Part shown: piece after piece, positions 1 to 64,000 of the stretch
Layout of the letters: every line of letters begins with the position of its first letter
How positions within the stretch are numbered: position 1 is the first letter of the stretch
Assembly (NCBI GenBank): GCA_964410505.1
Contig: CAYPGR010000002.1
Coordinates: 15,939 to 79,938, forward strand
Direction: 5' to 3'
DNA length: 64,000 nucleotides
Source: an uncultured Staphylococcaceae bacterium
GTDB taxonomy: Bacteria; Bacillota_I; Bacilli_A; RFN20; CAG-826
The notes under the pieces: model-generated
The model's input: the letters and a program-made list of their open reading frames with translations, nothing else
What the model was told of the DNA's origin: nothing
Databases searched by the model: none
Translations under genes and position numbers: made by a program

Positions 1-152
1 GTCCCAAAAGCAACGAGCGTCAGACCAATGACAAGTGGGGAAACATGAAATTTTCGGGCGATTGATGAAGTTGACGAGACAAAGAAGTCTGCGCCTTTAA
101 CAAGAAAAACAAATCCGACAATGAGTAGTAATACACTAATGATATAATCCAT
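1..152 (-). CDS. Calcium/sodium antiporter (CaCA/YrbG family), 5' part only; runs off the window edge
   Basis: Not in the ORF track. Manual translation from ATG at 152 gives MDYIISVLLLIVGFVFLVKGADFFVSSTSSIARKFHVSPLVIGLTLVAFG, the typical YrbG N-terminus leading into the alpha-1 repeat. SD-like GAAAGGA lies upstream. Confidence 0.85.
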   Translation of the reverse strand, partial: MDYIISVLLLIVGFVFLVKGADFFVSSTSSIARKFHVSPLVIGLTLVAFG

Positions 153-194
153 TTTATGATTCCTTTCGGGCTACTTAATAATATTGTTATCCGC

Positions 195-248
195 CATGGT
201 CATATTTTAAGCTGCGATAAACGTTGTCGGCTTACTGCAAATGCCATG
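195..248 (-). ncRNA. Structured 5' leader, candidate Na+-sensing (DUF1646/Na+-I-like) riboswitch aptamer
   Basis: Minus-strand RNA CAUGG-CAUUUGCAGU-AAGC-CGACAACGUUUAUCG-CA-GCUU-AAAAUAUGA-CCAUG forms nested stems (CAUGG/CCAUG, AAGC/GCUU, CGA/UCG). It starts just after a promoter and precedes a cation antiporter. The class assignment is from memory, not a covariance-model search. Confidence 0.5.
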
Positions 249-256
249 TACTTAAA

Positions 257-285
257 ATGTTAACATAGAGAACATAAGACTTCAA
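257..285 (-). promoter_or_regulatory. Sigma-A-type promoter for the antiporter
   Basis: Minus strand: TTGAAG (285-280), 17 nt spacer, TAACAT (262-257) preceded by an extended TG. Confidence 0.6.
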
Positions 286-424
286 TTTGAAATTGTTGTT
301 TTTTTAAATCCAAACAAGTGGCGTCATAAAACATTGATATTCTTGCCAACATTAGTCGATTTTATGAAATGAAATGCTATACTTAAAAAGTAGAAGCTTC
401 TCGATTTATGTCACTAAAGGAGGC

Positions 425-1375
425 ATGTTTATGGAAAATTATTCGAATTGGTCTCGTCAAGACCTAATCAACCTCATCGCCTCGCTCGAAGAAAAAATCA
501 AACATGAAAACGAGCAATTTCTAATTAATTTTCCATGGGCCGGTAATCTCGGGCAATGGGTTTGGTTTTACGACCGAAATATTGTCCATTTCAATAAAAA
601 AAAAGTTGCCCAACTAGGGTATGATCCCAATATTATTGGTCGGGTGGGTTTTGAATTTTTCACGAGTAAATTACATCCTGATGACTACGATCGTGTAATG
701 GATAATATGAAAAAACATTTGATGGGGATCACCGCTGCCTATGAAGTTGAATATCGGATTAAACATCGAGATGGTCACTATCTTTGGTATTATGATCGCG
801 GCACCGTCACGAAACGTGATAGTGCCGGTCAACCCCTTCTCATTGAAGGCATTGTTTTTGACATTAGCAAAAATAAGACCCTTGAAGAACGCCTCCTTGT
901 CATGGCCCAACGGGATCCTTTAACCGGGGTCTATAATCGACGGATGTTATTTCATCATTTACAAACGAATATAAGTCACTATCTTGAACAGAAGACACCT
1001 TTTTCCATGATTATGTTGGATATTGACTATTTTAAAGAAATCAATGATTCCTTCGGTCATTTGGTCGGTGATGAAGTGTTAAAAAACGTCACTAAAGAAA
1101 TTGCTATCACAACGGGCAATCATGATTATATCTATCGCTATGGTGGGGATGAATTCTTTATTCTTCTCCCGAATATGGGCATAAATGAGGCCAAAGAAGT
1201 AGCCAGTCAGCTCCATCGTGAACTCACAAAATTAAGGGTTAACAACCAAACCCCACTATCGATTTCCATGGGCGTTGCTCAGTATCAAAAAGAAACTGAT
1301 GATTCCTTTCTCAAGGTACTTGATGAGTGTCTTTATCGTGCTAAAAAAGGCGGTCGTAATCAAGTTTGTTCTTAA
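425..1375 (+). CDS. PAS-domain diguanylate cyclase (PAS_3 + GGDEF)
   Basis: PAS motif (LHPDD...YEVEYRIKHRDGHYLW), DPLTGVYNRR and RYGGDEF. Start moved to ATG 425 (431 also possible) after AAGGAGG. Confidence 0.9.
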   Translation: MFMENYSNWSRQDLINLIASLEEKIKHENEQFLINFPWAGNLGQWVWFYDRNIVHFNKKKVAQLGYDPNIIGRVGFEFFTSKLHPDDYDRVMDNMKKHLMGITAAYEVEYRIKHRDGHYLWYYDRGTVTKRDSAGQPLLIEGIVFDISKNKTLEERLLVMAQRDPLTGVYNRRMLFHHLQTNISHYLEQKTPFSMIMLDIDYFKEINDSFGHLVGDEVLKNVTKEIAITTGNHDYIYRYGGDEFFILLPNMGINEAKEVASQLHRELTKLRVNNQTPLSISMGVAQYQKETDDSFLKVLDECLYRAKKGGRNQVCS

Positions 1376-1530
1376 GCCATTCACTACGTGAATTGACTTA
1401 CTTTATCATTAATCACTTCCGTTTTTTTTCATAATAAAATGACTAACGCCTGCGAATTTCCAATTTTCTATGCTTAACAATCCGGGTTGTAATAGAATAG
1501 ATATAGTACTTTTGAAAAGAGGATTAAATA

Positions 1531-2718
1531 ATGGATATTTTTAAAAAATGTTATGCTTTCGATACTGCTAAAAAACTTAAGGAAAGTGGTCATTATCCCT
1601 ACTTCCACGAGTTAGAATCAAAACAAGACATCGTCGTCGAAATGGAAGGCAAAGAAATGATCATGATTGGTTCGAATAACTATCTTGGTCTCACCTCACA
1701 TCCTGAAGTCATTCAAGCCTCGGTTGAGGCGACAAAAAAATATGGAACCGGTGTATCGGGGTCCCGGTTTTTAAATGGCACGCTCAACCTCCATGTTACT
1801 TTAGAAAAAGAACTTGCAGCTTTCCTTAATAAAGAGGATTGCACGATATTTGGAACAGGATTCCAAGCTAATCTTGGGATTATCTCTGCCATTGCGGGAC
1901 GTCATGATATTATTTTTTCGGACCGTGAAAATCATGCCTCTATTTATGACGGCAATAAACTCAGTTATGCCGAAGTTGTTCGTTATCACCATAATAATAT
2001 GGAAGATTTGGAAGAAAAGCTAAAAGATGCACCCGTTAATCGCGGTAAATTAATTGTCACGGATGGCGTTTTTTCAATGAGTGGTGATATTGCTAATCTC
2101 CCAGAAATTGTGCGCCTCGCAAAACAATATGGTGCTCGCGTGATGGTTGATGATGCTCATGGTTTTGGGGTGATGGGTCCGACGGGACGCGGGACCGCTG
2201 AACACTTTGGCTTAGAACAAGAAGTCGATATTATTATGGGGACTTTTTCAAAATCATTAGCCTCATTAGGAGGGTATGTTGTTGCGGACAAGGATGTTGT
2301 TGATTACATCCGGCATCATTCTCGTCCCTATATCTTTTCAGCCGCCATCCCAGCGGCTAACACGGCTGCGGCACTAACAGCCTTACGGATCATCAAACGA
2401 GAACCTGAGCGTGTAAAAGCGCTGATTGATATCGCAAACTATATGCGGCAAGGTTTAAAGGCGAAAGGGATTAAGATTAAAGAATCATCAACGCCGATTA
2501 TTCCAATTTATACCTATACACCGATGCGCACCATGATGGCGTGTAATATGCTTTTTGAACACGGGGTTTACGTCAATCCTGTCTTACCACCCGCGACACC
2601 TGTCGGAGAATGTCTTATCCGGACCAGCTATACTGCGACGCATACCCCTGAATTACTTGATAAGGCCATTGAAAAAATAGCATTTGTGCTCAAAGAACTT
2701 GAAGGATTTGAGGAATAG
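1531..2718 (+). CDS. PLP-dependent alpha-oxoamine synthase, serine palmitoyltransferase-like
   Basis: GSNNYLGL, GTGVSGSRFLNGT, NHASI, DDAHG, GTFSKS (PLP lysine) and VNPVLPPATP...LIRTS. These resemble bacterial SPT more than BioF or KBL. Confidence 0.75.
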   Translation: MDIFKKCYAFDTAKKLKESGHYPYFHELESKQDIVVEMEGKEMIMIGSNNYLGLTSHPEVIQASVEATKKYGTGVSGSRFLNGTLNLHVTLEKELAAFLNKEDCTIFGTGFQANLGIISAIAGRHDIIFSDRENHASIYDGNKLSYAEVVRYHHNNMEDLEEKLKDAPVNRGKLIVTDGVFSMSGDIANLPEIVRLAKQYGARVMVDDAHGFGVMGPTGRGTAEHFGLEQEVDIIMGTFSKSLASLGGYVVADKDVVDYIRHHSRPYIFSAAIPAANTAAALTALRIIKREPERVKALIDIANYMRQGLKAKGIKIKESSTPIIPIYTYTPMRTMMACNMLFEHGVYVNPVLPPATPVGECLIRTSYTATHTPELLDKAIEKIAFVLKELEGFEE

Positions 2719-2721
2719 CAT

Positions 2722-3528
2722 ATGGTTATCATCGTAACTGGAGCGTCCTCCGGAATTGGTCGTTCTTTAGTGCGATTTTTCGCGCAAAAAGGGCATCATG
2801 TTTATGGTTTATCACGTTCAAAATTTATCGAAGATCAAGTAGAAAGCCTACAATGTGACGTCACGAATCTGAATGATATCGAAAAGACGTTTGCCTATAT
2901 TTTTAAAAAAGAAGGCCGTATTGATGCGTTAATTAATAATGCTGGGATGGGCATCTCGGGCAGTATTGAGGATACGTTAAAGGATGATGCGGAAACTCTA
3001 TTTAATGTCAATTTCCTTGGTGTATTTCTGACAACAAAAGCGGTGCTTCCATATATGCGCGAAGGGGGAGCGGGAAAGATTTTTAATATCAGTTCAGTCG
3101 CCTCCCGGTTATCAATCCCTTTTCAATCTTTTTATAGCGCTTCAAAAGCGGCGATCAATACTTTTTCAGAAGCATTAGCAAATGAAGTAGCGCCTTTCAA
3201 TATTGGTGTTTGTGTTATTCTACCAGGAGATATTCGTACAAACTTCACGATGAACCGCAAGAAAAATAGGCTTGATGGACCCCTTTACCGTGAGCGGATT
3301 GCCCAATCGATTCAGGTGATGGAAGCGGATGAACAAAACGGGATGGATCCGAGTGTATTATCAAAAGTGGTTGGTAAATTACTTAAGAAAAAACGATTAC
3401 CACTTTATAAAACAATCGGTGTGAAATATAAAATATTTATCTTGTTACATAAACTATTACCGGCAAAACTAACAAATGCGATTGTTGGATCAATCTATGG
3501 GTTTAAGAAAACCAAACCAAGAGACTAA
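2722..3528 (+). CDS. Classical short-chain dehydrogenase/reductase (SDR), 3 nt downstream of the SPT-like gene
   Basis: TGASSGIG, NNAG, catalytic Ser (ISSVA) and YSASK. Confidence 0.9.
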   Translation: MVIIVTGASSGIGRSLVRFFAQKGHHVYGLSRSKFIEDQVESLQCDVTNLNDIEKTFAYIFKKEGRIDALINNAGMGISGSIEDTLKDDAETLFNVNFLGVFLTTKAVLPYMREGGAGKIFNISSVASRLSIPFQSFYSASKAAINTFSEALANEVAPFNIGVCVILPGDIRTNFTMNRKKNRLDGPLYRERIAQSIQVMEADEQNGMDPSVLSKVVGKLLKKKRLPLYKTIGVKYKIFILLHKLLPAKLTNAIVGSIYGFKKTKPRD

Positions 3529-3705
3529 AGGATATTTTCGCGGCGACTGTTCTAATTCGGTTTGGTTATAGAAAACGATATATCATCCATATCGATGGAT
3601 TAAACCAATAAAAATAGCGTTTACATCTTTTGTTTTAAAGTTTCGATAATAGACAATGATGGCTGATAAGTATAAAATTAAACTAAGATGAGTTCGGAGG
3701 ATTTC

Positions 3706-6183
3706 ATGAGGAAATTCGGTTATATAGTCGCCATCTTAACGTTTAGTTTCATGGCGCCATTAGTTGGTAAGACGCAGTATAAACCGATTTCGGCTGCTTT
3801 AAGTGCCCGTCCGATCGATGTGACGAATGCATCAGAATCAGTCATCCGTAATTATTACGCAAATTTAAATAATCTCAGTGAAACTGAGCGACAAGGCGAT
3901 AATCTTTTAAAGAACTTAAAACCAATTTTAAAAAATGGCCACGCGAGTTTTAACTATGCAACCGTATGGGACTGGACCAAAATTACCGACCGCGATTGGA
4001 ATCTTTCACCCATGACCCCTGCTGAACTTTCCAATTATGCTTTTAATGATAATCCTTATGTTAAACTTCTATATCGCAGTGACAATGGCACAAGTACCGC
4101 AGCCCAACATGGGGATGCACATGGCCAAGTCATCGACCGTGAACATGTTTGGCCGAAATCACTCGGAAACTTTGGTGAAAATGCTCCCGCAGGCACAGAT
4201 TTACATCATCTAATCCTCGCAGACTCCAAAAATAATCAGATTGGCCATAATCAATATGCTTATGGGAATGTAAATCCGGAGGACTATACACCGATTGATA
4301 GCTATGATAATCCAGATAATCCGACGAATGTTAATGTTTTTACGGGAAAAAGAGGAACCATTACGTATAATGGGCAAACCGCGACCGTATATGAACCACA
4401 AACTTTTGATAAAGGGGATATTGCCCGAGCGATGTTTTATATGGCGGCTCGCTATTCTTCATATACGAGTCCAAGTGATCCCTACTTAAAACTTTCCAAT
4501 TCATTAAATAGTATTGTCTCTACTACTTCAACTACGACTATTCCTGGTCAAGGGGGCCTTCTTGATGTTCTTTTGACTTGGCATACCATTGATCCGGTAG
4601 ATGATTATGAAATCAAACGGAATAATCTTATCTATCACAATGCCCAATTCAACCGGAATCCGTTTATCGATTATCCGTCATGGGTCGATAGTGTATGGGG
4701 TAGTAAAGTTGCTGCCAATCCCGCGCTTGATGATGTTGCTTTGTTTGGTGAACAAGGGAGTGTGACGCCAACGGCACTCGCGTTATCACCAACAATCCTT
4801 TCTTTAGGGGTTAGCGATACATCAAATTTAACCCTTAGCGTCACGCCAATAAGTGCAAGTAAGAGTGTCACTTGGTCGTCATCAAATGAACAAGTTGCCA
4901 CCGTCACCAACGGCACGGTAACGGCTTTAGCGATTGGGACGACAACCATTACTGCAACCTCAACGCTCGACACGAATGTAAAAGCAACCATGACACTTTC
5001 TGTTGTTGCTGAACATATTAAAAAGTTAGAAGGGATTTCTTTATCTGGCATCACTGGGATAGTTAAATATGGTGATCTATATCCACTTCAAAATATCGTG
5101 GTGACTGCGACCTATGATGATGGCTCAACTGCAAATGTTACAGCCTCATCAACAATTCCAGGTCCAAGTATGACGACGTTAGGAGATCAATCGCTTGTGG
5201 TTACATATACCGAAGGTGGCGTAACGAAGTTTGCTAGTTACAATGTAAAGGTGACTAATAACGGCGTTGTCGTTGGTGATGTTGTCCGTGTGGCCACTGA
5301 TCTATTTATTTCTGAATATATTGAAGGTAGTAGTAGCAATAAGGCGATTGAAATCTATAATGGGACGGGTTCATCAATTATGATGTCTGCCTACCAAATA
5401 GTCGTGTATTCAAATGGTTCGGCAACTCCTTCAAATACGATTACTTTAAGCGGGACATTACTAAATAATCAGACTTATAAAGTCGTACATTCAAATGCAA
5501 ACAACCCCCTTCTGACCCTGGCAGATTTGCAAAGTGGTTCACTTTTACATAACGGTAATGATGCGGTTGCACTGCATAAAAATGGTGTACCAATCGATAT
5601 AATGGGAACGATTGGCTCTGCCGATATTTTTGCAGAAAATGTTACTTTGGTGAGAAAATCCGCCATATTTTCGCCGACTACAACATTCAATGCGCTTGAA
5701 TGGACTACATATGCTCAAGATACCTTTACTTACCTCGGTAGTCATGACTATAGCGCCACGATGCCAGGCTTAACCGCTGAAACCCAAGCAACGGCCTGGG
5801 CGGACTATTTTTTAGAAGTAACGGGAGTATATTGTGAAACGGAAGCAGGCGAAACCTTAGCGGGTTCGATATGGACTACCCTCGGGCTAGAATACGGTTA
5901 TATGGATGCTTCTAGTAAGACCCTTTTTGCTAACACCACAGCAGATCCTGATGGGGTAGGCATTGCAGGGGCAAAGGCTCGATATCATTTTCTGATTACC
6001 AAGTATTCACTTTTAGATTCCAATAATTTTATGACTAATGGTTCTAACCAAGCAATCTATAGTCTTTTATCAAATAGAAGTACAAGCGCAACACACGTAA
6101 ATGACCTCCTCTTATTAGGGGTGCTCGGAAGTATTGCCTTGCTTGGGTTTGTGAGTTATAAGAAAAGAAAATTCAATCATTAA
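3706..6183 (+). CDS. Membrane-anchored extracellular endonuclease I family nuclease with Ig-like and lamin-tail-like domains
   Basis: Start at ATG 3706 after GGAGG. Signal-like N-terminus; DREHVWPKS, KGDIARAMFYMAARY and NRNPFID (endonuclease I); WSSSNEQVATV (Big_2); LFISEYIEGSSSNKAIEIYN (LTD); C-terminal TM helix followed by KKRK. Confidence 0.85.
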   Translation: MRKFGYIVAILTFSFMAPLVGKTQYKPISAALSARPIDVTNASESVIRNYYANLNNLSETERQGDNLLKNLKPILKNGHASFNYATVWDWTKITDRDWNLSPMTPAELSNYAFNDNPYVKLLYRSDNGTSTAAQHGDAHGQVIDREHVWPKSLGNFGENAPAGTDLHHLILADSKNNQIGHNQYAYGNVNPEDYTPIDSYDNPDNPTNVNVFTGKRGTITYNGQTATVYEPQTFDKGDIARAMFYMAARYSSYTSPSDPYLKLSNSLNSIVSTTSTTTIPGQGGLLDVLLTWHTIDPVDDYEIKRNNLIYHNAQFNRNPFIDYPSWVDSVWGSKVAANPALDDVALFGEQGSVTPTALALSPTILSLGVSDTSNLTLSVTPISASKSVTWSSSNEQVATVTNGTVTALAIGTTTITATSTLDTNVKATMTLSVVAEHIKKLEGISLSGITGIVKYGDLYPLQNIVVTATYDDGSTANVTASSTIPGPSMTTLGDQSLVVTYTEGGVTKFASYNVKVTNNGVVVGDVVRVATDLFISEYIEGSSSNKAIEIYNGTGSSIMMSAYQIVVYSNGSATPSNTITLSGTLLNNQTYKVVHSNANNPLLTLADLQSGSLLHNGNDAVALHKNGVPIDIMGTIGSADIFAENVTLVRKSAIFSPTTTFNALEWTTYAQDTFTYLGSHDYSATMPGLTAETQATAWADYFLEVTGVYCETEAGETLAGSIWTTLGLEYGYMDASSKTLFANTTADPDGVGIAGAKARYHFLITKYSLLDSNNFMTNGSNQAIYSLLSNRSTSATHVNDLLLLGVLGSIALLGFVSYKKRKFNH

Positions 6184-6190
6184 ATAATCT

Positions 6191-7267
6191 TTATAAAATT
6201 TGTGATGCTAACGTTTTAAGATAATCTTTTTTCAATAGGTTTAAAATATCACGATATGAATATAATTCCACATCACGTAATAAATGATAGAGATTATAAA
6301 AAATTTGGTCAGTGTCTGTTTTAGGGTTATCGTAATCTTTCGCTTGCCATCCTTCGGTTGCTTCACGCATTAAAGAAATAACATAACGACGTAACATTAC
6401 AATCATTGCTTCTTCAATCCAATAAAGAAATTTGCATGAACCAGCTTTCTTTTCAAGGCCTCTAAATTTTAGATATAGTGGAAAGCCATCATCTACTGTG
6501 CGCCAAATGTCAACAAAAGCATAGTCGTAACTTTCTTGTGCCATTGTTTCTTGTAGATAAATGAAGGCATCATTTTCGATGATATGGATTTTCTCTTGAT
6601 GTGGGAATTGCGGTAAAATATGTTCCTTGAAAAGGGCAATGATTTTAGGATCTTTTTCAACAATTGTAACCGAAGAAACTGTCGGTTTGAGAGCAGCCAT
6701 AAAGGCAAAGTAACCTAACCCTAGACCAAAAGTAATGACTTTACCGGTGACGGTTTCAATTGCTTTTTGCATCGTTTCGATTTCATTTGGAGTAATTGAC
6801 ATCCATGTAATATTATCTTGTGCTAAATTGAGATATGTAAAAGGCTCTTTACAGATTCCAACTTGGTAAATTTCTTGAAAGTATTTTCTCTCATTGACCA
6901 TTACATCATCGGCAATAAAGGCTTCATACGGTTTATAAGTAACAGGTTCAAGATGCCAGGCGACATCACGGATCTGGTGAAGTGAGATCGTTTTATAGTA
7001 AGGGTTATTCTCATATTTTTTGGCTTCAATGATGCTTACTCTACAGATGGGGAAAGGGGCACTCTTAATATTCAGTTTTCGTCGCATCATAATCTCATAA
7101 GCTTTTTCCTCTGGTAAATCGATCTTAATCAACGAATGAGGTTTAATCGTTCGTGCATGGGATTGCACAAAATTTAAAACATAGTGAGCATTTTGAATGT
7201 TTGTTTCAAGCATTGTAAATAATTGATCCAATTCTCTTTCATCTTGACGGGTTAGTGATATTTTCAT
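6191..7267 (-). CDS. Class I SAM-dependent methyltransferase-fold protein (spermidine-synthase-like fold), function unknown
   Basis: VITFGLGLGY motif I, VTIVEKD, NDAF, YDYAFVDIW. Confidence 0.65.
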   Translation of the reverse strand: MKISLTRQDERELDQLFTMLETNIQNAHYVLNFVQSHARTIKPHSLIKIDLPEEKAYEIMMRRKLNIKSAPFPICRVSIIEAKKYENNPYYKTISLHQIRDVAWHLEPVTYKPYEAFIADDVMVNERKYFQEIYQVGICKEPFTYLNLAQDNITWMSITPNEIETMQKAIETVTGKVITFGLGLGYFAFMAALKPTVSSVTIVEKDPKIIALFKEHILPQFPHQEKIHIIENDAFIYLQETMAQESYDYAFVDIWRTVDDGFPLYLKFRGLEKKAGSCKFLYWIEEAMIVMLRRYVISLMREATEGWQAKDYDNPKTDTDQIFYNLYHLLRDVELYSYRDILNLLKKDYLKTLASQIL

Positions 7268-7431
7268 AGTCTATATTATCAATGATTTCATCAAGAATAG
7301 ATAACAAAAAGATAAATATCTTGATTTAATGATGATTTCTACTTCTTGAGTCATAAAATTTAACACATGCTAATAATTACCGATTTAACGGATATAAAAT
7401 TAGTTTGATGATATGAGAATTCTTGCATTTA

Positions 7432-7445
7432 TGTAATCGCTTTCA
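7432..7445. promoter_or_regulatory. cre-like (CcpA/LacI-family) operator upstream of degV
   Basis: TGTAATCGCTTTCA matches the TGWAANCGCTWWCA consensus, next to TTGCAT in the 7268-7543 intergenic region. Confidence 0.45.
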
Positions 7446-7543
7446 AGGTAAAAATAAATTATGTTGTTATTTATTCCTATAGCCTTTTTGCTATGCTTAA
7501 CCTGTAGCGATTTTCGCTAAAAATGAATAAAAGGAGATTCAAC

Positions 7544-8416
7544 ATGAATAAATTCGTGATTATTACTGACGCGACATGTGACTTACCACAAGCGCTTGTG
7601 GCCGCCCATAAACTTGATTATATTCCAATGGAAGTTAATTTTGGAGAAGAAGTTATTAAACAATATTTAGATGAAAGAGACTTCAAATTGGTGGATTTCT
7701 ATAAACGACTTGATAATAAAGAACTTGCGAAGACAAGCTTAATCAATATGCAAACGTTTATGGAAAAATTCACCCCTTATTTAGAAAAGGGAATCGATGT
7801 GATCTACATCGGTATTAGTAGTAACTTGTCAGCGAGTTTTGCCCAAGCAAACTTAGCTAAGGAAGAATTAGAACATACTTTTAAAGGTCGTACAGTACGG
7901 CTTGTCGATAGCAAGAGTGCAAGTATCGCCGAGGGCGTTCTTGTTTTAGAAGCACTCAAGAAACAAGAAGAAGGTCATAGTCTTGAAGAAGTCGCCCGCC
8001 ATGTTGAAAACATGGTCCAAAAAACGATTGCTTTTTTAGTGCCGATTAATCTTGATACATTACGGCGCGGGGGACGGGTGAGCGGCGTTAAGGCGCTTAT
8101 TGGTGACGCTTTCCGCATTAAACCAATCTTGAAGCTTGATGCTGAAGGTAAATTAAGCCAAGCTGGGAAAGCAAAAGGTTTTAAAATGGCCCTTCATACG
8201 ATTATTGATTTGACAAAAGAAAAGATTACAGGGCCATATAGTGGGCCTGTTTATATTGTCCACGCCAATAATGAGGCCGATGCCAAGTTATTAGGCGATT
8301 TATTCAAAGAAGCTCACGGTGGTGGTGATATAACAATTGGTGCTTTAGGCCCTGTTATCTCCGCACATACGGGAACAGGCGCTGTTTGCCTTGTTTTCTT
8401 TGGCAATAGCCGATAA
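7544..8416 (+). CDS. DegV/FakB family fatty-acid-binding protein
   Basis: IITDATCDLP, ISSNLSAS, DSKSAS, GGRV, KPIL, HTGTGA. Start at ATG 7544 after AAGGAG. Confidence 0.92.
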   Translation: MNKFVIITDATCDLPQALVAAHKLDYIPMEVNFGEEVIKQYLDERDFKLVDFYKRLDNKELAKTSLINMQTFMEKFTPYLEKGIDVIYIGISSNLSASFAQANLAKEELEHTFKGRTVRLVDSKSASIAEGVLVLEALKKQEEGHSLEEVARHVENMVQKTIAFLVPINLDTLRRGGRVSGVKALIGDAFRIKPILKLDAEGKLSQAGKAKGFKMALHTIIDLTKEKITGPYSGPVYIVHANNEADAKLLGDLFKEAHGGGDITIGALGPVISAHTGTGAVCLVFFGNSR

Positions 8417-8433
8417 TCAACGACCGATAATTG

Positions 8434-8466
8434 AAAAATAAATCCCCGTTCCTGGGGATTTTTTAT
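8434..8466. terminator. Bidirectional intrinsic terminator
   Basis: A-tract, AATCCCC-gttcct-GGGGATT hairpin, T-tract. Confidence 0.8.
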
Positions 8467-8576
8467 CTCTCTAGGGTTAGTAACTGCTTCCAAAATATTA
8501 AGTAAACCTATTTATTTTTATGCATTTTCATATGTTTTACACTTGTTTAAATATCGTTAAAATGTTTTCATAAATT

Positions 8577-9232
8577 ATGAAAAGTAAATATGTATCAATT
8601 AAAAAAGCCGCAGAAATACTTGGTGTTTCTGCGGATACCCTCCGTAGATGGGATAGAGAAGGAAAACTAACGACAATTAAAACCGAAGGAGGTCATCGTC
8701 GTTATGCTATTTCCGCATTACGTCCTTAATCAGTTCATAAGTTTAATCCGCTTGAAAGTCGGAGAACAATCGCCTATGCCCGAGTCTCAAGTCATGATCA
8801 AAAAGCTGATTTAGTTAGACAACAACAAGTATTAGAACTTTTTTGTGCGAAGAACGGTTGGACATATGAAATTATAAGTGATTTAGGTTCAGGAATGAAC
8901 TATCATAAAAAAGGATTAGTAAATTTACTTAACTTAATTTTAAGTGGGAAAATAGGACGTTTAGTGTTAACGCATAGAGATAGACTTCTTCGTTTTGGAG
9001 CTGAACTTTTTTTAGTGTTTGTGAAATTCAAGAAATTGAAGTTGTAATTATAAATAAGGGAAGTGAAGTTAGTTTTGAAGAAGAATTGGCGGGTGACGTC
9101 CTTGAAATTATAACTGTCTTCTCAGCGCGCCTCTACGGAGCAAAAAGTAAAAAGAATAAAAAATTAGTGGATGGACTTAGTAAAATTGCGCATGAGGTAA
9201 TAAGTGATACTAGCCCACCAGATCAAATTTGA
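8577..9232 (+). pseudogene. tnpA: IS607 tnpA (MerR-type HTH + serine recombinase), disrupted
   Basis: MKSKYVSIKKAAEILGVSADTLRRWDREGK, then AYARVSSHDQK and DRLLRFG, then EELAGDVLEIITVFSARLYG. In-frame TAA at 8727-8729 (codon 51) and a 1 nt frameshift in the T7 run at 9007-9013. Confidence 0.9.
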
Positions 9233-10307
9233 ACCAAACAACAAACAAGTAACTTACTTTAAAAAAGCAAGTGGTGTTGCCCGTTTTGCTTATAACTGGG
9301 CTCTTTCTTTCTACAAAGAACAACGTGAACTTGATGATACTTATAAATTTAACGAGATGGAACTCCGGAAGATTTTAAACTCCATAAAACATGAAAAATA
9401 TCCGTGGATGGATGAAGTAACGAAATGTGCGCCTCAACTCGCGATTAAAGTAAATCTTAACAATGCTTTTCGTAATTTCTTTAAAAAGAACGCTGAATAC
9501 CCAAAATTCCATAAAAAAGGAATTCATGACTCTTTTGCGCTTTCTAACGACCAATTCAAGATAAAAGATAATAAAGTGTGGATACCTAAACTTGGCTGGG
9601 TGAAGATGAGTGAAACACTTCGTTTTACTGGCAAAGTCATTAGTGCAACTATAAGCGGCCGTGCCGGACTGTGGTTCATTAGTGTTCAAGTCGAGATGCC
9701 AGATAAGGAAACGATTAGAAACGATAATGATGTAATAGGTGTTGATTTAGGCGTAGAAACACTTGTCACTCTATCAAACGGCGAAAAGTATCAAGGAGTG
9801 AAAGCAACCAAGAAATACGAAAAAAAATTAAGGAGGTTACAACAAAGTTTATCTAGATCGGTGGGGAGTAAAAAGGGAGAGAAAAAGTCGAATAATTTTT
9901 GTAAGAAACAAGCGAAGATAAGTAAACTTTATTTTAAGATTTTTAATGCTCGTAATAACCAAACACACGAGTTAACAACGATGATTGTGAAAACATATAA
10001 AACAATATGTGTTGAAGACTTACATGTTGAACAAATGCTTAGTGATAACAAGTATGCAAAGTATATAGCTGACAGTTCTTTTTATGAGTTTAGAAGACAA
10101 TTAGAATATAAAGCAAACCTTTATGGTTCTAATATGATTACCGCGGATACTTATTACCCCTCAAGTAAGATATGTTCTGGGTGTGGAAAGAAAAAAGAGA
10201 GTCTTTCAATAAGCGAAAGAACTTACACCTGCAGTTGTGGTCTATCTATTGACCGCGACATTAATGCGGCAATTAACTTACATAATTACGCACTGAAAAT
10301 AATATAA
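9204..10307 (+). CDS. tnpB: TnpB RNA-guided endonuclease (IS200/605/607 type), apparently intact
   Basis: N-terminal HTH (ARFAYNWAL), RuvC D (GVDLG), E (VEDL) and D (DRDINAA), zinc finger CSGC...CSC. GTG start overlaps the tnpA tail. Confidence 0.92.
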   Translation: MILAHQIKFEPNNKQVTYFKKASGVARFAYNWALSFYKEQRELDDTYKFNEMELRKILNSIKHEKYPWMDEVTKCAPQLAIKVNLNNAFRNFFKKNAEYPKFHKKGIHDSFALSNDQFKIKDNKVWIPKLGWVKMSETLRFTGKVISATISGRAGLWFISVQVEMPDKETIRNDNDVIGVDLGVETLVTLSNGEKYQGVKATKKYEKKLRRLQQSLSRSVGSKKGEKKSNNFCKKQAKISKLYFKIFNARNNQTHELTTMIVKTYKTICVEDLHVEQMLSDNKYAKYIADSSFYEFRRQLEYKANLYGSNMITADTYYPSSKICSGCGKKKESLSISERTYTCSCGLSIDRDINAAINLHNYALKII

Positions 10308-10455
10308 AGAAAAACTGCCGTGAGTTACACGGCGGCAGCCTGTGGAGAGTTCTCGCATTAGCCCCTCAATGAAGCAGGAATTGAACAGTAAGTTTAACTA
10401 GAAATAATTAGATTTACATAAGTTTCAAGTAACGGTTGGATAATAGGGACAGCGG
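10308..10455 (+). ncRNA. TnpB omega-RNA (reRNA) scaffold plus flank-derived guide; 5' end may overlap tnpB
   Basis: Hairpin GCCGTG-agtta-CACGGC and the GCCTGTGGAG...CTCAATGAAGCAGGAA core typical of tnpB 3' ends. Predicted guide TTGGATAATAGGGACAGCGG (10436-10455). Confidence 0.7.
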
Positions 10456-10988
10456 GCTTCGATACAACTCGGATTCTTTTTATAAAACCCGCATTTAATT
10501 GTTGTTAATTCCATCGTGAGATTTTCTTTTTCATTGATCCGTTTGACGGCCTCGGAGATTGATGTGAAGGCATTTCGTTTACAGCATCGTGGTCCACCGA
10601 TTGCGGCCATCTTATTGATGACGTTTGATGTATAAGTCATATTATCTCGATAATGTTCGTCGGTGGAGAGGGGGCCAGTTTCATAAATGATTGACATGGC
10701 TGCTCCAAGGGAAGTGACAGAACCACATACACCCCAAAACCCACACATCGCGCCTGGCATCGCCATCGTACGGCCTTTAAGGGTTTCAAGTGCTGCTTCA
10801 AGATCAAGATGCCCACCCGCATTCACATAGGCAGCAAGAAAAGCTCCGCCATCAAGAAAGTGATGTTCAGGTCCGTGCATATTGATGTAATCTTTGCGCA
10901 TAATCGAAAGCGCGATATGAAGCGGATTTTTCCCTTTAGCGGTTAAAAGCTCTTGTTTGATTAGATCGTACTTTTCAATGAGTTCCAT
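10425..10988 (-). CDS. DUF5714-like Cys-rich protein; last codons come from the IS right end
   Basis: HGPEHH, PGAMCGFWGVCG, GGPRCCKR, C-x6-C-x4-CPYY. Confidence 0.7.
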   Translation of the reverse strand: MELIEKYDLIKQELLTAKGKNPLHIALSIMRKDYINMHGPEHHFLDGGAFLAAYVNAGGHLDLEAALETLKGRTMAMPGAMCGFWGVCGSVTSLGAAMSIIYETGPLSTDEHYRDNMTYTSNVINKMAAIGGPRCCKRNAFTSISEAVKRINEKENLTMELTTIKCGFYKKNPSCIEARCPYYPTVT

Positions 10989-11098
10989 GATCCCTCCAGT
11001 ATGAATATAGTTTACATTGGGACATTAAAAAAGACCGCCAATATTAGTGGAATTGAATAGATTATCACTTATCGGTTCTTTTTACACTATTTTATATG

Positions 11099-11959
11099 TT
11101 ATTTATGTGCATCAATCTTGAGGTTAAAGCCCATGCCAATTGTTCCTGGTCCTGCGTGGGCACAAACGTTAATAGAAATTGGACGGACAGTCAAAGTATA
11201 TTCCGGAAAATGTTCATTAAAGAATGATTTAACAAGTTCAAGGTTACTTGGGAGTGTGGCAAATTGTAGAATTTCAATGGTGTACTTATCAGGTGTATAA
11301 CCGCGGCTTTTTAAATCATTTAATTGTTCAAGAAGCGCCTTCTTTAGATTTCGAGTGGTCCCTTTTTTTCCGATTTCACCTTTTTCAAAAGTAAGAATCG
11401 GTCGTAAACCAATAAAGTTACCAATTAAGGCGACTGCGGGTGAGACCCGACCACCATTTTTAAGATAAGTTAAGGACTCAGGAATAAATAGCGCGTATTC
11501 GGTATCGACGCGGTCTTTAAACCGATTGCCGATTTCTTCTAATGTTGCCCCTTCATCCCGCCATTTTTTAGCCGCAAGGACATGATTGGCCATAAAGTGG
11601 CAAACAGACGAAGAGTTCAGTACGAGTACGCGATCGCCATATAACTCCTGGCACATTTTAGTGAAAAGATCATACATTGAAGAAAGTTTTTGCGAAATGG
11701 TGAAATGAACCACATGGTCATAACCTGCGGCAAAAATTTTATCAAAGTATTGTTCAATTTCATAAGGGGTTGGGGTTGAGGTAGAAATGCGGCGATTGGC
11801 ACGCATAAAATTAATCAGTTCCTCTTTGGTAATATCAATATCATCATGATATTCTTTGCCATCCACGATGACGTTTAAAGGCATGACGTAGATGCCTAGC
11901 TCTGTCGCCTCCCGTTGGGTAATGGCGAGGGTTGAATCGGCGCTAATTGCTATTTTCAT
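11099..11959 (-). CDS. DegV/FakB family fatty-acid-binding protein
   Basis: ISADST, STSTP, ISQKLSS, NGGRV, RPIL, HAGPGTIG. Confidence 0.9.
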   Translation of the reverse strand: MKIAISADSTLAITQREATELGIYVMPLNVIVDGKEYHDDIDITKEELINFMRANRRISTSTPTPYEIEQYFDKIFAAGYDHVVHFTISQKLSSMYDLFTKMCQELYGDRVLVLNSSSVCHFMANHVLAAKKWRDEGATLEEIGNRFKDRVDTEYALFIPESLTYLKNGGRVSPAVALIGNFIGLRPILTFEKGEIGKKGTTRNLKKALLEQLNDLKSRGYTPDKYTIEILQFATLPSNLELVKSFFNEHFPEYTLTVRPISINVCAHAGPGTIGMGFNLKIDAHK

Positions 11960-12060
11960 ATTATTTTCTCTCTTTGTTTTATTATAGTCTATTTAAAGCC
12001 ATTTTTTGAATAAATAAAAATGCCATCTTATTGGTAGCATTTTATTAATTAATAAATGGG

Positions 12061-12651
12061 TTATCGTTTTGGTTTGTTGTAAACAATATGATGTTGCCGG
12101 GAACGCGGCTCGTAGGATTCGCTTGCACCGATCAGGACAATGGGGTCATCATAGGATGCCGGCTTACCGTCAATGAGACGTTGGGTTCGGGTTGCAGGTT
12201 CTCCGCTCACAACACAAATGGCAGTTAGTTTAGTCACGCTTTCGGCGAGGGCAAGAAGAAAAGGCATTGGACCAAATGGCTCACCACGGAAATCATTATC
12301 TAATCCGCCAATAATCACGCGCTTACCAGCGTCCGCAAGTTCATTCACAACATGAATGATATCGAAGTCGAAAAATTGTGCTTCATCTATGACGACAGCA
12401 TGAGTCGTTACTTGCACTAAATCTAGAATATCCCGGGCTTTTTCAACATTGATGGCTTCAGTTGAACTTTTATTATGGGAAACAATGTAATCTTCTGCGT
12501 AGCGATTATCAATTTTAGGTTTAAAGACTAAAACGTTTTTCTTTGCGTAATGGAGACGACGGACCCGGCGAATAATTTCTTCAGTTTTACCTGCAAACAT
12601 CGGACCACAAATGACTTCGATTGATCCCCCTCGACGCGTTTCTTCAACCAT
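12061..12651 (-). CDS. tdk: Thymidine kinase
   Basis: [35 protein letters not shown]. Confidence 0.97.
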
Positions 12652-12839
12652 ATAATACCTCCCAATTCATCATGTCCAATTATATATGTTTTATGGCGAC
12701 ACTCAAATCAAAGTGATGGGAAATAGACACAAAAGGGAAAGTCGCAATTGTTGATATTCTCGGAACTAAGTGAAGATTGATTTCCCCTCATTATTCACGC
12801 TGAAAGATGTATAGTATAATGGAAAAACGAGGTAAATAT

Positions 12840-14981
12840 ATGGATATTATAAAACGAATCGCAGAGGGGTTAAATTTAAAACTGACGCAAGTAAAGGCTG
12901 CTGTTGGCCTTTTGGATGAAGGAAGTACCATCCCCTTTATCGCGCGTTATCGTAAAGAAGTGACGGACAATTTAACGGACACAGATTTACGCGATTTAAG
13001 TGTTAAATTAGAATATCTCCGTAATCTAGAAGACCGGATGGTGACCGTTATTGGTTCAATCACTGAACAAAATAAATTGACACCTGATCTCTTATCGCAA
13101 ATCGAAAATGTGCAAACACTTAGTGAACTTGAAGACATCTATCGGCCCTATAAGCCTAAACGTAAGACACGGGCAAGTATCGCTAAAGACCGCGGGTTAG
13201 AGCCGTTAGCGTTTTATTTAAAAGTAGGGAAAAAAGACGGCAATTCAAACGCTTATTTTGAAAGCTTTATCAATGAAGAATTGGGTGTTAATAGCGTTGA
13301 AGATGCCATCGCTGGAGCACTCGATATCATCGCTGAAGAGATTAGTGATCAAGCCAAATATCGTAGTTTTATTAAAAAGTTAATCGTTCAGGAAGGTTTT
13401 ATTTTATCTAAAGAAGTATCCAAAGATGAAAAAGATACGTTTGGCCAATATAAGGACTATAAAGAAAAGATTAATACCATTCCGCCACACCGCATCCTAG
13501 CGATCTATCGCGGGGAGAAATTAAAATTATTGAAAGTATCGCTTTCCTACGATGAAGAAAGAATGGTCTCGTTTATTAGTCGTGATTATTTGGTGACTAA
13601 TGCTTATTCTTCGCTTCTTGAAAGCGCAATTAAAGATGCTTTAAAACGCTTGGTGTTACCTTCGGTAGAAAATGAAATCCGTCAAGATTTATTCGAAAAA
13701 GCCGAAGATAGCTCGCTTATTATTTTTAAGAAGAACTTGAGTGCTTTATTACTCTATCCACCGCTAAAAAATAAAGTAATCCTTGGCTTTGACCCTGGGT
13801 TTCGAACGGGTTGTAAATATGCGCTTGTCAATGAACGAGGCATGATGGTTGATGTCGGGGTTGTCAATTTAACAGCTGGTTCTCATCACGAGGTTGAACG
13901 GGCAAGACATGAAATTATTCGTTTACTTAAAAGTAATCGCATTGACTACATTGCCCTTGGAAATGGCACTGCCTCACGGGAAAGTGAAGTGGAATTAAGA
14001 CAGATTATTGAAGAGAATCACTTCGATACCAAGTTATTTATTGTTAATGAAAGCGGGGCGTCAGTTTATAGTGCCTCAAAACTTGCCGAAGAAGAATTTC
14101 CTGATTTAACAGTCGAAAAAAGAAGTGCCATTTCGCTGGCACGTCGGGTTCAAGATCCTTTGAGTGAACTCGTTAAAATTGATCCGAAAGCAATCGGCGT
14201 TGGCCAATATCAACACGATATGAATCAATCAAAATTAACCGCGGCGTTAAATGGCGTTGTTGAAGATGCCGTTAATCGTGTCGGAGTGACCCTTAACAAT
14301 GCCTCAGTTGCACTCTTAAGTTATGTCGCGGGTATTAATAAAACCATCGCGGCTAATATTATTGAGTATAACCATGAAAACGGGGGGTTTAAATCCCGTA
14401 TGGAATTAAAAAAGGTGAAAAAACTGGGTGAAAAAGCTTTTACCCAATGCGCGGGTTTCTTAAGGATTTACGACGGCGTTGAACCGCTCGATATGACTGC
14501 GATCCATCCTGAATCATATGACGTGGCGCGTTATATTCTTAAAACACTTAAGATCGACTTAAAACTAACGAGTGTCGACGATAAAGAACACCTCCTTGAG
14601 GGCCTAGATCGACATTTCATTAAAGAAAAGTTTGCAATCGGTGACGCGACTTTACATGATATTATCGAAGAAATTAAAAGGCCAGGGCGCGATATTCGTG
14701 ATGATATCGAAATTGTAAGTTTGAATCACACGGTAAAAGAAATGAAGGATCTAAAAGAAGGGATGATTCTCCAAGGAACAGTGCGGAATATTATGGATTT
14801 TGGTATGTTTGTGGATATTAACGTTCACCAAGATGGCCTTGTCCATATTTCTGAAGTTGCAAACACCTTCGTTAAGGATATCAGTAGTCTTTATGCAATT
14901 AACGATATCGTCAAAGTGAAAGTGATTGGTCTAGATTTAACTAAAAAACGCATTAGCTTGTCCATAAAACAAGCAAAGTAA
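12840..14981 (+). CDS. tex: Tex/YhgF family RNA-binding transcription accessory protein
   Basis: TIPFIARYRKE, GFDPGFRTGCK, GNGTASRE, VNESGASVYSAS, C-terminal S1 domain. Start at ATG 12840 after GAGG. Confidence 0.95.
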   Translation: MDIIKRIAEGLNLKLTQVKAAVGLLDEGSTIPFIARYRKEVTDNLTDTDLRDLSVKLEYLRNLEDRMVTVIGSITEQNKLTPDLLSQIENVQTLSELEDIYRPYKPKRKTRASIAKDRGLEPLAFYLKVGKKDGNSNAYFESFINEELGVNSVEDAIAGALDIIAEEISDQAKYRSFIKKLIVQEGFILSKEVSKDEKDTFGQYKDYKEKINTIPPHRILAIYRGEKLKLLKVSLSYDEERMVSFISRDYLVTNAYSSLLESAIKDALKRLVLPSVENEIRQDLFEKAEDSSLIIFKKNLSALLLYPPLKNKVILGFDPGFRTGCKYALVNERGMMVDVGVVNLTAGSHHEVERARHEIIRLLKSNRIDYIALGNGTASRESEVELRQIIEENHFDTKLFIVNESGASVYSASKLAEEEFPDLTVEKRSAISLARRVQDPLSELVKIDPKAIGVGQYQHDMNQSKLTAALNGVVEDAVNRVGVTLNNASVALLSYVAGINKTIAANIIEYNHENGGFKSRMELKKVKKLGEKAFTQCAGFLRIYDGVEPLDMTAIHPESYDVARYILKTLKIDLKLTSVDDKEHLLEGLDRHFIKEKFAIGDATLHDIIEEIKRPGRDIRDDIEIVSLNHTVKEMKDLKEGMILQGTVRNIMDFGMFVDINVHQDGLVHISEVANTFVKDISSLYAINDIVKVKVIGLDLTKKRISLSIKQAK

Positions 14982-14992
14982 AGGTAAACATC

Positions 14993-15628
14993 ATGATTTA
15001 CGAACAAACAAAGGCGCGATTAGCAACCACTAAAAAACTCAATACGGCGGCGATTGATCAAATTGCTAAAGAGTATCTAAAAGACGCTGTTGATGTCACC
15101 AGTTTATATCCTTATCTTAAAGAGAGTGGTGCGATCCATCGGATCTATTTTGTTGTTTCGCTTAATAGAATCAAATCATTTGAAGCGCAACTAACTTTTA
15201 TTGAGGAGCATTTTGCTTTTCTAAATGATTGGTGGCACGTTGATTTATTACTCCAACTACTGCGTCCCGCTCCCTCGTTTGAATATGTCTTTAATAAAGC
15301 TAAAGATTATGTTTTATCAGCACTGCCCTTTGTTCGGCGGTGGGGATATGTCATCTTTTTAAGTGGTCATCAGAAAAATAGTTTGCATACGAAAGAGATT
15401 ATTTCCTTGATGAAAAATGATGATGCTTATTATGTGCAAATGGGGATGGCCTGGCTCCTTGCAGATTTAGCAGTGTATAATCCTGAAGTTGTCCTTGATT
15501 ATATTGGAAAACCACGCCTTCAATATGCCATTATCGGTAAAGCCATTCAAAAAATTTGTGATTCATATCGCATTAGCGAGTTAGTTAAAATGCGTGCAAA
15601 AGAGTTACGTGTGCTTTATAAAAAGTAG
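14993..15628 (+). CDS. DNA alkylation repair protein (AlkD-like HEAT-repeat family)
   Basis: NDWWHVD, FVRRWGYV, YYVQMGMAWLLA. Confidence 0.7.
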   Translation: MIYEQTKARLATTKKLNTAAIDQIAKEYLKDAVDVTSLYPYLKESGAIHRIYFVVSLNRIKSFEAQLTFIEEHFAFLNDWWHVDLLLQLLRPAPSFEYVFNKAKDYVLSALPFVRRWGYVIFLSGHQKNSLHTKEIISLMKNDDAYYVQMGMAWLLADLAVYNPEVVLDYIGKPRLQYAIIGKAIQKICDSYRISELVKMRAKELRVLYKK

Positions 15629-15632
15629 CTAA

Positions 15633-16352
15633 TTATTCTAAAGCTTGTTTTCGTTCCATTTTTGACCAACTAAAAAATGCATTGAGGTCATTGAAAAGAA
15701 ACACGAGAAAGCAAAGAACCATCGGCAAGTATGAAAGTGATTCTATCGTGGCGAGAACCCATAAGATAATCAGTACAATATCATTAAAAGCATAAGCGAC
15801 AGCGTAGTACTTTGAACGATAAAAAGTAAACATCGAAGCAATAAAGCTTGTGGTGATTGAAATCGTGCTAATAAGTAAGTTTGGGGTTTTGAATGCCCTT
15901 AAGATAAAGAAGAAGATCAAGGTGACAATAGGTGCCGTTAAAAAGATGAAGAGGATTTTCCCTTTGCTCATCTTACCTACCTTTATTTGACTGACACCTG
16001 CGTTCAGCGGATTTTTTAACCAAATATAAGTGGCAAACAAGGCACTTGGAAGGGTCATGAAAACATAGGTGATCATTTCCCCATAATATTTAAAATTGTA
16101 GGCTACAAAGGCATACCCTAAACTAAAAACAATCGACAAAATTTGCCCAAAAGGCTCACCCTTCGATAAATAGACTAAAGCTGTGACGCCAATAAGGGAA
16201 GTCGCTAAGTTTAAATAATCATTCCCACTAATAAGAAAAGAGAACGTGATGAGAATGGCTGACACTAACCAAATATAAATATCTTTGCGGTCTAGGACAT
16301 AGATTAGATTTTTCTTTTTCAACTGCTGGACCTCATTTGTCTTTTTAATCAT
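15633..16352 (-). CDS. pnuC: PnuC family nicotinamide riboside/vitamin transporter
   Basis: Multi-TM protein with SLIGVTAL, YYGEM, Y(A)VAYAFNDIVLIILW. An alternative TTG start at 16322 follows GAGG. Substrate is not certain. Confidence 0.75.
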   Translation of the reverse strand: MIKKTNEVQQLKKKNLIYVLDRKDIYIWLVSAILITFSFLISGNDYLNLATSLIGVTALVYLSKGEPFGQILSIVFSLGYAFVAYNFKYYGEMITYVFMTLPSALFATYIWLKNPLNAGVSQIKVGKMSKGKILFIFLTAPIVTLIFFFILRAFKTPNLLISTISITTSFIASMFTFYRSKYYAVAYAFNDIVLIILWVLATIESLSYLPMVLCFLVFLFNDLNAFFSWSKMERKQALE

Positions 16353-16489
16353 TACTACTCACTTCTTAAATAGCAGTAGGCTTTAGTAAGTATAACATGT
16401 TTGAGAGGGTTCACTTTCGGTAGCTCTTAAGTGCATTAATTGGAATCATCAGTCGAGATTTGATACCATGAAAATGGAGGCAATCTTAT

Positions 16490-16855
16490 ATGAAACGAAC
16501 CCTTAAGCTAATTATCGCCATTTGGTCTATTTTTATTAGTATTGATGAAGTGGTAACCTTTTTCTCAGGGCCATTATCACTGACCCGTTTTCCTTATGTC
16601 GCAGCCTTACTCCTTGTCACAGGCATCCTTTTACTCGTTCCTAGAATGGTTAAATACGAGAAAACATTCATGACGATCGCCCTCGTTTTCTTCGGTTATT
16701 TTACGGCGGTTGGGCTAATTGATTTTATACGTCATCTTGGTGATGTCGAACTTAAAGCTCTCTTTACTTATATTTTGACATCGATTAAAGCTGTCGTATT
16801 CTATCTTATTCCAGCTTCGTTAGCGGCGATGTATCTCTTTAGTAAAAAAGTCTAA
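16490..16855 (+). CDS. Hypothetical 4-TM membrane protein
   Basis: GGAGG SD and hydrophobic segments; no motif recognised. Confidence 0.7.
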   Translation: MKRTLKLIIAIWSIFISIDEVVTFFSGPLSLTRFPYVAALLLVTGILLLVPRMVKYEKTFMTIALVFFGYFTAVGLIDFIRHLGDVELKALFTYILTSIKAVVFYLIPASLAAMYLFSKKV

Positions 16856-16983
16856 TCTAGTCTTTTTGATGGTCACTATTTCCTTTCCTAAATCACTCTG
16901 AAAAAGTCTTATTGTACCTAAAGCATAAGACTTTTTTTAACCCCCTTTTTCGTTATAATAAAGGTGTCCAAAAGGGGGACATA

Positions 16984-17553
16984 ATGATGAAATCATTAAT
17001 TATATTCACACACCCTTGGGACGGATCTTTTAACTACAAAGTGCTCGAAAGCGTCATCACTTCCTTACAAAATAAAGGCAATGAGGTGGACGTCATCGAC
17101 TTAAATAAAGATGGGTACAATCCCGTAATGATGAGTGATGATCTACGACTTTTCGGGCGGGGAGACTATCATGATCCGCAAGCCAAGGCTTATGTCGAGC
17201 GATTAAAAACCGCCGATGAAATAATCTTAATCTACCCTATCTGGTGGTATGGAGAACCCGCGATTCTAAGTGGATTTTTCGACAAGGTCTTTTTAAAGGG
17301 TCATGTCTATCATCAGGTCAATGGGTCTGAACTAGCCCCTCTTTTAGATATTAATAAAACGACGGTAATTACGACGGCGTCGATCACTAAAGACGATTTC
17401 AAAGCTTATGGCGATCCAGTTAATTCACGACTCATTAATGGTATTTTCAAAACCGTTGGGATTAACAATGCCGTTTGGCTTCATTGTCCAAGCGTCCATC
17501 AAGCACAGAGCCGTGACGTGTTTTTAGAAGAAGTAATGAGGCATTTTGCCTAG
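16984..17553 (+). CDS. NAD(P)H:quinone oxidoreductase, flavodoxin-2 fold
   Basis: HPWDGSFN, YPIWWYGEPAILSGFFDKVF. Start moved to ATG 16984 after AAGGGGG. Confidence 0.88.
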   Translation: MMKSLIIFTHPWDGSFNYKVLESVITSLQNKGNEVDVIDLNKDGYNPVMMSDDLRLFGRGDYHDPQAKAYVERLKTADEIILIYPIWWYGEPAILSGFFDKVFLKGHVYHQVNGSELAPLLDINKTTVITTASITKDDFKAYGDPVNSRLINGIFKTVGINNAVWLHCPSVHQAQSRDVFLEEVMRHFA

Positions 17554-17571
17554 AAATAAAGAGGTAAGCAT

Positions 17572-18555
17572 ATGATTCTTGTGAGACATCATCATGAAGG
17601 AAACTATGAACCATATTTCTATTTTGCCCTTGAAGATTATTTACTCAATGAAGTTTTAAAAGATGGTGAATCTTACTTTTTTACTTGGGAAATCAAAGGG
17701 GTCGTGATTGGGAAAAATCAAATTATCGAAAATGAAGTTAATCTTGATTTTCTTAAAGCAAATGATATTAAGTTATTCCGACGCCCAACCGGTGGCGGGA
17801 CCGTCTATGCGGATGAAAATAATACGATGTTTTCAATGATTGCAAGACGTCAAGCTAACTTTAGTTTCAAGGAACATTTAAACCATATTATTAAAGCAGT
17901 AGAAAAACTTGGTGTTACCCTTGAATTCAGCGGACGTAATGACATCCTTTTCCAAGGAAAGAAAGTGTCAGGCAATGCCTTCTTACAAAATAAAAACGGC
18001 ATGTTACTTCATGGCACCTTTTTATATGATGCCAATCTAGAAACAATGATTCGGTCGATTACCCCGGATGATGAAAAATTGGTGAGTAAAGGGATTGAAA
18101 GTGTCCGGAGTCGGGTGACGAACCTCAAACCATATTTAGGTAGTATTACCCAGCGTCAATTGGTGGCGCATTTTGAAAAAGAAATTACCGATCAAGTTTA
18201 CACCCTATCGGATGAGGAAGTCGCCATGCTTAAAGAACGCGCTAAAAAATATGCCTCAAAGGCATGGATTTACCATCAACAAGCGGCTTACACCAAGAGT
18301 TTAAAAGCGCGGATTGGTGGCGGACTATTTAATCTCCAACTTTTACTCCAAGAGGGAAAGATTAAAGATTTCAACATTAGTGGCGATTTCTTTGAACTCC
18401 AACCGTTAACTGATTTCACACGGCAGTTTATCGATGTCTATTACAACAAAGAAAGTCTTGATGCCTTGCTATCAACTATTAACCTTAACGATTACTTTCT
18501 TGACGTGAATAAAGAGAGCTTCATAAATTTACTCTATTCCGGGATAATCGAGTAA
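17572..18555 (+). CDS. lplA: Lipoate-protein ligase A
   Basis: RRPTGGGTVYAD, GRNDI, KKVSGNA, HGTFL, SVRSRVTN. Confidence 0.95.
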   Translation: MILVRHHHEGNYEPYFYFALEDYLLNEVLKDGESYFFTWEIKGVVIGKNQIIENEVNLDFLKANDIKLFRRPTGGGTVYADENNTMFSMIARRQANFSFKEHLNHIIKAVEKLGVTLEFSGRNDILFQGKKVSGNAFLQNKNGMLLHGTFLYDANLETMIRSITPDDEKLVSKGIESVRSRVTNLKPYLGSITQRQLVAHFEKEITDQVYTLSDEEVAMLKERAKKYASKAWIYHQQAAYTKSLKARIGGGLFNLQLLLQEGKIKDFNISGDFFELQPLTDFTRQFIDVYYNKESLDALLSTINLNDYFLDVNKESFINLLYSGIIE

Positions 18556-18604
18556 AGTGGAAGAATTTCCCGCCCCGACATTAAATACATAAGGAGGAAA
18601 AGAC

Positions 18605-19693
18605 ATGTTATTTAAGAAATATGACCCCCAAAAAGGTCAAATGTTAAAGATCTTGGATGAAAAAGCCAATATTGTGGCCAAAGACCTTGATCCAAAACTT
18701 GATAAAGAGACATTACTTAGAATGTATGAAGTAATGCATTTAGCGCGTGTAGCCGATATTAAAGCGCTTCAATTCCAACGCCAAGGACGGATGCTAACTT
18801 TCGCCCCAAACCGTGGCCAAGAGGCAACGCAAGTGGGTGCGATGGCGGCACTCGAACCAAAGGACTGGTTAAGTCCCGCGTTCCGTGAATTACCCGCCAT
18901 GTTATATCGCGGTGTCCCGCTTGAAAATATATATTTATATTGGTACGGCAATGAATGGGGTAGCCACATTGACCCCGCCCTTCATACCTTACCAGTCAAT
19001 ATTATTATTGGTTCGCAAATTAACCACGCAGCAGGGATTGCCTATGCCAGTAAAATTCTTAAAAAAGGTGAAGTGGCCCTCGCTACAATTGGTGATGGTG
19101 GAACTTCACACGGTTTCTTCTATGAAGGCTTAAACTTTGCTGGATCTTATGATGCTCCGCTTGTGGTCTTAATTCAAAATAACCAATGGGCGATTAGTAC
19201 TCCACGTAAAAAACAAACAAAAGCCGTTACTTTGGCGCAAAAAGCAGTTGCTTTTGGTATTCCAGGCATTCAAGTTGATGGCAATGATATTCTTGCCATG
19301 TATGTCGCTACGAAAGCGGCGGTTGATCATGCTCGTGCCGGCAATGGTCCGGTCTTAATTGAGGCCGTTACCTATCGTCTTGGAGCCCATACGACGAGTG
19401 ATGATCCAACGATTTATCGGAGTAATGACGAAGTTGCGATTTGGGAAGCCAAAGAACCAATGATTCGCTTTAAGAAATACCTTGAAGACCTTGGTTATTG
19501 GGATGATGCCCAAGAAGCTGCATTGGAAGTGAAACATAATGAGTATGTTAATGAAGTGTTTAAGAAAGTTGAAACCGAATTAGGGGCCGCTAAACTTGAA
19601 GATGTCTTTAAGTATACTTACGCCGAGATGACCCCCGCCCTTGAAGAACAACTTGAAGCATATAAAGACTTCTTAGCAAAAGGAGGGAAATAA
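18605..19693 (+). CDS. pdhA: Pyruvate dehydrogenase E1 alpha subunit
   Basis: QRQGRM, GDGGTS...NNQWAIS TPP-binding motif, YRLGAHTTSDDP. Confidence 0.95.
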   Translation: MLFKKYDPQKGQMLKILDEKANIVAKDLDPKLDKETLLRMYEVMHLARVADIKALQFQRQGRMLTFAPNRGQEATQVGAMAALEPKDWLSPAFRELPAMLYRGVPLENIYLYWYGNEWGSHIDPALHTLPVNIIIGSQINHAAGIAYASKILKKGEVALATIGDGGTSHGFFYEGLNFAGSYDAPLVVLIQNNQWAISTPRKKQTKAVTLAQKAVAFGIPGIQVDGNDILAMYVATKAAVDHARAGNGPVLIEAVTYRLGAHTTSDDPTIYRSNDEVAIWEAKEPMIRFKKYLEDLGYWDDAQEAALEVKHNEYVNEVFKKVETELGAAKLEDVFKYTYAEMTPALEEQLEAYKDFLAKGGK

Positions 19694-19694
19694 G

Positions 19695-20672
19695 ATGGCT
19701 GTTATTAATCTATTAGAAGCAATCAACCAAGCCCTTGATCAAAAACTTGCCGATGATAGTCGGATCGTTGTTTTTGGTGAAGATGCTGGTTTTGAAGGTG
19801 GTGTCTTCCGTGTCACTGCCGGTTTACAAAAAAAATATGGCGAAGACCGGGTCTTTGATACCCCAATTGCCGAAGCTGCGATTATCGGGAGTGCATTTGG
19901 GATGTCCTTAAATGGCCTCTTACCGGTGGCAGAAATTCAGTTTGATGGTTTTATCTTTACCGGCATTGCTGAACTTGTCAGTCACGTCGCCCGTTACCGT
20001 AACCGTACGAGAGGGGCGTTTAGTGTGCCACTCGTCTTAAGAATTCCCGTTGGTGGCGGTATTAAAGCACTTGAACACCATAGTGAAAGCTTAGAATCAC
20101 TCCTTGGTCAAATACCAGGCCTAAAAGTCGTGACGCCGAGTACCCCATATGACGCTAAAGGTTTACTGATTAGTGCCTTAGAAGACCCAGATCCAGTCGT
20201 CTTTTTAGAGCCAAAACGTATTTATCGGGCAGGGAAGCAAGAAGTGCCTGAAGAAATGTATCGCATTCCGATTGGTAAGGCTAAGGTCGTGCAAGAAGGA
20301 AAAGATATTACGGTGGTGGCCTGGGGAGCGATGGTTCGGGAAACTGAAAAAGCCATTAAATTATTAGAAAATGACAATATTAGTGTTGAACTTATTGATT
20401 TACGGACCATTAGTCCAATTGACAGTGAAACGATTATCAAGAGTGTGCAAAAAACAGGCCGATTCCTCGTTGTTTCTGAAGCGGTCAAAACGTATGGTGC
20501 AGCCGCAGAGCTTATTGCCCTTGTGAATGAAAAAGCATTCCTCCATCTTGAATCGCCAAGTGCAAGGGTGACCGGTCATGATATTACGGTGCCACTCGCC
20601 CGTGGTGAACATTTCCACTTTGTTAGTCCGGAACGAATTAGCGACGCCATTAAAAAGAGCGTTCGGTTCTAG
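19695..20672 (+). CDS. pdhB: Pyruvate dehydrogenase E1 beta subunit
   Basis: FGEDAGFEGGVFR, DTPIAE, EHHSES, DPVVFLEPK. Confidence 0.95.
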   Translation: MAVINLLEAINQALDQKLADDSRIVVFGEDAGFEGGVFRVTAGLQKKYGEDRVFDTPIAEAAIIGSAFGMSLNGLLPVAEIQFDGFIFTGIAELVSHVARYRNRTRGAFSVPLVLRIPVGGGIKALEHHSESLESLLGQIPGLKVVTPSTPYDAKGLLISALEDPDPVVFLEPKRIYRAGKQEVPEEMYRIPIGKAKVVQEGKDITVVAWGAMVRETEKAIKLLENDNISVELIDLRTISPIDSETIIKSVQKTGRFLVVSEAVKTYGAAAELIALVNEKAFLHLESPSARVTGHDITVPLARGEHFHFVSPERISDAIKKSVRF

Positions 20673-20679
20673 GAGGTAG

Positions 20680-21954
20680 ATGATGTACGATTTTAAATTT
20701 AGTGATATCGGCGAAGGGCTCCATGAAGGAAAAATTCTTAAATGGAACTTTAAAGTCGGTGATAAAGTCAAAGAAGGCGATACATTAGTCGTTGTTGAAA
20801 CCGATAAAGTTAACGCCGAGTTACCCTCTCCCGTCAACGGGATTATTGTCAAACTCGGGGCGGCAGAAGGCGAAATTATTCACGTTGGTGAAACGGTTGT
20901 CCTCATTGATGATGGTAAAGGTGGTCGTGTGGGAGCGGAAACTAAAGCTGCATCACCAGCTGCTGAACCTGTGAGCGAAGAAAGTGCGCCGGGCGTCATT
21001 GGTGAAATTCAAGTCTCCAGTGAAATTATTGGTGCGAGTAGTGAAAGTGTCGTGAAAAATGAGGTCAAACAAGCCCGTGTACTAGCAACTCCTGCTGCGA
21101 GAAAAGTAGCGCGTGATCTCGGGGTTGACATCCAAACTGTAAGAGGAAGCGGACCAAGTGGCCGGGTGATGAAGGCTGATATTGAAAAAGTCGCTATTGG
21201 TGCAACCACTGTGACTACAAGTGTCCCTGTTATGCCCGTTAATGTTTCCCGGCAAGGAGATGTGACAATTGTCCCGATTACTAAACTTCGGAAATCCATT
21301 GTTAAAGCAATGACGATTTCTAAACAAGTCATACCACATACCGTTTTAATGGATGAAGTGGTGATTGATGACTTAGTCTCCCTTCGCGATCGAGCGAAAG
21401 TGAGTGCCAGTCAAAAAGGCATTAAACTGACGTATATGGCGTTTATTATTAAGGCCACAACACTTGCTTTAAGGGAATTCCCAATGTTTAACGCCAGTTT
21501 TGACCATATCAAAGAAGAAGTTATTATTAAAAATTATTTAAATATTGGGATTGCAGTTGATACCCCTGACGGTCTCATTGTGCCAAATATTAAGGATGCC
21601 GATGCAAAAAGTATCTTTACTTTAGCTAAAGAATTAACGGAAATCGCAACCTTGACGAGAGAGCGCAAAATTCAACTCGCAAGTTTACAAAATACGACCT
21701 TTACGATTACGAATTTTGGAGCCATGGATATTGCCTTTGGGACCCCAATCATTAACCATCCTGAAGTCGGTATTTTGGGTGTCGGAAAGATTGGCCAAAA
21801 ACCAGTGGTACGCGATGGGGCACTTGTGATCGCCCATGTCTTACCACTTAGCATTGCCGTTGATCATCGGATTATTGATGGTGCGGATGCGGGTCGTTTC
21901 TTAATTAGAGTGAAAGAGTTATTAGGTAATCCCGACTTAATGTTACTCGGTTAA
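20680..21954 (+). CDS. pdhC: Dihydrolipoamide acetyltransferase E2
   Basis: Lipoyl ETDKV, E3-binding ATPAARK...GSGPSGRV, DHRIIDG. Confidence 0.95.
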   Translation: MMYDFKFSDIGEGLHEGKILKWNFKVGDKVKEGDTLVVVETDKVNAELPSPVNGIIVKLGAAEGEIIHVGETVVLIDDGKGGRVGAETKAASPAAEPVSEESAPGVIGEIQVSSEIIGASSESVVKNEVKQARVLATPAARKVARDLGVDIQTVRGSGPSGRVMKADIEKVAIGATTVTTSVPVMPVNVSRQGDVTIVPITKLRKSIVKAMTISKQVIPHTVLMDEVVIDDLVSLRDRAKVSASQKGIKLTYMAFIIKATTLALREFPMFNASFDHIKEEVIIKNYLNIGIAVDTPDGLIVPNIKDADAKSIFTLAKELTEIATLTRERKIQLASLQNTTFTITNFGAMDIAFGTPIINHPEVGILGVGKIGQKPVVRDGALVIAHVLPLSIAVDHRIIDGADAGRFLIRVKELLGNPDLMLLG

Positions 21955-21964
21955 GGAGGAACTT

Positions 21965-23335
21965 ATGATATATGATATTTTAGTTTTGGGCGCCGGACCC
22001 GGCGGCTATGTAGCCGCCATCAAGGCCGCTCAATTAGGCGCGAAAGTCGCCATTATTGAGAAAGAAAAAGTTGGCGGAATATGCCTTAATCACGGGTGTA
22101 TTCCGACAAAAACCCTCTTAAAGAGTGCGAAGGTTTTTCAAACTGTTCAAAAAGCGGACACTTTTGGCGTTATCGTTGATGGCAAAGTAAGTGTGGATCT
22201 TGAGGCGATGGTAGCGCGCAAAAATAGAGTGGTTACCCAGCTCACAAGTGGCGTTGCTTATCTACTTAAGAAAAACAATGTCGATGTGATTAATGGCTAT
22301 GGCGAAGTGCTTAGTGCCCATCAAGTACAAGTTGGAACGACGGTTTATGAAACGAAAAAGTTAATTATCGCGACCGGTGGTTCCCCAGTTGTGCCACCGA
22401 TTGAAGGTGTCAAAGAAGGCTTCGATAAAGGCTATGTTGTGACGAGTCGTGAAATGTTAACGGTTACCAAACAACCTAAAAACCTTGTCATTGTTGGTGG
22501 AGGCGTGATCGGGGTTGAGTTTGCAACCATCTTCGCAAGTATTGGCACGAAAGTTTCTATTATTGAAATGATGCCAACGATCTTACCGATGATTGATGAA
22601 GACATCACAAAGGCTTATACGAAATCACTACGCGAGTTAGGGGTCGATGTGATTACCGGCGCGCAGGTGGTGGCTGTTAATGAAAGTTACGTCAAATATA
22701 AGTTAAATGACGCTACCAATACGGTGACCTCTGATTTAGTCCTTCTCGCTGTTGGCACAAAAGCTAATAGTGGCGGACTTGAAAAGCTTAAACTTGAAAT
22801 GAATCGCGCTAATATTGTGACGGATGAATATCTTCGTACAAGTGTTAGGGATGTCTACGCCATAGGCGATGTTAACGGTAAGTACATGCTTGCTCACGTT
22901 GCTAGTCATGAAGCAATCATCGCTGCCAGTCATGCGCTTGGTAAACCAACGATTGCAATGGATTATCAAAAAGTACCGCAAGCGATCTATGGTTCACCAG
23001 AAATCGCAAGTGTTGGCTTAACGGAAAAGGAGGTAAAGGAAAAGAAGATTGATTATAAGGTCTCTACTTTCCCGCTTAGTGCTTCCGGTAAGGCACTTGC
23101 TGATGCTGAAAAAGAAGGGTTTGTAAAACTCATCGTGGACAAAAAACATAATGAACTTCTTGGTGCGCATATCTATGCTTATCATGCGACCGAACTCATC
23201 AGTGAGCTGGTCCTTGGTTTGAACTTAGAAGTAACGGCTGAAGAATTAGCAGCAAGTATTCATCCGCATCCAAGTCTTTCAGAAATCATTATGGAAGCAA
23301 GTCTCGGCGCTGAACATAAAGCCATTCATATTTAA
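21965..23335 (+). CDS. pdhD: Dihydrolipoamide dehydrogenase E3
   Basis: GAGPGG, GGICLNHGCIPTK, HPHPSLSE. Confidence 0.96.
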   Translation: MIYDILVLGAGPGGYVAAIKAAQLGAKVAIIEKEKVGGICLNHGCIPTKTLLKSAKVFQTVQKADTFGVIVDGKVSVDLEAMVARKNRVVTQLTSGVAYLLKKNNVDVINGYGEVLSAHQVQVGTTVYETKKLIIATGGSPVVPPIEGVKEGFDKGYVVTSREMLTVTKQPKNLVIVGGGVIGVEFATIFASIGTKVSIIEMMPTILPMIDEDITKAYTKSLRELGVDVITGAQVVAVNESYVKYKLNDATNTVTSDLVLLAVGTKANSGGLEKLKLEMNRANIVTDEYLRTSVRDVYAIGDVNGKYMLAHVASHEAIIAASHALGKPTIAMDYQKVPQAIYGSPEIASVGLTEKEVKEKKIDYKVSTFPLSASGKALADAEKEGFVKLIVDKKHNELLGAHIYAYHATELISELVLGLNLEVTAEELAASIHPHPSLSEIIMEASLGAEHKAIHI

Positions 23336-23347
23336 TACATCTAGATG

Positions 23348-23373
23348 CCTCTGGTTGACGCCAGAGGTTTTTT
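23348..23373 (+). terminator. Intrinsic terminator of the pdh operon
   Basis: CCTCTGG-ttgacg-CCAGAGG followed by T6. Confidence 0.85.
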
Positions 23374-23493
23374 CTTTTCGTGAATTGCAACATATCTTCG
23401 CCCCTCTTTTACATTTCTTTATTGCATTTTATTTACATTAGTACTTTTCTTTTATATAATTAAGATATAGTTTTACAGATCAAAGGAGATTAT

Positions 23494-24321
23494 ATGAAAA
23501 AATGTATTTTATACACTTCATTAAGTGCTTTTGTGTTAACCCTATTAGGTGTTCTTCTCGGATTTGTAGGGAACGGTGCGCTCTTTAGTGGTGCAATCGC
23601 AGAACTTACTGCTCTGTTTCCACTTTTATGGTATGTGATTATTCCGCCAGGCGTATTCTTATTACTGATTGTTATCGTTCTCATAATTAAAATTAAACGT
23701 AGAGTGCGTATGCTTTGGGTACCACTTTTCAGTTTAATCTCTATATTGGCTTATTTACTTTTGATCCCGAAAGCTTTTACAGAATTAATCACGACTAATA
23801 CGCCACCTACGAGTTTATATTTCACAACTGGTGCAGGATTAGTTTTCATCGGTTTTGTTGCTTTACTCGTCCTTCTCATTTGCGACTTGTTTGATCGTAA
23901 GAAAAAGGAAGATGAAGAAGCCCTCGAAATTGAAGAAGAACAATACGAAGTGATTGAAGAAGAACCTAAGGTTAAACCTGTCACTGCAAAGGTTGAATAC
24001 CTTGACGAAGAGGTTGAAGACGAAGAGGGATTTGAACTTGAATCACCGGACGAAGCGATGCAACGCAAAGCGGATGCTAAAAAAGCTAAATTAAAAACAA
24101 AAGATGAAAAAGATAAAGAATATGATCGTATCTATCATATTATGAAACGGGCAAAAGACGATCGGTGGATTGTGAAAATTGCCCAAAGCCGGAAGGCGAT
24201 TAAAATCTTTGATACGCAAAAAGAAGCGATTACTTATGCAGAAGGGCTCGCTGGTAACAACAATGGAGTTGTACGTATCTTCGCCTCAAAAGGCGCCAAC
24301 AAAGGGCGCATTATTACTTAG
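23494..24321 (+). CDS. Membrane protein with an acidic linker and a C-terminal DUF2188-like domain
   Basis: Four hydrophobic segments, an E/D-rich linker, then YHI...RWIVKIAQSRKAIKIFDTQKEAITYAEGLA. Confidence 0.65.
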   Translation: MKKCILYTSLSAFVLTLLGVLLGFVGNGALFSGAIAELTALFPLLWYVIIPPGVFLLLIVIVLIIKIKRRVRMLWVPLFSLISILAYLLLIPKAFTELITTNTPPTSLYFTTGAGLVFIGFVALLVLLICDLFDRKKKEDEEALEIEEEQYEVIEEEPKVKPVTAKVEYLDEEVEDEEGFELESPDEAMQRKADAKKAKLKTKDEKDKEYDRIYHIMKRAKDDRWIVKIAQSRKAIKIFDTQKEAITYAEGLAGNNNGVVRIFASKGANKGRIIT

Positions 24322-24327
24322 GGTATT

Positions 24328-24356
24328 AAGGCATCTTCGATTGAAGGTGCCTTTTT
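24328..24356 (+). terminator. Intrinsic terminator
   Basis: AAGGCATCTTC-gatt-GAAGGTGCCTT followed by T-tract. Confidence 0.85.
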
Positions 24357-24391
24357 ATGTATTGCTAACTAGATAGAAAGGAAATGATAGT

Positions 24392-24943
24392 ATGGCAAAA
24401 ATTATTATTATCTCTGGTGATCTCGCATCCGGGAAAAGTGTTCTCGCAAAGAGACTTTCTCGGCATTACCAAATCCCTTATTTTTCAAAAGCGAAATTTA
24501 AGGAAATTCTCGGCGAGAAGATTGAATTCGAAGGGATTGATCAAAATAAACGGATTTCTAAATCTGCTTATGATCTATTAACCCACGTGGCATGGCGTTT
24601 TGCGCAAGTCCATGGCAGCGTTATTCTTGAAGCAAACTTCCATGAAGCCCAACTTGAACAAATTAAAAAAGACGCCGAATTCATGAATCACAAATTAGAA
24701 CTTGTTTATTTAACTGGCGATATTGATGTGTTGTTTGAACGCTTCCTTTACCGTGAACATTATGAAAATCGTCACCCCGTCCACTTAACCCATCCACTCC
24801 GTTCGCTTGAAGAGTTTGAAGCCTATATCTTAAAACTCCGCAGCGAAAAAGAAATTATTACACGTAAAATGTTAGACACGACCAATTGCGACCATGAGAT
24901 GATCTTTGAAAAAGCGATCAAACTCATTGGTGGTCTTGACTAA
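24392..24943 (+). CDS. P-loop nucleotide-kinase-like protein (AAA_33-like)
   Basis: IIIISGDLASGKS Walker A, VILEANF, RFLYRE lid-like motif. Confidence 0.7.
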   Translation: MAKIIIISGDLASGKSVLAKRLSRHYQIPYFSKAKFKEILGEKIEFEGIDQNKRISKSAYDLLTHVAWRFAQVHGSVILEANFHEAQLEQIKKDAEFMNHKLELVYLTGDIDVLFERFLYREHYENRHPVHLTHPLRSLEEFEAYILKLRSEKEIITRKMLDTTNCDHEMIFEKAIKLIGGLD

Positions 24944-24954
24944 AAGGGGAGATT

Positions 24955-27021
24955 ATGAGTTATACAACAGAGAAAATTAGAAATATATTATTCTTAGGCC
25001 ATCAAGGTTCTGGGAAAACAACGCTTGTTGAAACGATTATTAGTAATGTCTTAAATCAACCAGCGGGATCAATTGAAAAGAAGAATACAGTGAGTGATTT
25101 TACGACCGAAGAAAAAAATCGCCTCAGTTCTTGTTCTTTAACGGTTTCCTCGCTCGATTATAATGGTTACCATTTAAATTTATTAGATGCTCCGGGTAAT
25201 GATGACTTTGTGGCTGATATTATTGGTGTCCTTGATATGGTTAAGGCCGCGGTACTTGTCATTGACGCCACCAAAAAAATCGAAGTCGGGACTGTCAAAC
25301 ACTACAATATGCTTAAGAAGCACGGGATTCCGACCTTCATCTTTGTTAATAAAATGGACAAGGAACTCATTAATTTTGATGCTTTACTTGAACAAATCAC
25401 CGATCGACTTGGTAAAAAAGCGGTTAGCTTCGTCTATCCACTTGGGAAAAATGAAAATTTCGATGGCTTTATCAATGTGATTTCTCGTAAAGCTCGCAAA
25501 TATGATGGTGGCAATGTCGTCGATGATATCGTGCATGATGATAAAAAGGAAAAAGTTCTTGAACTCCATAACGCTTTAGCCGAGCAAGTCGCGTTAACCG
25601 ATGATGCCCTCCTTGATAAGTTCTTTAGTGGTGAATCGTTATCGATGGAAGAAATACGAGCAGGTCTTCACAAAGCCGTCTTGGGTGGAGAAATTGCACC
25701 AGTCCTCGTTGGGAGTAGCGTTAAAAATATTGGCGTGAATACGTTACTTGAAATGATGATTGAGTATTTGCCAAATCCAGCGATTCTTAAAGCTTATGTG
25801 GGCAAAGATCGGAATGGCCATGAGGTCAAACGATTAACTGACGTCAATGAACCCTTTAGTGCTTACGTCTTTAAAACGGTCTTTGATCAATATAAGGGCG
25901 TAACGAATTACCTCAAAATTATAAGCGGTGTACTAAATGTTGGTGATGAAGTTTTTGTCCCTGCTCTTAATAACTCATTCCGCGTTTCGCAAATGTTTAG
26001 CCTCCTTGGCCAAAAACAAACGCCAATTCAAAGCGCGATCAGTGGTGATATTGTTGCCCTTGTTAAACTTGATAACGTGAATACAGGACACACATTATGT
26101 GATAAAAATAATGTCATTATTTATCCAAAAGCTAAATATCCGACGATTGTATATCGCCGCGGTATTCGCTCAAAAACGGGTAAAGATGATGAAAAACTTG
26201 TCCAGTCACTTTATAAAGTCGCCGCCGAAGATCCGACCATTGAAATTGTACGCGTTCCTGAAACGAAACAATTACTCCTTGGTGGCTTAAGTGACTCGCA
26301 CTTAAACTTCATCCTTGAACGTGTTAAGAATAGTTTTGGGTTTGAAGCTGTCACTGATCAACCCCAAATTATATATCGCGAGACGGTTAAAAAAGAAGCG
26401 AGTGCGGTCGGGCGTTATGTGAAGCAATCGGGCGGTAGCGGCTTCTACGGTGTCGTGGAGATGCGCTTTATGCCAAGCGGCACCGACGAAAATATATTTG
26501 TCGAAGAAATCTTTGGGGGAACCGTTCCTAAAAACTATCACCCTGCGGTCGAAAAAGGATTCTTTGAAAGTGTCCAACAAGGTTTACTAGCCGGGTTCCC
26601 AGTCATTGGTTTAAAAGGGGTCCTCTTTGACGGTAAATATCATTCCGTCGACTCAAATGAACAAGCCTTTAGAATGGCGGCCATCTTAGCGTATAAAGAA
26701 GCCTATATGAAATGTGGGCCAACCTTACTTGAACCGATTCGAAAGATTTCCATAAATGTCACCAATGAATGGACTGGTAACGTTATGAATGACTTGAATC
26801 AACGGCGGGCCCGCATTCTCAGTATGGATGAAAAAGGGTATGGGATTCAAGAAATTGTCGCCTTAGTGCCAGAAGCAGAATTACTTGATTATGCGATTAA
26901 ATTACGGGTGTTAAGTCAAGGAAGTGGTTACTTTAATAGTGAATTTGATAGCTATCAAGAAGTACCAGCAAACTTATTACAGTCCGTCATAAGTGCAAAT
27001 AGTCGTTTAGAAAATAAATAA
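24955..27021 (+). CDS. Elongation factor G paralogue (EF-G2/FusA2 type)
   Basis: GHQGSGKT, DAPGNDDF, NKMD, KQSGGSG, DGKYHSVDSNE, PTLLEPI; G2 and G3 are divergent. Confidence 0.88.
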   Translation: MSYTTEKIRNILFLGHQGSGKTTLVETIISNVLNQPAGSIEKKNTVSDFTTEEKNRLSSCSLTVSSLDYNGYHLNLLDAPGNDDFVADIIGVLDMVKAAVLVIDATKKIEVGTVKHYNMLKKHGIPTFIFVNKMDKELINFDALLEQITDRLGKKAVSFVYPLGKNENFDGFINVISRKARKYDGGNVVDDIVHDDKKEKVLELHNALAEQVALTDDALLDKFFSGESLSMEEIRAGLHKAVLGGEIAPVLVGSSVKNIGVNTLLEMMIEYLPNPAILKAYVGKDRNGHEVKRLTDVNEPFSAYVFKTVFDQYKGVTNYLKIISGVLNVGDEVFVPALNNSFRVSQMFSLLGQKQTPIQSAISGDIVALVKLDNVNTGHTLCDKNNVIIYPKAKYPTIVYRRGIRSKTGKDDEKLVQSLYKVAAEDPTIEIVRVPETKQLLLGGLSDSHLNFILERVKNSFGFEAVTDQPQIIYRETVKKEASAVGRYVKQSGGSGFYGVVEMRFMPSGTDENIFVEEIFGGTVPKNYHPAVEKGFFESVQQGLLAGFPVIGLKGVLFDGKYHSVDSNEQAFRMAAILAYKEAYMKCGPTLLEPIRKISINVTNEWTGNVMNDLNQRRARILSMDEKGYGIQEIVALVPEAELLDYAIKLRVLSQGSGYFNSEFDSYQEVPANLLQSVISANSRLENK

Positions 27022-27041
27022 TTCAGTCGTAAATGATACGG

Positions 27042-27078
27042 AAACACTCTACGTTTAAAGGCGTGGAGTGTTTTTTAT
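27042..27078 (+). terminator. Intrinsic terminator
   Basis: AAACACTCTACG...CGTGGAGTGTTT followed by T-tract. Confidence 0.8.
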
Positions 27079-27142
27079 TTTATTTAGTTACTTTTTTAAC
27101 ACAAAGCATGTAAAATTAGTTACTATAATCTTGAGGTAAAAA

Positions 27143-28045
27143 ATGAATAAATTAACATTCAGAGACATTAAAAAAACAGACTACAAAGATGCCAATATTG
27201 TCTTCACTGGAATCCCATTTGATGACAATGCGAGTCTTGGTAAAGGGGCAAGTCACGCCCCAGCCTTTTTACGAGCTTTAAGTGAAAATATTCCGGGCGT
27301 CACCCGCGCTGCAAAACTATTAGATAAGGTTTCTTTATTTGATAATGGCGATATCGTCCGCAAAGAAAAAGAATCGATTCCAAGCTATTTTAACCGCGTT
27401 GAAAAGGCCGTTTCACCTCTTTTTGCGCCTGGTAAGTTAAATGTCTTTATTGGGGGTGACCATAGTGTCAACATTCCCCTCTTTAAGGCTTTTTTATCAT
27501 TTTGTGACCTTCATCACAAAACACCAGTCTTAATCCATATTGACGCCCATCCCGATATGATGGATGATTATCTAGATAACCGCCTTTCCCACGCCACCCC
27601 AGCCCGTCGGGCTTTAGATCACGGCTTGAAGCAAGAAAACCTTGTTTTTATTGGTCTTCGTGGTTTTGAACGGGAAGAAGTTGTATATTTTAATGAAAAT
27701 CCGGCGATTACGGTTTACCTTGCCGGTGATGTTCGTCGTCTAGGCACGAGTCCCATCATTGAAAGTGTCACCAAACGTTTTCAAAGCGATGAGTATGCCA
27801 TTTATGTAAGTTATGATATCGACGCGAATGATCCAGCTTACGCCCCAGGGACAGGCACACCAGAAGCTTTCGGACTTAAAAGTCTTGATACCTTACGGTT
27901 AACAAGTGCATTCGTGGCTTTAAAAAACACCTACGCCATTGATTTTGTCGAAATCAGTCCGCCACTTGATGTCAATGATATGACAAGTTGGCTTGCCTTA
28001 AAAACACTTTATGAACTATTTTATATTCAAGGAGAAAAAAGATAA
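27143..28045 (+). CDS. Ureohydrolase (agmatinase/arginase family)
   Basis: GGDHS, HIDAHPD, SYDIDANDP and APGTGTPE; the Mn ligands are present. The N-terminal GIPFD...GASHAP motif is agmatinase-like. Confidence 0.88.
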   Translation: MNKLTFRDIKKTDYKDANIVFTGIPFDDNASLGKGASHAPAFLRALSENIPGVTRAAKLLDKVSLFDNGDIVRKEKESIPSYFNRVEKAVSPLFAPGKLNVFIGGDHSVNIPLFKAFLSFCDLHHKTPVLIHIDAHPDMMDDYLDNRLSHATPARRALDHGLKQENLVFIGLRGFEREEVVYFNENPAITVYLAGDVRRLGTSPIIESVTKRFQSDEYAIYVSYDIDANDPAYAPGTGTPEAFGLKSLDTLRLTSAFVALKNTYAIDFVEISPPLDVNDMTSWLALKTLYELFYIQGEKR

Positions 28046-28855
28046 ATGAAGAAACATTTGACCCTCGATGCCTATGGCGCCAAAAATCTACATCTAGACG
28101 ATATTAAATACATTAATGACGTTTTAAATAAAGTTATTTATGAATTAAAACTCGATCCAGTTACCCCGCCCCAACTTATTCCTTATTACTACGGAAAGGT
28201 AAAAGAGGACATTGGTGTCACCGCCTATATGCTTTTAGAAGGGGGGCATATTACGATTCATACCTTCCCATTACGTGAATGTTATTTTGTCGACCTATTT
28301 GTACCGACTTCATTTGATGATAAACGGGCCCTTGAGTTATTCCATGAACTTTTACCATATAAATTTGATATGAGTTTATCGGAAGTAGTCGATCGTGATC
28401 AAAAAGAATTAGAAAGTTATGAATATGATCCAAATACTGATTTTGGGCCGCATATTATGAATGAAATTGTGGCGAAAAGTGTGCCGACGATGGAAACATT
28501 TTATGATTTCCTTGAAAACTTTGTCACCAAAATTAATATGGATCCAATTACCCGCGCGAGTGTCCATAAATCAACCGTCCTTAAACCAAAATATCTCTCA
28601 GGCATTATTATTATTGCCCAAAGCCATGTCGCTCTTCACTATAACTATAAAACCAAAACCATCATGGCGGATGTTTTTAGTTGTGCCCCGTTTGATTTTA
28701 GTTTAATGCGCGATTTTTATGCTGAACTCGGTGATACTGTCAGTGATCGTTTGATTGCCCGTGGAACGAAACATATTTATAAAGTGCGTTCCAAAGTTAA
28801 AAAAGACGACTTACGAGCCTCAACCAGGTGGCAAAAGGCGATGAAAATCAAGTAG
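28046..28855 (+). CDS. Tandem-domain pyruvoyl-dependent decarboxylase proenzyme of the AdoMetDC/SpeD fold
   Basis: Domain 1: KHLTLDAYG...GVTAYMLLEGGHITIHTFP...VDLFV. Domain 2: FGPHI...SGIIIIAQSHVALH...DVFSC. Confidence 0.75.
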   Translation: MKKHLTLDAYGAKNLHLDDIKYINDVLNKVIYELKLDPVTPPQLIPYYYGKVKEDIGVTAYMLLEGGHITIHTFPLRECYFVDLFVPTSFDDKRALELFHELLPYKFDMSLSEVVDRDQKELESYEYDPNTDFGPHIMNEIVAKSVPTMETFYDFLENFVTKINMDPITRASVHKSTVLKPKYLSGIIIIAQSHVALHYNYKTKTIMADVFSCAPFDFSLMRDFYAELGDTVSDRLIARGTKHIYKVRSKVKKDDLRASTRWQKAMKIK

Positions 28856-29780
28856 TCGGAAAAGCGTTGTGATAGTCGATTTTAATTAGTAAAAATTGTT
28901 TGATTTCAGATAAGATAGCATAAAGTAACGCGCGGTGTTCAAATTCATCGCGCGTTTTTGGTAGGGGAAGTTGGCGGTAGTGATTAAGCAATGTGTCATG
29001 CTCGATTAAAAGTTCAGCGGCATAATTTTCTTGACCTATACGACCATTAAACATGCCTAGATAAGCAAGAATCTTATCTTTATAAGGTGAAGGATATAAT
29101 TTCGAAAGGGTGTCAATAATCCGTTCAAGGATTTTTATTTGCTCACCCCGAACATTCATATAATAAAGAGCCGCACTAATATTTGCGACGCGATAATTAT
29201 CAAGCGCAACTTGCATACTATTTTTTGTGTCACTTAGAATCCGATTGACCTGGGTAAAGTCATAGCGCTCATTTTTTTCAATATAGGTAAAGATGGTGGA
29301 AATTTCTTGATCAAGTTTTGCTTGTTGGTTTACTAGAATAGTTGATTTTTTAAAGGTGAAGAGGTTAAGCAAAAGAGCGGGGACTGTCCCGATAATCATG
29401 ATGATGAGGGCGTTTAATGGAGCCCAGGTTGTTCTTTCGGCCCATTGTTGACCGATTAAAACGAGGGCAATGGTCGCCCCACTTTCTAGTCTTACAAGGT
29501 ATAAGACTGCTAAGACGGTAAAAACCATGATAAATAGATTAACAATGGTGTAGCCGAAGACGAAGAAGAGAAGGGCACTAATAGCGAGGCCAATGAGACT
29601 TGAAATTAAGCGGGTGACGGCCGTTTTAACGACCGTATCACGGCTGTACCATGAATGAAGAATTGCAATCACGCCAGCTGTATAACTATAAGGAAGACTG
29701 AAGAGTTCAGCAATGAGAAAACTAGTGATAAAACCGATGAGCATTTTAAGATAGAGGGAGAGTCGTAATTTCTTTTCCAT
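28848..29780 (-). CDS. Aromatic acid exporter (ArAE_1/YqjA-like) family protein
   Basis: N-terminal TM helices (TAGVIAIL), C-terminal LPLPKTRDEFEHRALLY. Confidence 0.8.
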   Translation of the reverse strand: MEKKLRLSLYLKMLIGFITSFLIAELFSLPYSYTAGVIAILHSWYSRDTVVKTAVTRLISSLIGLAISALLFFVFGYTIVNLFIMVFTVLAVLYLVRLESGATIALVLIGQQWAERTTWAPLNALIIMIIGTVPALLLNLFTFKKSTILVNQQAKLDQEISTIFTYIEKNERYDFTQVNRILSDTKNSMQVALDNYRVANISAALYYMNVRGEQIKILERIIDTLSKLYPSPYKDKILAYLGMFNGRIGQENYAAELLIEHDTLLNHYRQLPLPKTRDEFEHRALLYAILSEIKQFLLIKIDYHNAFPTT

Positions 29781-29892
29781 ACCTTCATCATATCAAAAAT
29801 AGGCGTATGAAATGAAAGATTAATCTCTTTTATTATTTTTTCGTGTAAACTAATTATTAGATGTATATTACTTATAAATAAAGGGGTAATCT

Positions 29893-31422
29893 ATGAATTT
29901 ATTTAAAACCTATAAAGGTGATAAAGTCCCACCTTTAACGAAATACGTTTTTTCGTTTACGGGCATTGGTCGTGATGCCGCTTATACACTCATTAATTTA
30001 TTCTTAATGATGTATTTACAACTCACATTACCGGAAAGTGATGCGGGTCAATATAAGACCATGATTTTTGTGATCATGATGGCGATGCTCGTGATTCACT
30101 TATGGGATGGTTTTAACGATCCGATCATTGGTTCTCTCATTGAGAATGCTCGTTTTAAACTCGGTAAATTTAAACCATGGATTTTATTTGGCGGGATTAT
30201 TAATGGTCTTTTATTAATGGTGCTCTTTAGTTTCCGTCCGTTTGGGGGATGGGGCTATGTCGCTTTCTTCCTCGTCATCTATTTATTATGGGAAATATCG
30301 TTTACTTTCAATGATATTGGGTATTGGGGCATGGTCCCAAGCTTAACCCGTGATCCAAAACAACGCAATCAAATTACGATGTTAATGGCCATCGCAGTCA
30401 ATATTGGGGCTTTTACCGTCGGTGCGATTGTCCCGGATTTATATCCAGGACGGGCCATCGTCGCATTTAGAAGTCTCAGTATTATTATTGGTTCGATTTA
30501 TATCTTTTCACAACTACTCATTGTCTTTTTATGCAAAGAAAGAGATCGCAGTGAAATCGATTCAATTGAAAAGATTAAAGTGCGCGATATCTTTAAAGTA
30601 ATCGTCAATAACAAACCACTTTTAGTGATGCTTTTTGCGATTGTCCTTCATTACCTTTCGGGCTCGATGTTTAATAACTTAGGCCAAAATTATATGCACT
30701 TTGTGTTTGGTTATAAAGAAGCGTGGCAAGCCTTTTTCTACTTCTTAATTGCTTACGCCTTTGGTTCGATTATGGCAAACTTTATCTTTGGTTTTCTTGT
30801 CAAAAAACACACTCGCGCCCAAATCCTTAAAGGAGCGATCATTATCTCGTCAGTTGGGAACGCACTATTATTCCTTGTAGGCTCGCTTCACGCGTTTGGA
30901 CTTTTGCCAATCGCCGATAATTTATATCAATATGTGCTGCCAGTCCTCGCTTTAATTATTTTCACACCACAAGGGGTCTTTTATCTCGTCCTTCTGGTCC
31001 AAATCACCAATACAGTTGAATATAACGAATGGAAAACAGGTGATCGCAAAGAAGGGGTGGTATTTGCCGCCCGACCATTTGCCGCCAAAATTAGTAATGC
31101 CATTACTGTTCTTGTTGTCTTCTTGACCTTGAGTGCGGGTGGCGTCTATACCATTACTAACCAAATCAGTGAATTTGAAGTTCAAGGTGAAAAGCTTGGA
31201 TGGACCGATACGTACATTGCCGAACAAGCACAAGCGGCAATTGATGCTGCTAATAAGAGTCAAGCCCAATTTGCGCTTATTGCTGGGATGGCGTTATTAC
31301 CATTAGTTTGTAACTTAGCGGCCTACGTTCTCATTAAACGGAAATATCCGATTGATGAAAAAATGTATGACGAAATGCTCGTTGATATTGATAAACGCCG
31401 GATGATTACGGATATTCTCTAA
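29893..31422 (+). CDS. Glycoside-pentoside-hexuronide (MelB-like) MFS sugar:cation symporter
   Basis: GIGRD, WDGFNDPIIG, GKFKPW, NDIGYWGMVPSLT, NTVEYNEWKTGDRKEG. Confidence 0.9.
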   Translation: MNLFKTYKGDKVPPLTKYVFSFTGIGRDAAYTLINLFLMMYLQLTLPESDAGQYKTMIFVIMMAMLVIHLWDGFNDPIIGSLIENARFKLGKFKPWILFGGIINGLLLMVLFSFRPFGGWGYVAFFLVIYLLWEISFTFNDIGYWGMVPSLTRDPKQRNQITMLMAIAVNIGAFTVGAIVPDLYPGRAIVAFRSLSIIIGSIYIFSQLLIVFLCKERDRSEIDSIEKIKVRDIFKVIVNNKPLLVMLFAIVLHYLSGSMFNNLGQNYMHFVFGYKEAWQAFFYFLIAYAFGSIMANFIFGFLVKKHTRAQILKGAIIISSVGNALLFLVGSLHAFGLLPIADNLYQYVLPVLALIIFTPQGVFYLVLLVQITNTVEYNEWKTGDRKEGVVFAARPFAAKISNAITVLVVFLTLSAGGVYTITNQISEFEVQGEKLGWTDTYIAEQAQAAIDAANKSQAQFALIAGMALLPLVCNLAAYVLIKRKYPIDEKMYDEMLVDIDKRRMITDIL

Positions 31423-31438
31423 CCGCTCAAATTTAAAG

Positions 31439-31478
31439 AAAAGAACCATCTTTAGTAACGATTGATGGTTCTTTTTTT
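31439..31478. terminator. Bidirectional intrinsic terminator
   Basis: AAGAACCATC...GATGGTTCTT flanked by A- and T-tracts between convergent genes. Confidence 0.8.
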
Positions 31479-31479
31479 G

Positions 31480-32229
31480 TTAACTTAATTCCGTTTGCGG
31501 TTTCGGACGAATGAAGACGTCTAAGCCTTCATTACGTTTTTCAAACCCATTACTGAGGAAGAATTGCAGGGCTTTGCCTTTGAATCCGTAGTTACGGGGA
31601 TCAAAACCCGGATATTTTCGAACTAAGGTGTTGTTGGTATTGCTCCAATACGCCCAGCCATTTTCATCACAAGATTCATTAATGATATTCGTGACGACAT
31701 CGACAAGGTCATCAAGTGCGATGATTCCTTCGTCAACTTCTTGTCCATTGGTCGTGGTCTTCGTTTTCCGTTTTGGTTTGGTGTTTTTATCGCGAATGGT
31801 TTTAATTTTATCAAGATAAATGAAGAGATCAACAGAGTTTACGAGTGAGAGTGGGGTTTTACTTTCGCCCATACCAATAATAAATTTATTATTTTGGCGA
31901 AGACGACTAACGAGTCTAGTAAAATCACTATCACTACTGACGAGGACAAAGCCTTCAACGCGGTCGGCATATAAGATATCCATGGCATCGATGATAAGGG
32001 TAAAGTCACTTGTACTTTTGCCGCTGACATACGATACTTGTTGAATTTGTTCTAAATTATACTCGATACATTTATTACGCCATTTGCCAAGGTTACTACT
32101 TGCCCAATCGCCATAAATGCGCCGATAAGTTAGATTGCCATGTTTATTGGCTTCATCACGAATAATTGACATATACTCTGAAGAAATATTCTCTGCATCA
32201 ATTAAAAGCGCGAAATTTTTTTCGGCCAT
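31480..32229 (-). CDS. NYN domain protein (PIN-like fold) with a C-terminal OST-HTH/LOTUS-like domain
   Basis: LLIDAEN, RIYGDW, DFTLIIDAMD, VSSDSDF, YPGFDPRNYG. Confidence 0.88.
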   Translation of the reverse strand: MAEKNFALLIDAENISSEYMSIIRDEANKHGNLTYRRIYGDWASSNLGKWRNKCIEYNLEQIQQVSYVSGKSTSDFTLIIDAMDILYADRVEGFVLVSSDSDFTRLVSRLRQNNKFIIGMGESKTPLSLVNSVDLFIYLDKIKTIRDKNTKPKRKTKTTTNGQEVDEGIIALDDLVDVVTNIINESCDENGWAYWSNTNNTLVRKYPGFDPRNYGFKGKALQFFLSNGFEKRNEGLDVFIRPKPQTELS

Positions 32230-32241
32230 GATTGCTCCTTT

Positions 32242-34560
32242 CTATTTAACGGTGAGGTTAAATGATTTTGTTGTGTTTTGTACACTGATGGTTATTGTAG
32301 CACTTCCGACTTCTCTTACTGAGCGAATATACAAAGTTAAACAACCGGCGTGTAATGTTTGGGTCAGGGGGCCAACAAGCTTGATCGGTCCAGTTGTTGA
32401 AATATTGACTGGACTAAAGTCATAGGTATTTCGAAGCGGAGAGGTACTTTCAATGTGAATCATCGTCATATCATAGGTGTCACCATTACGTAGTTCGTCT
32501 TTATGGCAAGTAATTTGGTACGAGGTTGTGGTAGTTTGATTAAGTTGGGTCCGTGCGACTTCTTTTCCTTTTTTGTCGTATCCAACGAGTTCATAGCCTG
32601 CGGATTTATACCCCCAAGCGGCAATGTTTTGGGTCCATAAATCCACGAGATCATCTCGTTTGATTCGATATTTTAAGATAAGCAATCCTAAGCGGATTTT
32701 TTGTCCGATGGATAAACGATTAAAGTTGTGGGTGGCGGCGAAATTTAATAGCTTTGCAACGCGTTTACGATCTTTTTTACTAAAAGTAATATTGCTAATA
32801 AAGTCTTCACTCACAAAGGTATCTAAAATAAACGGTGGGTTTGGTAAGTTTTTATATAAATCTTTGCGCGGATAATGAGTCTTTAAAAGGACACCATTTT
32901 TAAAAATTTTAAGATGATTAGCGTTACTTAAGACCATGGTTTCGTATAAGCGGCTCTCTGGGAGGTCACCATTATCACCTTTAAAAAGCGGAAAGAGGAC
33001 TGGTTTTTCACTAAAGTTTGCCATATAGGCATAAGCGGCTGGTTTTGGATGACGGAAACTATCAAGAATACCGTGATAGCAAATTTTATCGCCACTACCA
33101 AATTCTTTATGGGTGTAGTAATCATGCATGCACCAAGGAGAGATGCCGATCATATCTTGGTTTTTAAAAAACGCATCGAGGACCGCAAGATGTCTTTTCG
33201 TGTGACTTTCAAGGATTAACGGATTATCAAATGGCTTAGTCGGATACATATGGCCATTATTTTCACTCACGATATAAGGTTTCTTGCTTTTGGTAATTTT
33301 CTTTTTAGGCTCTAAACCACGATTCGTACCATCATGACTGAAGTCGTTATAAGAATAGATATCTTCCAGTGGTTCACTATTAGCGAAGTTTCGTGTGCCT
33401 GTTGTGGGACGATATGGATCAAGTTTTTTCGCAAGGGCTTGTCCTTTTTCATACATTGGATGGTCAACTGACTCATTAATCCGGATTGACCAGGCAATGA
33501 TACTTGGATGGTTGTAGTCGCGGGTGATCATCGTTTCGATATTTTGAAGGTGAATGGTTTGCCACTTTTCGTCACCAATATATTGCCATCCAGGTACCTC
33601 ATTAATAACGAGAAGGCCTAAATAATCGCAGGCATCTAAAAAGTGACGACTGGGTGGATAATGCGAGCAACGAACATAATTGACACCTAATTCTTTAAGG
33701 GCGACCACATCGCTAAATTGTAGGTAACTGGTAGCTGCCCCGCCTAGATAGGGGAATGTTTCATGACGGTTTAAGCCGACAAGTGGGGTTTTAACTCCGT
33801 TTAAATAGAAGCTTTCTTCGGTAAACAAAAGATCCCTAAAGCCAAAGGGGTAACCATAATATAAGTCGTTACCACCATGGCTTAGTTTTACTCTTAAGTA
33901 ATAAAGATGGGGATCATTTAATGTCCAGATGAGCGGCTTATCAATCTTAAAAGAGGAAGCAGTGGTTTCGAAAAATAATGTGAGGTCATCAAATACTTGA
34001 TAGGTGATTTCATAGTCGACATTATTGAGGTTTCTTACGTATGGTGAAAGTGTAACTAAGCCATTTTGGCGCGCGTCGATTTTAATACTAATTAGATCAA
34101 GTGGTTCATAAATATGAAGGGAGACTTCACGATAAATGCCGCTAAACGGAAGGAAATCAACGGTATTTCCAAATGGTGGGGCATTAACTGCCTCCGAACC
34201 ATTGACTTTGAGAACCAAGAGATTGAGACCTTCTTTTAGTGATGCTGTGATATCGATTTGGACTTCCATGTAGGGACGAGTGTAACAACCGATATGATTA
34301 CCATTAATATAGAGGTCAAACTGATTATTGATTCCCTCAAAGCAGAGCATATATTGATTATGGGGGGAGTAGTTAGAAATAGTAATCTCTTTTGCATAGG
34401 TCCCGATGATTTGGAAACTTTTTTCATCAAAGTAATTAAATGGGAAATCAACCATATTATGAGGAAGATCAACGAGGGTCGCATTTTTGGGGACACTGGT
34501 GGTGTATTCCATACTAAAAGAAGGAATAAATGACCATTCGAAATTAAGTGCATGTTTCAT
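32242..34560 (-). CDS. Glycoside hydrolase family 2 beta-galactosidase
   Basis: GLNRHETFPYLG, RCSHYP, NHPSIIAWSIRINES, SENNGHM. Confidence 0.9.
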   Translation of the reverse strand: MKHALNFEWSFIPSFSMEYTTSVPKNATLVDLPHNMVDFPFNYFDEKSFQIIGTYAKEITISNYSPHNQYMLCFEGINNQFDLYINGNHIGCYTRPYMEVQIDITASLKEGLNLLVLKVNGSEAVNAPPFGNTVDFLPFSGIYREVSLHIYEPLDLISIKIDARQNGLVTLSPYVRNLNNVDYEITYQVFDDLTLFFETTASSFKIDKPLIWTLNDPHLYYLRVKLSHGGNDLYYGYPFGFRDLLFTEESFYLNGVKTPLVGLNRHETFPYLGGAATSYLQFSDVVALKELGVNYVRCSHYPPSRHFLDACDYLGLLVINEVPGWQYIGDEKWQTIHLQNIETMITRDYNHPSIIAWSIRINESVDHPMYEKGQALAKKLDPYRPTTGTRNFANSEPLEDIYSYNDFSHDGTNRGLEPKKKITKSKKPYIVSENNGHMYPTKPFDNPLILESHTKRHLAVLDAFFKNQDMIGISPWCMHDYYTHKEFGSGDKICYHGILDSFRHPKPAAYAYMANFSEKPVLFPLFKGDNGDLPESRLYETMVLSNANHLKIFKNGVLLKTHYPRKDLYKNLPNPPFILDTFVSEDFISNITFSKKDRKRVAKLLNFAATHNFNRLSIGQKIRLGLLILKYRIKRDDLVDLWTQNIAAWGYKSAGYELVGYDKKGKEVARTQLNQTTTTSYQITCHKDELRNGDTYDMTMIHIESTSPLRNTYDFSPVNISTTGPIKLVGPLTQTLHAGCLTLYIRSVREVGSATITISVQNTTKSFNLTVK

Positions 34561-34634
34561 GTTTCTATTTTAGCATTAAAACGAGCCGACTATCTAGGTA
34601 TTTATTAAAGCGCGTTGTATGTTAAAATTATTGT

Positions 34635-36980
34635 ATGGAAAATACATATATACACTTAACAACCGATCTTTCCTCTTATGTTTTAATGGTGAATAATCAT
34701 CGCCATCTAGAAAACTTATATTATGGCTCGCGCCTAAGTGAAAATGAAGATTTGTCGATTTTGATAAACAAGCAAAAGAACTTGCTCGGGACCTCGACGA
34801 ATTATAGGGCGGAAAAAGAGGATGTCTATTGTCTTGATTTTCTAAATTTAGAAGTCGGGGCAATTGGAAAAGGTGACTATCGTAAACCAAGCATCCTCAT
34901 CGAACATTCGAAAGGATATGCGAGTGATTTCATTGTTAAAGAACATGGGTTCGCCCCACTTTCCGTTTTAGTGCGCAATGAACTGCCGATTCCGCATGGT
35001 TCCGACCAATACTTTTATGTGTTACTAGAAGATGTAATCAGTGGTGTGACACTTAAAATCGATTATTTAGTTTTCAAAAAAGCAAATGTCATTGCTCGGC
35101 GTTATGTTCTTTTTGGGAATGGCCAAAAAGTAGTCAAAGCCAGTAGTTTCAACCTTGACCTTGATAATCAGCATTTTGAGATTTATTCTACTTATGGCAC
35201 GTGGGCCAATGAAATGCATCCCGTTCGTCATCGCCTAGTACCCGGTGTCTTTGAAGTATCCACGAATGCTGGACCGAGTAGCAACCGCCATAATCCGTTC
35301 TTTCTCTTACTTAATGAAGATACTTCTCTTGATCAAGGGGTTGCTTATGGGTTTAACCTCCTTTATAGTGGACCTTTCAAAGCGACCGCTGAACTGACCT
35401 TCGCCAATAAACTTCGTCTACAACATGGCATTAATGATGAAACCTTTAGTAGTATGCTGATAGCAGATGAACCTTTTATCACTCCGTTTTCGGTGATGAC
35501 CTTTAGTGCAGACGGCGAAAATGGCGTAAGTGCCCATTTCCATGATTTTGTAAAAGGACATGTGGTCCGTCAAGAATATGCGGACAAAGTACGGCCTATT
35601 TTACTAAATAACTGGGAAGCAACCTACTTTGATTTCACTGAAAAGAAGATTAAAGATTTGATGGTCGCTGCCAAGCAAATTGGGATTGAACTTTTTGTGC
35701 TTGATGATGGCTGGTTTAATCATCGCCATGATGACTATGGCGGTTTAGGTTATTATGATGTGAATATGAAGAAATTACCACATGGCCTTAAGGGTTTAAG
35801 TGATTTTGCAACCAAAGAGGGACTTCAGTTTGGTTTATGGTTTGAACCAGAGATGGTAAGTGCTGATCATGACATTTTTAAAACGAAGCCTTCGTGGGTT
35901 GTTCAGATTCCCGGGGTAACCCCGAGCACTGGTCGATTCCAATATGCGCTTAATCTCGCTCTTGATGAAGTGGTTGATTATATTATCTCAAATGTAAAAA
36001 AGGTATTAGATTCGGCAGATATTCGGTATGTCAAATGGGATTATAATCGAAATCTTAGTGATTTTTATACGGCGACCCAAGCATTTTCGACTTTCTTTTA
36101 TGATTACACGCGCGGTTTATATCGCATTCTTGATACATTAACTAAGGCTTATCCCCATATCTTGTGGGAAGGATGTGCCAGTGGCGGGAATCGTTTTGAT
36201 TTAGGGGTCCTCTCTTTTTTTGATCAAATATGGGTTAGTGATTGTAGTGATGCTTATGAACGAATTCGCATGCATACGGTGCTTGCCAAAGCTTATCCAT
36301 TAAGTGTGATGTCTGGCCATGTAAGTGCGGTCCCCAATCACCAAATGTTACGGGATTTACCGCTTCAAACGCGCTTCAATAACGCATTTATGACCGGTGG
36401 CTTTGGTTATGAGCTGGATGTTACTAAACTATTACCTAAAGAGGTTAAAGCATTAAAAACTTATAATGGAATCGCTAAACTTTTTCAATCAGTCGTCGTT
36501 AATGGTCGCTATCGAGAACTCAGATCAAATAGTGCAAAAAATAAAACAACTTTTGGTGTGATTGCTCCGGACCAAAGTTACGCGATTGTGTTGATCAGTA
36601 ATCATATCCATTCAACCCTTCCAGAAGTAAGCAAATTGCCCGCAATACCGCTAGATGAAGAAGCAATGTATGAGGTCTATACACTCGATCAAGCGACGGA
36701 TATTACGCGTTTTGGTAGTTTACTAAAACGCGTCCTCCCCAAATTTATCAACTATGATGGGACAATTATTCGCTATTTAAACAAACGAAAAACAAGTGAA
36801 GAACTCATCAAGACACCGGTCAAAGAAAAATACGTTGTGAGCGGGGTAGCTTTAAAGGCTGGGGCGCTGACCTTATATCCAGAGTGGACCGCAACCGGAG
36901 TGAGTGATTCAACGAGAATTTTACGAGACTTTGGAAGTATTTTATACTTCATTACCAAAAAAGATGAGGATTTGTCATAA
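34635..36980 (+). CDS. Alpha-galactosidase, GH36
   Basis: NNWEATYFDF, FVLDDGWF, FGLWFEPEM, YVKWDYN, EGCASGGNRFD, WVSDCSD. Confidence 0.93.
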   Translation: MENTYIHLTTDLSSYVLMVNNHRHLENLYYGSRLSENEDLSILINKQKNLLGTSTNYRAEKEDVYCLDFLNLEVGAIGKGDYRKPSILIEHSKGYASDFIVKEHGFAPLSVLVRNELPIPHGSDQYFYVLLEDVISGVTLKIDYLVFKKANVIARRYVLFGNGQKVVKASSFNLDLDNQHFEIYSTYGTWANEMHPVRHRLVPGVFEVSTNAGPSSNRHNPFFLLLNEDTSLDQGVAYGFNLLYSGPFKATAELTFANKLRLQHGINDETFSSMLIADEPFITPFSVMTFSADGENGVSAHFHDFVKGHVVRQEYADKVRPILLNNWEATYFDFTEKKIKDLMVAAKQIGIELFVLDDGWFNHRHDDYGGLGYYDVNMKKLPHGLKGLSDFATKEGLQFGLWFEPEMVSADHDIFKTKPSWVVQIPGVTPSTGRFQYALNLALDEVVDYIISNVKKVLDSADIRYVKWDYNRNLSDFYTATQAFSTFFYDYTRGLYRILDTLTKAYPHILWEGCASGGNRFDLGVLSFFDQIWVSDCSDAYERIRMHTVLAKAYPLSVMSGHVSAVPNHQMLRDLPLQTRFNNAFMTGGFGYELDVTKLLPKEVKALKTYNGIAKLFQSVVVNGRYRELRSNSAKNKTTFGVIAPDQSYAIVLISNHIHSTLPEVSKLPAIPLDEEAMYEVYTLDQATDITRFGSLLKRVLPKFINYDGTIIRYLNKRKTSEELIKTPVKEKYVVSGVALKAGALTLYPEWTATGVSDSTRILRDFGSILYFITKKDEDLS

Positions 36981-37003
36981 TAGATGGGAATCGAGGTACG
37001 ACC

Positions 37004-38512
37004 ATGTTAGAAATCTTAGTTGAAAAAATATTAATTTATGGTGAAGCAAAACTTGCTTTGAGTCCTGAAGATATTAATTATTACCGTAATGTATTACTTT
37101 TTAAATTCGGTTTGAAAAAACCATATAAGGGTGTCATTAACGTGAGTGAAATCAATAGTTTGACGAACCCAAGTGCCCTCATTTCTGAACTAGAAACAGC
37201 GCTTAAAAATGAAAGTTTACCGCATCTATCGATCCAAGATCCAGAAGCCATTATTACGGATATTCTAGGCATGATGACCCCCATTCCGAGTGTAGTCAAT
37301 TACCATTTCCGGGGACATGCTAAAAAAGATCCAGATCTTGCAATCAAATATTTACACGATATGAGTATTGCCAATAATTACATTCAACAAGCCAAAGTAG
37401 CGCAGAATATACGATGGCGCGCGTCGGTTGGTGAAAATTATTATGAGATGACCATCAATCTTGCAAAACCTGAAAAAGATAATAAAGATGTCGCTAAAGT
37501 CTTACAAGAAAAGCCAGAAGACAAATACCCAAGTTGTTTGTTATGTCTTGAAAACGTTGGGTTCGGTGGCAATGATTATACACCGCCGCGTCAAAATTTA
37601 CGTTCCGTTCCCCTCATGCTTGATAAAGAGGAATGGTATTTACAATACTCACCCTTTGTTTATTATAAAGACCACCTCATTGTCATTAGCAAAGAACATA
37701 AACCGATGACCATTACGCCACGCATCTTTGCAAAGTTAGTGGCCTTCGTCGATCAATTTCCGAATCTTTTTATTGGCAGTAATAGTGATATCCCCATCGT
37801 TGGTGGTTCCATTCTCAATCACGAACATTTCCAAGGGGGCGCCCTTGTCATGCCAATCTTTGAAGCAAAAGACCGGGTTGTCATTAAACATAAGCACGAC
37901 CGTAAAATTAAAATAAGTATTCTTAACTGGCAAAGTAATGTCGTGAAGTTAGAATCTACTTCCAAAGGGCTCTTATTAGAAATGGCCGCGAAGATCAGTG
38001 AGAAGTGGCTTAATTATGAAAATATCGATTTAGGTATTATTCCTTTTACAGGTGAGACACGTCACGCCGCAGTCACGCCAATTGTGATGAAAAACAAACG
38101 TAAATATATCATGTATATCGTTTTACGTAATAACCGGACGGATGAGACCTATCCAACGGGAATCTTCCATGCGCACCCAGAATTCCATCATATTAAAAAA
38201 GAGGGGATTGGCCTCATTGAACAAATGGGAACCTTTATCTTGCCAGCCCGTCTGAAAGCAGAATTTGCTTTAATCGAAGAACTCTACTATGAAGGGGTTA
38301 AAAAAGATAAGATGCTTAGTGATTACCCAAGTATTGCTAAACATCAAGCCTTTATCGATAGACTATTTACGGACGAGGTAAAAGAACCTGAATATGAAGC
38401 GTATAGCCGGGCATATATGACCGATGTTTGTCATCAAGTCTTAGCTAATACAGCTTGCTTCAAGGATGATGATGAAGGTCGGAATGCCTTTGAAAAGTTC
38501 TTAAAAATATAG
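37004..38512 (+). CDS. galT: Galactose-1-phosphate uridylyltransferase (Firmicutes type II)
   Basis: TINLAKPEKD, YPSCLLCLEN, QYSPFVYY, GGSILNHEHFQGG, HIKKEGIGLIE. Confidence 0.93.
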   Translation: MLEILVEKILIYGEAKLALSPEDINYYRNVLLFKFGLKKPYKGVINVSEINSLTNPSALISELETALKNESLPHLSIQDPEAIITDILGMMTPIPSVVNYHFRGHAKKDPDLAIKYLHDMSIANNYIQQAKVAQNIRWRASVGENYYEMTINLAKPEKDNKDVAKVLQEKPEDKYPSCLLCLENVGFGGNDYTPPRQNLRSVPLMLDKEEWYLQYSPFVYYKDHLIVISKEHKPMTITPRIFAKLVAFVDQFPNLFIGSNSDIPIVGGSILNHEHFQGGALVMPIFEAKDRVVIKHKHDRKIKISILNWQSNVVKLESTSKGLLLEMAAKISEKWLNYENIDLGIIPFTGETRHAAVTPIVMKNKRKYIMYIVLRNNRTDETYPTGIFHAHPEFHHIKKEGIGLIEQMGTFILPARLKAEFALIEELYYEGVKKDKMLSDYPSIAKHQAFIDRLFTDEVKEPEYEAYSRAYMTDVCHQVLANTACFKDDDEGRNAFEKFLKI

Positions 38513-38581
38513 GTTTCATTAATTTAATTCGATAAAGCCTTAAAAGTGGTATTTTTCCCTATATTTTGATAAAGTAAACGC

Positions 38582-39607
38582 ATGGCAATCAATCAAAAAT
38601 CAACTTTTCGCATTAACCTAACCGGCGATAACGACCGTGATCGTCAAAACATTTTTAATTACATTGTTGAAAATGTGCCAAATGAAGATACGGAGCCTGA
38701 AGTTTTTGTGTTGGCGGCGACCTTTTTAGGAAAAGATAGTAAAGAAATTCATAATGAAATTAGGCTCAACCCGGAAGTGCTTGTTCCCGTCTGTTTGCAG
38801 CTGATGAAAGAAGAAAAAATTAATCTCTTACGACGTGCTGAGATCGGGAATGCCCTTGTCAAATATTCGGATAGTCACGGGAAAATTTTGGATGCAAAGG
38901 CTCCTAAAAAACCATTGTTTAATTTGACCAATGAATATGAACAAGCACTTTACTCTAAATTATCTCAACAAAATTACCAAGATATTCTCGTAACCTATCC
39001 TTTTTTTCAAATCTATTTTCAACGCGGATTAATTTTTGAAAAAATTAGTGATTACCCGAATGCCTTCCGGATGTATTCAAAAGCCCATCAATGGAATCCG
39101 TTTAACCCGAAAGCCATTATCAAAATTTTAGAAGCACTTAAGTATGATAAAAGAGCCAGTGATATTTTTAAATTATCCTCGTGGTTCTTACAAGTTGTTT
39201 ATAGTCTTTCAAATATTAGTGCAGCGCTCCGTTTTGCGGGATATGCCCTTTATCTTGAAGGTAAGTTTGAACAAGCATACGCCTACTATTATCAATCGAT
39301 TGTTTATGATGATAAGGTGTTACCATCCAATTTTAACGAAGAAATTACGAGCGTTTTAACGGCTCTTAAAAAAGAAGGCCCCTATGAACTTACCCGCTCG
39401 CAAATTAAAAAACTTTTTGCGGCTGGACGTGACAAACCTTTTCCAAGTGAAATCGCCTTTGACACGATTCGAGCTTTAATTATTGAACACTATCATAAGG
39501 AACGGTATGTTGACGTCCTTAGATACGCGACGCATTATGTTTTTATTCGCCCAAATGACGAAAAAGTTTCACGTATTTTAAAAGTAAGTAAACTGAATTT
39601 AAATTAA
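38582..39607 (+). CDS. Tetratricopeptide-repeat protein
   Basis: Helical repeats such as RGLIFEKISDYPNAFRMYSKAHQWNP and GYALYLEGKFEQAYAYY. Confidence 0.65.
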   Translation: MAINQKSTFRINLTGDNDRDRQNIFNYIVENVPNEDTEPEVFVLAATFLGKDSKEIHNEIRLNPEVLVPVCLQLMKEEKINLLRRAEIGNALVKYSDSHGKILDAKAPKKPLFNLTNEYEQALYSKLSQQNYQDILVTYPFFQIYFQRGLIFEKISDYPNAFRMYSKAHQWNPFNPKAIIKILEALKYDKRASDIFKLSSWFLQVVYSLSNISAALRFAGYALYLEGKFEQAYAYYYQSIVYDDKVLPSNFNEEITSVLTALKKEGPYELTRSQIKKLFAAGRDKPFPSEIAFDTIRALIIEHYHKERYVDVLRYATHYVFIRPNDEKVSRILKVSKLNLN

Positions 39608-39609
39608 AA

Positions 39610-39636
39610 ATAGCACTCTTATTTGACAAGTGCCAA
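39610..39636. promoter_or_regulatory. CIRCE element 1 (HrcA operator), overlapping the -35 box
   Basis: aTAGCACTC-N9-aAGTGCcAA. Confidence 0.8.
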
Positions 39637-39650
39637 AGATGGTATATAAT
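39623..39650 (+). promoter_or_regulatory. Sigma-A promoter of clpB
   Basis: TTGACA, 16 nt spacer, TATAAT. Confidence 0.9.
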
Positions 39651-39654
39651 AAAA

Positions 39655-39681
39655 TTAGCACTCAGGCTTTTCTAGTGCTAA
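39655..39681. promoter_or_regulatory. CIRCE element 2 (HrcA operator), abutting the SD
   Basis: TTAGCACTC-N9-tAGTGCTAA directly followed by GGAGG. Confidence 0.92.
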
Positions 39682-39694
39682 GGAGGTATATATT

Positions 39695-41812
39695 ATGAAT
39701 TTTAATCCTTTTCAAAATTATGAACAAGATGAAAAAATACTTGAAAAATTTGGTCGCTTTTTAGATGAAGAAGCCAAAGCAAATAAAAGTGATCCTGTGA
39801 TTGGTCGCGATAGCGAAATCCGCCGGATCATCGAAATATTAGCCCGCAAAAACAAAAATAATGTCATTTTACTTGGTGAACCGGGAGTTGGCAAAACAGC
39901 TATTATTGAAGGACTTGCGCAACGTATTGTGGCCGGCGATGTGCCGAAGAATTTAGCCAATAAGCAAATCTATGAACTCGATATGGGTGCCCTTATTGCT
40001 GGCGCTAAATTTCGTGGTGAATTTGAAGAACGCTTAAAAGCTATTTTAAAGAAAATTAAAGAAAGCAATCATAATATTATTTTATTTATTGATGAAATCC
40101 ACTTAATTGTTGGTGCGGGTAAAGCTGAAGGGGCCATTGATGCTGGCAATATGCTTAAACCAATGCTTGCACGTGGTGAAATTCATACCATTGGGGCGAC
40201 AACTCTTGACGAATATCGAAACTATATAGAAAAAGATCGGGCGCTTGAACGACGTTTTCAACCACTGATGGTTCAGGAACCGTCGCTTGAAGACACCATT
40301 TCCATCCTCCGTGGTCTTAAAGCACGTTATGAAAGTCATCACGGGATTAAGATTAGCGATAATGCACTTGTGAGTGCGGCTGTTTTGAGTGAACGTTATA
40401 TTACAGAACGTTTCTTACCTGATAAGGCGCTTGACCTGGTGGATGAAGCGTGTTCTTTAATTCGGGTGGAAGTCGAAAGTTTACCGGTTGAACTTGATGA
40501 GATTCGTCGGAAAATGCGTCAACTAGAAATTGAACGGGTTGCCCTCGGTAAAGAAAAAGATGAACTTAGTAAAAAACGTCTTGAAAAGGTGAATGAAGAA
40601 CTTGATAAACTAAAAGCCGAAGATGAACGATATTCCAAAGAATGGGAACATGAAATAAGTGACTTAAGTACGTTAAACAAGGCGAAGAAAGAACTGGAAA
40701 CGGCGCGTTTTAACTTAACAGTCGCCTTTAATAATGGTAAATATGAGGAAGCGTCAGCATTACAATATAAAATCATCCCTGACCTAGAAAAAAGAATTGA
40801 AAAACTTACTTCAGAGAATAAAGAAAATAAACTACTCAAAGAAACGGTGACGGAAGATGAAATTGCTGAAGTCGTGGCCCGGCAAACCGGAATTCCGCTC
40901 AAACGTATCATGGAAAGCGAAAAAGCGAAGATTCTATCGCTTTATGACGCCCTTAAAAAGCGGGTCTTAGGTCAAGATGTTGCCCTTCGACTTGTGAGTG
41001 ATGCCATCTTACGGCAACGAGCGGGACTAAATAATCCTAATCGGCCCATTGGAAGTTTTCTTTTCCTTGGACCAACTGGGGTTGGTAAAACGGAAGTGGC
41101 GCGCTCATTAGCGCTGTCGTTATTTGATGACGAAAAACATATCGTACGTATTGATATGAGTGAATACATGGAAAAATTCTCGGTTAGTCGTTTAATCGGG
41201 GCACCCCCGGGCTATGTTGGGTATGACGAAGGTGGCCAATTAACGGAAGCAGTGCGGCGTAGTCCTTATTCGATTGTCTTATTTGATGAAATTGAAAAGG
41301 CGCATCCCGAAGTCTTTAATTTACTCTTACAAGTGCTCGATGACGGTCGCTTAACCGACTCGCAAGGACGAGTTGTCAATTTTAAAAATACAGTCATCAT
41401 TATGACCAGTAATCTAGGAAGTGAGCTCTTCCATAAAAATCAACTCAGTAAAGTTGATGATCTCATTAAGCAAACCTTTAAGCCTGAACTCATTAATCGG
41501 ATTGATGAAATTGTCTACTTCCTACCGCTTAGTAAAGAAACACAACGCGACATTACGCGCAAGATGCTTGATGAACTCATTGAACATGTCAGCAAGAATA
41601 ACTTTAAACTCATCTACGATGAGAAAATGATTGATTTCGTGCTTGATAATGCCTATGCGCCTGAATTTGGTGCCCGCCCGCTCAAGCGCTTTATTCAAAA
41701 AAGTCTTGAAACGTTTATTGCAGAGGAAATTGTCCGCGGTAACATTGACAATAATGTGACCTATCGTTTAACTGTGCAAAATAACGAACTAGTGATTTCT
41801 CCTTTTGCTTAA
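39695..41812 (+). CDS. clpB: ClpB chaperone lacking the N-terminal domain
   Basis: DPVIGRD at about residue 25, two AAA+ modules (GEPGVGKT, GPTGVGKT) and a coiled-coil middle domain. Confidence 0.9.
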   Translation: MNFNPFQNYEQDEKILEKFGRFLDEEAKANKSDPVIGRDSEIRRIIEILARKNKNNVILLGEPGVGKTAIIEGLAQRIVAGDVPKNLANKQIYELDMGALIAGAKFRGEFEERLKAILKKIKESNHNIILFIDEIHLIVGAGKAEGAIDAGNMLKPMLARGEIHTIGATTLDEYRNYIEKDRALERRFQPLMVQEPSLEDTISILRGLKARYESHHGIKISDNALVSAAVLSERYITERFLPDKALDLVDEACSLIRVEVESLPVELDEIRRKMRQLEIERVALGKEKDELSKKRLEKVNEELDKLKAEDERYSKEWEHEISDLSTLNKAKKELETARFNLTVAFNNGKYEEASALQYKIIPDLEKRIEKLTSENKENKLLKETVTEDEIAEVVARQTGIPLKRIMESEKAKILSLYDALKKRVLGQDVALRLVSDAILRQRAGLNNPNRPIGSFLFLGPTGVGKTEVARSLALSLFDDEKHIVRIDMSEYMEKFSVSRLIGAPPGYVGYDEGGQLTEAVRRSPYSIVLFDEIEKAHPEVFNLLLQVLDDGRLTDSQGRVVNFKNTVIIMTSNLGSELFHKNQLSKVDDLIKQTFKPELINRIDEIVYFLPLSKETQRDITRKMLDELIEHVSKNNFKLIYDEKMIDFVLDNAYAPEFGARPLKRFIQKSLETFIAEEIVRGNIDNNVTYRLTVQNNELVISPFA

Positions 41813-41880
41813 CATGATTATTTTACAAAGAGGGTCGCTTTTGCTATAATTTACTTGGAAAGAATTATAGGTATTTTAAT

Positions 41881-42900
41881 ATGAAAATAAGAAAACTTTT
41901 ATTGGGCCTTGTGGCATTAACGATTCTTTCGGCTTGTAAACCAACTTCAAGTAGTGAACCAACCGAAAGCAGTGAAACCCCAAGTGTTACCAGTCAACCT
42001 GAAGTCACGAGCGAACCTGACGTCACAAGTGACGTTGTCTCAAGCAGTGAAGAATCAAGTTCAGCCCCTTCATCTAGTGAATGGGTGCCACCAACCCCTG
42101 TTTGGCAACCTGCTTTAACGATGAGTTTTACGCCCATGGCGGAATATAGCGGCTCATTCTGGAATACGATCGATTTTAACTTACGGGGTGAAGACCTTAA
42201 AACAGCACTCTTCAACTATCTGAATCCTAAGAAAAAACTCATTACTTACGGAGAAACCATGGGTGCTTTACGGGAAATGGACCGGGACCCAAGTAATTCA
42301 AATAACATTCTCTCAATCTATGACTTAAAATCACATCCTGGGGCAACATACAATGGTGGTAAATGGAATAAAGAACACTCATACCCACAATCAAAATTAA
42401 AAGATGGCAACGAATCACTTGGCGCCTCCAATAATGTGGCAAATATCTCAAGTGACGTTGCAAACCTCTTTGCAAGTGATGCCGACTTAAACACAACCCG
42501 TAGTAACAATAGTTATGGCGAATGGAATTACACAAGTGATCCCCAAACACTTTATGAATTCACTTTAACGAATACTGCTGGTCAAAGAGTTGATTCCATT
42601 TTACGCCGCGGTTATTTCTCACCAACCCCGCTTGTTCGTGGTGAAATTGCCCGGGCTCAACTTTATATGTTAGTGATGTATCCAACCCAATGTGCACTAG
42701 GTGAAAACTTTGCTATTCAAACAATGATTAAGTGGGATCGTGAACATGTGCCAACCGTTGAACGTGATGGCCAACGCCAAACAGGTATTCAAAAATACCA
42801 AGAAATTCGGAACCCATTTATCGACAATCGTAACTTATCATGCTATATTTGGGGCGACACTAACATTCAAACCCGTTCACTTTGTAACGGAATTTACTAA
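41881..42900 (+). CDS. Lipoprotein endonuclease I family nuclease
   Basis: Lipobox LSAC, S/T/E/P linker, WNKEHSYPQS, RGEIARAQLYM, RNPFID. Confidence 0.85.
   Translation: MKIRKLLLGLVALTILSACKPTSSSEPTESSETPSVTSQPEVTSEPDVTSDVVSSSEESSSAPSSSEWVPPTPVWQPALTMSFTPMAEYSGSFWNTIDFNLRGEDLKTALFNYLNPKKKLITYGETMGALREMDRDPSNSNNILSIYDLKSHPGATYNGGKWNKEHSYPQSKLKDGNESLGASNNVANISSDVANLFASDADLNTTRSNNSYGEWNYTSDPQTLYEFTLTNTAGQRVDSILRRGYFSPTPLVRGEIARAQLYMLVMYPTQCALGENFAIQTMIKWDREHVPTVERDGQRQTGIQKYQEIRNPFIDNRNLSCYIWGDTNIQTRSLCNGIY
41980..42033 (+). repeat. Three imperfect 18-nt tandem repeats encoding P-x-V-T-S-x in the lipoprotein linker
   Basis: CCAAGTGTTACCAGTCAA / CCTGAAGTCACGAGCGAA / CCTGACGTCACAAGTGAC. Confidence 0.6.
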
Positions 42901-42919
42901 AAATACATCGTCTATCAAG

Positions 42920-42949
42920 AAGCTCTAGCGCAAAACTAGAGCTTTTTTT
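42920..42949 (+). terminator. Intrinsic terminator
   Basis: AAGCTCTAG-cgcaaaa-CTAGAGCTT followed by T-tract. Confidence 0.85.
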
Positions 42950-43006
42950 ATTCTTTGCATTACTTTGTTTGAAATCTAATTAAAGATGTAATATACTTTT
43001 AACGTT

Positions 43007-43080
43007 GCCCCCTTAGTTAAATGGCATAACAGATCCATGGTAAGGATCAGTCGCTAGTTCGATTCTGGCAGGGGGCACCA
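43007..43080 (+). tRNA. tRNA-Thr (anticodon GGT)
   Basis: Acceptor stem GCCCCCT/AGGGGGC, D-arm GTTA/TAAC, anticodon arm GATCC-ATGGTAA-GGATC, TTCGA T-loop, encoded CCA. Promoter TTGAAA-17-TATACT at 42969-42997. Confidence 0.95.
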
Positions 43081-43097
43081 TTTTATTAACAATGTCC

Positions 43098-43126
43098 TTG
43101 CATTTGTTCGTAAAATACGCTAATAT
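43098..43126 (+). promoter_or_regulatory. Promoter of the rimP-nusA-infB operon
   Basis: TTGCAT, 17 nt spacer, TAATAT. Confidence 0.65.
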
Positions 43127-43169
43127 TAATAGGTAAATATAATTTACAAAGTAAACTTCAAATTCTCTG

Positions 43170-43196
43170 GAGTGGGTACGCCCACTCTTTATTTTA
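43170..43196 (+). promoter_or_regulatory. rimP leader hairpin/weak terminator (NusA autoregulatory attenuator type)
   Basis: GAGTGGG-tacg-CCCACTC plus interrupted T-tract just before the rimP SD, like the Firmicutes ylxS leader. Confidence 0.7.
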
Positions 43197-43207
43197 CTGG
43201 GAGGAAT

Positions 43208-43666
43208 ATGGATCTAAATTTACTTAAACCACAAATTAAAGCCATCTTAACGGACAAGGGCTATCGATTAATGAATGTTCACTTTCTAAATGAAGGGGAC
43301 GAACGCTACTTACGGGTCATCGTTGATAAATACCATCATACGGTAAATCTTGATGAGATTGTCAGCATTAGCGAAGCCATTGATCAACTGATCGATGTTG
43401 ATGCTGAATCGGAACCATTCACCCTCGATGTAACGACCACTGGGGCGGAAAAAGAGGTCCCACTTCATGAAGTTGATGATTACTTGAATACTTACTTATC
43501 GGTCACGCTAAATGATGGTATTAAAGGACCACCTGTCGTAACCGGCACGCTTGTTGCGGTCAGTAATGAACGCTTATCAATCACGACTAACCTCAAAGGT
43601 CGGATTAAAAATATCGATATCCCACGCGGGGACATAAAATCAATTAAACGCGCACTAAAATTTTAA
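43208..43666 (+). CDS. rimP: Ribosome maturation factor RimP
   Basis: YLRVIVDK, FTLDVTTTGAEK (cf. LEVSSPG). First gene of the canonical operon; start at ATG 43208 after GGGAGG. Confidence 0.85.
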   Translation: MDLNLLKPQIKAILTDKGYRLMNVHFLNEGDERYLRVIVDKYHHTVNLDEIVSISEAIDQLIDVDAESEPFTLDVTTTGAEKEVPLHEVDDYLNTYLSVTLNDGIKGPPVVTGTLVAVSNERLSITTNLKGRIKNIDIPRGDIKSIKRALKF

Positions 43667-43683
43667 AAAGGATCAATAGAAAA

Positions 43684-45354
43684 ATGGCCAGAATTACTAA
43701 ATCAGTACAAAAACAACGACAAACAAGATTTGATGCGATGCTTCAAATGTTTCGCGAAGTTGCCGAAAAGCATAATCTGAAAGAAGAAGTTGTCATCGAA
43801 ATCTTTAAGAAAGCGGTTCGTAATGCCTATGCCCGTCAAAAGGGCGGCGATGATGTCAATGTTGACGTTGCTTTAAATGAAGAAATGCTCGACTTTGAAG
43901 CACAACTTTTAAAAACCGTCGTTGCACACGATGATGATATTCAAGATGATGCGCTTGAAATTAGTCTTGAAGAAGCCAAAGAGTTTGATAACGATGCGAT
44001 CGTTGGCGGTCATGTTGTGGTCGAACGGGGTTTCTTAGGAACATTTAATACCAAATTATCAAACAACGTTGCCCAAAACTTTCGGCACCAACTCATTGAG
44101 TTAGAAAAAGAACAACTCTTCAATCTCTTCAAAGACAAAATTGGTGAACTTGTTAAGGGGACAGTTGAGAAAAACGAAAAAACAACTTATATTAACTTAC
44201 TAGGCATTACCAATGTCTTCTTTGATGAAAGAGGCAAACAAGCCATTCCTGGTGAAAACTTCCGTAATGGCCAAGAACTTAATTTCTATATTGTCGATGT
44301 TGTGAGTGGTACTAAAGGCGCCAATATTATTATCTCTCGGAGCCACCCAAACTTTGTTAAACGCTTAATGGAACGCGAAGTCCATGAAATCTATGATGGC
44401 ACGATTGTGATTCACGACATTGTTCGGGAAGAAGGCGAACGCGTCAAGGTTTCGGTTGAGAGCCTTGATCCAAACGTTGACCCCGTTGGCAGTTGTATTG
44501 GACCAAATGCAAGTCGGATTCAAAAAATCACTGCTGAACTTGGACCTGATGGCCGTAAAGAAAAAATTGATATTATTCCGTGGGCTAAAAATCCAGCCCT
44601 TTATATCTTTGAAGCCTTCCGTCCTGCAGTCCCGCTGGGCTTAACGATTGATACTGAAGATAAGACTGCTAAAGTTGTCTTTGCGGAAGAAGAAAAAGGA
44701 AAAGCCTTTGGTCATAAAGGGGCAAACATTCGTCTTGCCGCTAAATTGACGGGCTACAATATCTCGATCCTTGATGTCAATGAAGCGATGGAACAAGGTA
44801 TTATCTTCCAAACCAAAGCGGATATTGAATATGAAGAAAGACTGGCAGAACAAGAAAAAACCCGTGAACGAATTCTCCGTGAACTGGCCCGTAGTGAAGA
44901 AGTTGCGCAACGCGTCGCTGAACAAAAACAACTCCTTGCGGATGAAGTTAATGCCATGAATGAAGATTCACCAATGGATAAGGATGAATTCACTATTAAA
45001 TTAGAAGCTGAACCAACACCAGTGGTTGTTCCAACCCCAGTGGTCGAAGAACCGGTCGTTGTCCAAGCGGTTAAAACGACGATCTCACTCGCAGATCTTG
45101 AAGCTGAACTAGCTAAAGAAAAAGCCCTTGAAGAAGCCAAAGAAAAAGCGCTTGCGAAACGGGAAGAACGCCGCACTCGTGGCCGCGTTGAAACGCCAAA
45201 AGCTCCAGTTGATACCGTTGAACCAACGATCAGTGGCCCAAAAATGGACATTTATACCGAAGAAGAATTAAAAGCCTTAGAACAAGAACATGAACAAGTT
45301 GTTGAAGAAGATGATATCGACTACGATGACTTTGATGAATACTATAACGAATAA
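43684..45354 (+). CDS. nusA: Transcription elongation factor NusA with a long C-terminal extension
   Basis: IIISRSHPNFVKRLMEREV, REEGERVKV, DPVGSCIG, GHKGANIRLAAKLTGYNI. Confidence 0.93.
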   Translation: MARITKSVQKQRQTRFDAMLQMFREVAEKHNLKEEVVIEIFKKAVRNAYARQKGGDDVNVDVALNEEMLDFEAQLLKTVVAHDDDIQDDALEISLEEAKEFDNDAIVGGHVVVERGFLGTFNTKLSNNVAQNFRHQLIELEKEQLFNLFKDKIGELVKGTVEKNEKTTYINLLGITNVFFDERGKQAIPGENFRNGQELNFYIVDVVSGTKGANIIISRSHPNFVKRLMEREVHEIYDGTIVIHDIVREEGERVKVSVESLDPNVDPVGSCIGPNASRIQKITAELGPDGRKEKIDIIPWAKNPALYIFEAFRPAVPLGLTIDTEDKTAKVVFAEEEKGKAFGHKGANIRLAAKLTGYNISILDVNEAMEQGIIFQTKADIEYEERLAEQEKTRERILRELARSEEVAQRVAEQKQLLADEVNAMNEDSPMDKDEFTIKLEAEPTPVVVPTPVVEEPVVVQAVKTTISLADLEAELAKEKALEEAKEKALAKREERRTRGRVETPKAPVDTVEPTISGPKMDIYTEEELKALEQEHEQVVEEDDIDYDDFDEYYNE

Positions 45355-45374
45355 AGTTAAAGAGGAGGATCACC

Positions 45375-45635
45375 ATGAAAAAAGAAGTCTTACGACGCTG
45401 TATTGTCACCGGTGAAAGCCATCCCAAAAATAATCTTATTCGGGTGGTGCGTACGCCTGAAGGTAACGTCATCATTGACCCGACTAAAAAAGCAAATGGT
45501 CGTGGGGCGTATGTCGTGGCACGTCAAGAGGCTATTCTTCTTGCAAAAAAGAAGGATGCCTTTGCACGCGCTCTTGAAACAACGACAAGTGAAGCGCTAT
45601 ATGAAGCGCTCTTGGAGTTAGTGCGTGAATCGTGA
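45375..45635 (+). CDS. ylxR: YlxR/RnpM family RNA-binding protein
   Basis: RRCIVTGE, LIRVVRTPEG, KANGRGAY. Confidence 0.92.
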   Translation: MKKEVLRRCIVTGESHPKNNLIRVVRTPEGNVIIDPTKKANGRGAYVVARQEAILLAKKKDAFARALETTTSEALYEALLELVRES

Positions 45636-45939
45636 ACGTTTACAATCGTTTCTCCACTTGATTAAACGAAGTGGCGTTATTATGCTCGGAGCGGACTACT
45701 TAACGGTTAGTCATCTTCCGCGCATTCACATCGTTCTCGTGAGCGACGAAATTAGTGACCAAAGTCGGGCGTTAGTGACAAACTTTACAACCCGACACAA
45801 TATCAGACGTTATGATGTCCCTGCGAACATCATCGTTAGTCTCTATCCAGGCAAGAATGTTAAAGTGCTTGTAATTACAAGTCGTGAATCTGCCAAGAAA
45901 ATCGCAAATTTAATGAAAGAAGGTGATCCTTATGAGTGA
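45625..45939 (+). CDS. Divergent L7Ae/YlxQ-like protein
   Basis: Position between ylxR and infB, about 100 aa, overlapping both neighbours; similarity is weak. Confidence 0.6.
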   Translation: MNRERLQSFLHLIKRSGVIMLGADYLTVSHLPRIHIVLVSDEISDQSRALVTNFTTRHNIRRYDVPANIIVSLYPGKNVKVLVITSRESAKKIANLMKEGDPYE

Positions 45940-47755
45940 AATTAAACGCATAAGCAATCTAAGTCCGCAAAGTAAAAAAGCTAATAGCCCCTATGTTGAA
46001 GGGAGAAAACTTTTCTATCAAGGACCAATTAAAGTAAGCGATTTAGCCCGTTTATTAAAAATATCTGAAGCCCAAATTATCAAAAATTTATTTATGAAAA
46101 AACAAATGGTAACGATTAATAATGTCCTTACCACGGAAACAATTGGTGAATTATGTCTGGATTTTAATTTTGATTTTGAACTTATCGAAAATAAAGATGA
46201 AGTCTCTGACTTCAACTTGTCCGCCGTCATTGATGATCCAAATGATTTAAGACCACGGCCACCTGTTGTGACCATTATGGGGCACGTTGACCATGGTAAG
46301 ACGACCTTAATTGACACCATTCGTAGCAGTAATGTCGCAAGTGGCGAAGCGGGGTCCATCACCCAAGCCATTGGGGCTTATCAAAAAGAAATAAATGGCC
46401 GCAAAATTACCTTTATCGACACACCAGGACACGAAGCCTTTACCGCCATGCGTAGCCGTGGCACGAAAGTAACTGATATTGTCATCCTTGTTGTTGCTGC
46501 TGATGATGGCGTTATGCCACAAACCATTGAGGCGATTGATCATGCCCGTGCTGCTAATGTTCCAATCATTGTCGCGGTTAATAAAATTGATAAATTAGGA
46601 GCAGATATTCAAAAAGTAAAAAATGAATTACTTGCTCAAAACGTCATTGCCGAGGATTTCGGTGGTGATATTATTTTCCAAGGTGTTTCTGCAAAAAAAG
46701 GCACCGGTATTGAAGCTTTGCTTGATGCCATCCTTGTAACAAGTGAAATGCTTGAACTCAAAGCTAATCCCTATCGTTATGCGTATGGGACTGTTCTTGA
46801 AGCAAAACTTGAACGCGGTGAAGGGCCTAAAGCGACCCTTTTAGTTGAAAATGGAACCCTCTTAAACAAAGATTTTGTCGTCGCTGGCGCCAGTTTTGGT
46901 AAAATCCGACGCATGAGTAACGAATATAATAAAGTCATTAAAAGTGCAGGACCCGCTACTCCGGTGAGTATTATCGGCTTAGATGAAGTCCCTGAAGCTG
47001 GCGATAATTTTATTGCCTTTGAGACCGAAAAAGAAGCCAAAGAATTAGCCTTTAAGCGTAAACAATCAAAAATTGATGAAATGCGCGGCAGTAGTGAAGG
47101 TCTTAAACTCAGTGATCTTGCGTCTAAAGTTGCCGAAGGTGAAATGGTCACCCTCAATGTCATTATTAAAGCCGATAACAGCGGTTCAGCTGAAGCTGTC
47201 CGTTCAAGTCTAGAAAAAATTAATGTCAAGGGCATCCGCCTTAATATTATTCGTGCGAGTGCTGGCCAAATCACCGAAAGTGATGTCTTACTTGCGACGG
47301 CGAGTAACGCCATTATTTATGGGTTTAATATTCGGCCATCGGCTCAAGTTCGTGACCTCGCGGATCGGAATAAAGTCGAAATTCACTTACACCGTATTAT
47401 TTATGCCTTACTTGAACAAACCGAAGCGGCCCTTAAAGGGTTATTAAAGCCAGAATTTGAAGAAAAAGTAACTGGACAAGCCGAAGTCCGGGCTATTTGG
47501 AATGCCTCTAAGGTTGGCACAATTGCCGGTTCATATGTCTTATCCGGTGTGCTCAAACGTGATCAGAGTGCTCGTCTCATTCGGAACGGTATCATCGTCT
47601 ATGAAGGAAAAATTGCGACAATGCGCCAAGTTAAAAATGATGTCGCACAATCACGTGCTGGTTTTGAATGCGGGATGACCCTCTTAAATTTCAATGATAT
47701 TAAGGAAGGCGATATTATCGAAGGCTTTGAAATGGTGGAAATTAAAAATGCCTAA
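45932..47755 (+). CDS. infB: Translation initiation factor IF-2
   Basis: [35 protein letters not shown]. Start at ATG 45932. Confidence 0.97.
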
Positions 47756-48092
47756 ACATAGTAAAGGTCGTAATGAATCTTTGATGCTTCGCTACTTAAG
47801 CGAAATCGTATCCTATAAAGTCCATGATCCTTCACTTGGCTTAACGACCGTTACTGAAGTTGAAGTGACGAGTGATTATAGTTACGCTAAAGTGTTCGTT
47901 AGTTTTCTCGGGGATGGCGATGTCAAAGCAAAGATGACGATTCTTAATAACGCTGCCGGGTTTATTCGTCATGAACTAGCCCAAAAGATGACGATTAGAA
48001 AAATTCCTGAACTTCGTTTTGTTTACGATGATACTTTAGAAAAAGCAGCGAAGCTTGATGCCATCTTAAAAAAAGCACTTAAAGACAAATAA
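47748..48092 (+). CDS. rbfA: Ribosome-binding factor A
   Basis: TVTEVEVTSDYSYAKVFVS, AGFIRHEL, IRKIPELRFVYD. Start at ATG 47748. Confidence 0.95.
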   Translation: MPKHSKGRNESLMLRYLSEIVSYKVHDPSLGLTTVTEVEVTSDYSYAKVFVSFLGDGDVKAKMTILNNAAGFIRHELAQKMTIRKIPELRFVYDDTLEKAAKLDAILKKALKDK

Positions 48093-48098
48093 CATATT

Positions 48099-48128
48099 AA
48101 GTCTTATCAAAAATTGATAAGACTTTTT
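48099..48128 (+). terminator. Intrinsic terminator of the infB operon
   Basis: AAGTCTTATCAA-aaa-TTGATAAGACTT followed by T-tract. Confidence 0.85.
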
Positions 48129-48284
48129 CTTTTACCCACAAAATTCGAGACATGATGCTCTTTTATACCATTAATTTCATTATACAAGTGTGATGTTTTT
48201 GGCGAACATCTTGTGATTAGGTATAATTAAATAGTTAGGGTATTATTATATTTTCGCCCTAAACGTTATTAAGGAGAGAAAGAA

Positions 48285-48677
48285 ATGCATCCAGTATTAG
48301 AATTCTTACTACTATTCGTTGTCGCTTTTGGTGTTTTTATTGTCGTTGATTTAGTGTGGCTCGTTGTGATTGCTCGTAAGCTTTATAAAAAGTATCTTGG
48401 TTATATTATGACCGACAAGGTGAGATGGGGCGCGGCCTTAATCTTCTATGTTATTTTCATTGCCGGCCTTGTTTTCTTTGCGATTATGCCAGCAAATAAC
48501 GCCCTCATGGCCATGCTTTATGGCGGCTTACTTGGATTTTTAGGTTATGCAACGTACGATTTAACGAATCTTGCGACCTTAAAAGGATGGCCGGTTGCCG
48601 TGACTATTATTGATCTTATTTGGGGCACAAGTCTTGGCGCCATTGTGTCTGTTTTAACTTTCTTAATTGTCCGCTAA
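48285..48677 (+). CDS. DUF2177 family membrane protein
   Basis: DLVWL, YATYDLTNLATLKGWP, IDLIWG. Confidence 0.88.
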   Translation: MHPVLEFLLLFVVAFGVFIVVDLVWLVVIARKLYKKYLGYIMTDKVRWGAALIFYVIFIAGLVFFAIMPANNALMAMLYGGLLGFLGYATYDLTNLATLKGWPVAVTIIDLIWGTSLGAIVSVLTFLIVR

Positions 48678-48687
48678 AAGGAGTATT

Positions 48688-50442
48688 ATGACTTTAAAAA
48701 TAATTAATGGAGTGCATGTTTATCATGCGTTTGTGGCTGGTGCAAAAAAGATCATCCAACAAAAAAGTTTTCTAAATCGCATCAATGTATTTCCGGTCCC
48801 TGATGGCGATACAGGAACCAATATGGCGGCAATGATGCAACGGATTATAAATGATGCGGTCATTACCGAACATTTAGGCGATGCGCTTGAATCCATTTCT
48901 TCCGCTGCCATTTCTGGTTCACGTGGCAATTCCGGTATTATCTTTTCTGAGTACCTCAATGGTATTTATGAAAAACTCCAAGATGTTAAGGAAGCGGATG
49001 TTCAAACATTTCATGAAGCGGTTCTTCATGGCATTAAGAAAGCTTATGCTGCGATTCAAAATCCGGTCGAAGGCACAATCTTAACTGTTTTTCGAAAAGC
49101 CTTTATCATGACGCCGGAGATTGATGATTTCGTCACTTACTTTTCAACCATTAAAATGCAAGCCGAAACCGCACTTGCGGATACGTCCAAACAACTAGAA
49201 GTTTTACGACTTAATAAAGTGGTGGATGCTGGTGCGCAAGGACTAGCCTCATTTATTGATGGGATTACGTATTACTTTACGAATGGGATTGAAGAAGTTC
49301 TCACCGACCAAGAGGACGACATCTCAATTGATCATCATGTGACGAATGGAACCATTACAGAGCGTTATTGTACAGAAGTTTTACTAAAAGATTGTAAAAA
49401 AAATACACTCGAAGTAAAAACATTATTAATTAAATATGGGTCGTCCCTCGTTGTCTCAGGTCGGCCATCTAAAATGCGCGTTCATATTCATACGAATGAT
49501 CCGTCACAAATTGTGTTTGAACTTCGTAAAATCGGGGAAATTCTTGAACAAAAAGTCGATGACATGATACGCCAAAATCATACGGTTAATAAAGAGCATC
49601 CACGCATTGCCATTGTCACCGATTCGATTGCAGATCTACCTTTAGCCTTAGCGGATCGTTATCAAATCCACATGATTCCAATGTATTTAATTGCTGATGA
49701 TATTTCATATCTTGATAAATTGACGATTACCGCACAAACGTTTTATAAATTAATGGATTCTAGTAAAAGTTTATCCTCTTCGCAACCAGATAAATTGACT
49801 ATAGAACGTAATCTTTCTGCACTTCTTGAACATTATGATCATATTTTGGTGGTCACGGTTGCGAGTCGCTTAAGCGGTACGTTTAACGCAATTCATCAAT
49901 TTTCTAAACTTCACCCTAAAATAGTTGTTTTTGATTCAAAACAAAATTCAGGTGCCCAAGGACTCGTGGTTTTAAAAGCTTGTGAGTTAATCGAGGCTGG
50001 CGTGCCAATTACGGAAATTATCCCATTACTTGAGGATTTTACGAATCGGACAAAGATTTATGTCTCAGTCAAAACCCTTAAATATATGGTTAAAATGGGA
50101 CGCGTTAGTAAAGTGACCGGTCTTGTTGGTAAAATCATCAATCTTAAGCCCGTTATTGGCCTTAGTCCTGAAGGGGCAGGGGTCATTAGTGCGAAAGCTT
50201 TTAGTCTTCGCGGTAATGTAAAACAAATCATGAAATTACTGAGTAAGGGAGAAGTGGAAAATTACGCGATTGTCCATTCTCTTGCCGGCGAACGCGCCCA
50301 AAAACTTGCGAAATTAATTGAAAAGAAAACGGGAATAAAGCCGTTATACACCGAACTTATATCACCAATTGTCGCAATGAATGCAGGGATTGGGGCTGTC
50401 GCAGTTGCCGTTACATTTAAAGAGGAGGTCTCTCATGCTTAA
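48688..50442 (+). CDS. DAK2-domain (FakA-like) kinase fused to a DegV (FakB-like) domain
   Basis: [46 protein letters not shown], then [10 protein letters not shown]...SGT...GRV...KPVI. Start at ATG 48688 after AAGGAG. Confidence 0.88.
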
Positions 50443-51247
50443 TCTTTATTATTTAATAGGCGTTGTCGTATTGGTATTCATCTACTTTACTACGCTATTT
50501 CTCATTGCACAAAAACTCAATAACAATTCGATTGTCGATATTGGATGGGGTTTTGGTTTTGTTTTAATTGCGATTTATAGTTTAATCTTCACGTTTGCGA
50601 CTGGCTACCATGGCGGGATTACGCCGTTTAAACTTATTTCGAGCGGTTTAATGATTCTTTGGGGGTTACGGCTCTTCTTATATATTGGGATTCGCAATAT
50701 TGGCAAACCAGAAGATTTCCGTTACGTGAATATGAAAAAGAAGTGGGGTAACAATCGTCCGCGCCTTCAAGCTTTCTTAAAAGTATTTATGACCCAAGCT
50801 TTCTTTATGATGATTGTCGCAATGCCGCTTTATTTTGCCTTTCTTAACCAAAAAGCAGTTAGCACTGGTACTTGGATTGTGACGATTGCCGGAACCGTCA
50901 TCTTCGCTATTGGCTTCTTTTTTGAAAGTGTCGGCGATGCCCAACTTAAAAAATTCCTTAAAACACGGACGGATCGCAGTCAAATCATGGATCAAGGGTT
51001 ATGGAAATATACCCGTCATCCGAACTACTTTGGCGAAGCGATGATGTGGTGGGGACAATTTATTGTTGTCATGCTAAACACGCTAGGTTTTATTTCCATT
51101 ATCTCCCCGGTTGTGATCACCTATCTACTTGTTTTTGTCTCAGGTATCCCCCTTTTAGAAAAACGCTATCAAGATAATCCAGCCTATGCGGCATATAAAA
51201 AAGTGACTTCCCCTTTCTTCCCTTGGTTTCCACTAAAGGGAAAATAA
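50435..51247 (+). CDS. DUF1295 family membrane protein (steroid 5-alpha-reductase C-terminal-like)
   Basis: [44 protein letters not shown]. Confidence 0.9.
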
Positions 51248-51252
51248 AGACT

Positions 51253-52533
51253 ATGCTACGCATTGGTTATGCTTGTCTAACGGTCGGAGAACCGCTTTTA
51301 AACTATCGGACATTGACTCAAAAGTATTTGACAAAAGATAGACTTTATGGGGTTATTTCAAACAATTTAGCGACCTTAAAACGTCATATCATTTATAATT
51401 TTGAACGTCAAATTTTAGTCTTCCGGATTAGTTCAGATCTTATACCTTTTGGTTCAAGCCTTCTAAATTCCTTTTCGTGGGCGGATGATTTCGCTCCTGA
51501 GTTTCAGGAATTGAAAGAACTTATTAGTCAGACGAAGATGCGAATCTCTATGCATCCTGGACAATATAGTGTCCTTAATTCACCGCATGAACGCGTCGTT
51601 ACGGCGACGATTCGCGATTTAGAATATCATCAAAAAGTAATCGCTTTACTTGGGGGCTCATCGGAACATAAAATAATCCTTCACATTGGTGGCATCTATG
51701 GGGATAAAGAAGCCGCCGTTAAACGTTTCATTGCGCAATATAAGTTATTGAGTGTGGACATAAAAAAGCATTTAGTCATTGAAAATGACGATCATTTTTA
51801 TGATTTAGAAACGGTGCTTGGTATCAGTTATGAAACAGGTGCCCCGGTTATTTTCGATCTCTTTCATCATCAGGTATTACCAAGTCTTGAAGGGGTTGAC
51901 TTACAAACTCTTTTTCAATTGGTACGGGCAACGTGGCGACCTTCCGATGGCCGAATGAAAATCCATTACTCTGAACCTGACCTTAATAAACGAGGTGGCG
52001 CACATTCGCAAACCATTGGGGCAGTCTCATTTTTAAAGACCTTTGAGTCATTTCGTCATGAAGATATTGATATTATGCTCGAAGTAAAAGATAAAAATAT
52101 CTCCGCCATCAAGTGTCATAATCTCATGAGTACAGATCAAACAATTGAACCATTAGAGTACGCCTGGTCACAATATAAATATTTAGTGTTAGAACATGAC
52201 CATCAAGCTTATCAGGCCATCCGAGAACTACTTAAGCATAAAAGTGAGTACCCAGTTTTGGCTTATTACCAATTAGTTGAGAAGGCGCTTCATAAAAAGC
52301 CGACACCTGGCGGCATGCGTAATGCGGCCATGCATGTCTGGGGATATTTTAAAAAGGTAGCGACGGATCGTGAGAAAAAATCCTTTGAACAATATCTTCA
52401 ATCAATCGCTGATAATGAAGAAAATAATCTAAAAATTAAGCGCTTTTTACGAAAACTCGCATTTAAATATAATGAAACTTATTTAATACGTAGTTTATAT
52501 TTATATATGACCGGATTCATCGAAATAAAGTAG
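51253..52533 (+). CDS. uvsE: UV DNA damage endonuclease UvsE fused to a DUF1722/YbgA-like C-terminal domain
   Basis: RIGYAC, FRISSDLIP, SMHPGQY, LHIGG, IENDD, FDLFHH, GAHS, MLEVKDK; the tail has NAAMHVWGYFKK. Confidence 0.88.
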   Translation: MLRIGYACLTVGEPLLNYRTLTQKYLTKDRLYGVISNNLATLKRHIIYNFERQILVFRISSDLIPFGSSLLNSFSWADDFAPEFQELKELISQTKMRISMHPGQYSVLNSPHERVVTATIRDLEYHQKVIALLGGSSEHKIILHIGGIYGDKEAAVKRFIAQYKLLSVDIKKHLVIENDDHFYDLETVLGISYETGAPVIFDLFHHQVLPSLEGVDLQTLFQLVRATWRPSDGRMKIHYSEPDLNKRGGAHSQTIGAVSFLKTFESFRHEDIDIMLEVKDKNISAIKCHNLMSTDQTIEPLEYAWSQYKYLVLEHDHQAYQAIRELLKHKSEYPVLAYYQLVEKALHKKPTPGGMRNAAMHVWGYFKKVATDREKKSFEQYLQSIADNEENNLKIKRFLRKLAFKYNETYLIRSLYLYMTGFIEIK

Positions 52534-52536
52534 ATT

Positions 52537-53733
52537 CTAAACTATTTTTTTAACGAGATGATAATGGACAATGTTTGCGTCCATATAAGGTTCGCCAGTG
52601 ACCTTATATCCTAAACTTTCATAGTAATCTTTCAATTGGTGTTGGCCACCAATTTCAATGGTTAATGGGCGATATTTATAGGTGAGTATTTTCTCGATAT
52701 GCTGAATCATTAAAGCCCCGTAACCGTGACCCCGATTGGGTTTTAAAACGGCAATCCTGCCAATGGTTGCAACGCGGGTTTTTTCATCAATTTTATATCG
52801 AATTGTCGCAATTGGCGCTTGATTTTGATAAAGCACATAAGAAACGAATTGGCTTTCATCTTGATCGAACTCATCGTCAACTGCGATTTGTTGTTCTTCG
52901 ATAAAGACTTTTGAACGAATGTAAAGTGCATCTCGAAATTGATTGGTTGTGTTTGCTTTTACGATACTAACGCCGGTCGCGATCTCGGTGTTAAAGGCAT
53001 CATACCAAAGGTTCATTTCCTTATCATTAATAAGCATTAATTGAAAGTTTTTCTTGGCACTTTCATAAGTGTCATATAAGCCACTTAGTAATTGCTTGAT
53101 GTCTTCACGTCTGGTTTTTTTATTGTTCGGGCAACTATATTCAAGCAGGGGTAGTTTGAGATCATTTAAGACATTAATAATGAGATCCTCATCAACGAGG
53201 GCTAAGGGGCGGATGAAAGTAATATCGGCTCGTTCTAAATGCATCTTTGGTTGAAAAGTTGCGAGGCGTCCGCCACTAATCATATTCATAAATAAGGTTT
53301 CAAGCGCATCATCAATATGGTGGGCGAAAGCGACTTTATTAGCACCAAGTGATTTGGCCACTTCATTAATTGCTGCTTTTTTCATTTTTGAACAAATTGA
53401 GCAAGGTAATTTAGGCAGATGTTGACGCTCTTTTTGAATTTCTAAAATCCGGGCCACATTACGCGCGTCGCTAATATAAAGATCATAACCGCGGGCTTTA
53501 AAATGCTCAACATAAAGAGAGGCATCAAAGCGCTCAAACCCAAGGTTTAAGATAACAGGATAAAGGGTGAAGTCTTTCTTAGCATATTGTTTATAGGTCA
53601 TCAGTGCCTCAAATAAGACGATTGAGTCCTTGCCGCCACTAATACCAATGACAATTTTATCGCCATCATTAATTAAATTAAATAATTCATCGGCTCGTTT
53701 TATTTTTGCTAGTAATTCTCGGTAATATTTCAT
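52537..53733 (-). CDS. TtcA-like PP-loop tRNA thiolase fused to a C-terminal GNAT acetyltransferase
   Basis: SGGKDS, CSIC, AHHIDD, IRPL, SCP, then IRSKVFIEEQ...IGRIAVLKPNRGHGYG...YYESLGY. Confidence 0.85.
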   Translation of the reverse strand: MKYYRELLAKIKRADELFNLINDGDKIVIGISGGKDSIVLFEALMTYKQYAKKDFTLYPVILNLGFERFDASLYVEHFKARGYDLYISDARNVARILEIQKERQHLPKLPCSICSKMKKAAINEVAKSLGANKVAFAHHIDDALETLFMNMISGGRLATFQPKMHLERADITFIRPLALVDEDLIINVLNDLKLPLLEYSCPNNKKTRREDIKQLLSGLYDTYESAKKNFQLMLINDKEMNLWYDAFNTEIATGVSIVKANTTNQFRDALYIRSKVFIEEQQIAVDDEFDQDESQFVSYVLYQNQAPIATIRYKIDEKTRVATIGRIAVLKPNRGHGYGALMIQHIEKILTYKYRPLTIEIGGQHQLKDYYESLGYKVTGEPYMDANIVHYHLVKKIV

Positions 53734-53772
53734 TATCTAAACCATCCGTTTTATATTATAATATAAACGCAC

Positions 53773-54630
53773 ATGAGAACAATTAATAGTGGTATTTTAT
53801 TAGTAAACAAAGAAGCCGGGGTCACAAGTCGCCAAGTTGGTAATTTAGTTTCAAAAAAATTAGGCATCAAAAAAGTCGGTCATTTAGGCACCCTTGATCC
53901 GTTTGCGACGGGTCTTTTAATATTTGCTTTAAACGAGGGCACCAAAGTATTACCTTATCTTGAAGACCAAACGAAAACCTATGTTGCAACCTTTAAACTT
54001 GGTTATTTAACCTCAACCCTTGATCCAGAAGGGGATGTCTTACTTGATGAAGAAGTACCCGCTATTTCACCAGCAAAAATGACCCGTGTTTTAAATGAAT
54101 TCCTCGGTGAGATTACGCAAATACCACCGCTAACGAGTGCCATTAAGGTCGATGGAAAAAGACTTTATGAATACGCCCACCGTGGTGAAACGATAGAAGT
54201 TCCGGAACGAAAAGTATTTATTCACACCATTAAACTGATTGATTATGTCCATCCTTTTTTTAAGATTGAGGCGGATGTTAGTAAGGGCACCTATATTCGA
54301 ACCCTGGGTGAAGATATTGCTAAAAAGTTAGGTACCCATGCAACGACAGTAGCGCTTGAAAGAAGGCGTCATGGATCGTTTGAATTAACCCACGCAAAAA
54401 AATTAGATGACGTTACGGCTGAAGATATTATTTCTCCGAGCAAAGCACTTAGTTTTCTACCGATTATTAAGACGGATGACCGCCTTATCATTGACGTTCG
54501 CAATGGCAAAGACATCGATATCAAGCATGATGCACCACTGATCCAAATTCATGATCAAAATGGTGTTTTACATGCTTTATGTCGTAAAAATGGTGATAAA
54601 TATACGACTGTCCGAGGTTTTAATTTATGA
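53773..54630 (+). CDS. truB: tRNA pseudouridine(55) synthase
   Basis: KVGHLGTLDPFATG, PPLTSAIKVDGKRLYE, SKGTYIRTL. Confidence 0.96.
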   Translation: MRTINSGILLVNKEAGVTSRQVGNLVSKKLGIKKVGHLGTLDPFATGLLIFALNEGTKVLPYLEDQTKTYVATFKLGYLTSTLDPEGDVLLDEEVPAISPAKMTRVLNEFLGEITQIPPLTSAIKVDGKRLYEYAHRGETIEVPERKVFIHTIKLIDYVHPFFKIEADVSKGTYIRTLGEDIAKKLGTHATTVALERRRHGSFELTHAKKLDDVTAEDIISPSKALSFLPIIKTDDRLIIDVRNGKDIDIKHDAPLIQIHDQNGVLHALCRKNGDKYTTVRGFNL

Positions 54631-55547
54631 AATTTCAACACATTGATTTAAGGAGTTTAACAAAGTTAAAGCTTAATTCTTCTCTCGTCCTTGGTACCTT
54701 CGACGGGGTCCATACGGGACATCGTTACTTAGTCAAGGAAGCTTTTAAGCTCAATCCCCACGTCACCATTTTGCTTATTTATACGAACAAAAAAATTACT
54801 AAGGATCATCAAACTTCTGGTGTCTTAACTACGCTTGATGATCGCATTAATCTTTTTCAAAAATTGCATGTTGAAGAAGTTTTACTTCTTAACCTTGATG
54901 AGCAATTACTCGATTTATCGCCTGTTGAATTCATCAATAAAATTTTAGTGCCACTTGCGCCAAAAGACATTGTCATTGGCGAAGATTTTCGTTTTGGACA
55001 TCGCGCTTTAGGAACGCCAGTCTTGCTTCAAAAACTAGGAAAAAATCATTTTGAGGTGAGTATTATTCCGCCGATGGTCATTGACTCCGAAAAAATTAGT
55101 ACATCCCTTATCAAACAAGAGCTCTTAGCGGGCAATACATTCAAGGCCCGTCGTTTATTGGGTGCGTATTATCGTCTTACTGGTCTTGTCACAAAAGGCT
55201 TTGGCTTGGGATCAAAACTAGGTTTTCCTACTGCCAATGTTGCCCTTGATCCGAATTACTTTTTACCGCGTCACGGTGTTTATTTTGTGCGTGTTCGTTA
55301 TCAAGATAATTTCTATTTTGGCATGGCTTCGCTCGGTTATCACCCAACCGTTAATGAGGTGAATTTACCGCTTCTTGAAGTGAATATTTTTGATTTTAAA
55401 GATGATATCTATCATCAAGTTTTAAGTGTTGAGTTTCTTCGCTTTATCCGTCCTGAAGTGAAGTTTGATTCTCTTGATGCACTAGTCGCAAAGATAGAAG
55501 AAGATCGTGCGATTTGCTATAAATATATGAATGAAGGAGATTTTTAA
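54627..55547 (+). CDS. ribF: Bifunctional riboflavin kinase/FAD synthetase
   Basis: GTFDGVHTGH, GEDFRFG, ISTSLIK, LGFPTAN, LEVNIFDF, FIRPEVKF. Confidence 0.95.
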   Translation: MKFQHIDLRSLTKLKLNSSLVLGTFDGVHTGHRYLVKEAFKLNPHVTILLIYTNKKITKDHQTSGVLTTLDDRINLFQKLHVEEVLLLNLDEQLLDLSPVEFINKILVPLAPKDIVIGEDFRFGHRALGTPVLLQKLGKNHFEVSIIPPMVIDSEKISTSLIKQELLAGNTFKARRLLGAYYRLTGLVTKGFGLGSKLGFPTANVALDPNYFLPRHGVYFVRVRYQDNFYFGMASLGYHPTVNEVNLPLLEVNIFDFKDDIYHQVLSVEFLRFIRPEVKFDSLDALVAKIEEDRAICYKYMNEGDF

Positions 55548-55548
55548 A

Positions 55549-56763
55549 ATGGCAGTGTTTAAAGTTGTTAACAATGTCTATTCTATCGGCGTTAAAGATC
55601 CGAATTTACGCGTTTTCGATATCATGATGGAAACCAAACAAGGAACCACCTATAATTCCTATTTAATTATGGAAGAGGGCGGGATTACCATTATCGATGG
55701 TGTCAAAGAACCCTTTACCGCAGAATGGCTTGCCAATATTGAGTCACTCGTTAAATTCGAAGATATTAAGTACCTTGTAACCCAACATACCGAACCCGAT
55801 CATAGTGGATCGATTCCAGCCTTACTCGCAATTAATCCAAACATCCAAGTTTTTGGCTCATTTATGGCGATGGCCAATCTTAAAGAAATTAATAACGCCG
55901 CGTTTCTTGCTAACGCTGTTAAACCCGGTCAAGAATTGAAATTAAGTGACCGACAAAGTCTATTTTTCCACCCAGTACCAAATGTCCACTGGCCAGACAC
56001 TATCATTACCCATGATCCCGTTAATCACCTCGCTTATACGTGTGATTTCCTTGGTATGCACGTCTCACCACCGCAATTATTTTTAAGTAAAGAACCAAAT
56101 AAACCAGCGGCGCAAGAAGCTTTAACGGTGTATTACGAAGCGATCATGGCCCCTTTTAAAGGCGACTGTTTAAAAGCTGTTAAAACCCTGCAAAGCTTAA
56201 ATGTCGCGATGGTTTTAAATAGTCATGGTTACATTTTGGATGATCGAAAAGATGTCGATCATGCGATTAATGAATACATTCGTTGGTCCACCATCCCCCA
56301 AAGTGAAAAGCTTGTGGTGACGGTTGTCTATGCGAGTGCTTATGGTTACACGAGCATGATTAAAGACGTTGTCGTTGAAGAACTAGTGACCGCTGATGTT
56401 GATGTTCGCGTTTTCCGGGCGCCGGAAGATGATATGAATCAAATCGTGGCAAGTATCGAACAAAGCGATGCCTTAATGCTTGGCTCACCGACGTTTGTTG
56501 GTGACGGCATTAAACCTATTTATGATGTTCTCAATTCGCTCAATCCCTATATTGGAAACGGTAAATACATGACGGCCTTTGGCAGTTTTGGGTGGAGTGG
56601 TGAAGCCGTTAAAAACTATATGAATCGCGCAAAAGAATTACGGATGAAAACAGTGGATGAAGGTCATCGCATTCGCTTGAAACCAACTGTTGAACAACTA
56701 AAAACAACCCGCGAATTTACCAAAAACTTTGTTAATCTCGTGAAAGTTGAAGTGAAGAAATAA
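55549..56763 (+). CDS. Flavodiiron protein (FprA/NorV-like), metallo-beta-lactamase + flavodoxin domains
   Basis: HTEPDHSGS, HWPD, SHG, YASAYGYT, GSPT, GSFGWSGE. Start at ATG 55549. Confidence 0.9.
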   Translation: MAVFKVVNNVYSIGVKDPNLRVFDIMMETKQGTTYNSYLIMEEGGITIIDGVKEPFTAEWLANIESLVKFEDIKYLVTQHTEPDHSGSIPALLAINPNIQVFGSFMAMANLKEINNAAFLANAVKPGQELKLSDRQSLFFHPVPNVHWPDTIITHDPVNHLAYTCDFLGMHVSPPQLFLSKEPNKPAAQEALTVYYEAIMAPFKGDCLKAVKTLQSLNVAMVLNSHGYILDDRKDVDHAINEYIRWSTIPQSEKLVVTVVYASAYGYTSMIKDVVVEELVTADVDVRVFRAPEDDMNQIVASIEQSDALMLGSPTFVGDGIKPIYDVLNSLNPYIGNGKYMTAFGSFGWSGEAVKNYMNRAKELRMKTVDEGHRIRLKPTVEQLKTTREFTKNFVNLVKVEVKK

Positions 56764-56852
56764 CATCATCATGGAAATTGTTTCGCAATTTGTTAGATAA
56801 CGAGACAATCTCAACTTTATAACTTGGCAAACGTTTTGTAAAATTTTACTAT

Positions 56853-56935
56853 CGTAACGCGACTTTAGCGCTGCTCTGATTTCCCCCTAAATCTTGGCGA
56901 TGCTGAAGTTAAGACCGAAGAAAGGGGAAAGAAAA
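56853..56935 (+). promoter_or_regulatory. Structured rpsO leader (putative S15 autoregulatory RNA)
   Basis: TTTCCCC (56880-56886) pairs with the SD-containing GGGGAAA (56924-56930); inner TCTT/AAGA stem. Confidence 0.6.
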
Positions 56936-57205
56936 ATGGCATTAAGCAAAACCAAAATTAACGAAATCGTTAAAGAATTTGGCACAAACGAAAAAGACAC
57001 CGGTTCAACCGCCGTCCAAATCGCACTTTTATCCGCTCAAATTCGTGAACTTACTGAACACATGAAAGTTCACAAACACGATTACCATTCACAACGTGGC
57101 TTACTTCGTTTAGTCGGCCAACGTCGTGGTTTACTCGATTATTTCAATCGTGTTGATCGTGAAGGTTATTTAGAACTGATTGCAAAACTTGGCATTCGTC
57201 GCTAA
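56936..57205 (+). CDS. rpsO: 30S ribosomal protein S15
   Basis: [29 protein letters not shown]; 89 aa from ATG 56936. Confidence 0.98.
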
Positions 57206-57219
57206 GTGAAGATTAGAGG

Positions 57220-57243
57220 AAACTGTCACCCGACAGTTTTTTC
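57220..57243 (+). terminator. Intrinsic terminator between rpsO and pnp
   Basis: AAACTGTC-accc-GACAGTTT followed by T-tract. Confidence 0.8.
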
Positions 57244-57270
57244 ATTAAATTGTTGGAAAAGAGGAAAAAA

Positions 57271-59433
57271 ATGAAACAAATTTATGAAATGATGTTCCAC
57301 GGTCGCAAACTTGTCGTGGAAACTGGCGAACTCGCCAAACAAGCTGATGGCGCCGTCTTAGTCCGCTATGCGGATACCGCTGTCCTCGCTACTGCCGTTG
57401 CAGGCAATAACCCAAAAGACATTGACTACTTCCCATTATCCGTGACGTATCAAGAAAAACACTACGCCATTGGTAAAATCCCTGGGTCTTTTTTACGCCG
57501 TGAAGGACGTGAAACAGAACATGCTACTTTAACTGGACGTTTAATCGATCGTCCAATTCGTCCATTATTCGCTGATGGCTTCCGTAATGAAGTTCAAGTG
57601 ATTAATACCATCTTAAGTGCCGACCTTGATGCCACGCCAGAAATGACGGCGATGCTTGCTTCAAGTTTAGCCTTAACGATTAGCGATATTCCATTTGAAG
57701 GACCAGTTGCTGGTGTTCAAGTTGGACGTGTCGATGGAAAATTTATCATTAACCCAACGAGTGAAGAAAACGCCAAAAGCGATATTCAATTAACCGTTGC
57801 CGGCACCAAAACTGCCATTAACATGGTTGAAGCGGGTGCTTTAGAAGTGAGCGAAGAAGACATGCTTGAAGCCTTAATGATTGGCCATGAAGCGATTAAA
57901 GAACTTTGTGCCTTCCAAGAAGATATCCAAGCGAAAATCGGCGTTGCCAAAAGAAGTTTCCCACTCTTCGTGCCAGAAGCATCTTTAGTGGAAGAACTCA
58001 AAGAAAAATTCAATGCCAAACTACAAGCGGCAATTAGCATCTTTGATAAACTCGAACGTGGTGAAGCCATTGAAGCTGTCAAAGGTGAAATGGTCGAATA
58101 CTATAGTGGTTTATCTTACGAAAGTGATGACAAGAAAAAACGGACCATTAATGACGTTAAAGCGCTTCATGAAGTGATGGTCAGTGACGAAATTCGTCGC
58201 CTCATTACTTTTGAAAAGATTCGTCCAGATGGCCGTAAAGTTGACGAAATTCGTCCACTTGAATCCAAAGTTGATTTACTCCCACGGACCCACGGTAGTG
58301 CTTTATTTACCAGAGGTCAAACACAAGTCTTATCCGTTGTCACCCTTGGACCAAAGAGTGATGAACAAATTATTGATAACTTAACTGAAGAAGAATCAAG
58401 ACGGTTTATGCACCACTACAATTTCCCACCATATAGTGTTGGCGAAATTAAAAAACTTGGTACGCCTGCCCGTCGTGAAATTGGTCATGGTGCGTTAGGT
58501 GAAAGAGCCTTAGCGGCTGTGATTCCTAATGAAGTTGACTTCCCATACACAATTCGGGTTGTGAGCGAAGTTCTTGAAAGTAATGGTTCGAGTTCACAAG
58601 CGAGTATTTGTGCCTCAAGTATGGCCCTTATGGCTGCTGGTGTCCCCATCAAAGATATGGTCACCGGGATTGCAATGGGTTTAATTACAAGTGGACCACT
58701 TGATGGTAACCACCCTTACACGATCTTAACCGATATCCAAGGTCTTGAAGATCACTTCGGAGATATGGACTTCAAGGTGGCTGGTACAAGTAAAGGGATT
58801 ACCGCCCTTCAAATGGACATTAAAGTCAAAGGCATTAGTAAAGAAGTTCTTGCTGAATCTCTTGCTCAAGCCAAAAAAGCCCGTGAAGAAATTCGTGCCA
58901 ATCAAATGGAAGCGATTAGCGCACCACGTGAAGACGTTGCAAAATATGCACCAAAAATGGCAAAAATGTTTGTCCCAGTTGACAAAATTCGTGAAGTCAT
59001 TGGTACCGGTGGTAAAGTCATCAATAAGATTATTGAAGAAAATGACAATGCCAAAATCGACATCGATGATACTGGTTTAGTGGTCGTTTACCACATGGAC
59101 CGCGAAGTCATCAACCGCGTCATCAGCATCATTGAAGGCATCGTTAAAGAAGCTAAAGTCGGTGAAGTTTATGAAGGCGAAGTTGTCCGGGTTGAAGCCT
59201 ATGGGGTGTTCGTTAACTTATTTGGTAACGTTGATGCTTTAGTTCACGTTAGTGATCTTGAATGGGCCTATGTCGAAGACGCCACGAAGCTTTACAAAAT
59301 TGGTCAAAAACTAAAAGTTAAAGTTGTTGGTGTCGATGAAAAAGGCAAAGTCAAGGCAAGTGTTAAAGTGTTCAAAGAAAAACCAGAAGGTTATGTTGAA
59401 CGCAAACCAAGCATGGGACCACGTCGTAAATAG
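57271..59433 (+). CDS. pnp: Polyribonucleotide nucleotidyltransferase (PNPase)
   Basis: GELAKQADGA, RLIDRPIRPLF, RREIGHG, SNGSSS, EDHFGDMDFKVAG, KH and S1 domains. Confidence 0.98.
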   Translation: MKQIYEMMFHGRKLVVETGELAKQADGAVLVRYADTAVLATAVAGNNPKDIDYFPLSVTYQEKHYAIGKIPGSFLRREGRETEHATLTGRLIDRPIRPLFADGFRNEVQVINTILSADLDATPEMTAMLASSLALTISDIPFEGPVAGVQVGRVDGKFIINPTSEENAKSDIQLTVAGTKTAINMVEAGALEVSEEDMLEALMIGHEAIKELCAFQEDIQAKIGVAKRSFPLFVPEASLVEELKEKFNAKLQAAISIFDKLERGEAIEAVKGEMVEYYSGLSYESDDKKKRTINDVKALHEVMVSDEIRRLITFEKIRPDGRKVDEIRPLESKVDLLPRTHGSALFTRGQTQVLSVVTLGPKSDEQIIDNLTEEESRRFMHHYNFPPYSVGEIKKLGTPARREIGHGALGERALAAVIPNEVDFPYTIRVVSEVLESNGSSSQASICASSMALMAAGVPIKDMVTGIAMGLITSGPLDGNHPYTILTDIQGLEDHFGDMDFKVAGTSKGITALQMDIKVKGISKEVLAESLAQAKKAREEIRANQMEAISAPREDVAKYAPKMAKMFVPVDKIREVIGTGGKVINKIIEENDNAKIDIDDTGLVVVYHMDREVINRVISIIEGIVKEAKVGEVYEGEVVRVEAYGVFVNLFGNVDALVHVSDLEWAYVEDATKLYKIGQKLKVKVVGVDEKGKVKASVKVFKEKPEGYVERKPSMGPRRK

Positions 59434-59453
59434 TCGTTTATCATAAGCAGTTT

Positions 59454-59481
59454 AAGGCCACTCCTCGGAGTGGTCTTTTTT
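59454..59481 (+). terminator. Intrinsic terminator
   Basis: AGGCCACTCC/GGAGTGGTCT followed by T-tract. Confidence 0.8.
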
Positions 59482-59564
59482 ATATATTCATGTGGATTTT
59501 TTTAATTCGTGTAAAATAAGAGTAGTTATTAAAGTAATCTTTAACAGTAGTAAAGGATGGATTT

Positions 59565-60995
59565 ATGCATGATATTATCATTATCGGTGCGGGAGTCATC
59601 GGTGGCCTCATTGCGCGGGAACTTTCACGTTTTAAACTCGATATTTTAATTTTAGAGAAAGACAATGATGTCGCAAATGGCACAACGGCCGCTAATAGTG
59701 CGATAGTTCATAGTGGGTATGACCCAAAACCTGGTTCTCTAAAGGCTAAATTTAATGTGTTAGCCGTCCCGATGTATAAAACCTTATGTGAAGAACTCGA
59801 TGTTGAATTTAAACGCATTGGTTCGCTCACCGTTGCCCAAAGTATTGAAGAGTTGCCGATGCTAAAAGTCCTTGAAGCACGGGCTAAGGAAAATAATGTT
59901 GAGGTTAAAATTCTTAGCAAAGAAGAAGTTCGACGGTTAGAACCAAATCTCAACGATCATATTGAGGGTGGTCTCTTTGCCCCGACAGCTGGTATTGTCA
60001 ATCCGTTTGAACTGACGGCACATGCCATTGAAAACGCGATTGAAAATGGGGTGAAATTAATCCTTAACGCGAAAGTGACCACGATTCAAAAATCGCATGA
60101 CTCTTTCACGGTATCGACAACGGCAGGAACGTTTAAAAGCCGCATAATTATTAACGCCGCAGGCGTTTACGCTGATAATATTATCAATATGGTTAGTCAA
60201 GCTGACTTTACGATTACACCTCGTAAAGGAAGTTACTTTGTCATCGACAAACTAACGACACCACTTGTGAATACCGTGGTTTTTCCGCTTCCGAATGTTC
60301 ATAGTAAAGGGATATTAGTTGTTCCGACCACATCTGGTAATTTTTTAGTCGGTCCAACGAGTGAAGAGATTATGTCGAAAGAAGATGTTGGAACGGATTA
60401 TGGTTCGCTTGAAAACATTAAGGCAAATGCTTTAAAACTCATTGGTAATATTCCGTTTCATAAAACGGTTCGGACATTTAGTGGCTTAAGGGCGACCCCT
60501 TCAACCGGGGACTTTGTGATTGGCCATGATCCTTATGTTAAGGGGCTTATTAATGTAGCGGGCATTGAAAGTCCCGGGTTAGCAAGTGCCCCCGCGATCG
60601 CGCAATATGTCGTTAATGATCTAGTCGCTTCACTCTTATCACTATCCCCGAAACTTGATTTTAATCCACGCATTCGTCCACGCGTTCGCGTGAAACATTT
60701 ATCAATCAAGAATTTAAAGGCGTTAGTTAAGGAAAACAAAGATTATGCAACGCTTGTTTGCAATTGTGAAGAAGTCACAAAAGCAGAAGTCATTGATCTG
60801 CTTAGCCGACCAATTCCGATTCGCAGTGTCAAAGCCATCAAAAAACGATTACGGGCCGGATTCGGTCTTTGCCAAGGCGGATTTTGTACCCCAAAAGTGG
60901 TTGAGATTATGGCTCAGTATTACGGTATTCCGGTTTCAGATATTGCCTATGATGAAAAAGAAAGTTATGTGGTGAAAAGTGATGAAACATTATAA
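59565..60995 (+). CDS. FAD-dependent oxidoreductase (GlpA/LhgO-like) with a C-terminal BFD-like [2Fe-2S] domain
   Basis: GAGVIG, NSAIVHSGYD, GIESPGLASAPA, CNCE...GLCQGGFC. Confidence 0.85.
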   Translation: MHDIIIIGAGVIGGLIARELSRFKLDILILEKDNDVANGTTAANSAIVHSGYDPKPGSLKAKFNVLAVPMYKTLCEELDVEFKRIGSLTVAQSIEELPMLKVLEARAKENNVEVKILSKEEVRRLEPNLNDHIEGGLFAPTAGIVNPFELTAHAIENAIENGVKLILNAKVTTIQKSHDSFTVSTTAGTFKSRIIINAAGVYADNIINMVSQADFTITPRKGSYFVIDKLTTPLVNTVVFPLPNVHSKGILVVPTTSGNFLVGPTSEEIMSKEDVGTDYGSLENIKANALKLIGNIPFHKTVRTFSGLRATPSTGDFVIGHDPYVKGLINVAGIESPGLASAPAIAQYVVNDLVASLLSLSPKLDFNPRIRPRVRVKHLSIKNLKALVKENKDYATLVCNCEEVTKAEVIDLLSRPIPIRSVKAIKKRLRAGFGLCQGGFCTPKVVEIMAQYYGIPVSDIAYDEKESYVVKSDETL

Positions 60996-62232
60996 CCTTA
61001 TCATTATTGGCGCGGGTAGTGCCGGGATTGGTGCGGCGCTTAAAGCCCATCAAGAGGGCATCAAAAGTATCTTAATTATCGAAAAAGACCGTTTCGTGGG
61101 CGGCATTTTAAACCAATGTATCCATGACGGATTTGGTGTTCACTTATTTAAAAAGACATTAACGGGTCCAGAATATGCCTATTATCTTGATCAAATGCTG
61201 AAGGAACGGCAAATTGATATCATCCTCAATAGTAATGTCACCGCCATTAATGAAAACAAAATTGTAAAAGTATTTGAAAGTGGCAAAGCAATCATCGAGT
61301 TGAGTGCGGACGCACTCATTTTGACGAGCGGTTCTTATGAACGGAGTGCCGGTGCGATTAATTTACCTGGTGAAAGAAGCGCAGGAATTATGACGGCTGG
61401 TCAGGCGCAATATTTTCTTAACATGAAAGGGTATCATTTTGCAAAAAATGTTTTAATTGTTGGTTCAGGTGACATCGGACTCATTATGGCCCGTCGTCTC
61501 AGTTTGCTTGGAATCAAAGTCCATGCGGTCAGTGAAATTATGTCGTATTCAAGTGGATTAAAACGAAACATTGTCCAATGCTTGGATGACTTTAATATTC
61601 CGTTATACTTATCACACAAAGTCGTCGATGTTCGAGGCAGGCCCCGAATTCAAGAAGTTGATATTGCCGAGATTGACGCCAAAGGCCAAGTGATTCCCGG
61701 CACGCTTAAAACCTTCACTGTCGATACCTTGCTTTTAGCGGTCGGTCTTATCCCGTATGTGAGTCTTGCGGAGAAACTAGGCATTCCTTTAAGTAAATCC
61801 AGAGGCCCGTGGATCAATCATTTTTATCAAACATCGCTCCCTTGGTTTTTTGTCGCTGGTAATGCCCTTCACATTCATGATCTCGCTGATGATGCTTATT
61901 TTGAGGGTGAAGAAGCAGGGGCTGCCGCCAGCATGTATTTAAAAAACTTGATGGCACCATCACTAAAGAAAATCGAAGTTAAACCTGGAGCAGGTATATT
62001 ATATGTTTTACCGAACGAAGTAAGTTTTCCAATCACATATGATACGATGAAATTCAAATTTCGACCGAACGCGAATTTTATTAATAAACGAGTCATTATT
62101 AAAAATGGTGAGAAGGAAATTTATAAAAAATTCTTCCCTTTTCTCTTTCCGAGCGAACTCGTGGTATTAACGGTTGACGCTCATTTAGTGAGTGATGAAA
62201 AACAAATTATGATTGAGGTGAGTTATGATTAA
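60982..62232 (+). CDS. Pyridine nucleotide-disulfide (NAD(P)/FAD) oxidoreductase
   Basis: GAGSAG, GGILNQCIHDGFG, GSGDIGLIMARR, AGNALHIHDLAD. Confidence 0.85.
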   Translation: MKHYNLIIIGAGSAGIGAALKAHQEGIKSILIIEKDRFVGGILNQCIHDGFGVHLFKKTLTGPEYAYYLDQMLKERQIDIILNSNVTAINENKIVKVFESGKAIIELSADALILTSGSYERSAGAINLPGERSAGIMTAGQAQYFLNMKGYHFAKNVLIVGSGDIGLIMARRLSLLGIKVHAVSEIMSYSSGLKRNIVQCLDDFNIPLYLSHKVVDVRGRPRIQEVDIAEIDAKGQVIPGTLKTFTVDTLLLAVGLIPYVSLAEKLGIPLSKSRGPWINHFYQTSLPWFFVAGNALHIHDLADDAYFEGEEAGAAASMYLKNLMAPSLKKIEVKPGAGILYVLPNEVSFPITYDTMKFKFRPNANFINKRVIIKNGEKEIYKKFFPFLFPSELVVLTVDAHLVSDEKQIMIEVSYD

Positions 62233-62599
62233 AAAGTTAACTTGTCTTGTCTGTCCCCGTGGATGCACTTTAACGATTGATGAAGCGCTTAATGTGAGCG
62301 GTAATTTTTGTCCGCGCGGTATTCCTTATGCCCTTCAAGAGCTTAAGGCACCGAAAAGAACACTGACTTACCTTGTAAAGGTTAAAGGTCACTCACAACC
62401 ATTACCGGTTCGAAGCGATGCGCCGATTGACAAAGCACTTATTTTTGAGGCTGTTGCCATTTTAAACACGCTTGAATTAACCCCACCCATTGACTTTAAC
62501 ACGATTGTTGTTGAAAATATCCTCGGTTCTGGGGTGAATATCATTGCGACAAGAAAGATTGAATGTAATGAGGACTCTTACTTGCGAAAACACGTGTGA
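62225..62599 (+). CDS. DUF1667 family CxxC protein
   Basis: LTCLVCPRGC, GNFCPRG. Confidence 0.85.
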   Translation: MIKKLTCLVCPRGCTLTIDEALNVSGNFCPRGIPYALQELKAPKRTLTYLVKVKGHSQPLPVRSDAPIDKALIFEAVAILNTLELTPPIDFNTIVVENILGSGVNIIATRKIECNEDSYLRKHV

Positions 62600-62651
62600 G
62601 TTGCTATAATTGGCCTAATGAATTAGAGCTATTTGTAGTTAGAGGTATAAT

Positions 62652-64000
62652 ATGGCAGATAAGATAAAGATTTTCGCTTTAGGCGGCTTGGATGAACATG
62701 GAAAAAACATGTATGTTATTGAAATTAACGATAATATTTTTGTATTTGAGGCGGGTCTAAAATATCCTGATAAAACATCACCAGGGATTGATTTTATAAT
62801 TCCTAACCACGAATATTTAATTACGAATAAAAATCGGGTTAAGGCTTATATTATCTCCCATGGACATGATGATCAATTTGGCGCCTTGCCTTTTATTTAT
62901 AAGCTTGTCCCGGCACCAATCTACACGACTAAATCGGCGGCCATGATGCTTGAACGCTTCACAAAAAGAGTCGGTATTAACTTAAAATATGATATTCAAG
63001 TGATTGAACCTTCAAGTCAATTAGAAATTGCAAAAACTAAATTCACTTTTTTCCAAACAACGCATAGTGCGATGCAAAGCTTTGGCGTCTCCATTGATAC
63101 AACGCAAGGGGCGATTGTATATTCGGGCGACTTTATTGTCGAATATACGAATAGTACGCGCTATAAACTTGATTTAAATAGTATTGCCAAAATTGCCGAG
63201 AAGAATGTTTTGTGTTTGCTAAGTGAAAGTTCAGCGGCTGAAAAGGCCGGTTATACTTCCCCAAATCACCGTTTAACGCCGCAAATTGAACCTATTTTCC
63301 GTGATATTAAAGGTCGGATCTTTATTGCACTTTATGATCAATCCACTTATAACATAGAAGAACTCGTCCAAGTGTGTGCTCATTCAAAACGTAAAATTGC
63401 GTTCTATGATCCCCTCACAGAAGAGTATTTCAACGACTTTGCAAAAGCGGGTTTACCGCTGATTGATCCTCGGAACATTATTAGTAATGACGATTTATTA
63501 AGAGCGCGTGACCAAGACATTTGTATTTTAATGCTTGGGACGGGCGAACGTATCTTTGAAAAAATTCTTAATTTGTCCCATCGTCAAAATCCAGATAAGA
63601 AGATTGTATTAAATAAAGAAGACACGTTCATTATGGCCCTTCAAGCGCCGGCGACATTAGAAGTTGTGGCGACTGAAGCACTCGATAGTTTATATACGAC
63701 AGGTTGTAACGTTATTAATATTACGCGAAGTGTCATTTCGAATATGCATGCGCAAGAAGAAGATCTTCGTATGCTCCTATCACTTTTAAAACCAAAATAC
63801 TATTTACCAGTTAAAGGTTTATTTCGTCAACAAATTGCAAATGCCCAACTTGCACTCCATAGCGGTCTCAAGTTTGGCCATCATAATATTTTCTTACTTG
63901 ATAATGGCGTGACGGTTGAATTCACGGATGGGATTGGAAGAGTCAAGGCACATGCGATTGATCTTGTTAAAAATGGCGATGTTCTCGTTGATGGTACGGG
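62652..64000 (+). CDS. Ribonuclease J family protein (J2-like, degenerate metal ligands), 3' end outside the window
   Basis: Not in the ORF track. Manual translation gives MADKIKIFALGGLDEHGKNMYVIE, SHGHDDQFGAL, YSGDF, LLSESS, MHAQEED, PVKG; open to the window end. Confidence 0.88.
   Translation, partial: MADKIKIFALGGLDEHGKNMYVIEINDNIFVFEAGLKYPDKTSPGIDFIIPNHEYLITNKNRVKAYIISHGHDDQFGALPFIYKLVPAPIYTTKSAAMMLERFTKRVGINLKYDIQVIEPSSQLEIAKTKFTFFQTTHSAMQSFGVSIDTTQGAIVYSGDFIVEYTNSTRYKLDLNSIAKIAEKNVLCLLSESSAAEKAGYTSPNHRLTPQIEPIFRDIKGRIFIALYDQSTYNIEELVQVCAHSKRKIAFYDPLTEEYFNDFAKAGLPLIDPRNIISNDDLLRARDQDICILMLGTGERIFEKILNLSHRQNPDKKIVLNKEDTFIMALQAPATLEVVATEALDSLYTTGCNVINITRSVISNMHAQEEDLRMLLSLLKPKYYLPVKGLFRQQIANAQLALHSGLKFGHHNIFLLDNGVTVEFTDGIGRVKAHAIDLVKNGDVLVDGT

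Follow-up and report, generated by a model that had tools for sequence, protein, structure and literature searches.

Genes and features of the locus

The 64 kb stretch of DNA analysed here (the window) carries two adjacent genes on the forward strand: a PLP-dependent alpha-oxoamine synthase (AOS) of 395 aa (1531..2718, +), probably of the serine palmitoyltransferase (SPT) type to judge by its ORF, its profile and structure matches and our trees, and a classical NADPH-type SDR of 268 aa (2722..3528, +), which its ORF, profiles and motifs mark as a KdsR-like candidate for a 3-ketosphinganine reductase. Both open reading frames lie exactly where the original prediction had placed them, down to the gap of 3 nt at the junction TAG-cat-ATG. 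Since the AOS stop and the SDR start are this close, the sequence suggests translational coupling of the two. The Shine-Dalgarno element of the SDR, GAGGAA (2710..2715, +), sits within the last codons of the synthase gene, and that of the synthase, AGAGGA (~1519-1524, +), lies 7 nt ahead of its ATG. By inspection, the 5′ intergenic region of the operon spans 1376..1530 (+); a promoter scan upstream gave weak 9/12 matches only, at 1380-1409 and 1512-1541, and an Rfam search upstream of the pair returned nothing at gathering score, including no T-box or riboswitch that would hint at an amino-acid substrate.

The host is a wall-less member of the family Acholeplasmataceae. This family belongs to the Mycoplasmatota in the NCBI taxonomy and is placed in the Bacillota/Firmicutes by GTDB only, a qualification to the Bacillota lineage first named for this locus.

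A search for a third gene conserved with the pair yielded no lipid-related candidate. The flanking genes in the window, for a PAS-GGDEF protein (upstream) and a secreted nuclease, are kept in no relative; a GGDEF gene does lie near the pair in some relatives. Most relatives have rpoBC/psuK-psuG on one side of the pair and rpsL-rpsG-fusA-tuf on the other, with a small gene of the FNT family coming next, and no neighbour of this set has a link to lipids. As originally noted, bioA/B/D and threonine dehydrogenase (tdh) genes are missing nearby: neither the 64 kb window nor the 7.4 kb preceding it yielded any, and bioW is likewise absent from the surroundings. Three DegV modules, at 7523-8416, at 11099-11959(-) and in the C-terminal half of 48667-50442, had been offered as support for a lipid role. 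They are indeed present in the window, but we dropped them as evidence because DegV genes are common in Bacillota and are not conserved beside the pair.

The synthase

The Pfam profile Aminotran_1_2 matches AOS residues 42-383 (E 7.5e-63), and the best NCBIfam model is that of the CFB-type SPT (NF047600), at 537 bits against an equivalog cutoff of 640. SPT is thereby the top-scoring family, by a margin of 118 bits; beta-proteobacterial SPT scores 419, ALAS 283 and CqsA 226 bits, and the scores against KBL (406, cutoff 460), BioF (402, cutoff 426), NF047599 (419, cutoff 500) and NF047603 (337, cutoff 670) are all below cutoff. The top PDB matches are all AOS enzymes; the nearest are the structures of Sphingobacterium multivorum SPT (SmSPT; 3A2B/8GUH) at 422 bits, followed at a distance by KBL (~276), cysteate acyltransferase (250-260) and CqsA (131). 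The alignment to SmSPT runs without gaps across 386 residues at 49.5% identity, while identity to E. coli Kbl is 36% and to E. coli BioF 31%. The SPT-like assignment made at the outset is thus borne out, with SPT models and structures scoring far above those of KBL, BioF, ALAS, CqsA and cysteate acyltransferase, and we regard the AOS as probably an SPT-type enzyme. By NCBI rules neither this protein nor the SDR would be named SPT or KdsR, since neither reaches the equivalog cutoff curated for its model (537 < 640; 263 < 400). Homologs of the AOS carry the public annotation “8-amino-7-oxononanoate synthase.”

The motifs originally read as SPT-like are all present, with GSRFLNGT at 77, GFQANLG at 110, PPATP at 353 and LIRTS at 362, and the sequences given for comparison prove accurate: GSRFLNGT occurs in Sphingobacterium SPT and RPPATP in Sphingomonas SPT, whereas SVRFICGT and YPVVP are found in E. 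coli Kbl and IRPPTVP in E. coli BioF. The Schiff-base lysine, K241, lies within GTFSKS (237-242), a motif characteristic of SPT (PMC10196870), where E. coli Kbl has GTLGKA. The AOS differs from Kbl and BioF in the PLP-lysine motif, in the GSRFLNGT loop (SVRFICGT in Kbl) and in the C-terminal loop.

For the active site, we compared the AOS with the catalytic and serine-contact residues listed for SmSPT (PMC10196870). Around the PLP, H135, D207 and H210 correspond to SmSPT His138, Asp210 and His213 and are identical in 46/46 orthologs. Identity to SmSPT extends, in SmSPT positions, over N52, Y54, G80, S81, F83, F114, H138, S185, D210, A212, H213, T241, S243, K244, F272, S273 and A274, and the listed residues are identical or almost so across the 46 orthologs. 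The carboxylate/hydroxyl network that contacts serine is retained as N49, G77, S78 and S240 (SmSPT Asn52, Gly80, Ser81 and Ser243). Two positions depart from SmSPT: Met271, a main-chain contact, is Ile268 in the AOS, and Ala79 is Ser76, a serine that recurs throughout the Bacillota-type sequences. SmSPT Ala79, the counterpart of Cys133 in human SPTLC1, touches the substrate side chain through water. The serine hydroxyl is itself recognised in SmSPT via the PLP phosphate and water molecules (PMC10196870), and amino-acid specificity cannot be read from the sequence. One further position separates SPT from the cysteate enzymes: Lys281 of SulA/CFAT, 30 residues past the catalytic lysine, is alanine in Spt (PMC9304779), and it is alanine (Ala271) in the AOS and in 46/46 orthologs, and part of FSA in all of the Clostridia versions.

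In neighbor-joining trees with bootstrap, built on a limited sampling of references that left out SulA, ALAS and CqsA, Kbl and BioF split from all SPT-like sequences, including the AOS, at 86-91%, and a group of Kbl, BioF and SpSPT is separated from the remaining sequences at 86-87%. The phylogenetic check proposed for the synthase, within those limited references, therefore groups it with characterised SPTs and not with Kbl/BioF. All Bacillota-type AOS sequences are monophyletic (100% bootstrap), and in these trees their clade lies within the SPTs yet apart from every characterised one. Some caution towards the SPT reading comes from Nostoc, where an SPT-like annotation proved wrong (PMC8895605), although the protein concerned did not cluster with SPTs.

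The reductase

The SDR matches the Pfam profile adh_short (E 7.7e-50), and among the family models KdsR (NF049977) ranks first, with 262.7 bits over model positions 5-267 of 267, 58 bits above the next-best model (204 bits) and below the cutoff of 400. The same model comes out best for the SDRs of all 42 nearest representatives, with E values down to 1.8e-101 that are still sub-threshold. KdsR enzymes are classical SDRs recognised by their Gly-rich NADPH motif together with the catalytic triad Ser-Tyr-Lys (PMC9278070). Here TGASSGIG (6-13), NNAG (72-75), the catalytic tetrad N97/S125/Y138/K142 and the NADPH-type R32 are all intact, and the C-terminus (238-256) is amphipathic. The model ranking agrees with the ketoreductase role first proposed for this gene. 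Specificity is nonetheless unreadable from the sequence; 3-keto bases in Bacteroidota are reduced by several unrelated SDRs (PMC11211663). The main argument for the SDR as a candidate 3-ketosphinganine reductase is its genetic coupling to an SPT-type gene in 45/45 relatives.

Distribution and conservation of the pair

The SDR lies downstream of the AOS, by a few to ~40 nt, in 45/45 testable Acholeplasmataceae-type loci, and the pair recurs in the Clostridia-type loci L065, L066, L069 and L071, so the synteny asked of the synthase and SDR is clearly seen. The 100% bootstrap clade of the AOS extends to Clostridia, among them Oscillospiraceae and Lachnospiraceae, where the synthase is often accompanied by the same SDR. 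Mean identity of the AOS is 85-88%, against 89% for RpoB/RpoC and 87% for EF-G in the same genome pairs. Cultured carriers of the pair are Peloplasma aerotolerans M4Ah, Mariniplasma and Oscillospiraceae WX1.

Acholeplasmataceae and Clostridia are groups not regarded as sphingolipid makers. A sphingolipid was reportedly characterised chemically in Acholeplasma axanthum in the 1970s. Peloplasma aerotolerans, which carries the pair (locus L021), lacks both wall and LPS, yet has 3-OH C16:0 and 3-OH C18:0 (PMC11122141); these fatty acids fit a sphingoid base, if indirectly. The description of the system as “undescribed” somewhat overstated the case, in that the supplements of a genome-mining preprint list Spt-like proteins in Firmicutes_A MAGs.

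Genes for later steps

Searches by tblastn and with a C16-family HMM covered the window, the 7.4 kb preceding it and 46 Acholeplasmataceae loci and found no bCerS-like or CerR-like gene; genes for an ACP, an acyl-ACP synthetase or a head-group transferase were not found in these regions either. PAP2 and patatin homologs (tblastn and a custom HMM; window and 72 loci) were likewise not found in Acholeplasmataceae. The PAP2 gene of L066 was considered as a head-group transferase and set aside, being only generically PAP2-like.

Further afield, AOS homologs with 51-56% identity in Desulfuromonadales/Nitrospirota lie between HpnA-like reductase and GNAT-like genes, an arrangement that matches the layout described for Spt/CerR/bCerS clusters. 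The C16 GNAT family, our candidate for bCerS, has no NCBIfam match and a weak Pfam GNAT match (E 8e-4). Its genes flank SPT in Gram-negative clusters. The family is widespread in Clostridia, and in L065, the sole Clostridia-type locus so flanked, one member (9633-10883) lies at a distance of ~0.85 kb from the pair. An apparent linkage of a GNAT (P0511) with an Acholeplasmataceae AOS (P0038), both on sequences of 20,918 bp, was rejected: these are separate contigs.

Comparison with known pathways

The closest known enzyme is the Bacteroidota SPT (SmSPT 3A2B/8GUH; Bacteroides BT_0870 type; NF047600), with which the AOS shares fold, length, GTFSKS, GSRFLNGT, the named PLP and serine-contact residues and the alanine at the SulA Lys281 position. 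It differs in having Ser for Ala79 and Ile for Met271, in forming a separate, Bacillota-only clade (100%), in sharing an operon with its own reductase, and in its monoderm or wall-less hosts. The SDR, in turn, has the length, Gly motif, S-Y-K triad and NADPH-type features of Bacteroides thetaiotaomicron KdsR BT_0972 (NF049977). The Bacteroides KdsR gene is not clustered with SPT (PMC9278070), whereas the SDR here adjoins the synthase in every testable Acholeplasmataceae relative.

The Caulobacter-type pathway is described as Spt/bCerS/CerR (Stankeviciute et al. 2022, as relayed in PMC11087976 and a Black Sea preprint). Its first enzyme is of the same type as the AOS, but CerR-like and C16-type GNAT genes were not found in the window or the 46 Acholeplasmataceae loci, and the reductase is KdsR-type instead. 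Sulfonolipid synthesis (SulA/CFAT and 3-ketocapnine reductase; PMC9304779, PMC11211663) relies on enzymes of the same two types as the pair and shares its reaction logic; it is set apart by the alanine in place of SulA Lys281, by CFAT structures scoring 160 bits below SPT, and by cysteate synthase, which was not seen here. Its genes are unclustered in Bacteroidota, the capnine reductase genes likewise lying away from the synthase gene (PMC11211663). KBL-Tdh and BioF belong to the same AOS superfamily, and kbl-tdh is also a synthase-dehydrogenase pair, but the AOS differs in its separate clade, its 36%/31% identity, its motifs, its sub-cutoff scores and the lack of tdh/bio genes.

Proposed pathway and alternatives

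Homology, active-site conservation, clade membership, operon structure and synteny of the pair are established. Its membership in a pathway already known, though in a lineage where this was not expected, is well supported, and we consider it likely that the two genes form an operon for a sphingoid long-chain base. Substrates, product and order of steps are what we infer for it. The AOS would act as a homodimeric PLP-dependent SPT with its Schiff base on K241; L-serine would oust K241 to form the external aldimine, and a long-chain acyl thioester, whose donor may be acyl-ACP, would condense with the aldimine under loss of CO2 to give 3-ketodihydrosphingosine. The SDR would then act on the free base and reduce its C3 ketone, yielding sphinganine. 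The order of steps would be that of Bacteroides and eukaryotes and not that of Caulobacter, as a KdsR-type reductase implies reduction before acylation. N-acylation and head-group addition would presumably fall to genes elsewhere in the genome.

The alternative that deserves most attention keeps the chemistry and changes the substrates. The AOS could use alanine or glycine, which would lead to 1-deoxy bases, or cysteate, which would lead to capnine; it could also take homoserine or threonine, or else an acyl chain of an unusual kind. The SDR would again reduce the ketone, and a non-canonical aminolipid would be the product. We hold this to be rather unlikely. SPTs do accept alanine, glycine and homoserine (PMC10196870; PMC10191378), the position of SmSPT Ala79 and human Cys133 is an invariant serine in the Bacillota clade, this clade stands apart from all characterised SPTs, and 1-deoxyceramides are dominant in some anoxic environments. 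The cysteate variant is opposed by the alanine at the CFAT-specific lysine (SulA K281), by the scores of the cysteate acyltransferase structures (250-260 bits vs 422 for SPT) and by the absence of a cysteate synthase gene from the window; more generally, the remaining serine-contact residues are identical to those of SmSPT.

Two readings that lead away from membrane lipids strike us as very improbable. The AOS could be a housekeeping enzyme, KBL in threonine degradation or BioF in biotin synthesis, and the SDR could either be a neighbour without any connection to it or serve as a threonine dehydrogenase of the SDR type; the public names of its homologs, KBL and BioF model scores of ~400 bits and the known kbl-tdh operon type would fit. 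Both scores, however, fall short of the respective cutoffs and trail the SPT model by 130 bits, the motifs differ from those of Kbl and BioF, the clade separates from them at 86-91% bootstrap, bio genes and tdh are absent nearby in the window and in 46 relatives, and the SDR is a classical, KdsR-like protein of 268 aa, not a GalE-like threonine dehydrogenase. We give just as little credence to a CAI-1-type diffusible signal, an amino-ketone or hydroxy-ketone made by a CqsA-like synthase and a reductase in place of a membrane lipid. CqsA does belong to the AOS enzymes, CAI-1 maturation uses a dehydrogenase, and GGDEF genes occur near the pair here (PAS-GGDEF, upstream) and in some relatives; against it stand the CqsA scores of 226 bits (model) and 131 bits (structures) and the absence of a CqsS-like sensor nearby, while conservation at the level of RpoB/EF-G and a location amid genes for ribosomal proteins and RNA polymerase agree with a core structural role.

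Returning to the sphingoid-base operon, a broader reading is decidedly more tentative, and we think it somewhat more apt to be wrong than right. Sphingolipids would be a core, near-essential part of the membrane in free-living, wall-less Acholeplasmataceae, and many spore-forming Clostridia, Oscillospiraceae among them, would produce them as well; an ancient, Bacillota-specific SPT-KdsR operon would provide the base, and N-acylation in Acholeplasmataceae would be carried out by an enzyme unrelated to known ceramide synthases.

Biological significance

According to a 2023 review, sphingolipids have so far been detected in bacteria largely within Bacteroidota and certain alpha-Proteobacteria (PMC10191378). 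Gene-based predictions later than this review, as far as we have found, rely on the Spt/bCerS/CerR trio. Because cultured carriers of the pair exist, the lipid hypothesis is directly testable. Should the pair indeed make a sphingoid base, sphingolipids in Mollicutes would gain a genetic explanation, and abundant Bacillota of the gut and of other anaerobic settings would join the organisms from which bioactive sphingolipids may come. The two genes would also be a compact cassette for sphinganine production; the ceramide synthase of Acholeplasmataceae would then be missing and yet to be found. If the core-lipid reading is true as well, it would suggest that a third ceramide synthase awaits discovery in bacteria, and bacterial sphingolipids would shift from a speciality of Bacteroidota and Proteobacteria to a monoderm trait.

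The gene pair and its locus

Both open reading frames of the original prediction were confirmed: window 1531–2718 (+) encodes a PLP-dependent α-oxoamine synthase of 395 aa (Pfam Aminotran_1_2, E 7.5e-63) and window 2722–3528 (+) a short-chain dehydrogenase/reductase (SDR) of 268 aa (Pfam adh_short, E 7.7e-50), with TAG-cat-ATG at the junction. A Shine–Dalgarno sequence, AGAGGA, lies 7 nt 5′ of the synthase ATG, and GAGGAA occurs within the final synthase codons, ahead of the SDR start. Spacers of about 155 nt on each side set the pair off from its flanking genes; simple scans gave no convincing promoter or terminator for it, and no Rfam element was found upstream. The 5′ neighbors are a PAS-GGDEF gene, a Na/Ca exchanger, a Big_2 protein and FecCD permeases, and the 3′ neighbor is a secreted nuclease gene. 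The identical synthase protein is found on metagenome contigs in Logan, ENA and JGI (e.g., sample SRR8449813).

Two Endonuclease_1 proteins are encoded in the window (3688–6183 and 41881–42900); the former (831 aa) combines Big_2 and lamin-tail domains with a hydrophobic C-terminal anchor and is probably a surface nuclease scavenging nucleotides.

The synthase as a probable serine palmitoyltransferase

The motifs quoted for the synthase in the original prediction are all present in the protein, and the contrasts drawn there with Kbl, BioF and the Sphingobacterium and Sphingomonas serine palmitoyltransferases (SPTs) proved right when the sequences were checked. Among NCBIfam models, the Bacteroidota-type SPT scores best at 537 bits, followed by the beta-proteobacterial SPT (419), KBL (406), BioF (402), ALAS (283) and CqsA (226), the protein lying below the curated cutoff of every model scored. 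Against solved structures the scores are 422 bits for the Sphingobacterium multivorum enzyme (SmSPT), about 299 for Sphingomonas SPT, about 276 for KBL and 250–260 for cysteate acyltransferases.

The alignment with SmSPT runs over 386 residues with no gaps. Functional residues were taken from the high-resolution SmSPT complexes (PMC10196870; SmSPT number = window number + 3). Seventeen are the same in both enzymes, namely Asn52, Tyr54, Gly80, Ser81, Phe83, Phe114, His138, Ser185, Asp210, Ala212, His213, Thr241, Ser243, Lys244, Phe272, Ser273 and Ala274 in SmSPT numbering, and these are invariant or near-invariant across 46 orthologs. Only two positions of the set differ, Ala79 to Ser and Met271 to Ile. 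The first is Ser76 of the window protein; SmSPT Ala79, equivalent to human SPTLC1 Cys133, makes a water-mediated contact to the substrate side chain (PMC10196870), and Ser76 may specifically bear on amino-acid preference.

SulA, a cysteate acyltransferase, is reported to differ from Spt at a single active-site position, 30 residues past the catalytic lysine, where SulA has lysine and Spt alanine (PMC9304779); the window synthase has alanine there (Ala271). The phylogeny proposed as a check places the Acholeplasmataceae synthases among SPTs, with {Kbl, BioF} split from all SPT-like proteins at 86–91% neighbor-joining bootstrap. An SPT-like protein of Nostoc is a negative case (PMC8895605): unlike the window protein, it resembled SPT, KBL and BioF to about the same degree and lay outside the SPT clade. 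By its sequence, the synthase is of the SPT type.

The reductase

The best NCBIfam model for the SDR is KdsR, the Bacteroides 3-ketodihydrosphingosine reductase, with 262.7 bits across the full model length (cutoff 400, next model 204), and KdsR was best, and below cutoff, in 42/42 relatives scanned. The protein carries TGxxxGIG, NNAG, the Asn-Ser-Tyr-Lys tetrad and Arg32 after the second strand, the last a sign of NADPH preference in SDRs, as well as an amphipathic, moderately hydrophobic C-terminal segment. No close solved structure was found, the best being 3M1A at 128 bits, and a search of 1.84 billion representatives returned many proteins of about 265 aa with 40–60% full-length identity. 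The SDR is KdsR-like by sequence. Substrate specificity in SDRs is unreadable from sequence: in Bacteroidota 3-ketocapnine is reduced by several unrelated SDRs and 3-ketosphinganine by 1/4 candidates (PMC9278070, PMC11211663).

Synteny and constraint in Acholeplasmataceae

The nearest synthase homologs (77–84% identity) are all from Acholeplasmataceae, “Tenericutes,” Mariniplasma and Peloplasma genomes and MAGs, where their annotation goes no further than “PLP-dependent aminotransferase family protein” or else “8-amino-7-oxononanoate synthase”; the family is placed in Mycoplasmatota/Mollicutes at NCBI, and Acholeplasmatales in Firmicutes/Bacilli in GTDB-style lineages. Acholeplasmataceae-type loci make up 46 of the 58 recovered with the synthase, and in all 45 whose contig continues past the gene an SDR homolog (50–67% identity) follows from a few to about 40 nt after the synthase stop, bearing out the expected synteny. 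The usual order is rpoB-rpoC-(TrkA-like)-pseudouridine kinase-PsuG-synthase-SDR-small FNT-family gene-…-rpsL-rpsG-fusA-tuf. The window pair is relocated, not lying between rpoBC/psuK-psuG and rpsL-rpsG-fusA-tuf as in most relatives (loci L001–L042); the pair alone moves as a unit, unaccompanied by the surrounding genes. The small gene of the FNT family (formate/nitrite transporter-like, about 207 aa) lies directly 3′ of the SDR in 28 Acholeplasmataceae loci and is absent from the window. At times it overlaps the SDR stop codon (L001–L042 and L075; e.g., L075:12000–12632).

Mean synthase identity across the family is 85–88%, and on the same genome pairs it is 89% for RpoB and RpoC, 87% for EF-G, 92% for EF-Tu, 68% for the SDR and 49–70% for the neighboring PsuG, kinase and FNT genes. 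The synthase is conserved near the level of RpoB, RpoC and EF-G, a constraint that fits a core cellular function.

Relatives in other Bacillota

Further pairs were reached through the nearest SDR relatives. On the 1.06 Mb contig of locus L065 the synthase, 63% identical to that of the window, overlaps its SDR by 4 nt; its own homologs at 74–86% identity carry the names Oscillospiraceae, Lachnospiraceae, Ruminococcaceae, Feifaniaceae and Clostridia. The order ackA-synthase-SDR-rplU-rpmA is found in a 4.2 Mb chromosome and in the isolate Oscillospiraceae bacterium WX1, where sporulation genes lie close by. Locus L066, in Firmicutes-like surroundings (rnr-smpB … alaS with T-box-ruvX-DUF1292), has a same-strand string patatin-PAP2-synthase-SDR (L066:3013–6810), its synthase 68% identical to that of the window. 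This string, with its patatin-like lipase and PAP2 phosphatase/transferase, could be a larger sphingolipid operon, the PAP2 being assignable only generically. A Lachnospiraceae MAG has the synthase with no adjacent SDR, and two SDR relatives have no neighboring synthase. All Bacillota-type synthases form a single clade (100% bootstrap), within which L066 joins the Acholeplasmataceae (94%, neighbor-joining).

Connection to ceramide clusters

Synthase homologs at 51–56% identity from Deltaproteobacteria, Desulfuromonadales and Nitrospirota have on one side an NAD-dependent reductase of HpnA-like type and on the other a 373 aa protein, present once or twice, that shows a weak GNAT signal (family C16); the same arrangement is described for the Spt/CerR/bCerS cluster (PMC11087976; Black Sea preprint). 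Some 0.85 kb from the L065 pair, at L065:9633–10883 (−), is a full-length homolog of C16 (33% identity, E 1.5e-54); this protein, of about 375–416 aa, matches neither Pfam nor NCBIfam. Members of the family occur widely in Clostridia under the labels “hypothetical” or “GNAT family,” once beside a ketoacyl synthase. C16 is a candidate ceramide synthase, a putative bCerS equivalent.

The C16 HMM matched nothing in the window and nothing in the Acholeplasmataceae loci. In the window there is no ACP, fatty-acid synthase, acyl-ACP synthetase, ceramide synthase candidate or lipid head-group transferase, and because such lipid genes are missing from it, we infer which acyl donor and amino acid are used and what becomes of the base. 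The three DegV modules once cited as support do exist in the window; not being syntenic with the pair, they were dropped as evidence for a lipid pathway.

Other features of the window

Three overlapping same-strand ORFs at 48285–51247 encode a DUF2177 membrane protein, a 591 aa protein that joins the N-terminal and middle domains of FakA (YloV model 3–302 of 530) to an entire DegV/FakB domain, and a DUF1295/steroid-5-alpha-reductase-like membrane protein; the three look like an operon for lipid handling that includes an unusual fusion of kinase and binding protein. An agmatinase/arginase gene adjoins an AdoMet decarboxylase gene (27143–28855), and a 358 aa protein 2.7 kb downstream of the pair (6191–7267, −) gives a faint spermidine-synthase-like signal; together they may form a polyamine pathway. 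Further ORFs encode a TnpB/Cas12f-like IS605 OrfB with HTH, OrfB_IS605 and TNB domains and a GTG start (9204–10307), beside which no TnpA ORF was noted; a DUF5714 protein (10425–10988, −); an EF-G paralog sharing only 34% identity with the canonical FusA that related genomes carry (24955–27021), preceded by two small ORFs with no family match; UvdE UV-endonuclease fused to DUF1722 (51223–52533); and a TtcA/TilS-like PP-loop ATPase fused to a C-terminal GNAT domain (52537–53733, −).

Lipid chemistry and implications

Acholeplasma axanthum reportedly makes a sphingolipid with amide-linked 3-hydroxy acids, from work of the 1970s. The pair is carried by Peloplasma aerotolerans M4Ah (locus L021), and this wall-less species has 4.1% 3-OH C18:0 and 1.8% 3-OH C16:0, undiscussed by its authors, whose description gives no polar-lipid analysis (PMC11122141). 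These acids are the only chemical hint to the product of the pair. The strain is LPS-less as well as wall-less, yet has 3-OH fatty acids.

Bacterial sphingolipid detection was described in a 2023 review as mostly confined to Bacteroidota and certain alpha-Proteobacteria (PMC10191378). The Black Sea preprint reports Spt-like proteins in MAGs of 38 phyla, with Firmicutes_A in supplementary tables and Acholeplasmatales in an abundance table only, and our literature search found no paper tying Acholeplasma or Mollicutes genomes to SPT. In Bacteroidota the reductase gene is not clustered with SPT (PMC9278070, PMC11211663), whereas here the two form a coupled operon, which is therefore a distinctive mark of the Bacillota version.

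The reading of the pair as a putative SPT with its reductase was backed by every computational test available, and we consider it probable that the product would be a sphinganine-type long-chain base. The N-acylation step is missing and the enzymes and chemistry are familiar; what is unexpected is the lineage and the gene organization.

Follow-up and report, generated by a model that had tools for sequence, protein, structure and literature searches.

We found that the 64,000-nucleotide stretch of DNA analysed here (the window, to which all positions refer) carries a single-copy IS607-family insertion sequence, composed of a serine-recombinase tnpA, a tnpB, and a RAGATH-18-type omega/reRNA, in which tnpA is broken by two lesions and lies beside an intact tnpB and an intact RNA scaffold. 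Recent decay of tnpA probably explains this combination, because the lesions are private to the window, sister copies in other strains carry an intact tnpA, and tnpB and the RNA show no private change. The original prediction from the sequence, an IS607 element with a dead tnpA, an intact tnpB and an intact omega-RNA, was borne out, with each of its features in place; it had mentioned recent decay as one alternative, and this is the explanation that we favor, the lesions being strain-private and all seven sister copies encoding an intact tnpA. The host is an uncultured bacterium with a 98% complete genome of 1.11 Mb in 18 contigs.

Extent and setting of the element

The features of the locus are as follows.

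8440-8461, both strands: bidirectional terminator hairpin of the DegV gene (7523-8416), found by a terminator-like site scan
8474-8476, plus strand: GGG adjoining the left end, including the GG crossover dinucleotide (8475-8476); predicted TAM (NGGG)
8475-10435, 1.96 kb: whole IS607-family element, from the sequence and other copies
8477-8576, plus strand: non-coding left end; homology with other copies begins at TTAGTAAC
8577-9232, plus strand: tnpA pseudogene for an IS607 transposase of the serine-recombinase type, with a MerR-type HTH at its N-terminus, from domain matches and comparison with sister copies
9204-10307, plus strand: tnpB, an intact 367-aa RNA-guided nuclease gene, from Pfam, NCBIfam, and PDB matches
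10314-10435, plus strand: omega/reRNA scaffold, 122 nt, wholly 3' of the tnpB stop codon, from covariance model R1 and a sub-threshold Rfam match
10436-10455, plus strand: predicted 20-nt guide TTGGATAATAGGGACAGCGG in right-flank DNA; homology between copies ends at 10435
10425-10988, minus strand: DUF5714 gene, from the ORF list and sequence, with a Pfam DUF5714 match on the identical gene of assembly L023

The left boundary (GGG followed by TTAGTAAC, between 8476 and 8477) was set by the differing left flanks among copies, and the right boundary (...GTAACGG, ending at 10435) by four different right flanks together with a 27-nt solo right-end remnant elsewhere in the same genome, which terminates at the same GG. 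Homology between copies at differing sites stops at ...CAAGTAACGG (10435). Since near-identical copies are flanked by four different sequences on the right and three on the left, the element occurs at different sites. The GG core dinucleotide stands at both junctions (...GG before TTAGTAAC on the left, GG after ...GTAAC on the right) in all copies, at four different sites, and a search of the element for terminal inverted repeats found none. The junctions, with GG as the core dinucleotide on each side, thus have the architecture of IS607 elements. The tnpA fragments match the MerR-type HTH (1.4e-15) and Resolvase_N (2.5e-15) domains of Pfam, and the intact same-site sister protein of 218 aa, which scores 208 bits against the NCBIfam IS607 transposase model NF033518 (cut-off 110), places the element in the IS607 family. 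A promoter-like site, TTTACA-16-TAAAAT, precedes tnpA at 8536-8563 (promoter scan, score 10 of 12).

On one side of the element stands the DegV gene and on the other the 3' end of the DUF5714 gene; the insertion is found at this site in other strains of the species too. The terminator at 8440-8461 belongs to the left-flank DNA outside the element, a flank common to the same-site sister copies, and until the insertion it acted as terminator for the converging DUF5714 gene as well. The last 11 nt of the DUF5714 gene, including its stop codon, come from the right end of the IS. Judging from the joined flanks, the IS appears to have landed in the last four codons of this gene, so that the C-terminus has become ...PTVT* in place of the ...PTLER* expected from the empty site.

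The TnpB nuclease and its guide RNA

The tnpB gene starts with GTG, 6 nt after a GAGG Shine-Dalgarno sequence, and overlaps the 3' end of tnpA by 29 nt. Its product contains the Pfam domains HTH_OrfB_IS605, OrfB_IS605, and Cas12f1-like_TNB and scores 276 bits against the NCBIfam guided_TnpB model (cut-off 100). The best-matching solved relatives are an AI-designed ISDra2-like nuclease (PDB 9YYG, E=2.2e-59), the IS607 TnpB of ISFba1 (PDB 8IAZ, E=2.6e-51 over residues 6-361), and ISDra2 TnpB (PDB 8EXA and 8H1J, E=1.8e-48). The three RuvC acidic residues and the zinc finger that had been predicted for the 367-aa protein were located at D181, E271, and D352 and at C324, C327, C343, and C345, respectively; the triad aligns with D191/E278/D361 of ISDra2 and D194/E290/D371 of ISFba1. 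All 35 homologues compared (53-84% identity) have D181 and the four cysteines, and conservation is at least 90% at E271 and D352. We rejected D350 as the catalytic Asp. It first seemed to align because the 8IAZ chain, which appears to be a catalytic mutant (D371A), carries Ala at position 371; the conserved residue is D352, and the Ala of 8IAZ stands at the true position. With these sequence features intact, the protein is a compact (367 aa) RNA-guided nuclease candidate, as proposed.

The scaffold consists of hairpin 1 (10315-10335), a RAGATH-18-type core (10339-10380), a long-range stem pairing 10381-10385 with 10423-10427 and enclosing a stem-loop at 10388-10418, and a 3' tail ending in ...GUAACGG. 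Rfam RAGATH-18 (RF03064) matches 10339-10380 with 28.3 bits (E=0.017), short of the gathering score of 44.9, because the inner arm has 15 nt instead of 44; the window sequence retains the outer stem and the GGAG...AUGAAGCAGGAA core. The more distant relatives L039-L044 score 49-65 bits with the same model. A covariance model, R1, was built from five right ends, those of the window and of four relatives with TnpBs 41-74% identical. R1 scores the window scaffold highest, at 141 bits over its full length, a rank that follows by construction because the window is one of the five seed sequences. A search of 90 sources with R1 gave 67 matches, more than 60 of them full-length and directly 3' of a tnpB homologue. 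In an alignment of 61 distinct sequences, which was fitted to the model and so favors the structure, 91% of cells in the four helices are paired, compared with 39-44% when the partners are slid by 1-3 columns, and compensatory changes occur in 26 of the 27 pairs. This comparison demonstrates conservation of the RNA fold, with strong covariation. The scaffold ends in AACGG in about 90% of cases. That of the window is complete and has the same sequence in all seven full copies from the same species; the omega-RNA hairpins, described earlier as intact, are recovered within a full-length scaffold by the covariance model. For several viral homologues, right ends about 25 nt past the stop codon were considered and rejected, as the ORFs are over-extended and the covariance model sets the full scaffold there.

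The predicted guide at 10436-10455 falls within the final codons of the DUF5714 gene, which converges on the element, and the guide sequence is predicted to equal the target on the empty allele. A guide length of 20 nt is assumed by analogy with ISFba1, for which 20 nt is optimal (PMC11061315). A search of the window's own genome at up to 3 mismatches found no second match to the guide. GGG precedes the left end in seven independent insertions of the clade (TAGGG, AAGGGG, ACGGG, TTGGG, AAGGG, TTGGGG, and AAGGG). The TAM is therefore probably of a GGG type, and its likely exact form, NGGG, fits these insertions and the published IS607 systems. The earlier proposal of the guide TTGGATAATAGGGACAGCGG and of a TAM ending in GG is thus a reasonable one, consistent with the seven GGG flanks and the likeness to CboIS607.

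Two lesions in tnpA and their explanation

Reading frame 1 from 8577 meets TAA at 8727-8729, which is codon 51; a G-to-T change has produced this nonsense mutation (E51*), and the codon is GAA in seven near-identical copies from the same species. The second lesion is the loss of one A, which leaves a T7 run at 9007-9013 (window CTTTTTTTAG, sisters CTTATTTTTAG) and therefore shifts the tnpA frame near codon 145. Both had been noticed in the original reading, and the sister copies are intact at both places.

The seven full copies (L019, L024, L033, L034, L036, L037, and L038), found in metagenome assemblies of other strains, are 99.4-99.7% identical to the window copy, and every one of them encodes an intact 218-aa TnpA. 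Both flanks of L019 and L024 are those of the window, and L033 shares the DegV left flank. L034, L037, and L038 have the DUF5714 right flank as in the window but differ in the left flank, and these chimeric flanks imply recombination between copies. L036 has no informative flank. The chromosome flanking the L037 copy is 99.4% identical to that of the window over 3.5 kb; these are therefore strains of one species, and the divergence of the IS has kept pace with that of the chromosome. At least two copies existed in other strains of the species: L035 has one at a second site, which is IS-free in the window genome. In another near-identical copy, tnpB is split by an IS3 element and tnpA is broken. 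A column-by-column comparison with the seven copies revealed five changes private to the window, namely E51*, the 1-nt deletion, and three synonymous transitions (P58, I65, and H110); the left end, tnpB, and the RNA region have none. All five lie within 282 bp of tnpA; this clustering could reflect chance, relaxed constraint, or a recombined patch.

Relatives were drawn from metagenome contigs and viral contigs. In a class-wide search of 399 scored genomes, only five, counting the window's own, had a TnpB so close, and a scan of genome contigs with a single protein gave only one relative, at 53%. A search of JGI metagenomes with the joined flanks (the empty site) and with either allele of the nonsense site gave no match, the collection apparently being without the organism. 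We also considered L020 as an orthologous old insertion behind a DegV gene and rejected it, as the two DegV proteins are only 31% identical.

Errors of sequencing or assembly in an otherwise normal autonomous IS607 element might mimic such lesions, particularly as one of them makes a T7 homopolymer, where indel errors readily arise, and all seven sister copies are intact. However, L023 (GCA_041656375.1), another assembly whose contig ends differ, matches the window at 100% identity over 6.8 kb, both lesions included. Moreover, E51* results from a simple G-to-T substitution, the lost base is an A and not one of the Ts of a pre-existing run, and the three linked private synonymous substitutions mark a real, separate haplotype. 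We thus regard the lesions as real, strain-specific, and recent, and consider an artefact very improbable. A different reading is that the copy is non-autonomous yet mobile, being moved in trans by a TnpA encoded elsewhere; both of its ends are intact, and the multiple copies in other strains, L035 at the second site, and the chimeric flanks of L034, L037, and L038 would accord with it. A check for intact sister copies in the window's own 98%-complete genome turned up no other tnpA or tnpB, however, only the 27-nt solo right-end remnant, and the second site is IS-free there. Mobilization in trans by another copy, which had been suggested from the sequence, is thus unsupported, and we judge it extremely improbable.

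Selection might instead have kept TnpB and its guide RNA after the loss of tnpA, either as a site guard or allele drive against incoming IS-free alleles or in an exapted role. In a congeneric species, a tnpB-only derivative occurs on 13 contigs from many samples; tnpA and the left end are wholly gone from it, and the 367-aa TnpB and the scaffold are intact, so that TnpB can outlive tnpA for long in this lineage. Homing of CboIS607 TnpB into empty sites has been demonstrated in E. coli (PMC10690162), and the private changes of the window number five in tnpA and zero in tnpB and the RNA. The divergence from the sisters with intact tnpA (about 0.3-0.6%) is, however, too small for testing retention. 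Between IS lineages, the comparison of dN/dS between tnpB and tnpA that had been proposed gives a low omega for both genes, about 0.10 for tnpB and 0.09-0.21 for tnpA. The strong purifying selection on tnpB would accord with retention, but such selection acts on both genes and is what active elements should show. Most of the tnpB polymorphism within the species is nonsynonymous (five nonsynonymous to two synonymous changes), and it includes the zinc-finger change C343F in a strain with intact tnpA, giving no sign of special constraint on tnpB in these sequences; a McDonald-Kreitman-style contrast of this 5:2 polymorphism with the 76:112 divergence was not significant (p=0.13). A near-identical copy has its tnpB split by the IS3 insertion, the guide has no second target in the window's own genome, and TnpB, its RuvC site being intact, is not a TldR-like nuclease-dead regulator. 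The suggestion of a copy kept for the defense of its site or for some other role is unsupported: with tnpA dead and no other tnpA in the genome, no empty donor site arises for TnpB to cut. We consider such retention unlikely. Its more specific form, a fixed and selected TnpB-guide RNA cassette that destroys IS-free alleles entering by recombination, with the tnpB-only derivative of the congener as its end state, seems to us quite unlikely.

Under recent decay, the G-to-T nonsense change (E51*) and the 1-nt deletion would have destroyed tnpA lately in the window strain and left the element unable to excise or transpose; immobility is predicted for this copy. The tnpB gene and the guide RNA would be sequence-intact because there has been too little time for decay. 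TnpB, if produced by way of the left-end promoter and the Shine-Dalgarno sequence of its gene, would process the 3' UTR to a scaffold of about 122 nt with a 20-nt guide, and the complex would presumably cut only an IS-free allele reading GGG followed by TTGGATAATAGGGACAGCGG. With tnpA dead and no helper tnpA in the genome, no donor joint or empty site would arise, and TnpB would be without a substrate. The nuclease may thus be idle at present, in a genome no longer able to make the IS-free allele.

Relation to characterized IS607 systems

The element is a textbook tnpA-tnpB-reRNA unit, and a dead tnpA beside a live tnpB has already been reported for roughly a third of such loci: 30% of the IS607 TnpAs beside RAGATH-18 RNAs are pseudogenes (PMC11061315). 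In itself, therefore, the element matters little. The strain series, comprising an intact tnpA at the same site, the broken window copy, the IS3-split copy, and the tnpB-only derivative of the congener, documents how the decay of an IS begins at one locus. The clade, which combines a 367-aa TnpB with an unusually short scaffold (about 122 nt) and a simple GGG-type TAM, may interest collectors of compact editors.

RAGATH-18-derived reRNAs guide IS607 TnpBs with 20-nt guides and TAMs of AGGAG or GAGGG (Ren et al. 2024, PMC11061315). Like the window element, ISFba1 (Firmicutes bacterium AM43-11BH; PDB 8IAZ) has an IS607 TnpB, a guide RNA wholly 3' of the ORF and built around the RAGATH-18 GGAG...AUGAAGCAGGAA core, a matching RuvC triad, and a CxxC...CxC zinc finger. 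The window TnpB is 20 aa shorter (367 against 387 aa), and its scaffold is shorter too (about 122 nt, compared with 187 nt), owing to an inner RAGATH-18 arm of 15 nt. The TAM of ISFba1 is AGGAG, whereas the window flank suggests NGGG; the TAM-reading N121 of ISFba1 aligns with S114 of the window protein.

CboIS607 and CboIStron of Clostridium botulinum (Zedaveinyte et al., PMC10690162) share with the window element a serine-recombinase TnpA and the GG core dinucleotide. In CboIS607, the target choice of TnpA and the TAM of TnpB are both TGGG (PMC10690162), compared with the GGG that the flanks suggest for the window. The CboIS607 scaffold ends in ...UCGG and that of the window in ...AACGG; the C at -3 prevents self-cleavage in the former (PMC10690162), and as the two ends are alike in this C, the occupied site would be protected from self-cleavage in the window as well. 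The role of the Cbo TnpB is to cut the scarless donor joint, whereas the dead tnpA of the window leaves no donor joint. A further difference is that the window element has no group I intron. ISDra2 TnpB (IS200/IS605; PDB 8EXA and 8H1J) resembles the window protein in fold family, catalytic motifs, and the derivation of its guide from the right end, but is partnered by a Y1 transposase, has TTGAT as its TAM, and uses an omega-RNA overlapping the tnpB ORF. In the plasmid collection, the element found its closest DNA matches in ISCfe1 and ISChh1 of Campylobacter plasmids, likewise annotated as IS607 tnpA-tnpB pairs; they match mainly over tnpA, with 66-70% identity, and are distant relatives from a different host phylum.

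Private changes in tnpA and decay of near-identical copies

All five changes private to the strain that carries the window are located inside a 282-bp stretch of the tnpA pseudogene of the IS607-family element, and none was found in the other ~1.7 kb of the element.

Strain-private changes in the element
Window 8727-9008: one nonsense change, three synonymous changes and one 1-nt deletion

The clustering could be coincidental, could reflect relaxed constraint, or could stem from recombination with another copy that replaced this patch. Signs of decay were also found in other near-identical copies. At a third site, represented by L025-L032 from wastewater and other metagenomes, a copy ~99% identical in DNA carries an IS3-family element (rve and HTH_Tnp_1) inside tnpB, which it divides at codon 245; the tnpA of this copy is broken into ORFs of 154 aa and 72 aa. 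In L019, a sister strain with the IS at the same site as in the window, position 1793 (P0001) carries a TGC to TTC change that gives C343F in the TnpB zinc finger, which is probably damaging. Because tnpA is intact in this strain, either gene can be the first to decay.

Second insertion site and probable traces of other copies

The IS has a second site known from sister strains, the equivalent of which in the window genome (L141 ~1490-1501; G000:C1 ~114806-114817) is IS-free. In three sister strains (L034, L037, and L038), the left flank of this second site, which adjoins an AAA_14/DUF4143 gene missing from the window genome, is joined to the right flank of the window's site, and the right flank of the second site is present in L035. 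The mixed flanks in the three strains therefore point to recombination between two IS copies. At the second site, the window genome has the GC-rich GCGCGCAGCGAT in place of the AGGGGTATTGTT expected in the sisters, a sequence made up of the predicted TAM and the beginning of the target.

Elsewhere in the window's own genome, a solitary remnant of the IS right end, 27-28 nt long (AGATTTACATAAGTTTCAAGTAACGG; L002 1502-1528; G000:C14:5557-5584, minus strand), lies directly past the terminator of an EtfA-like gene and is followed by an apparent vWA-type ORF, seemingly truncated at its 5' end. The remnant probably marks where an older IS copy was lost through an adjacent deletion. L020 and L021, relatives with 84% identical TnpB, come from two independent assemblies that both break 43 nt past the tnpB stop, at the window equivalent of 10342 within the RNA scaffold, which suggests that the genome concerned has more than one copy of the distal right end.

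A tnpB-only derivative and the converging DUF5714 gene

In a congeneric species (L127-L136, and L005 from G005), tnpA and the left end are wholly missing from a tnpB-only derivative, which retains an ATG-initiated TnpB of 367 aa (69% identical), an AT-rich promoter-like region upstream of tnpB, and a complete scaffold downstream. In all, 13 contigs, drawn from many samples, encode the identical protein, and the flanks of the derivative contain tRNA-like fragments.

The DUF5714 gene converging on the window's IS (window 10425-10988, minus strand) encodes a Cys-rich protein of 187 aa, which matched the NCBIfam metal-binding double selenoprotein MbdU below threshold (108 bits; cut-off 600). On the minus strand, a T-rich run comes after omega-RNA hairpin 1 (window 10317-10333), and the site is scored as a terminator. 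The DUF5714 transcript, deprived of its own terminator by the IS insertion, may now end there.
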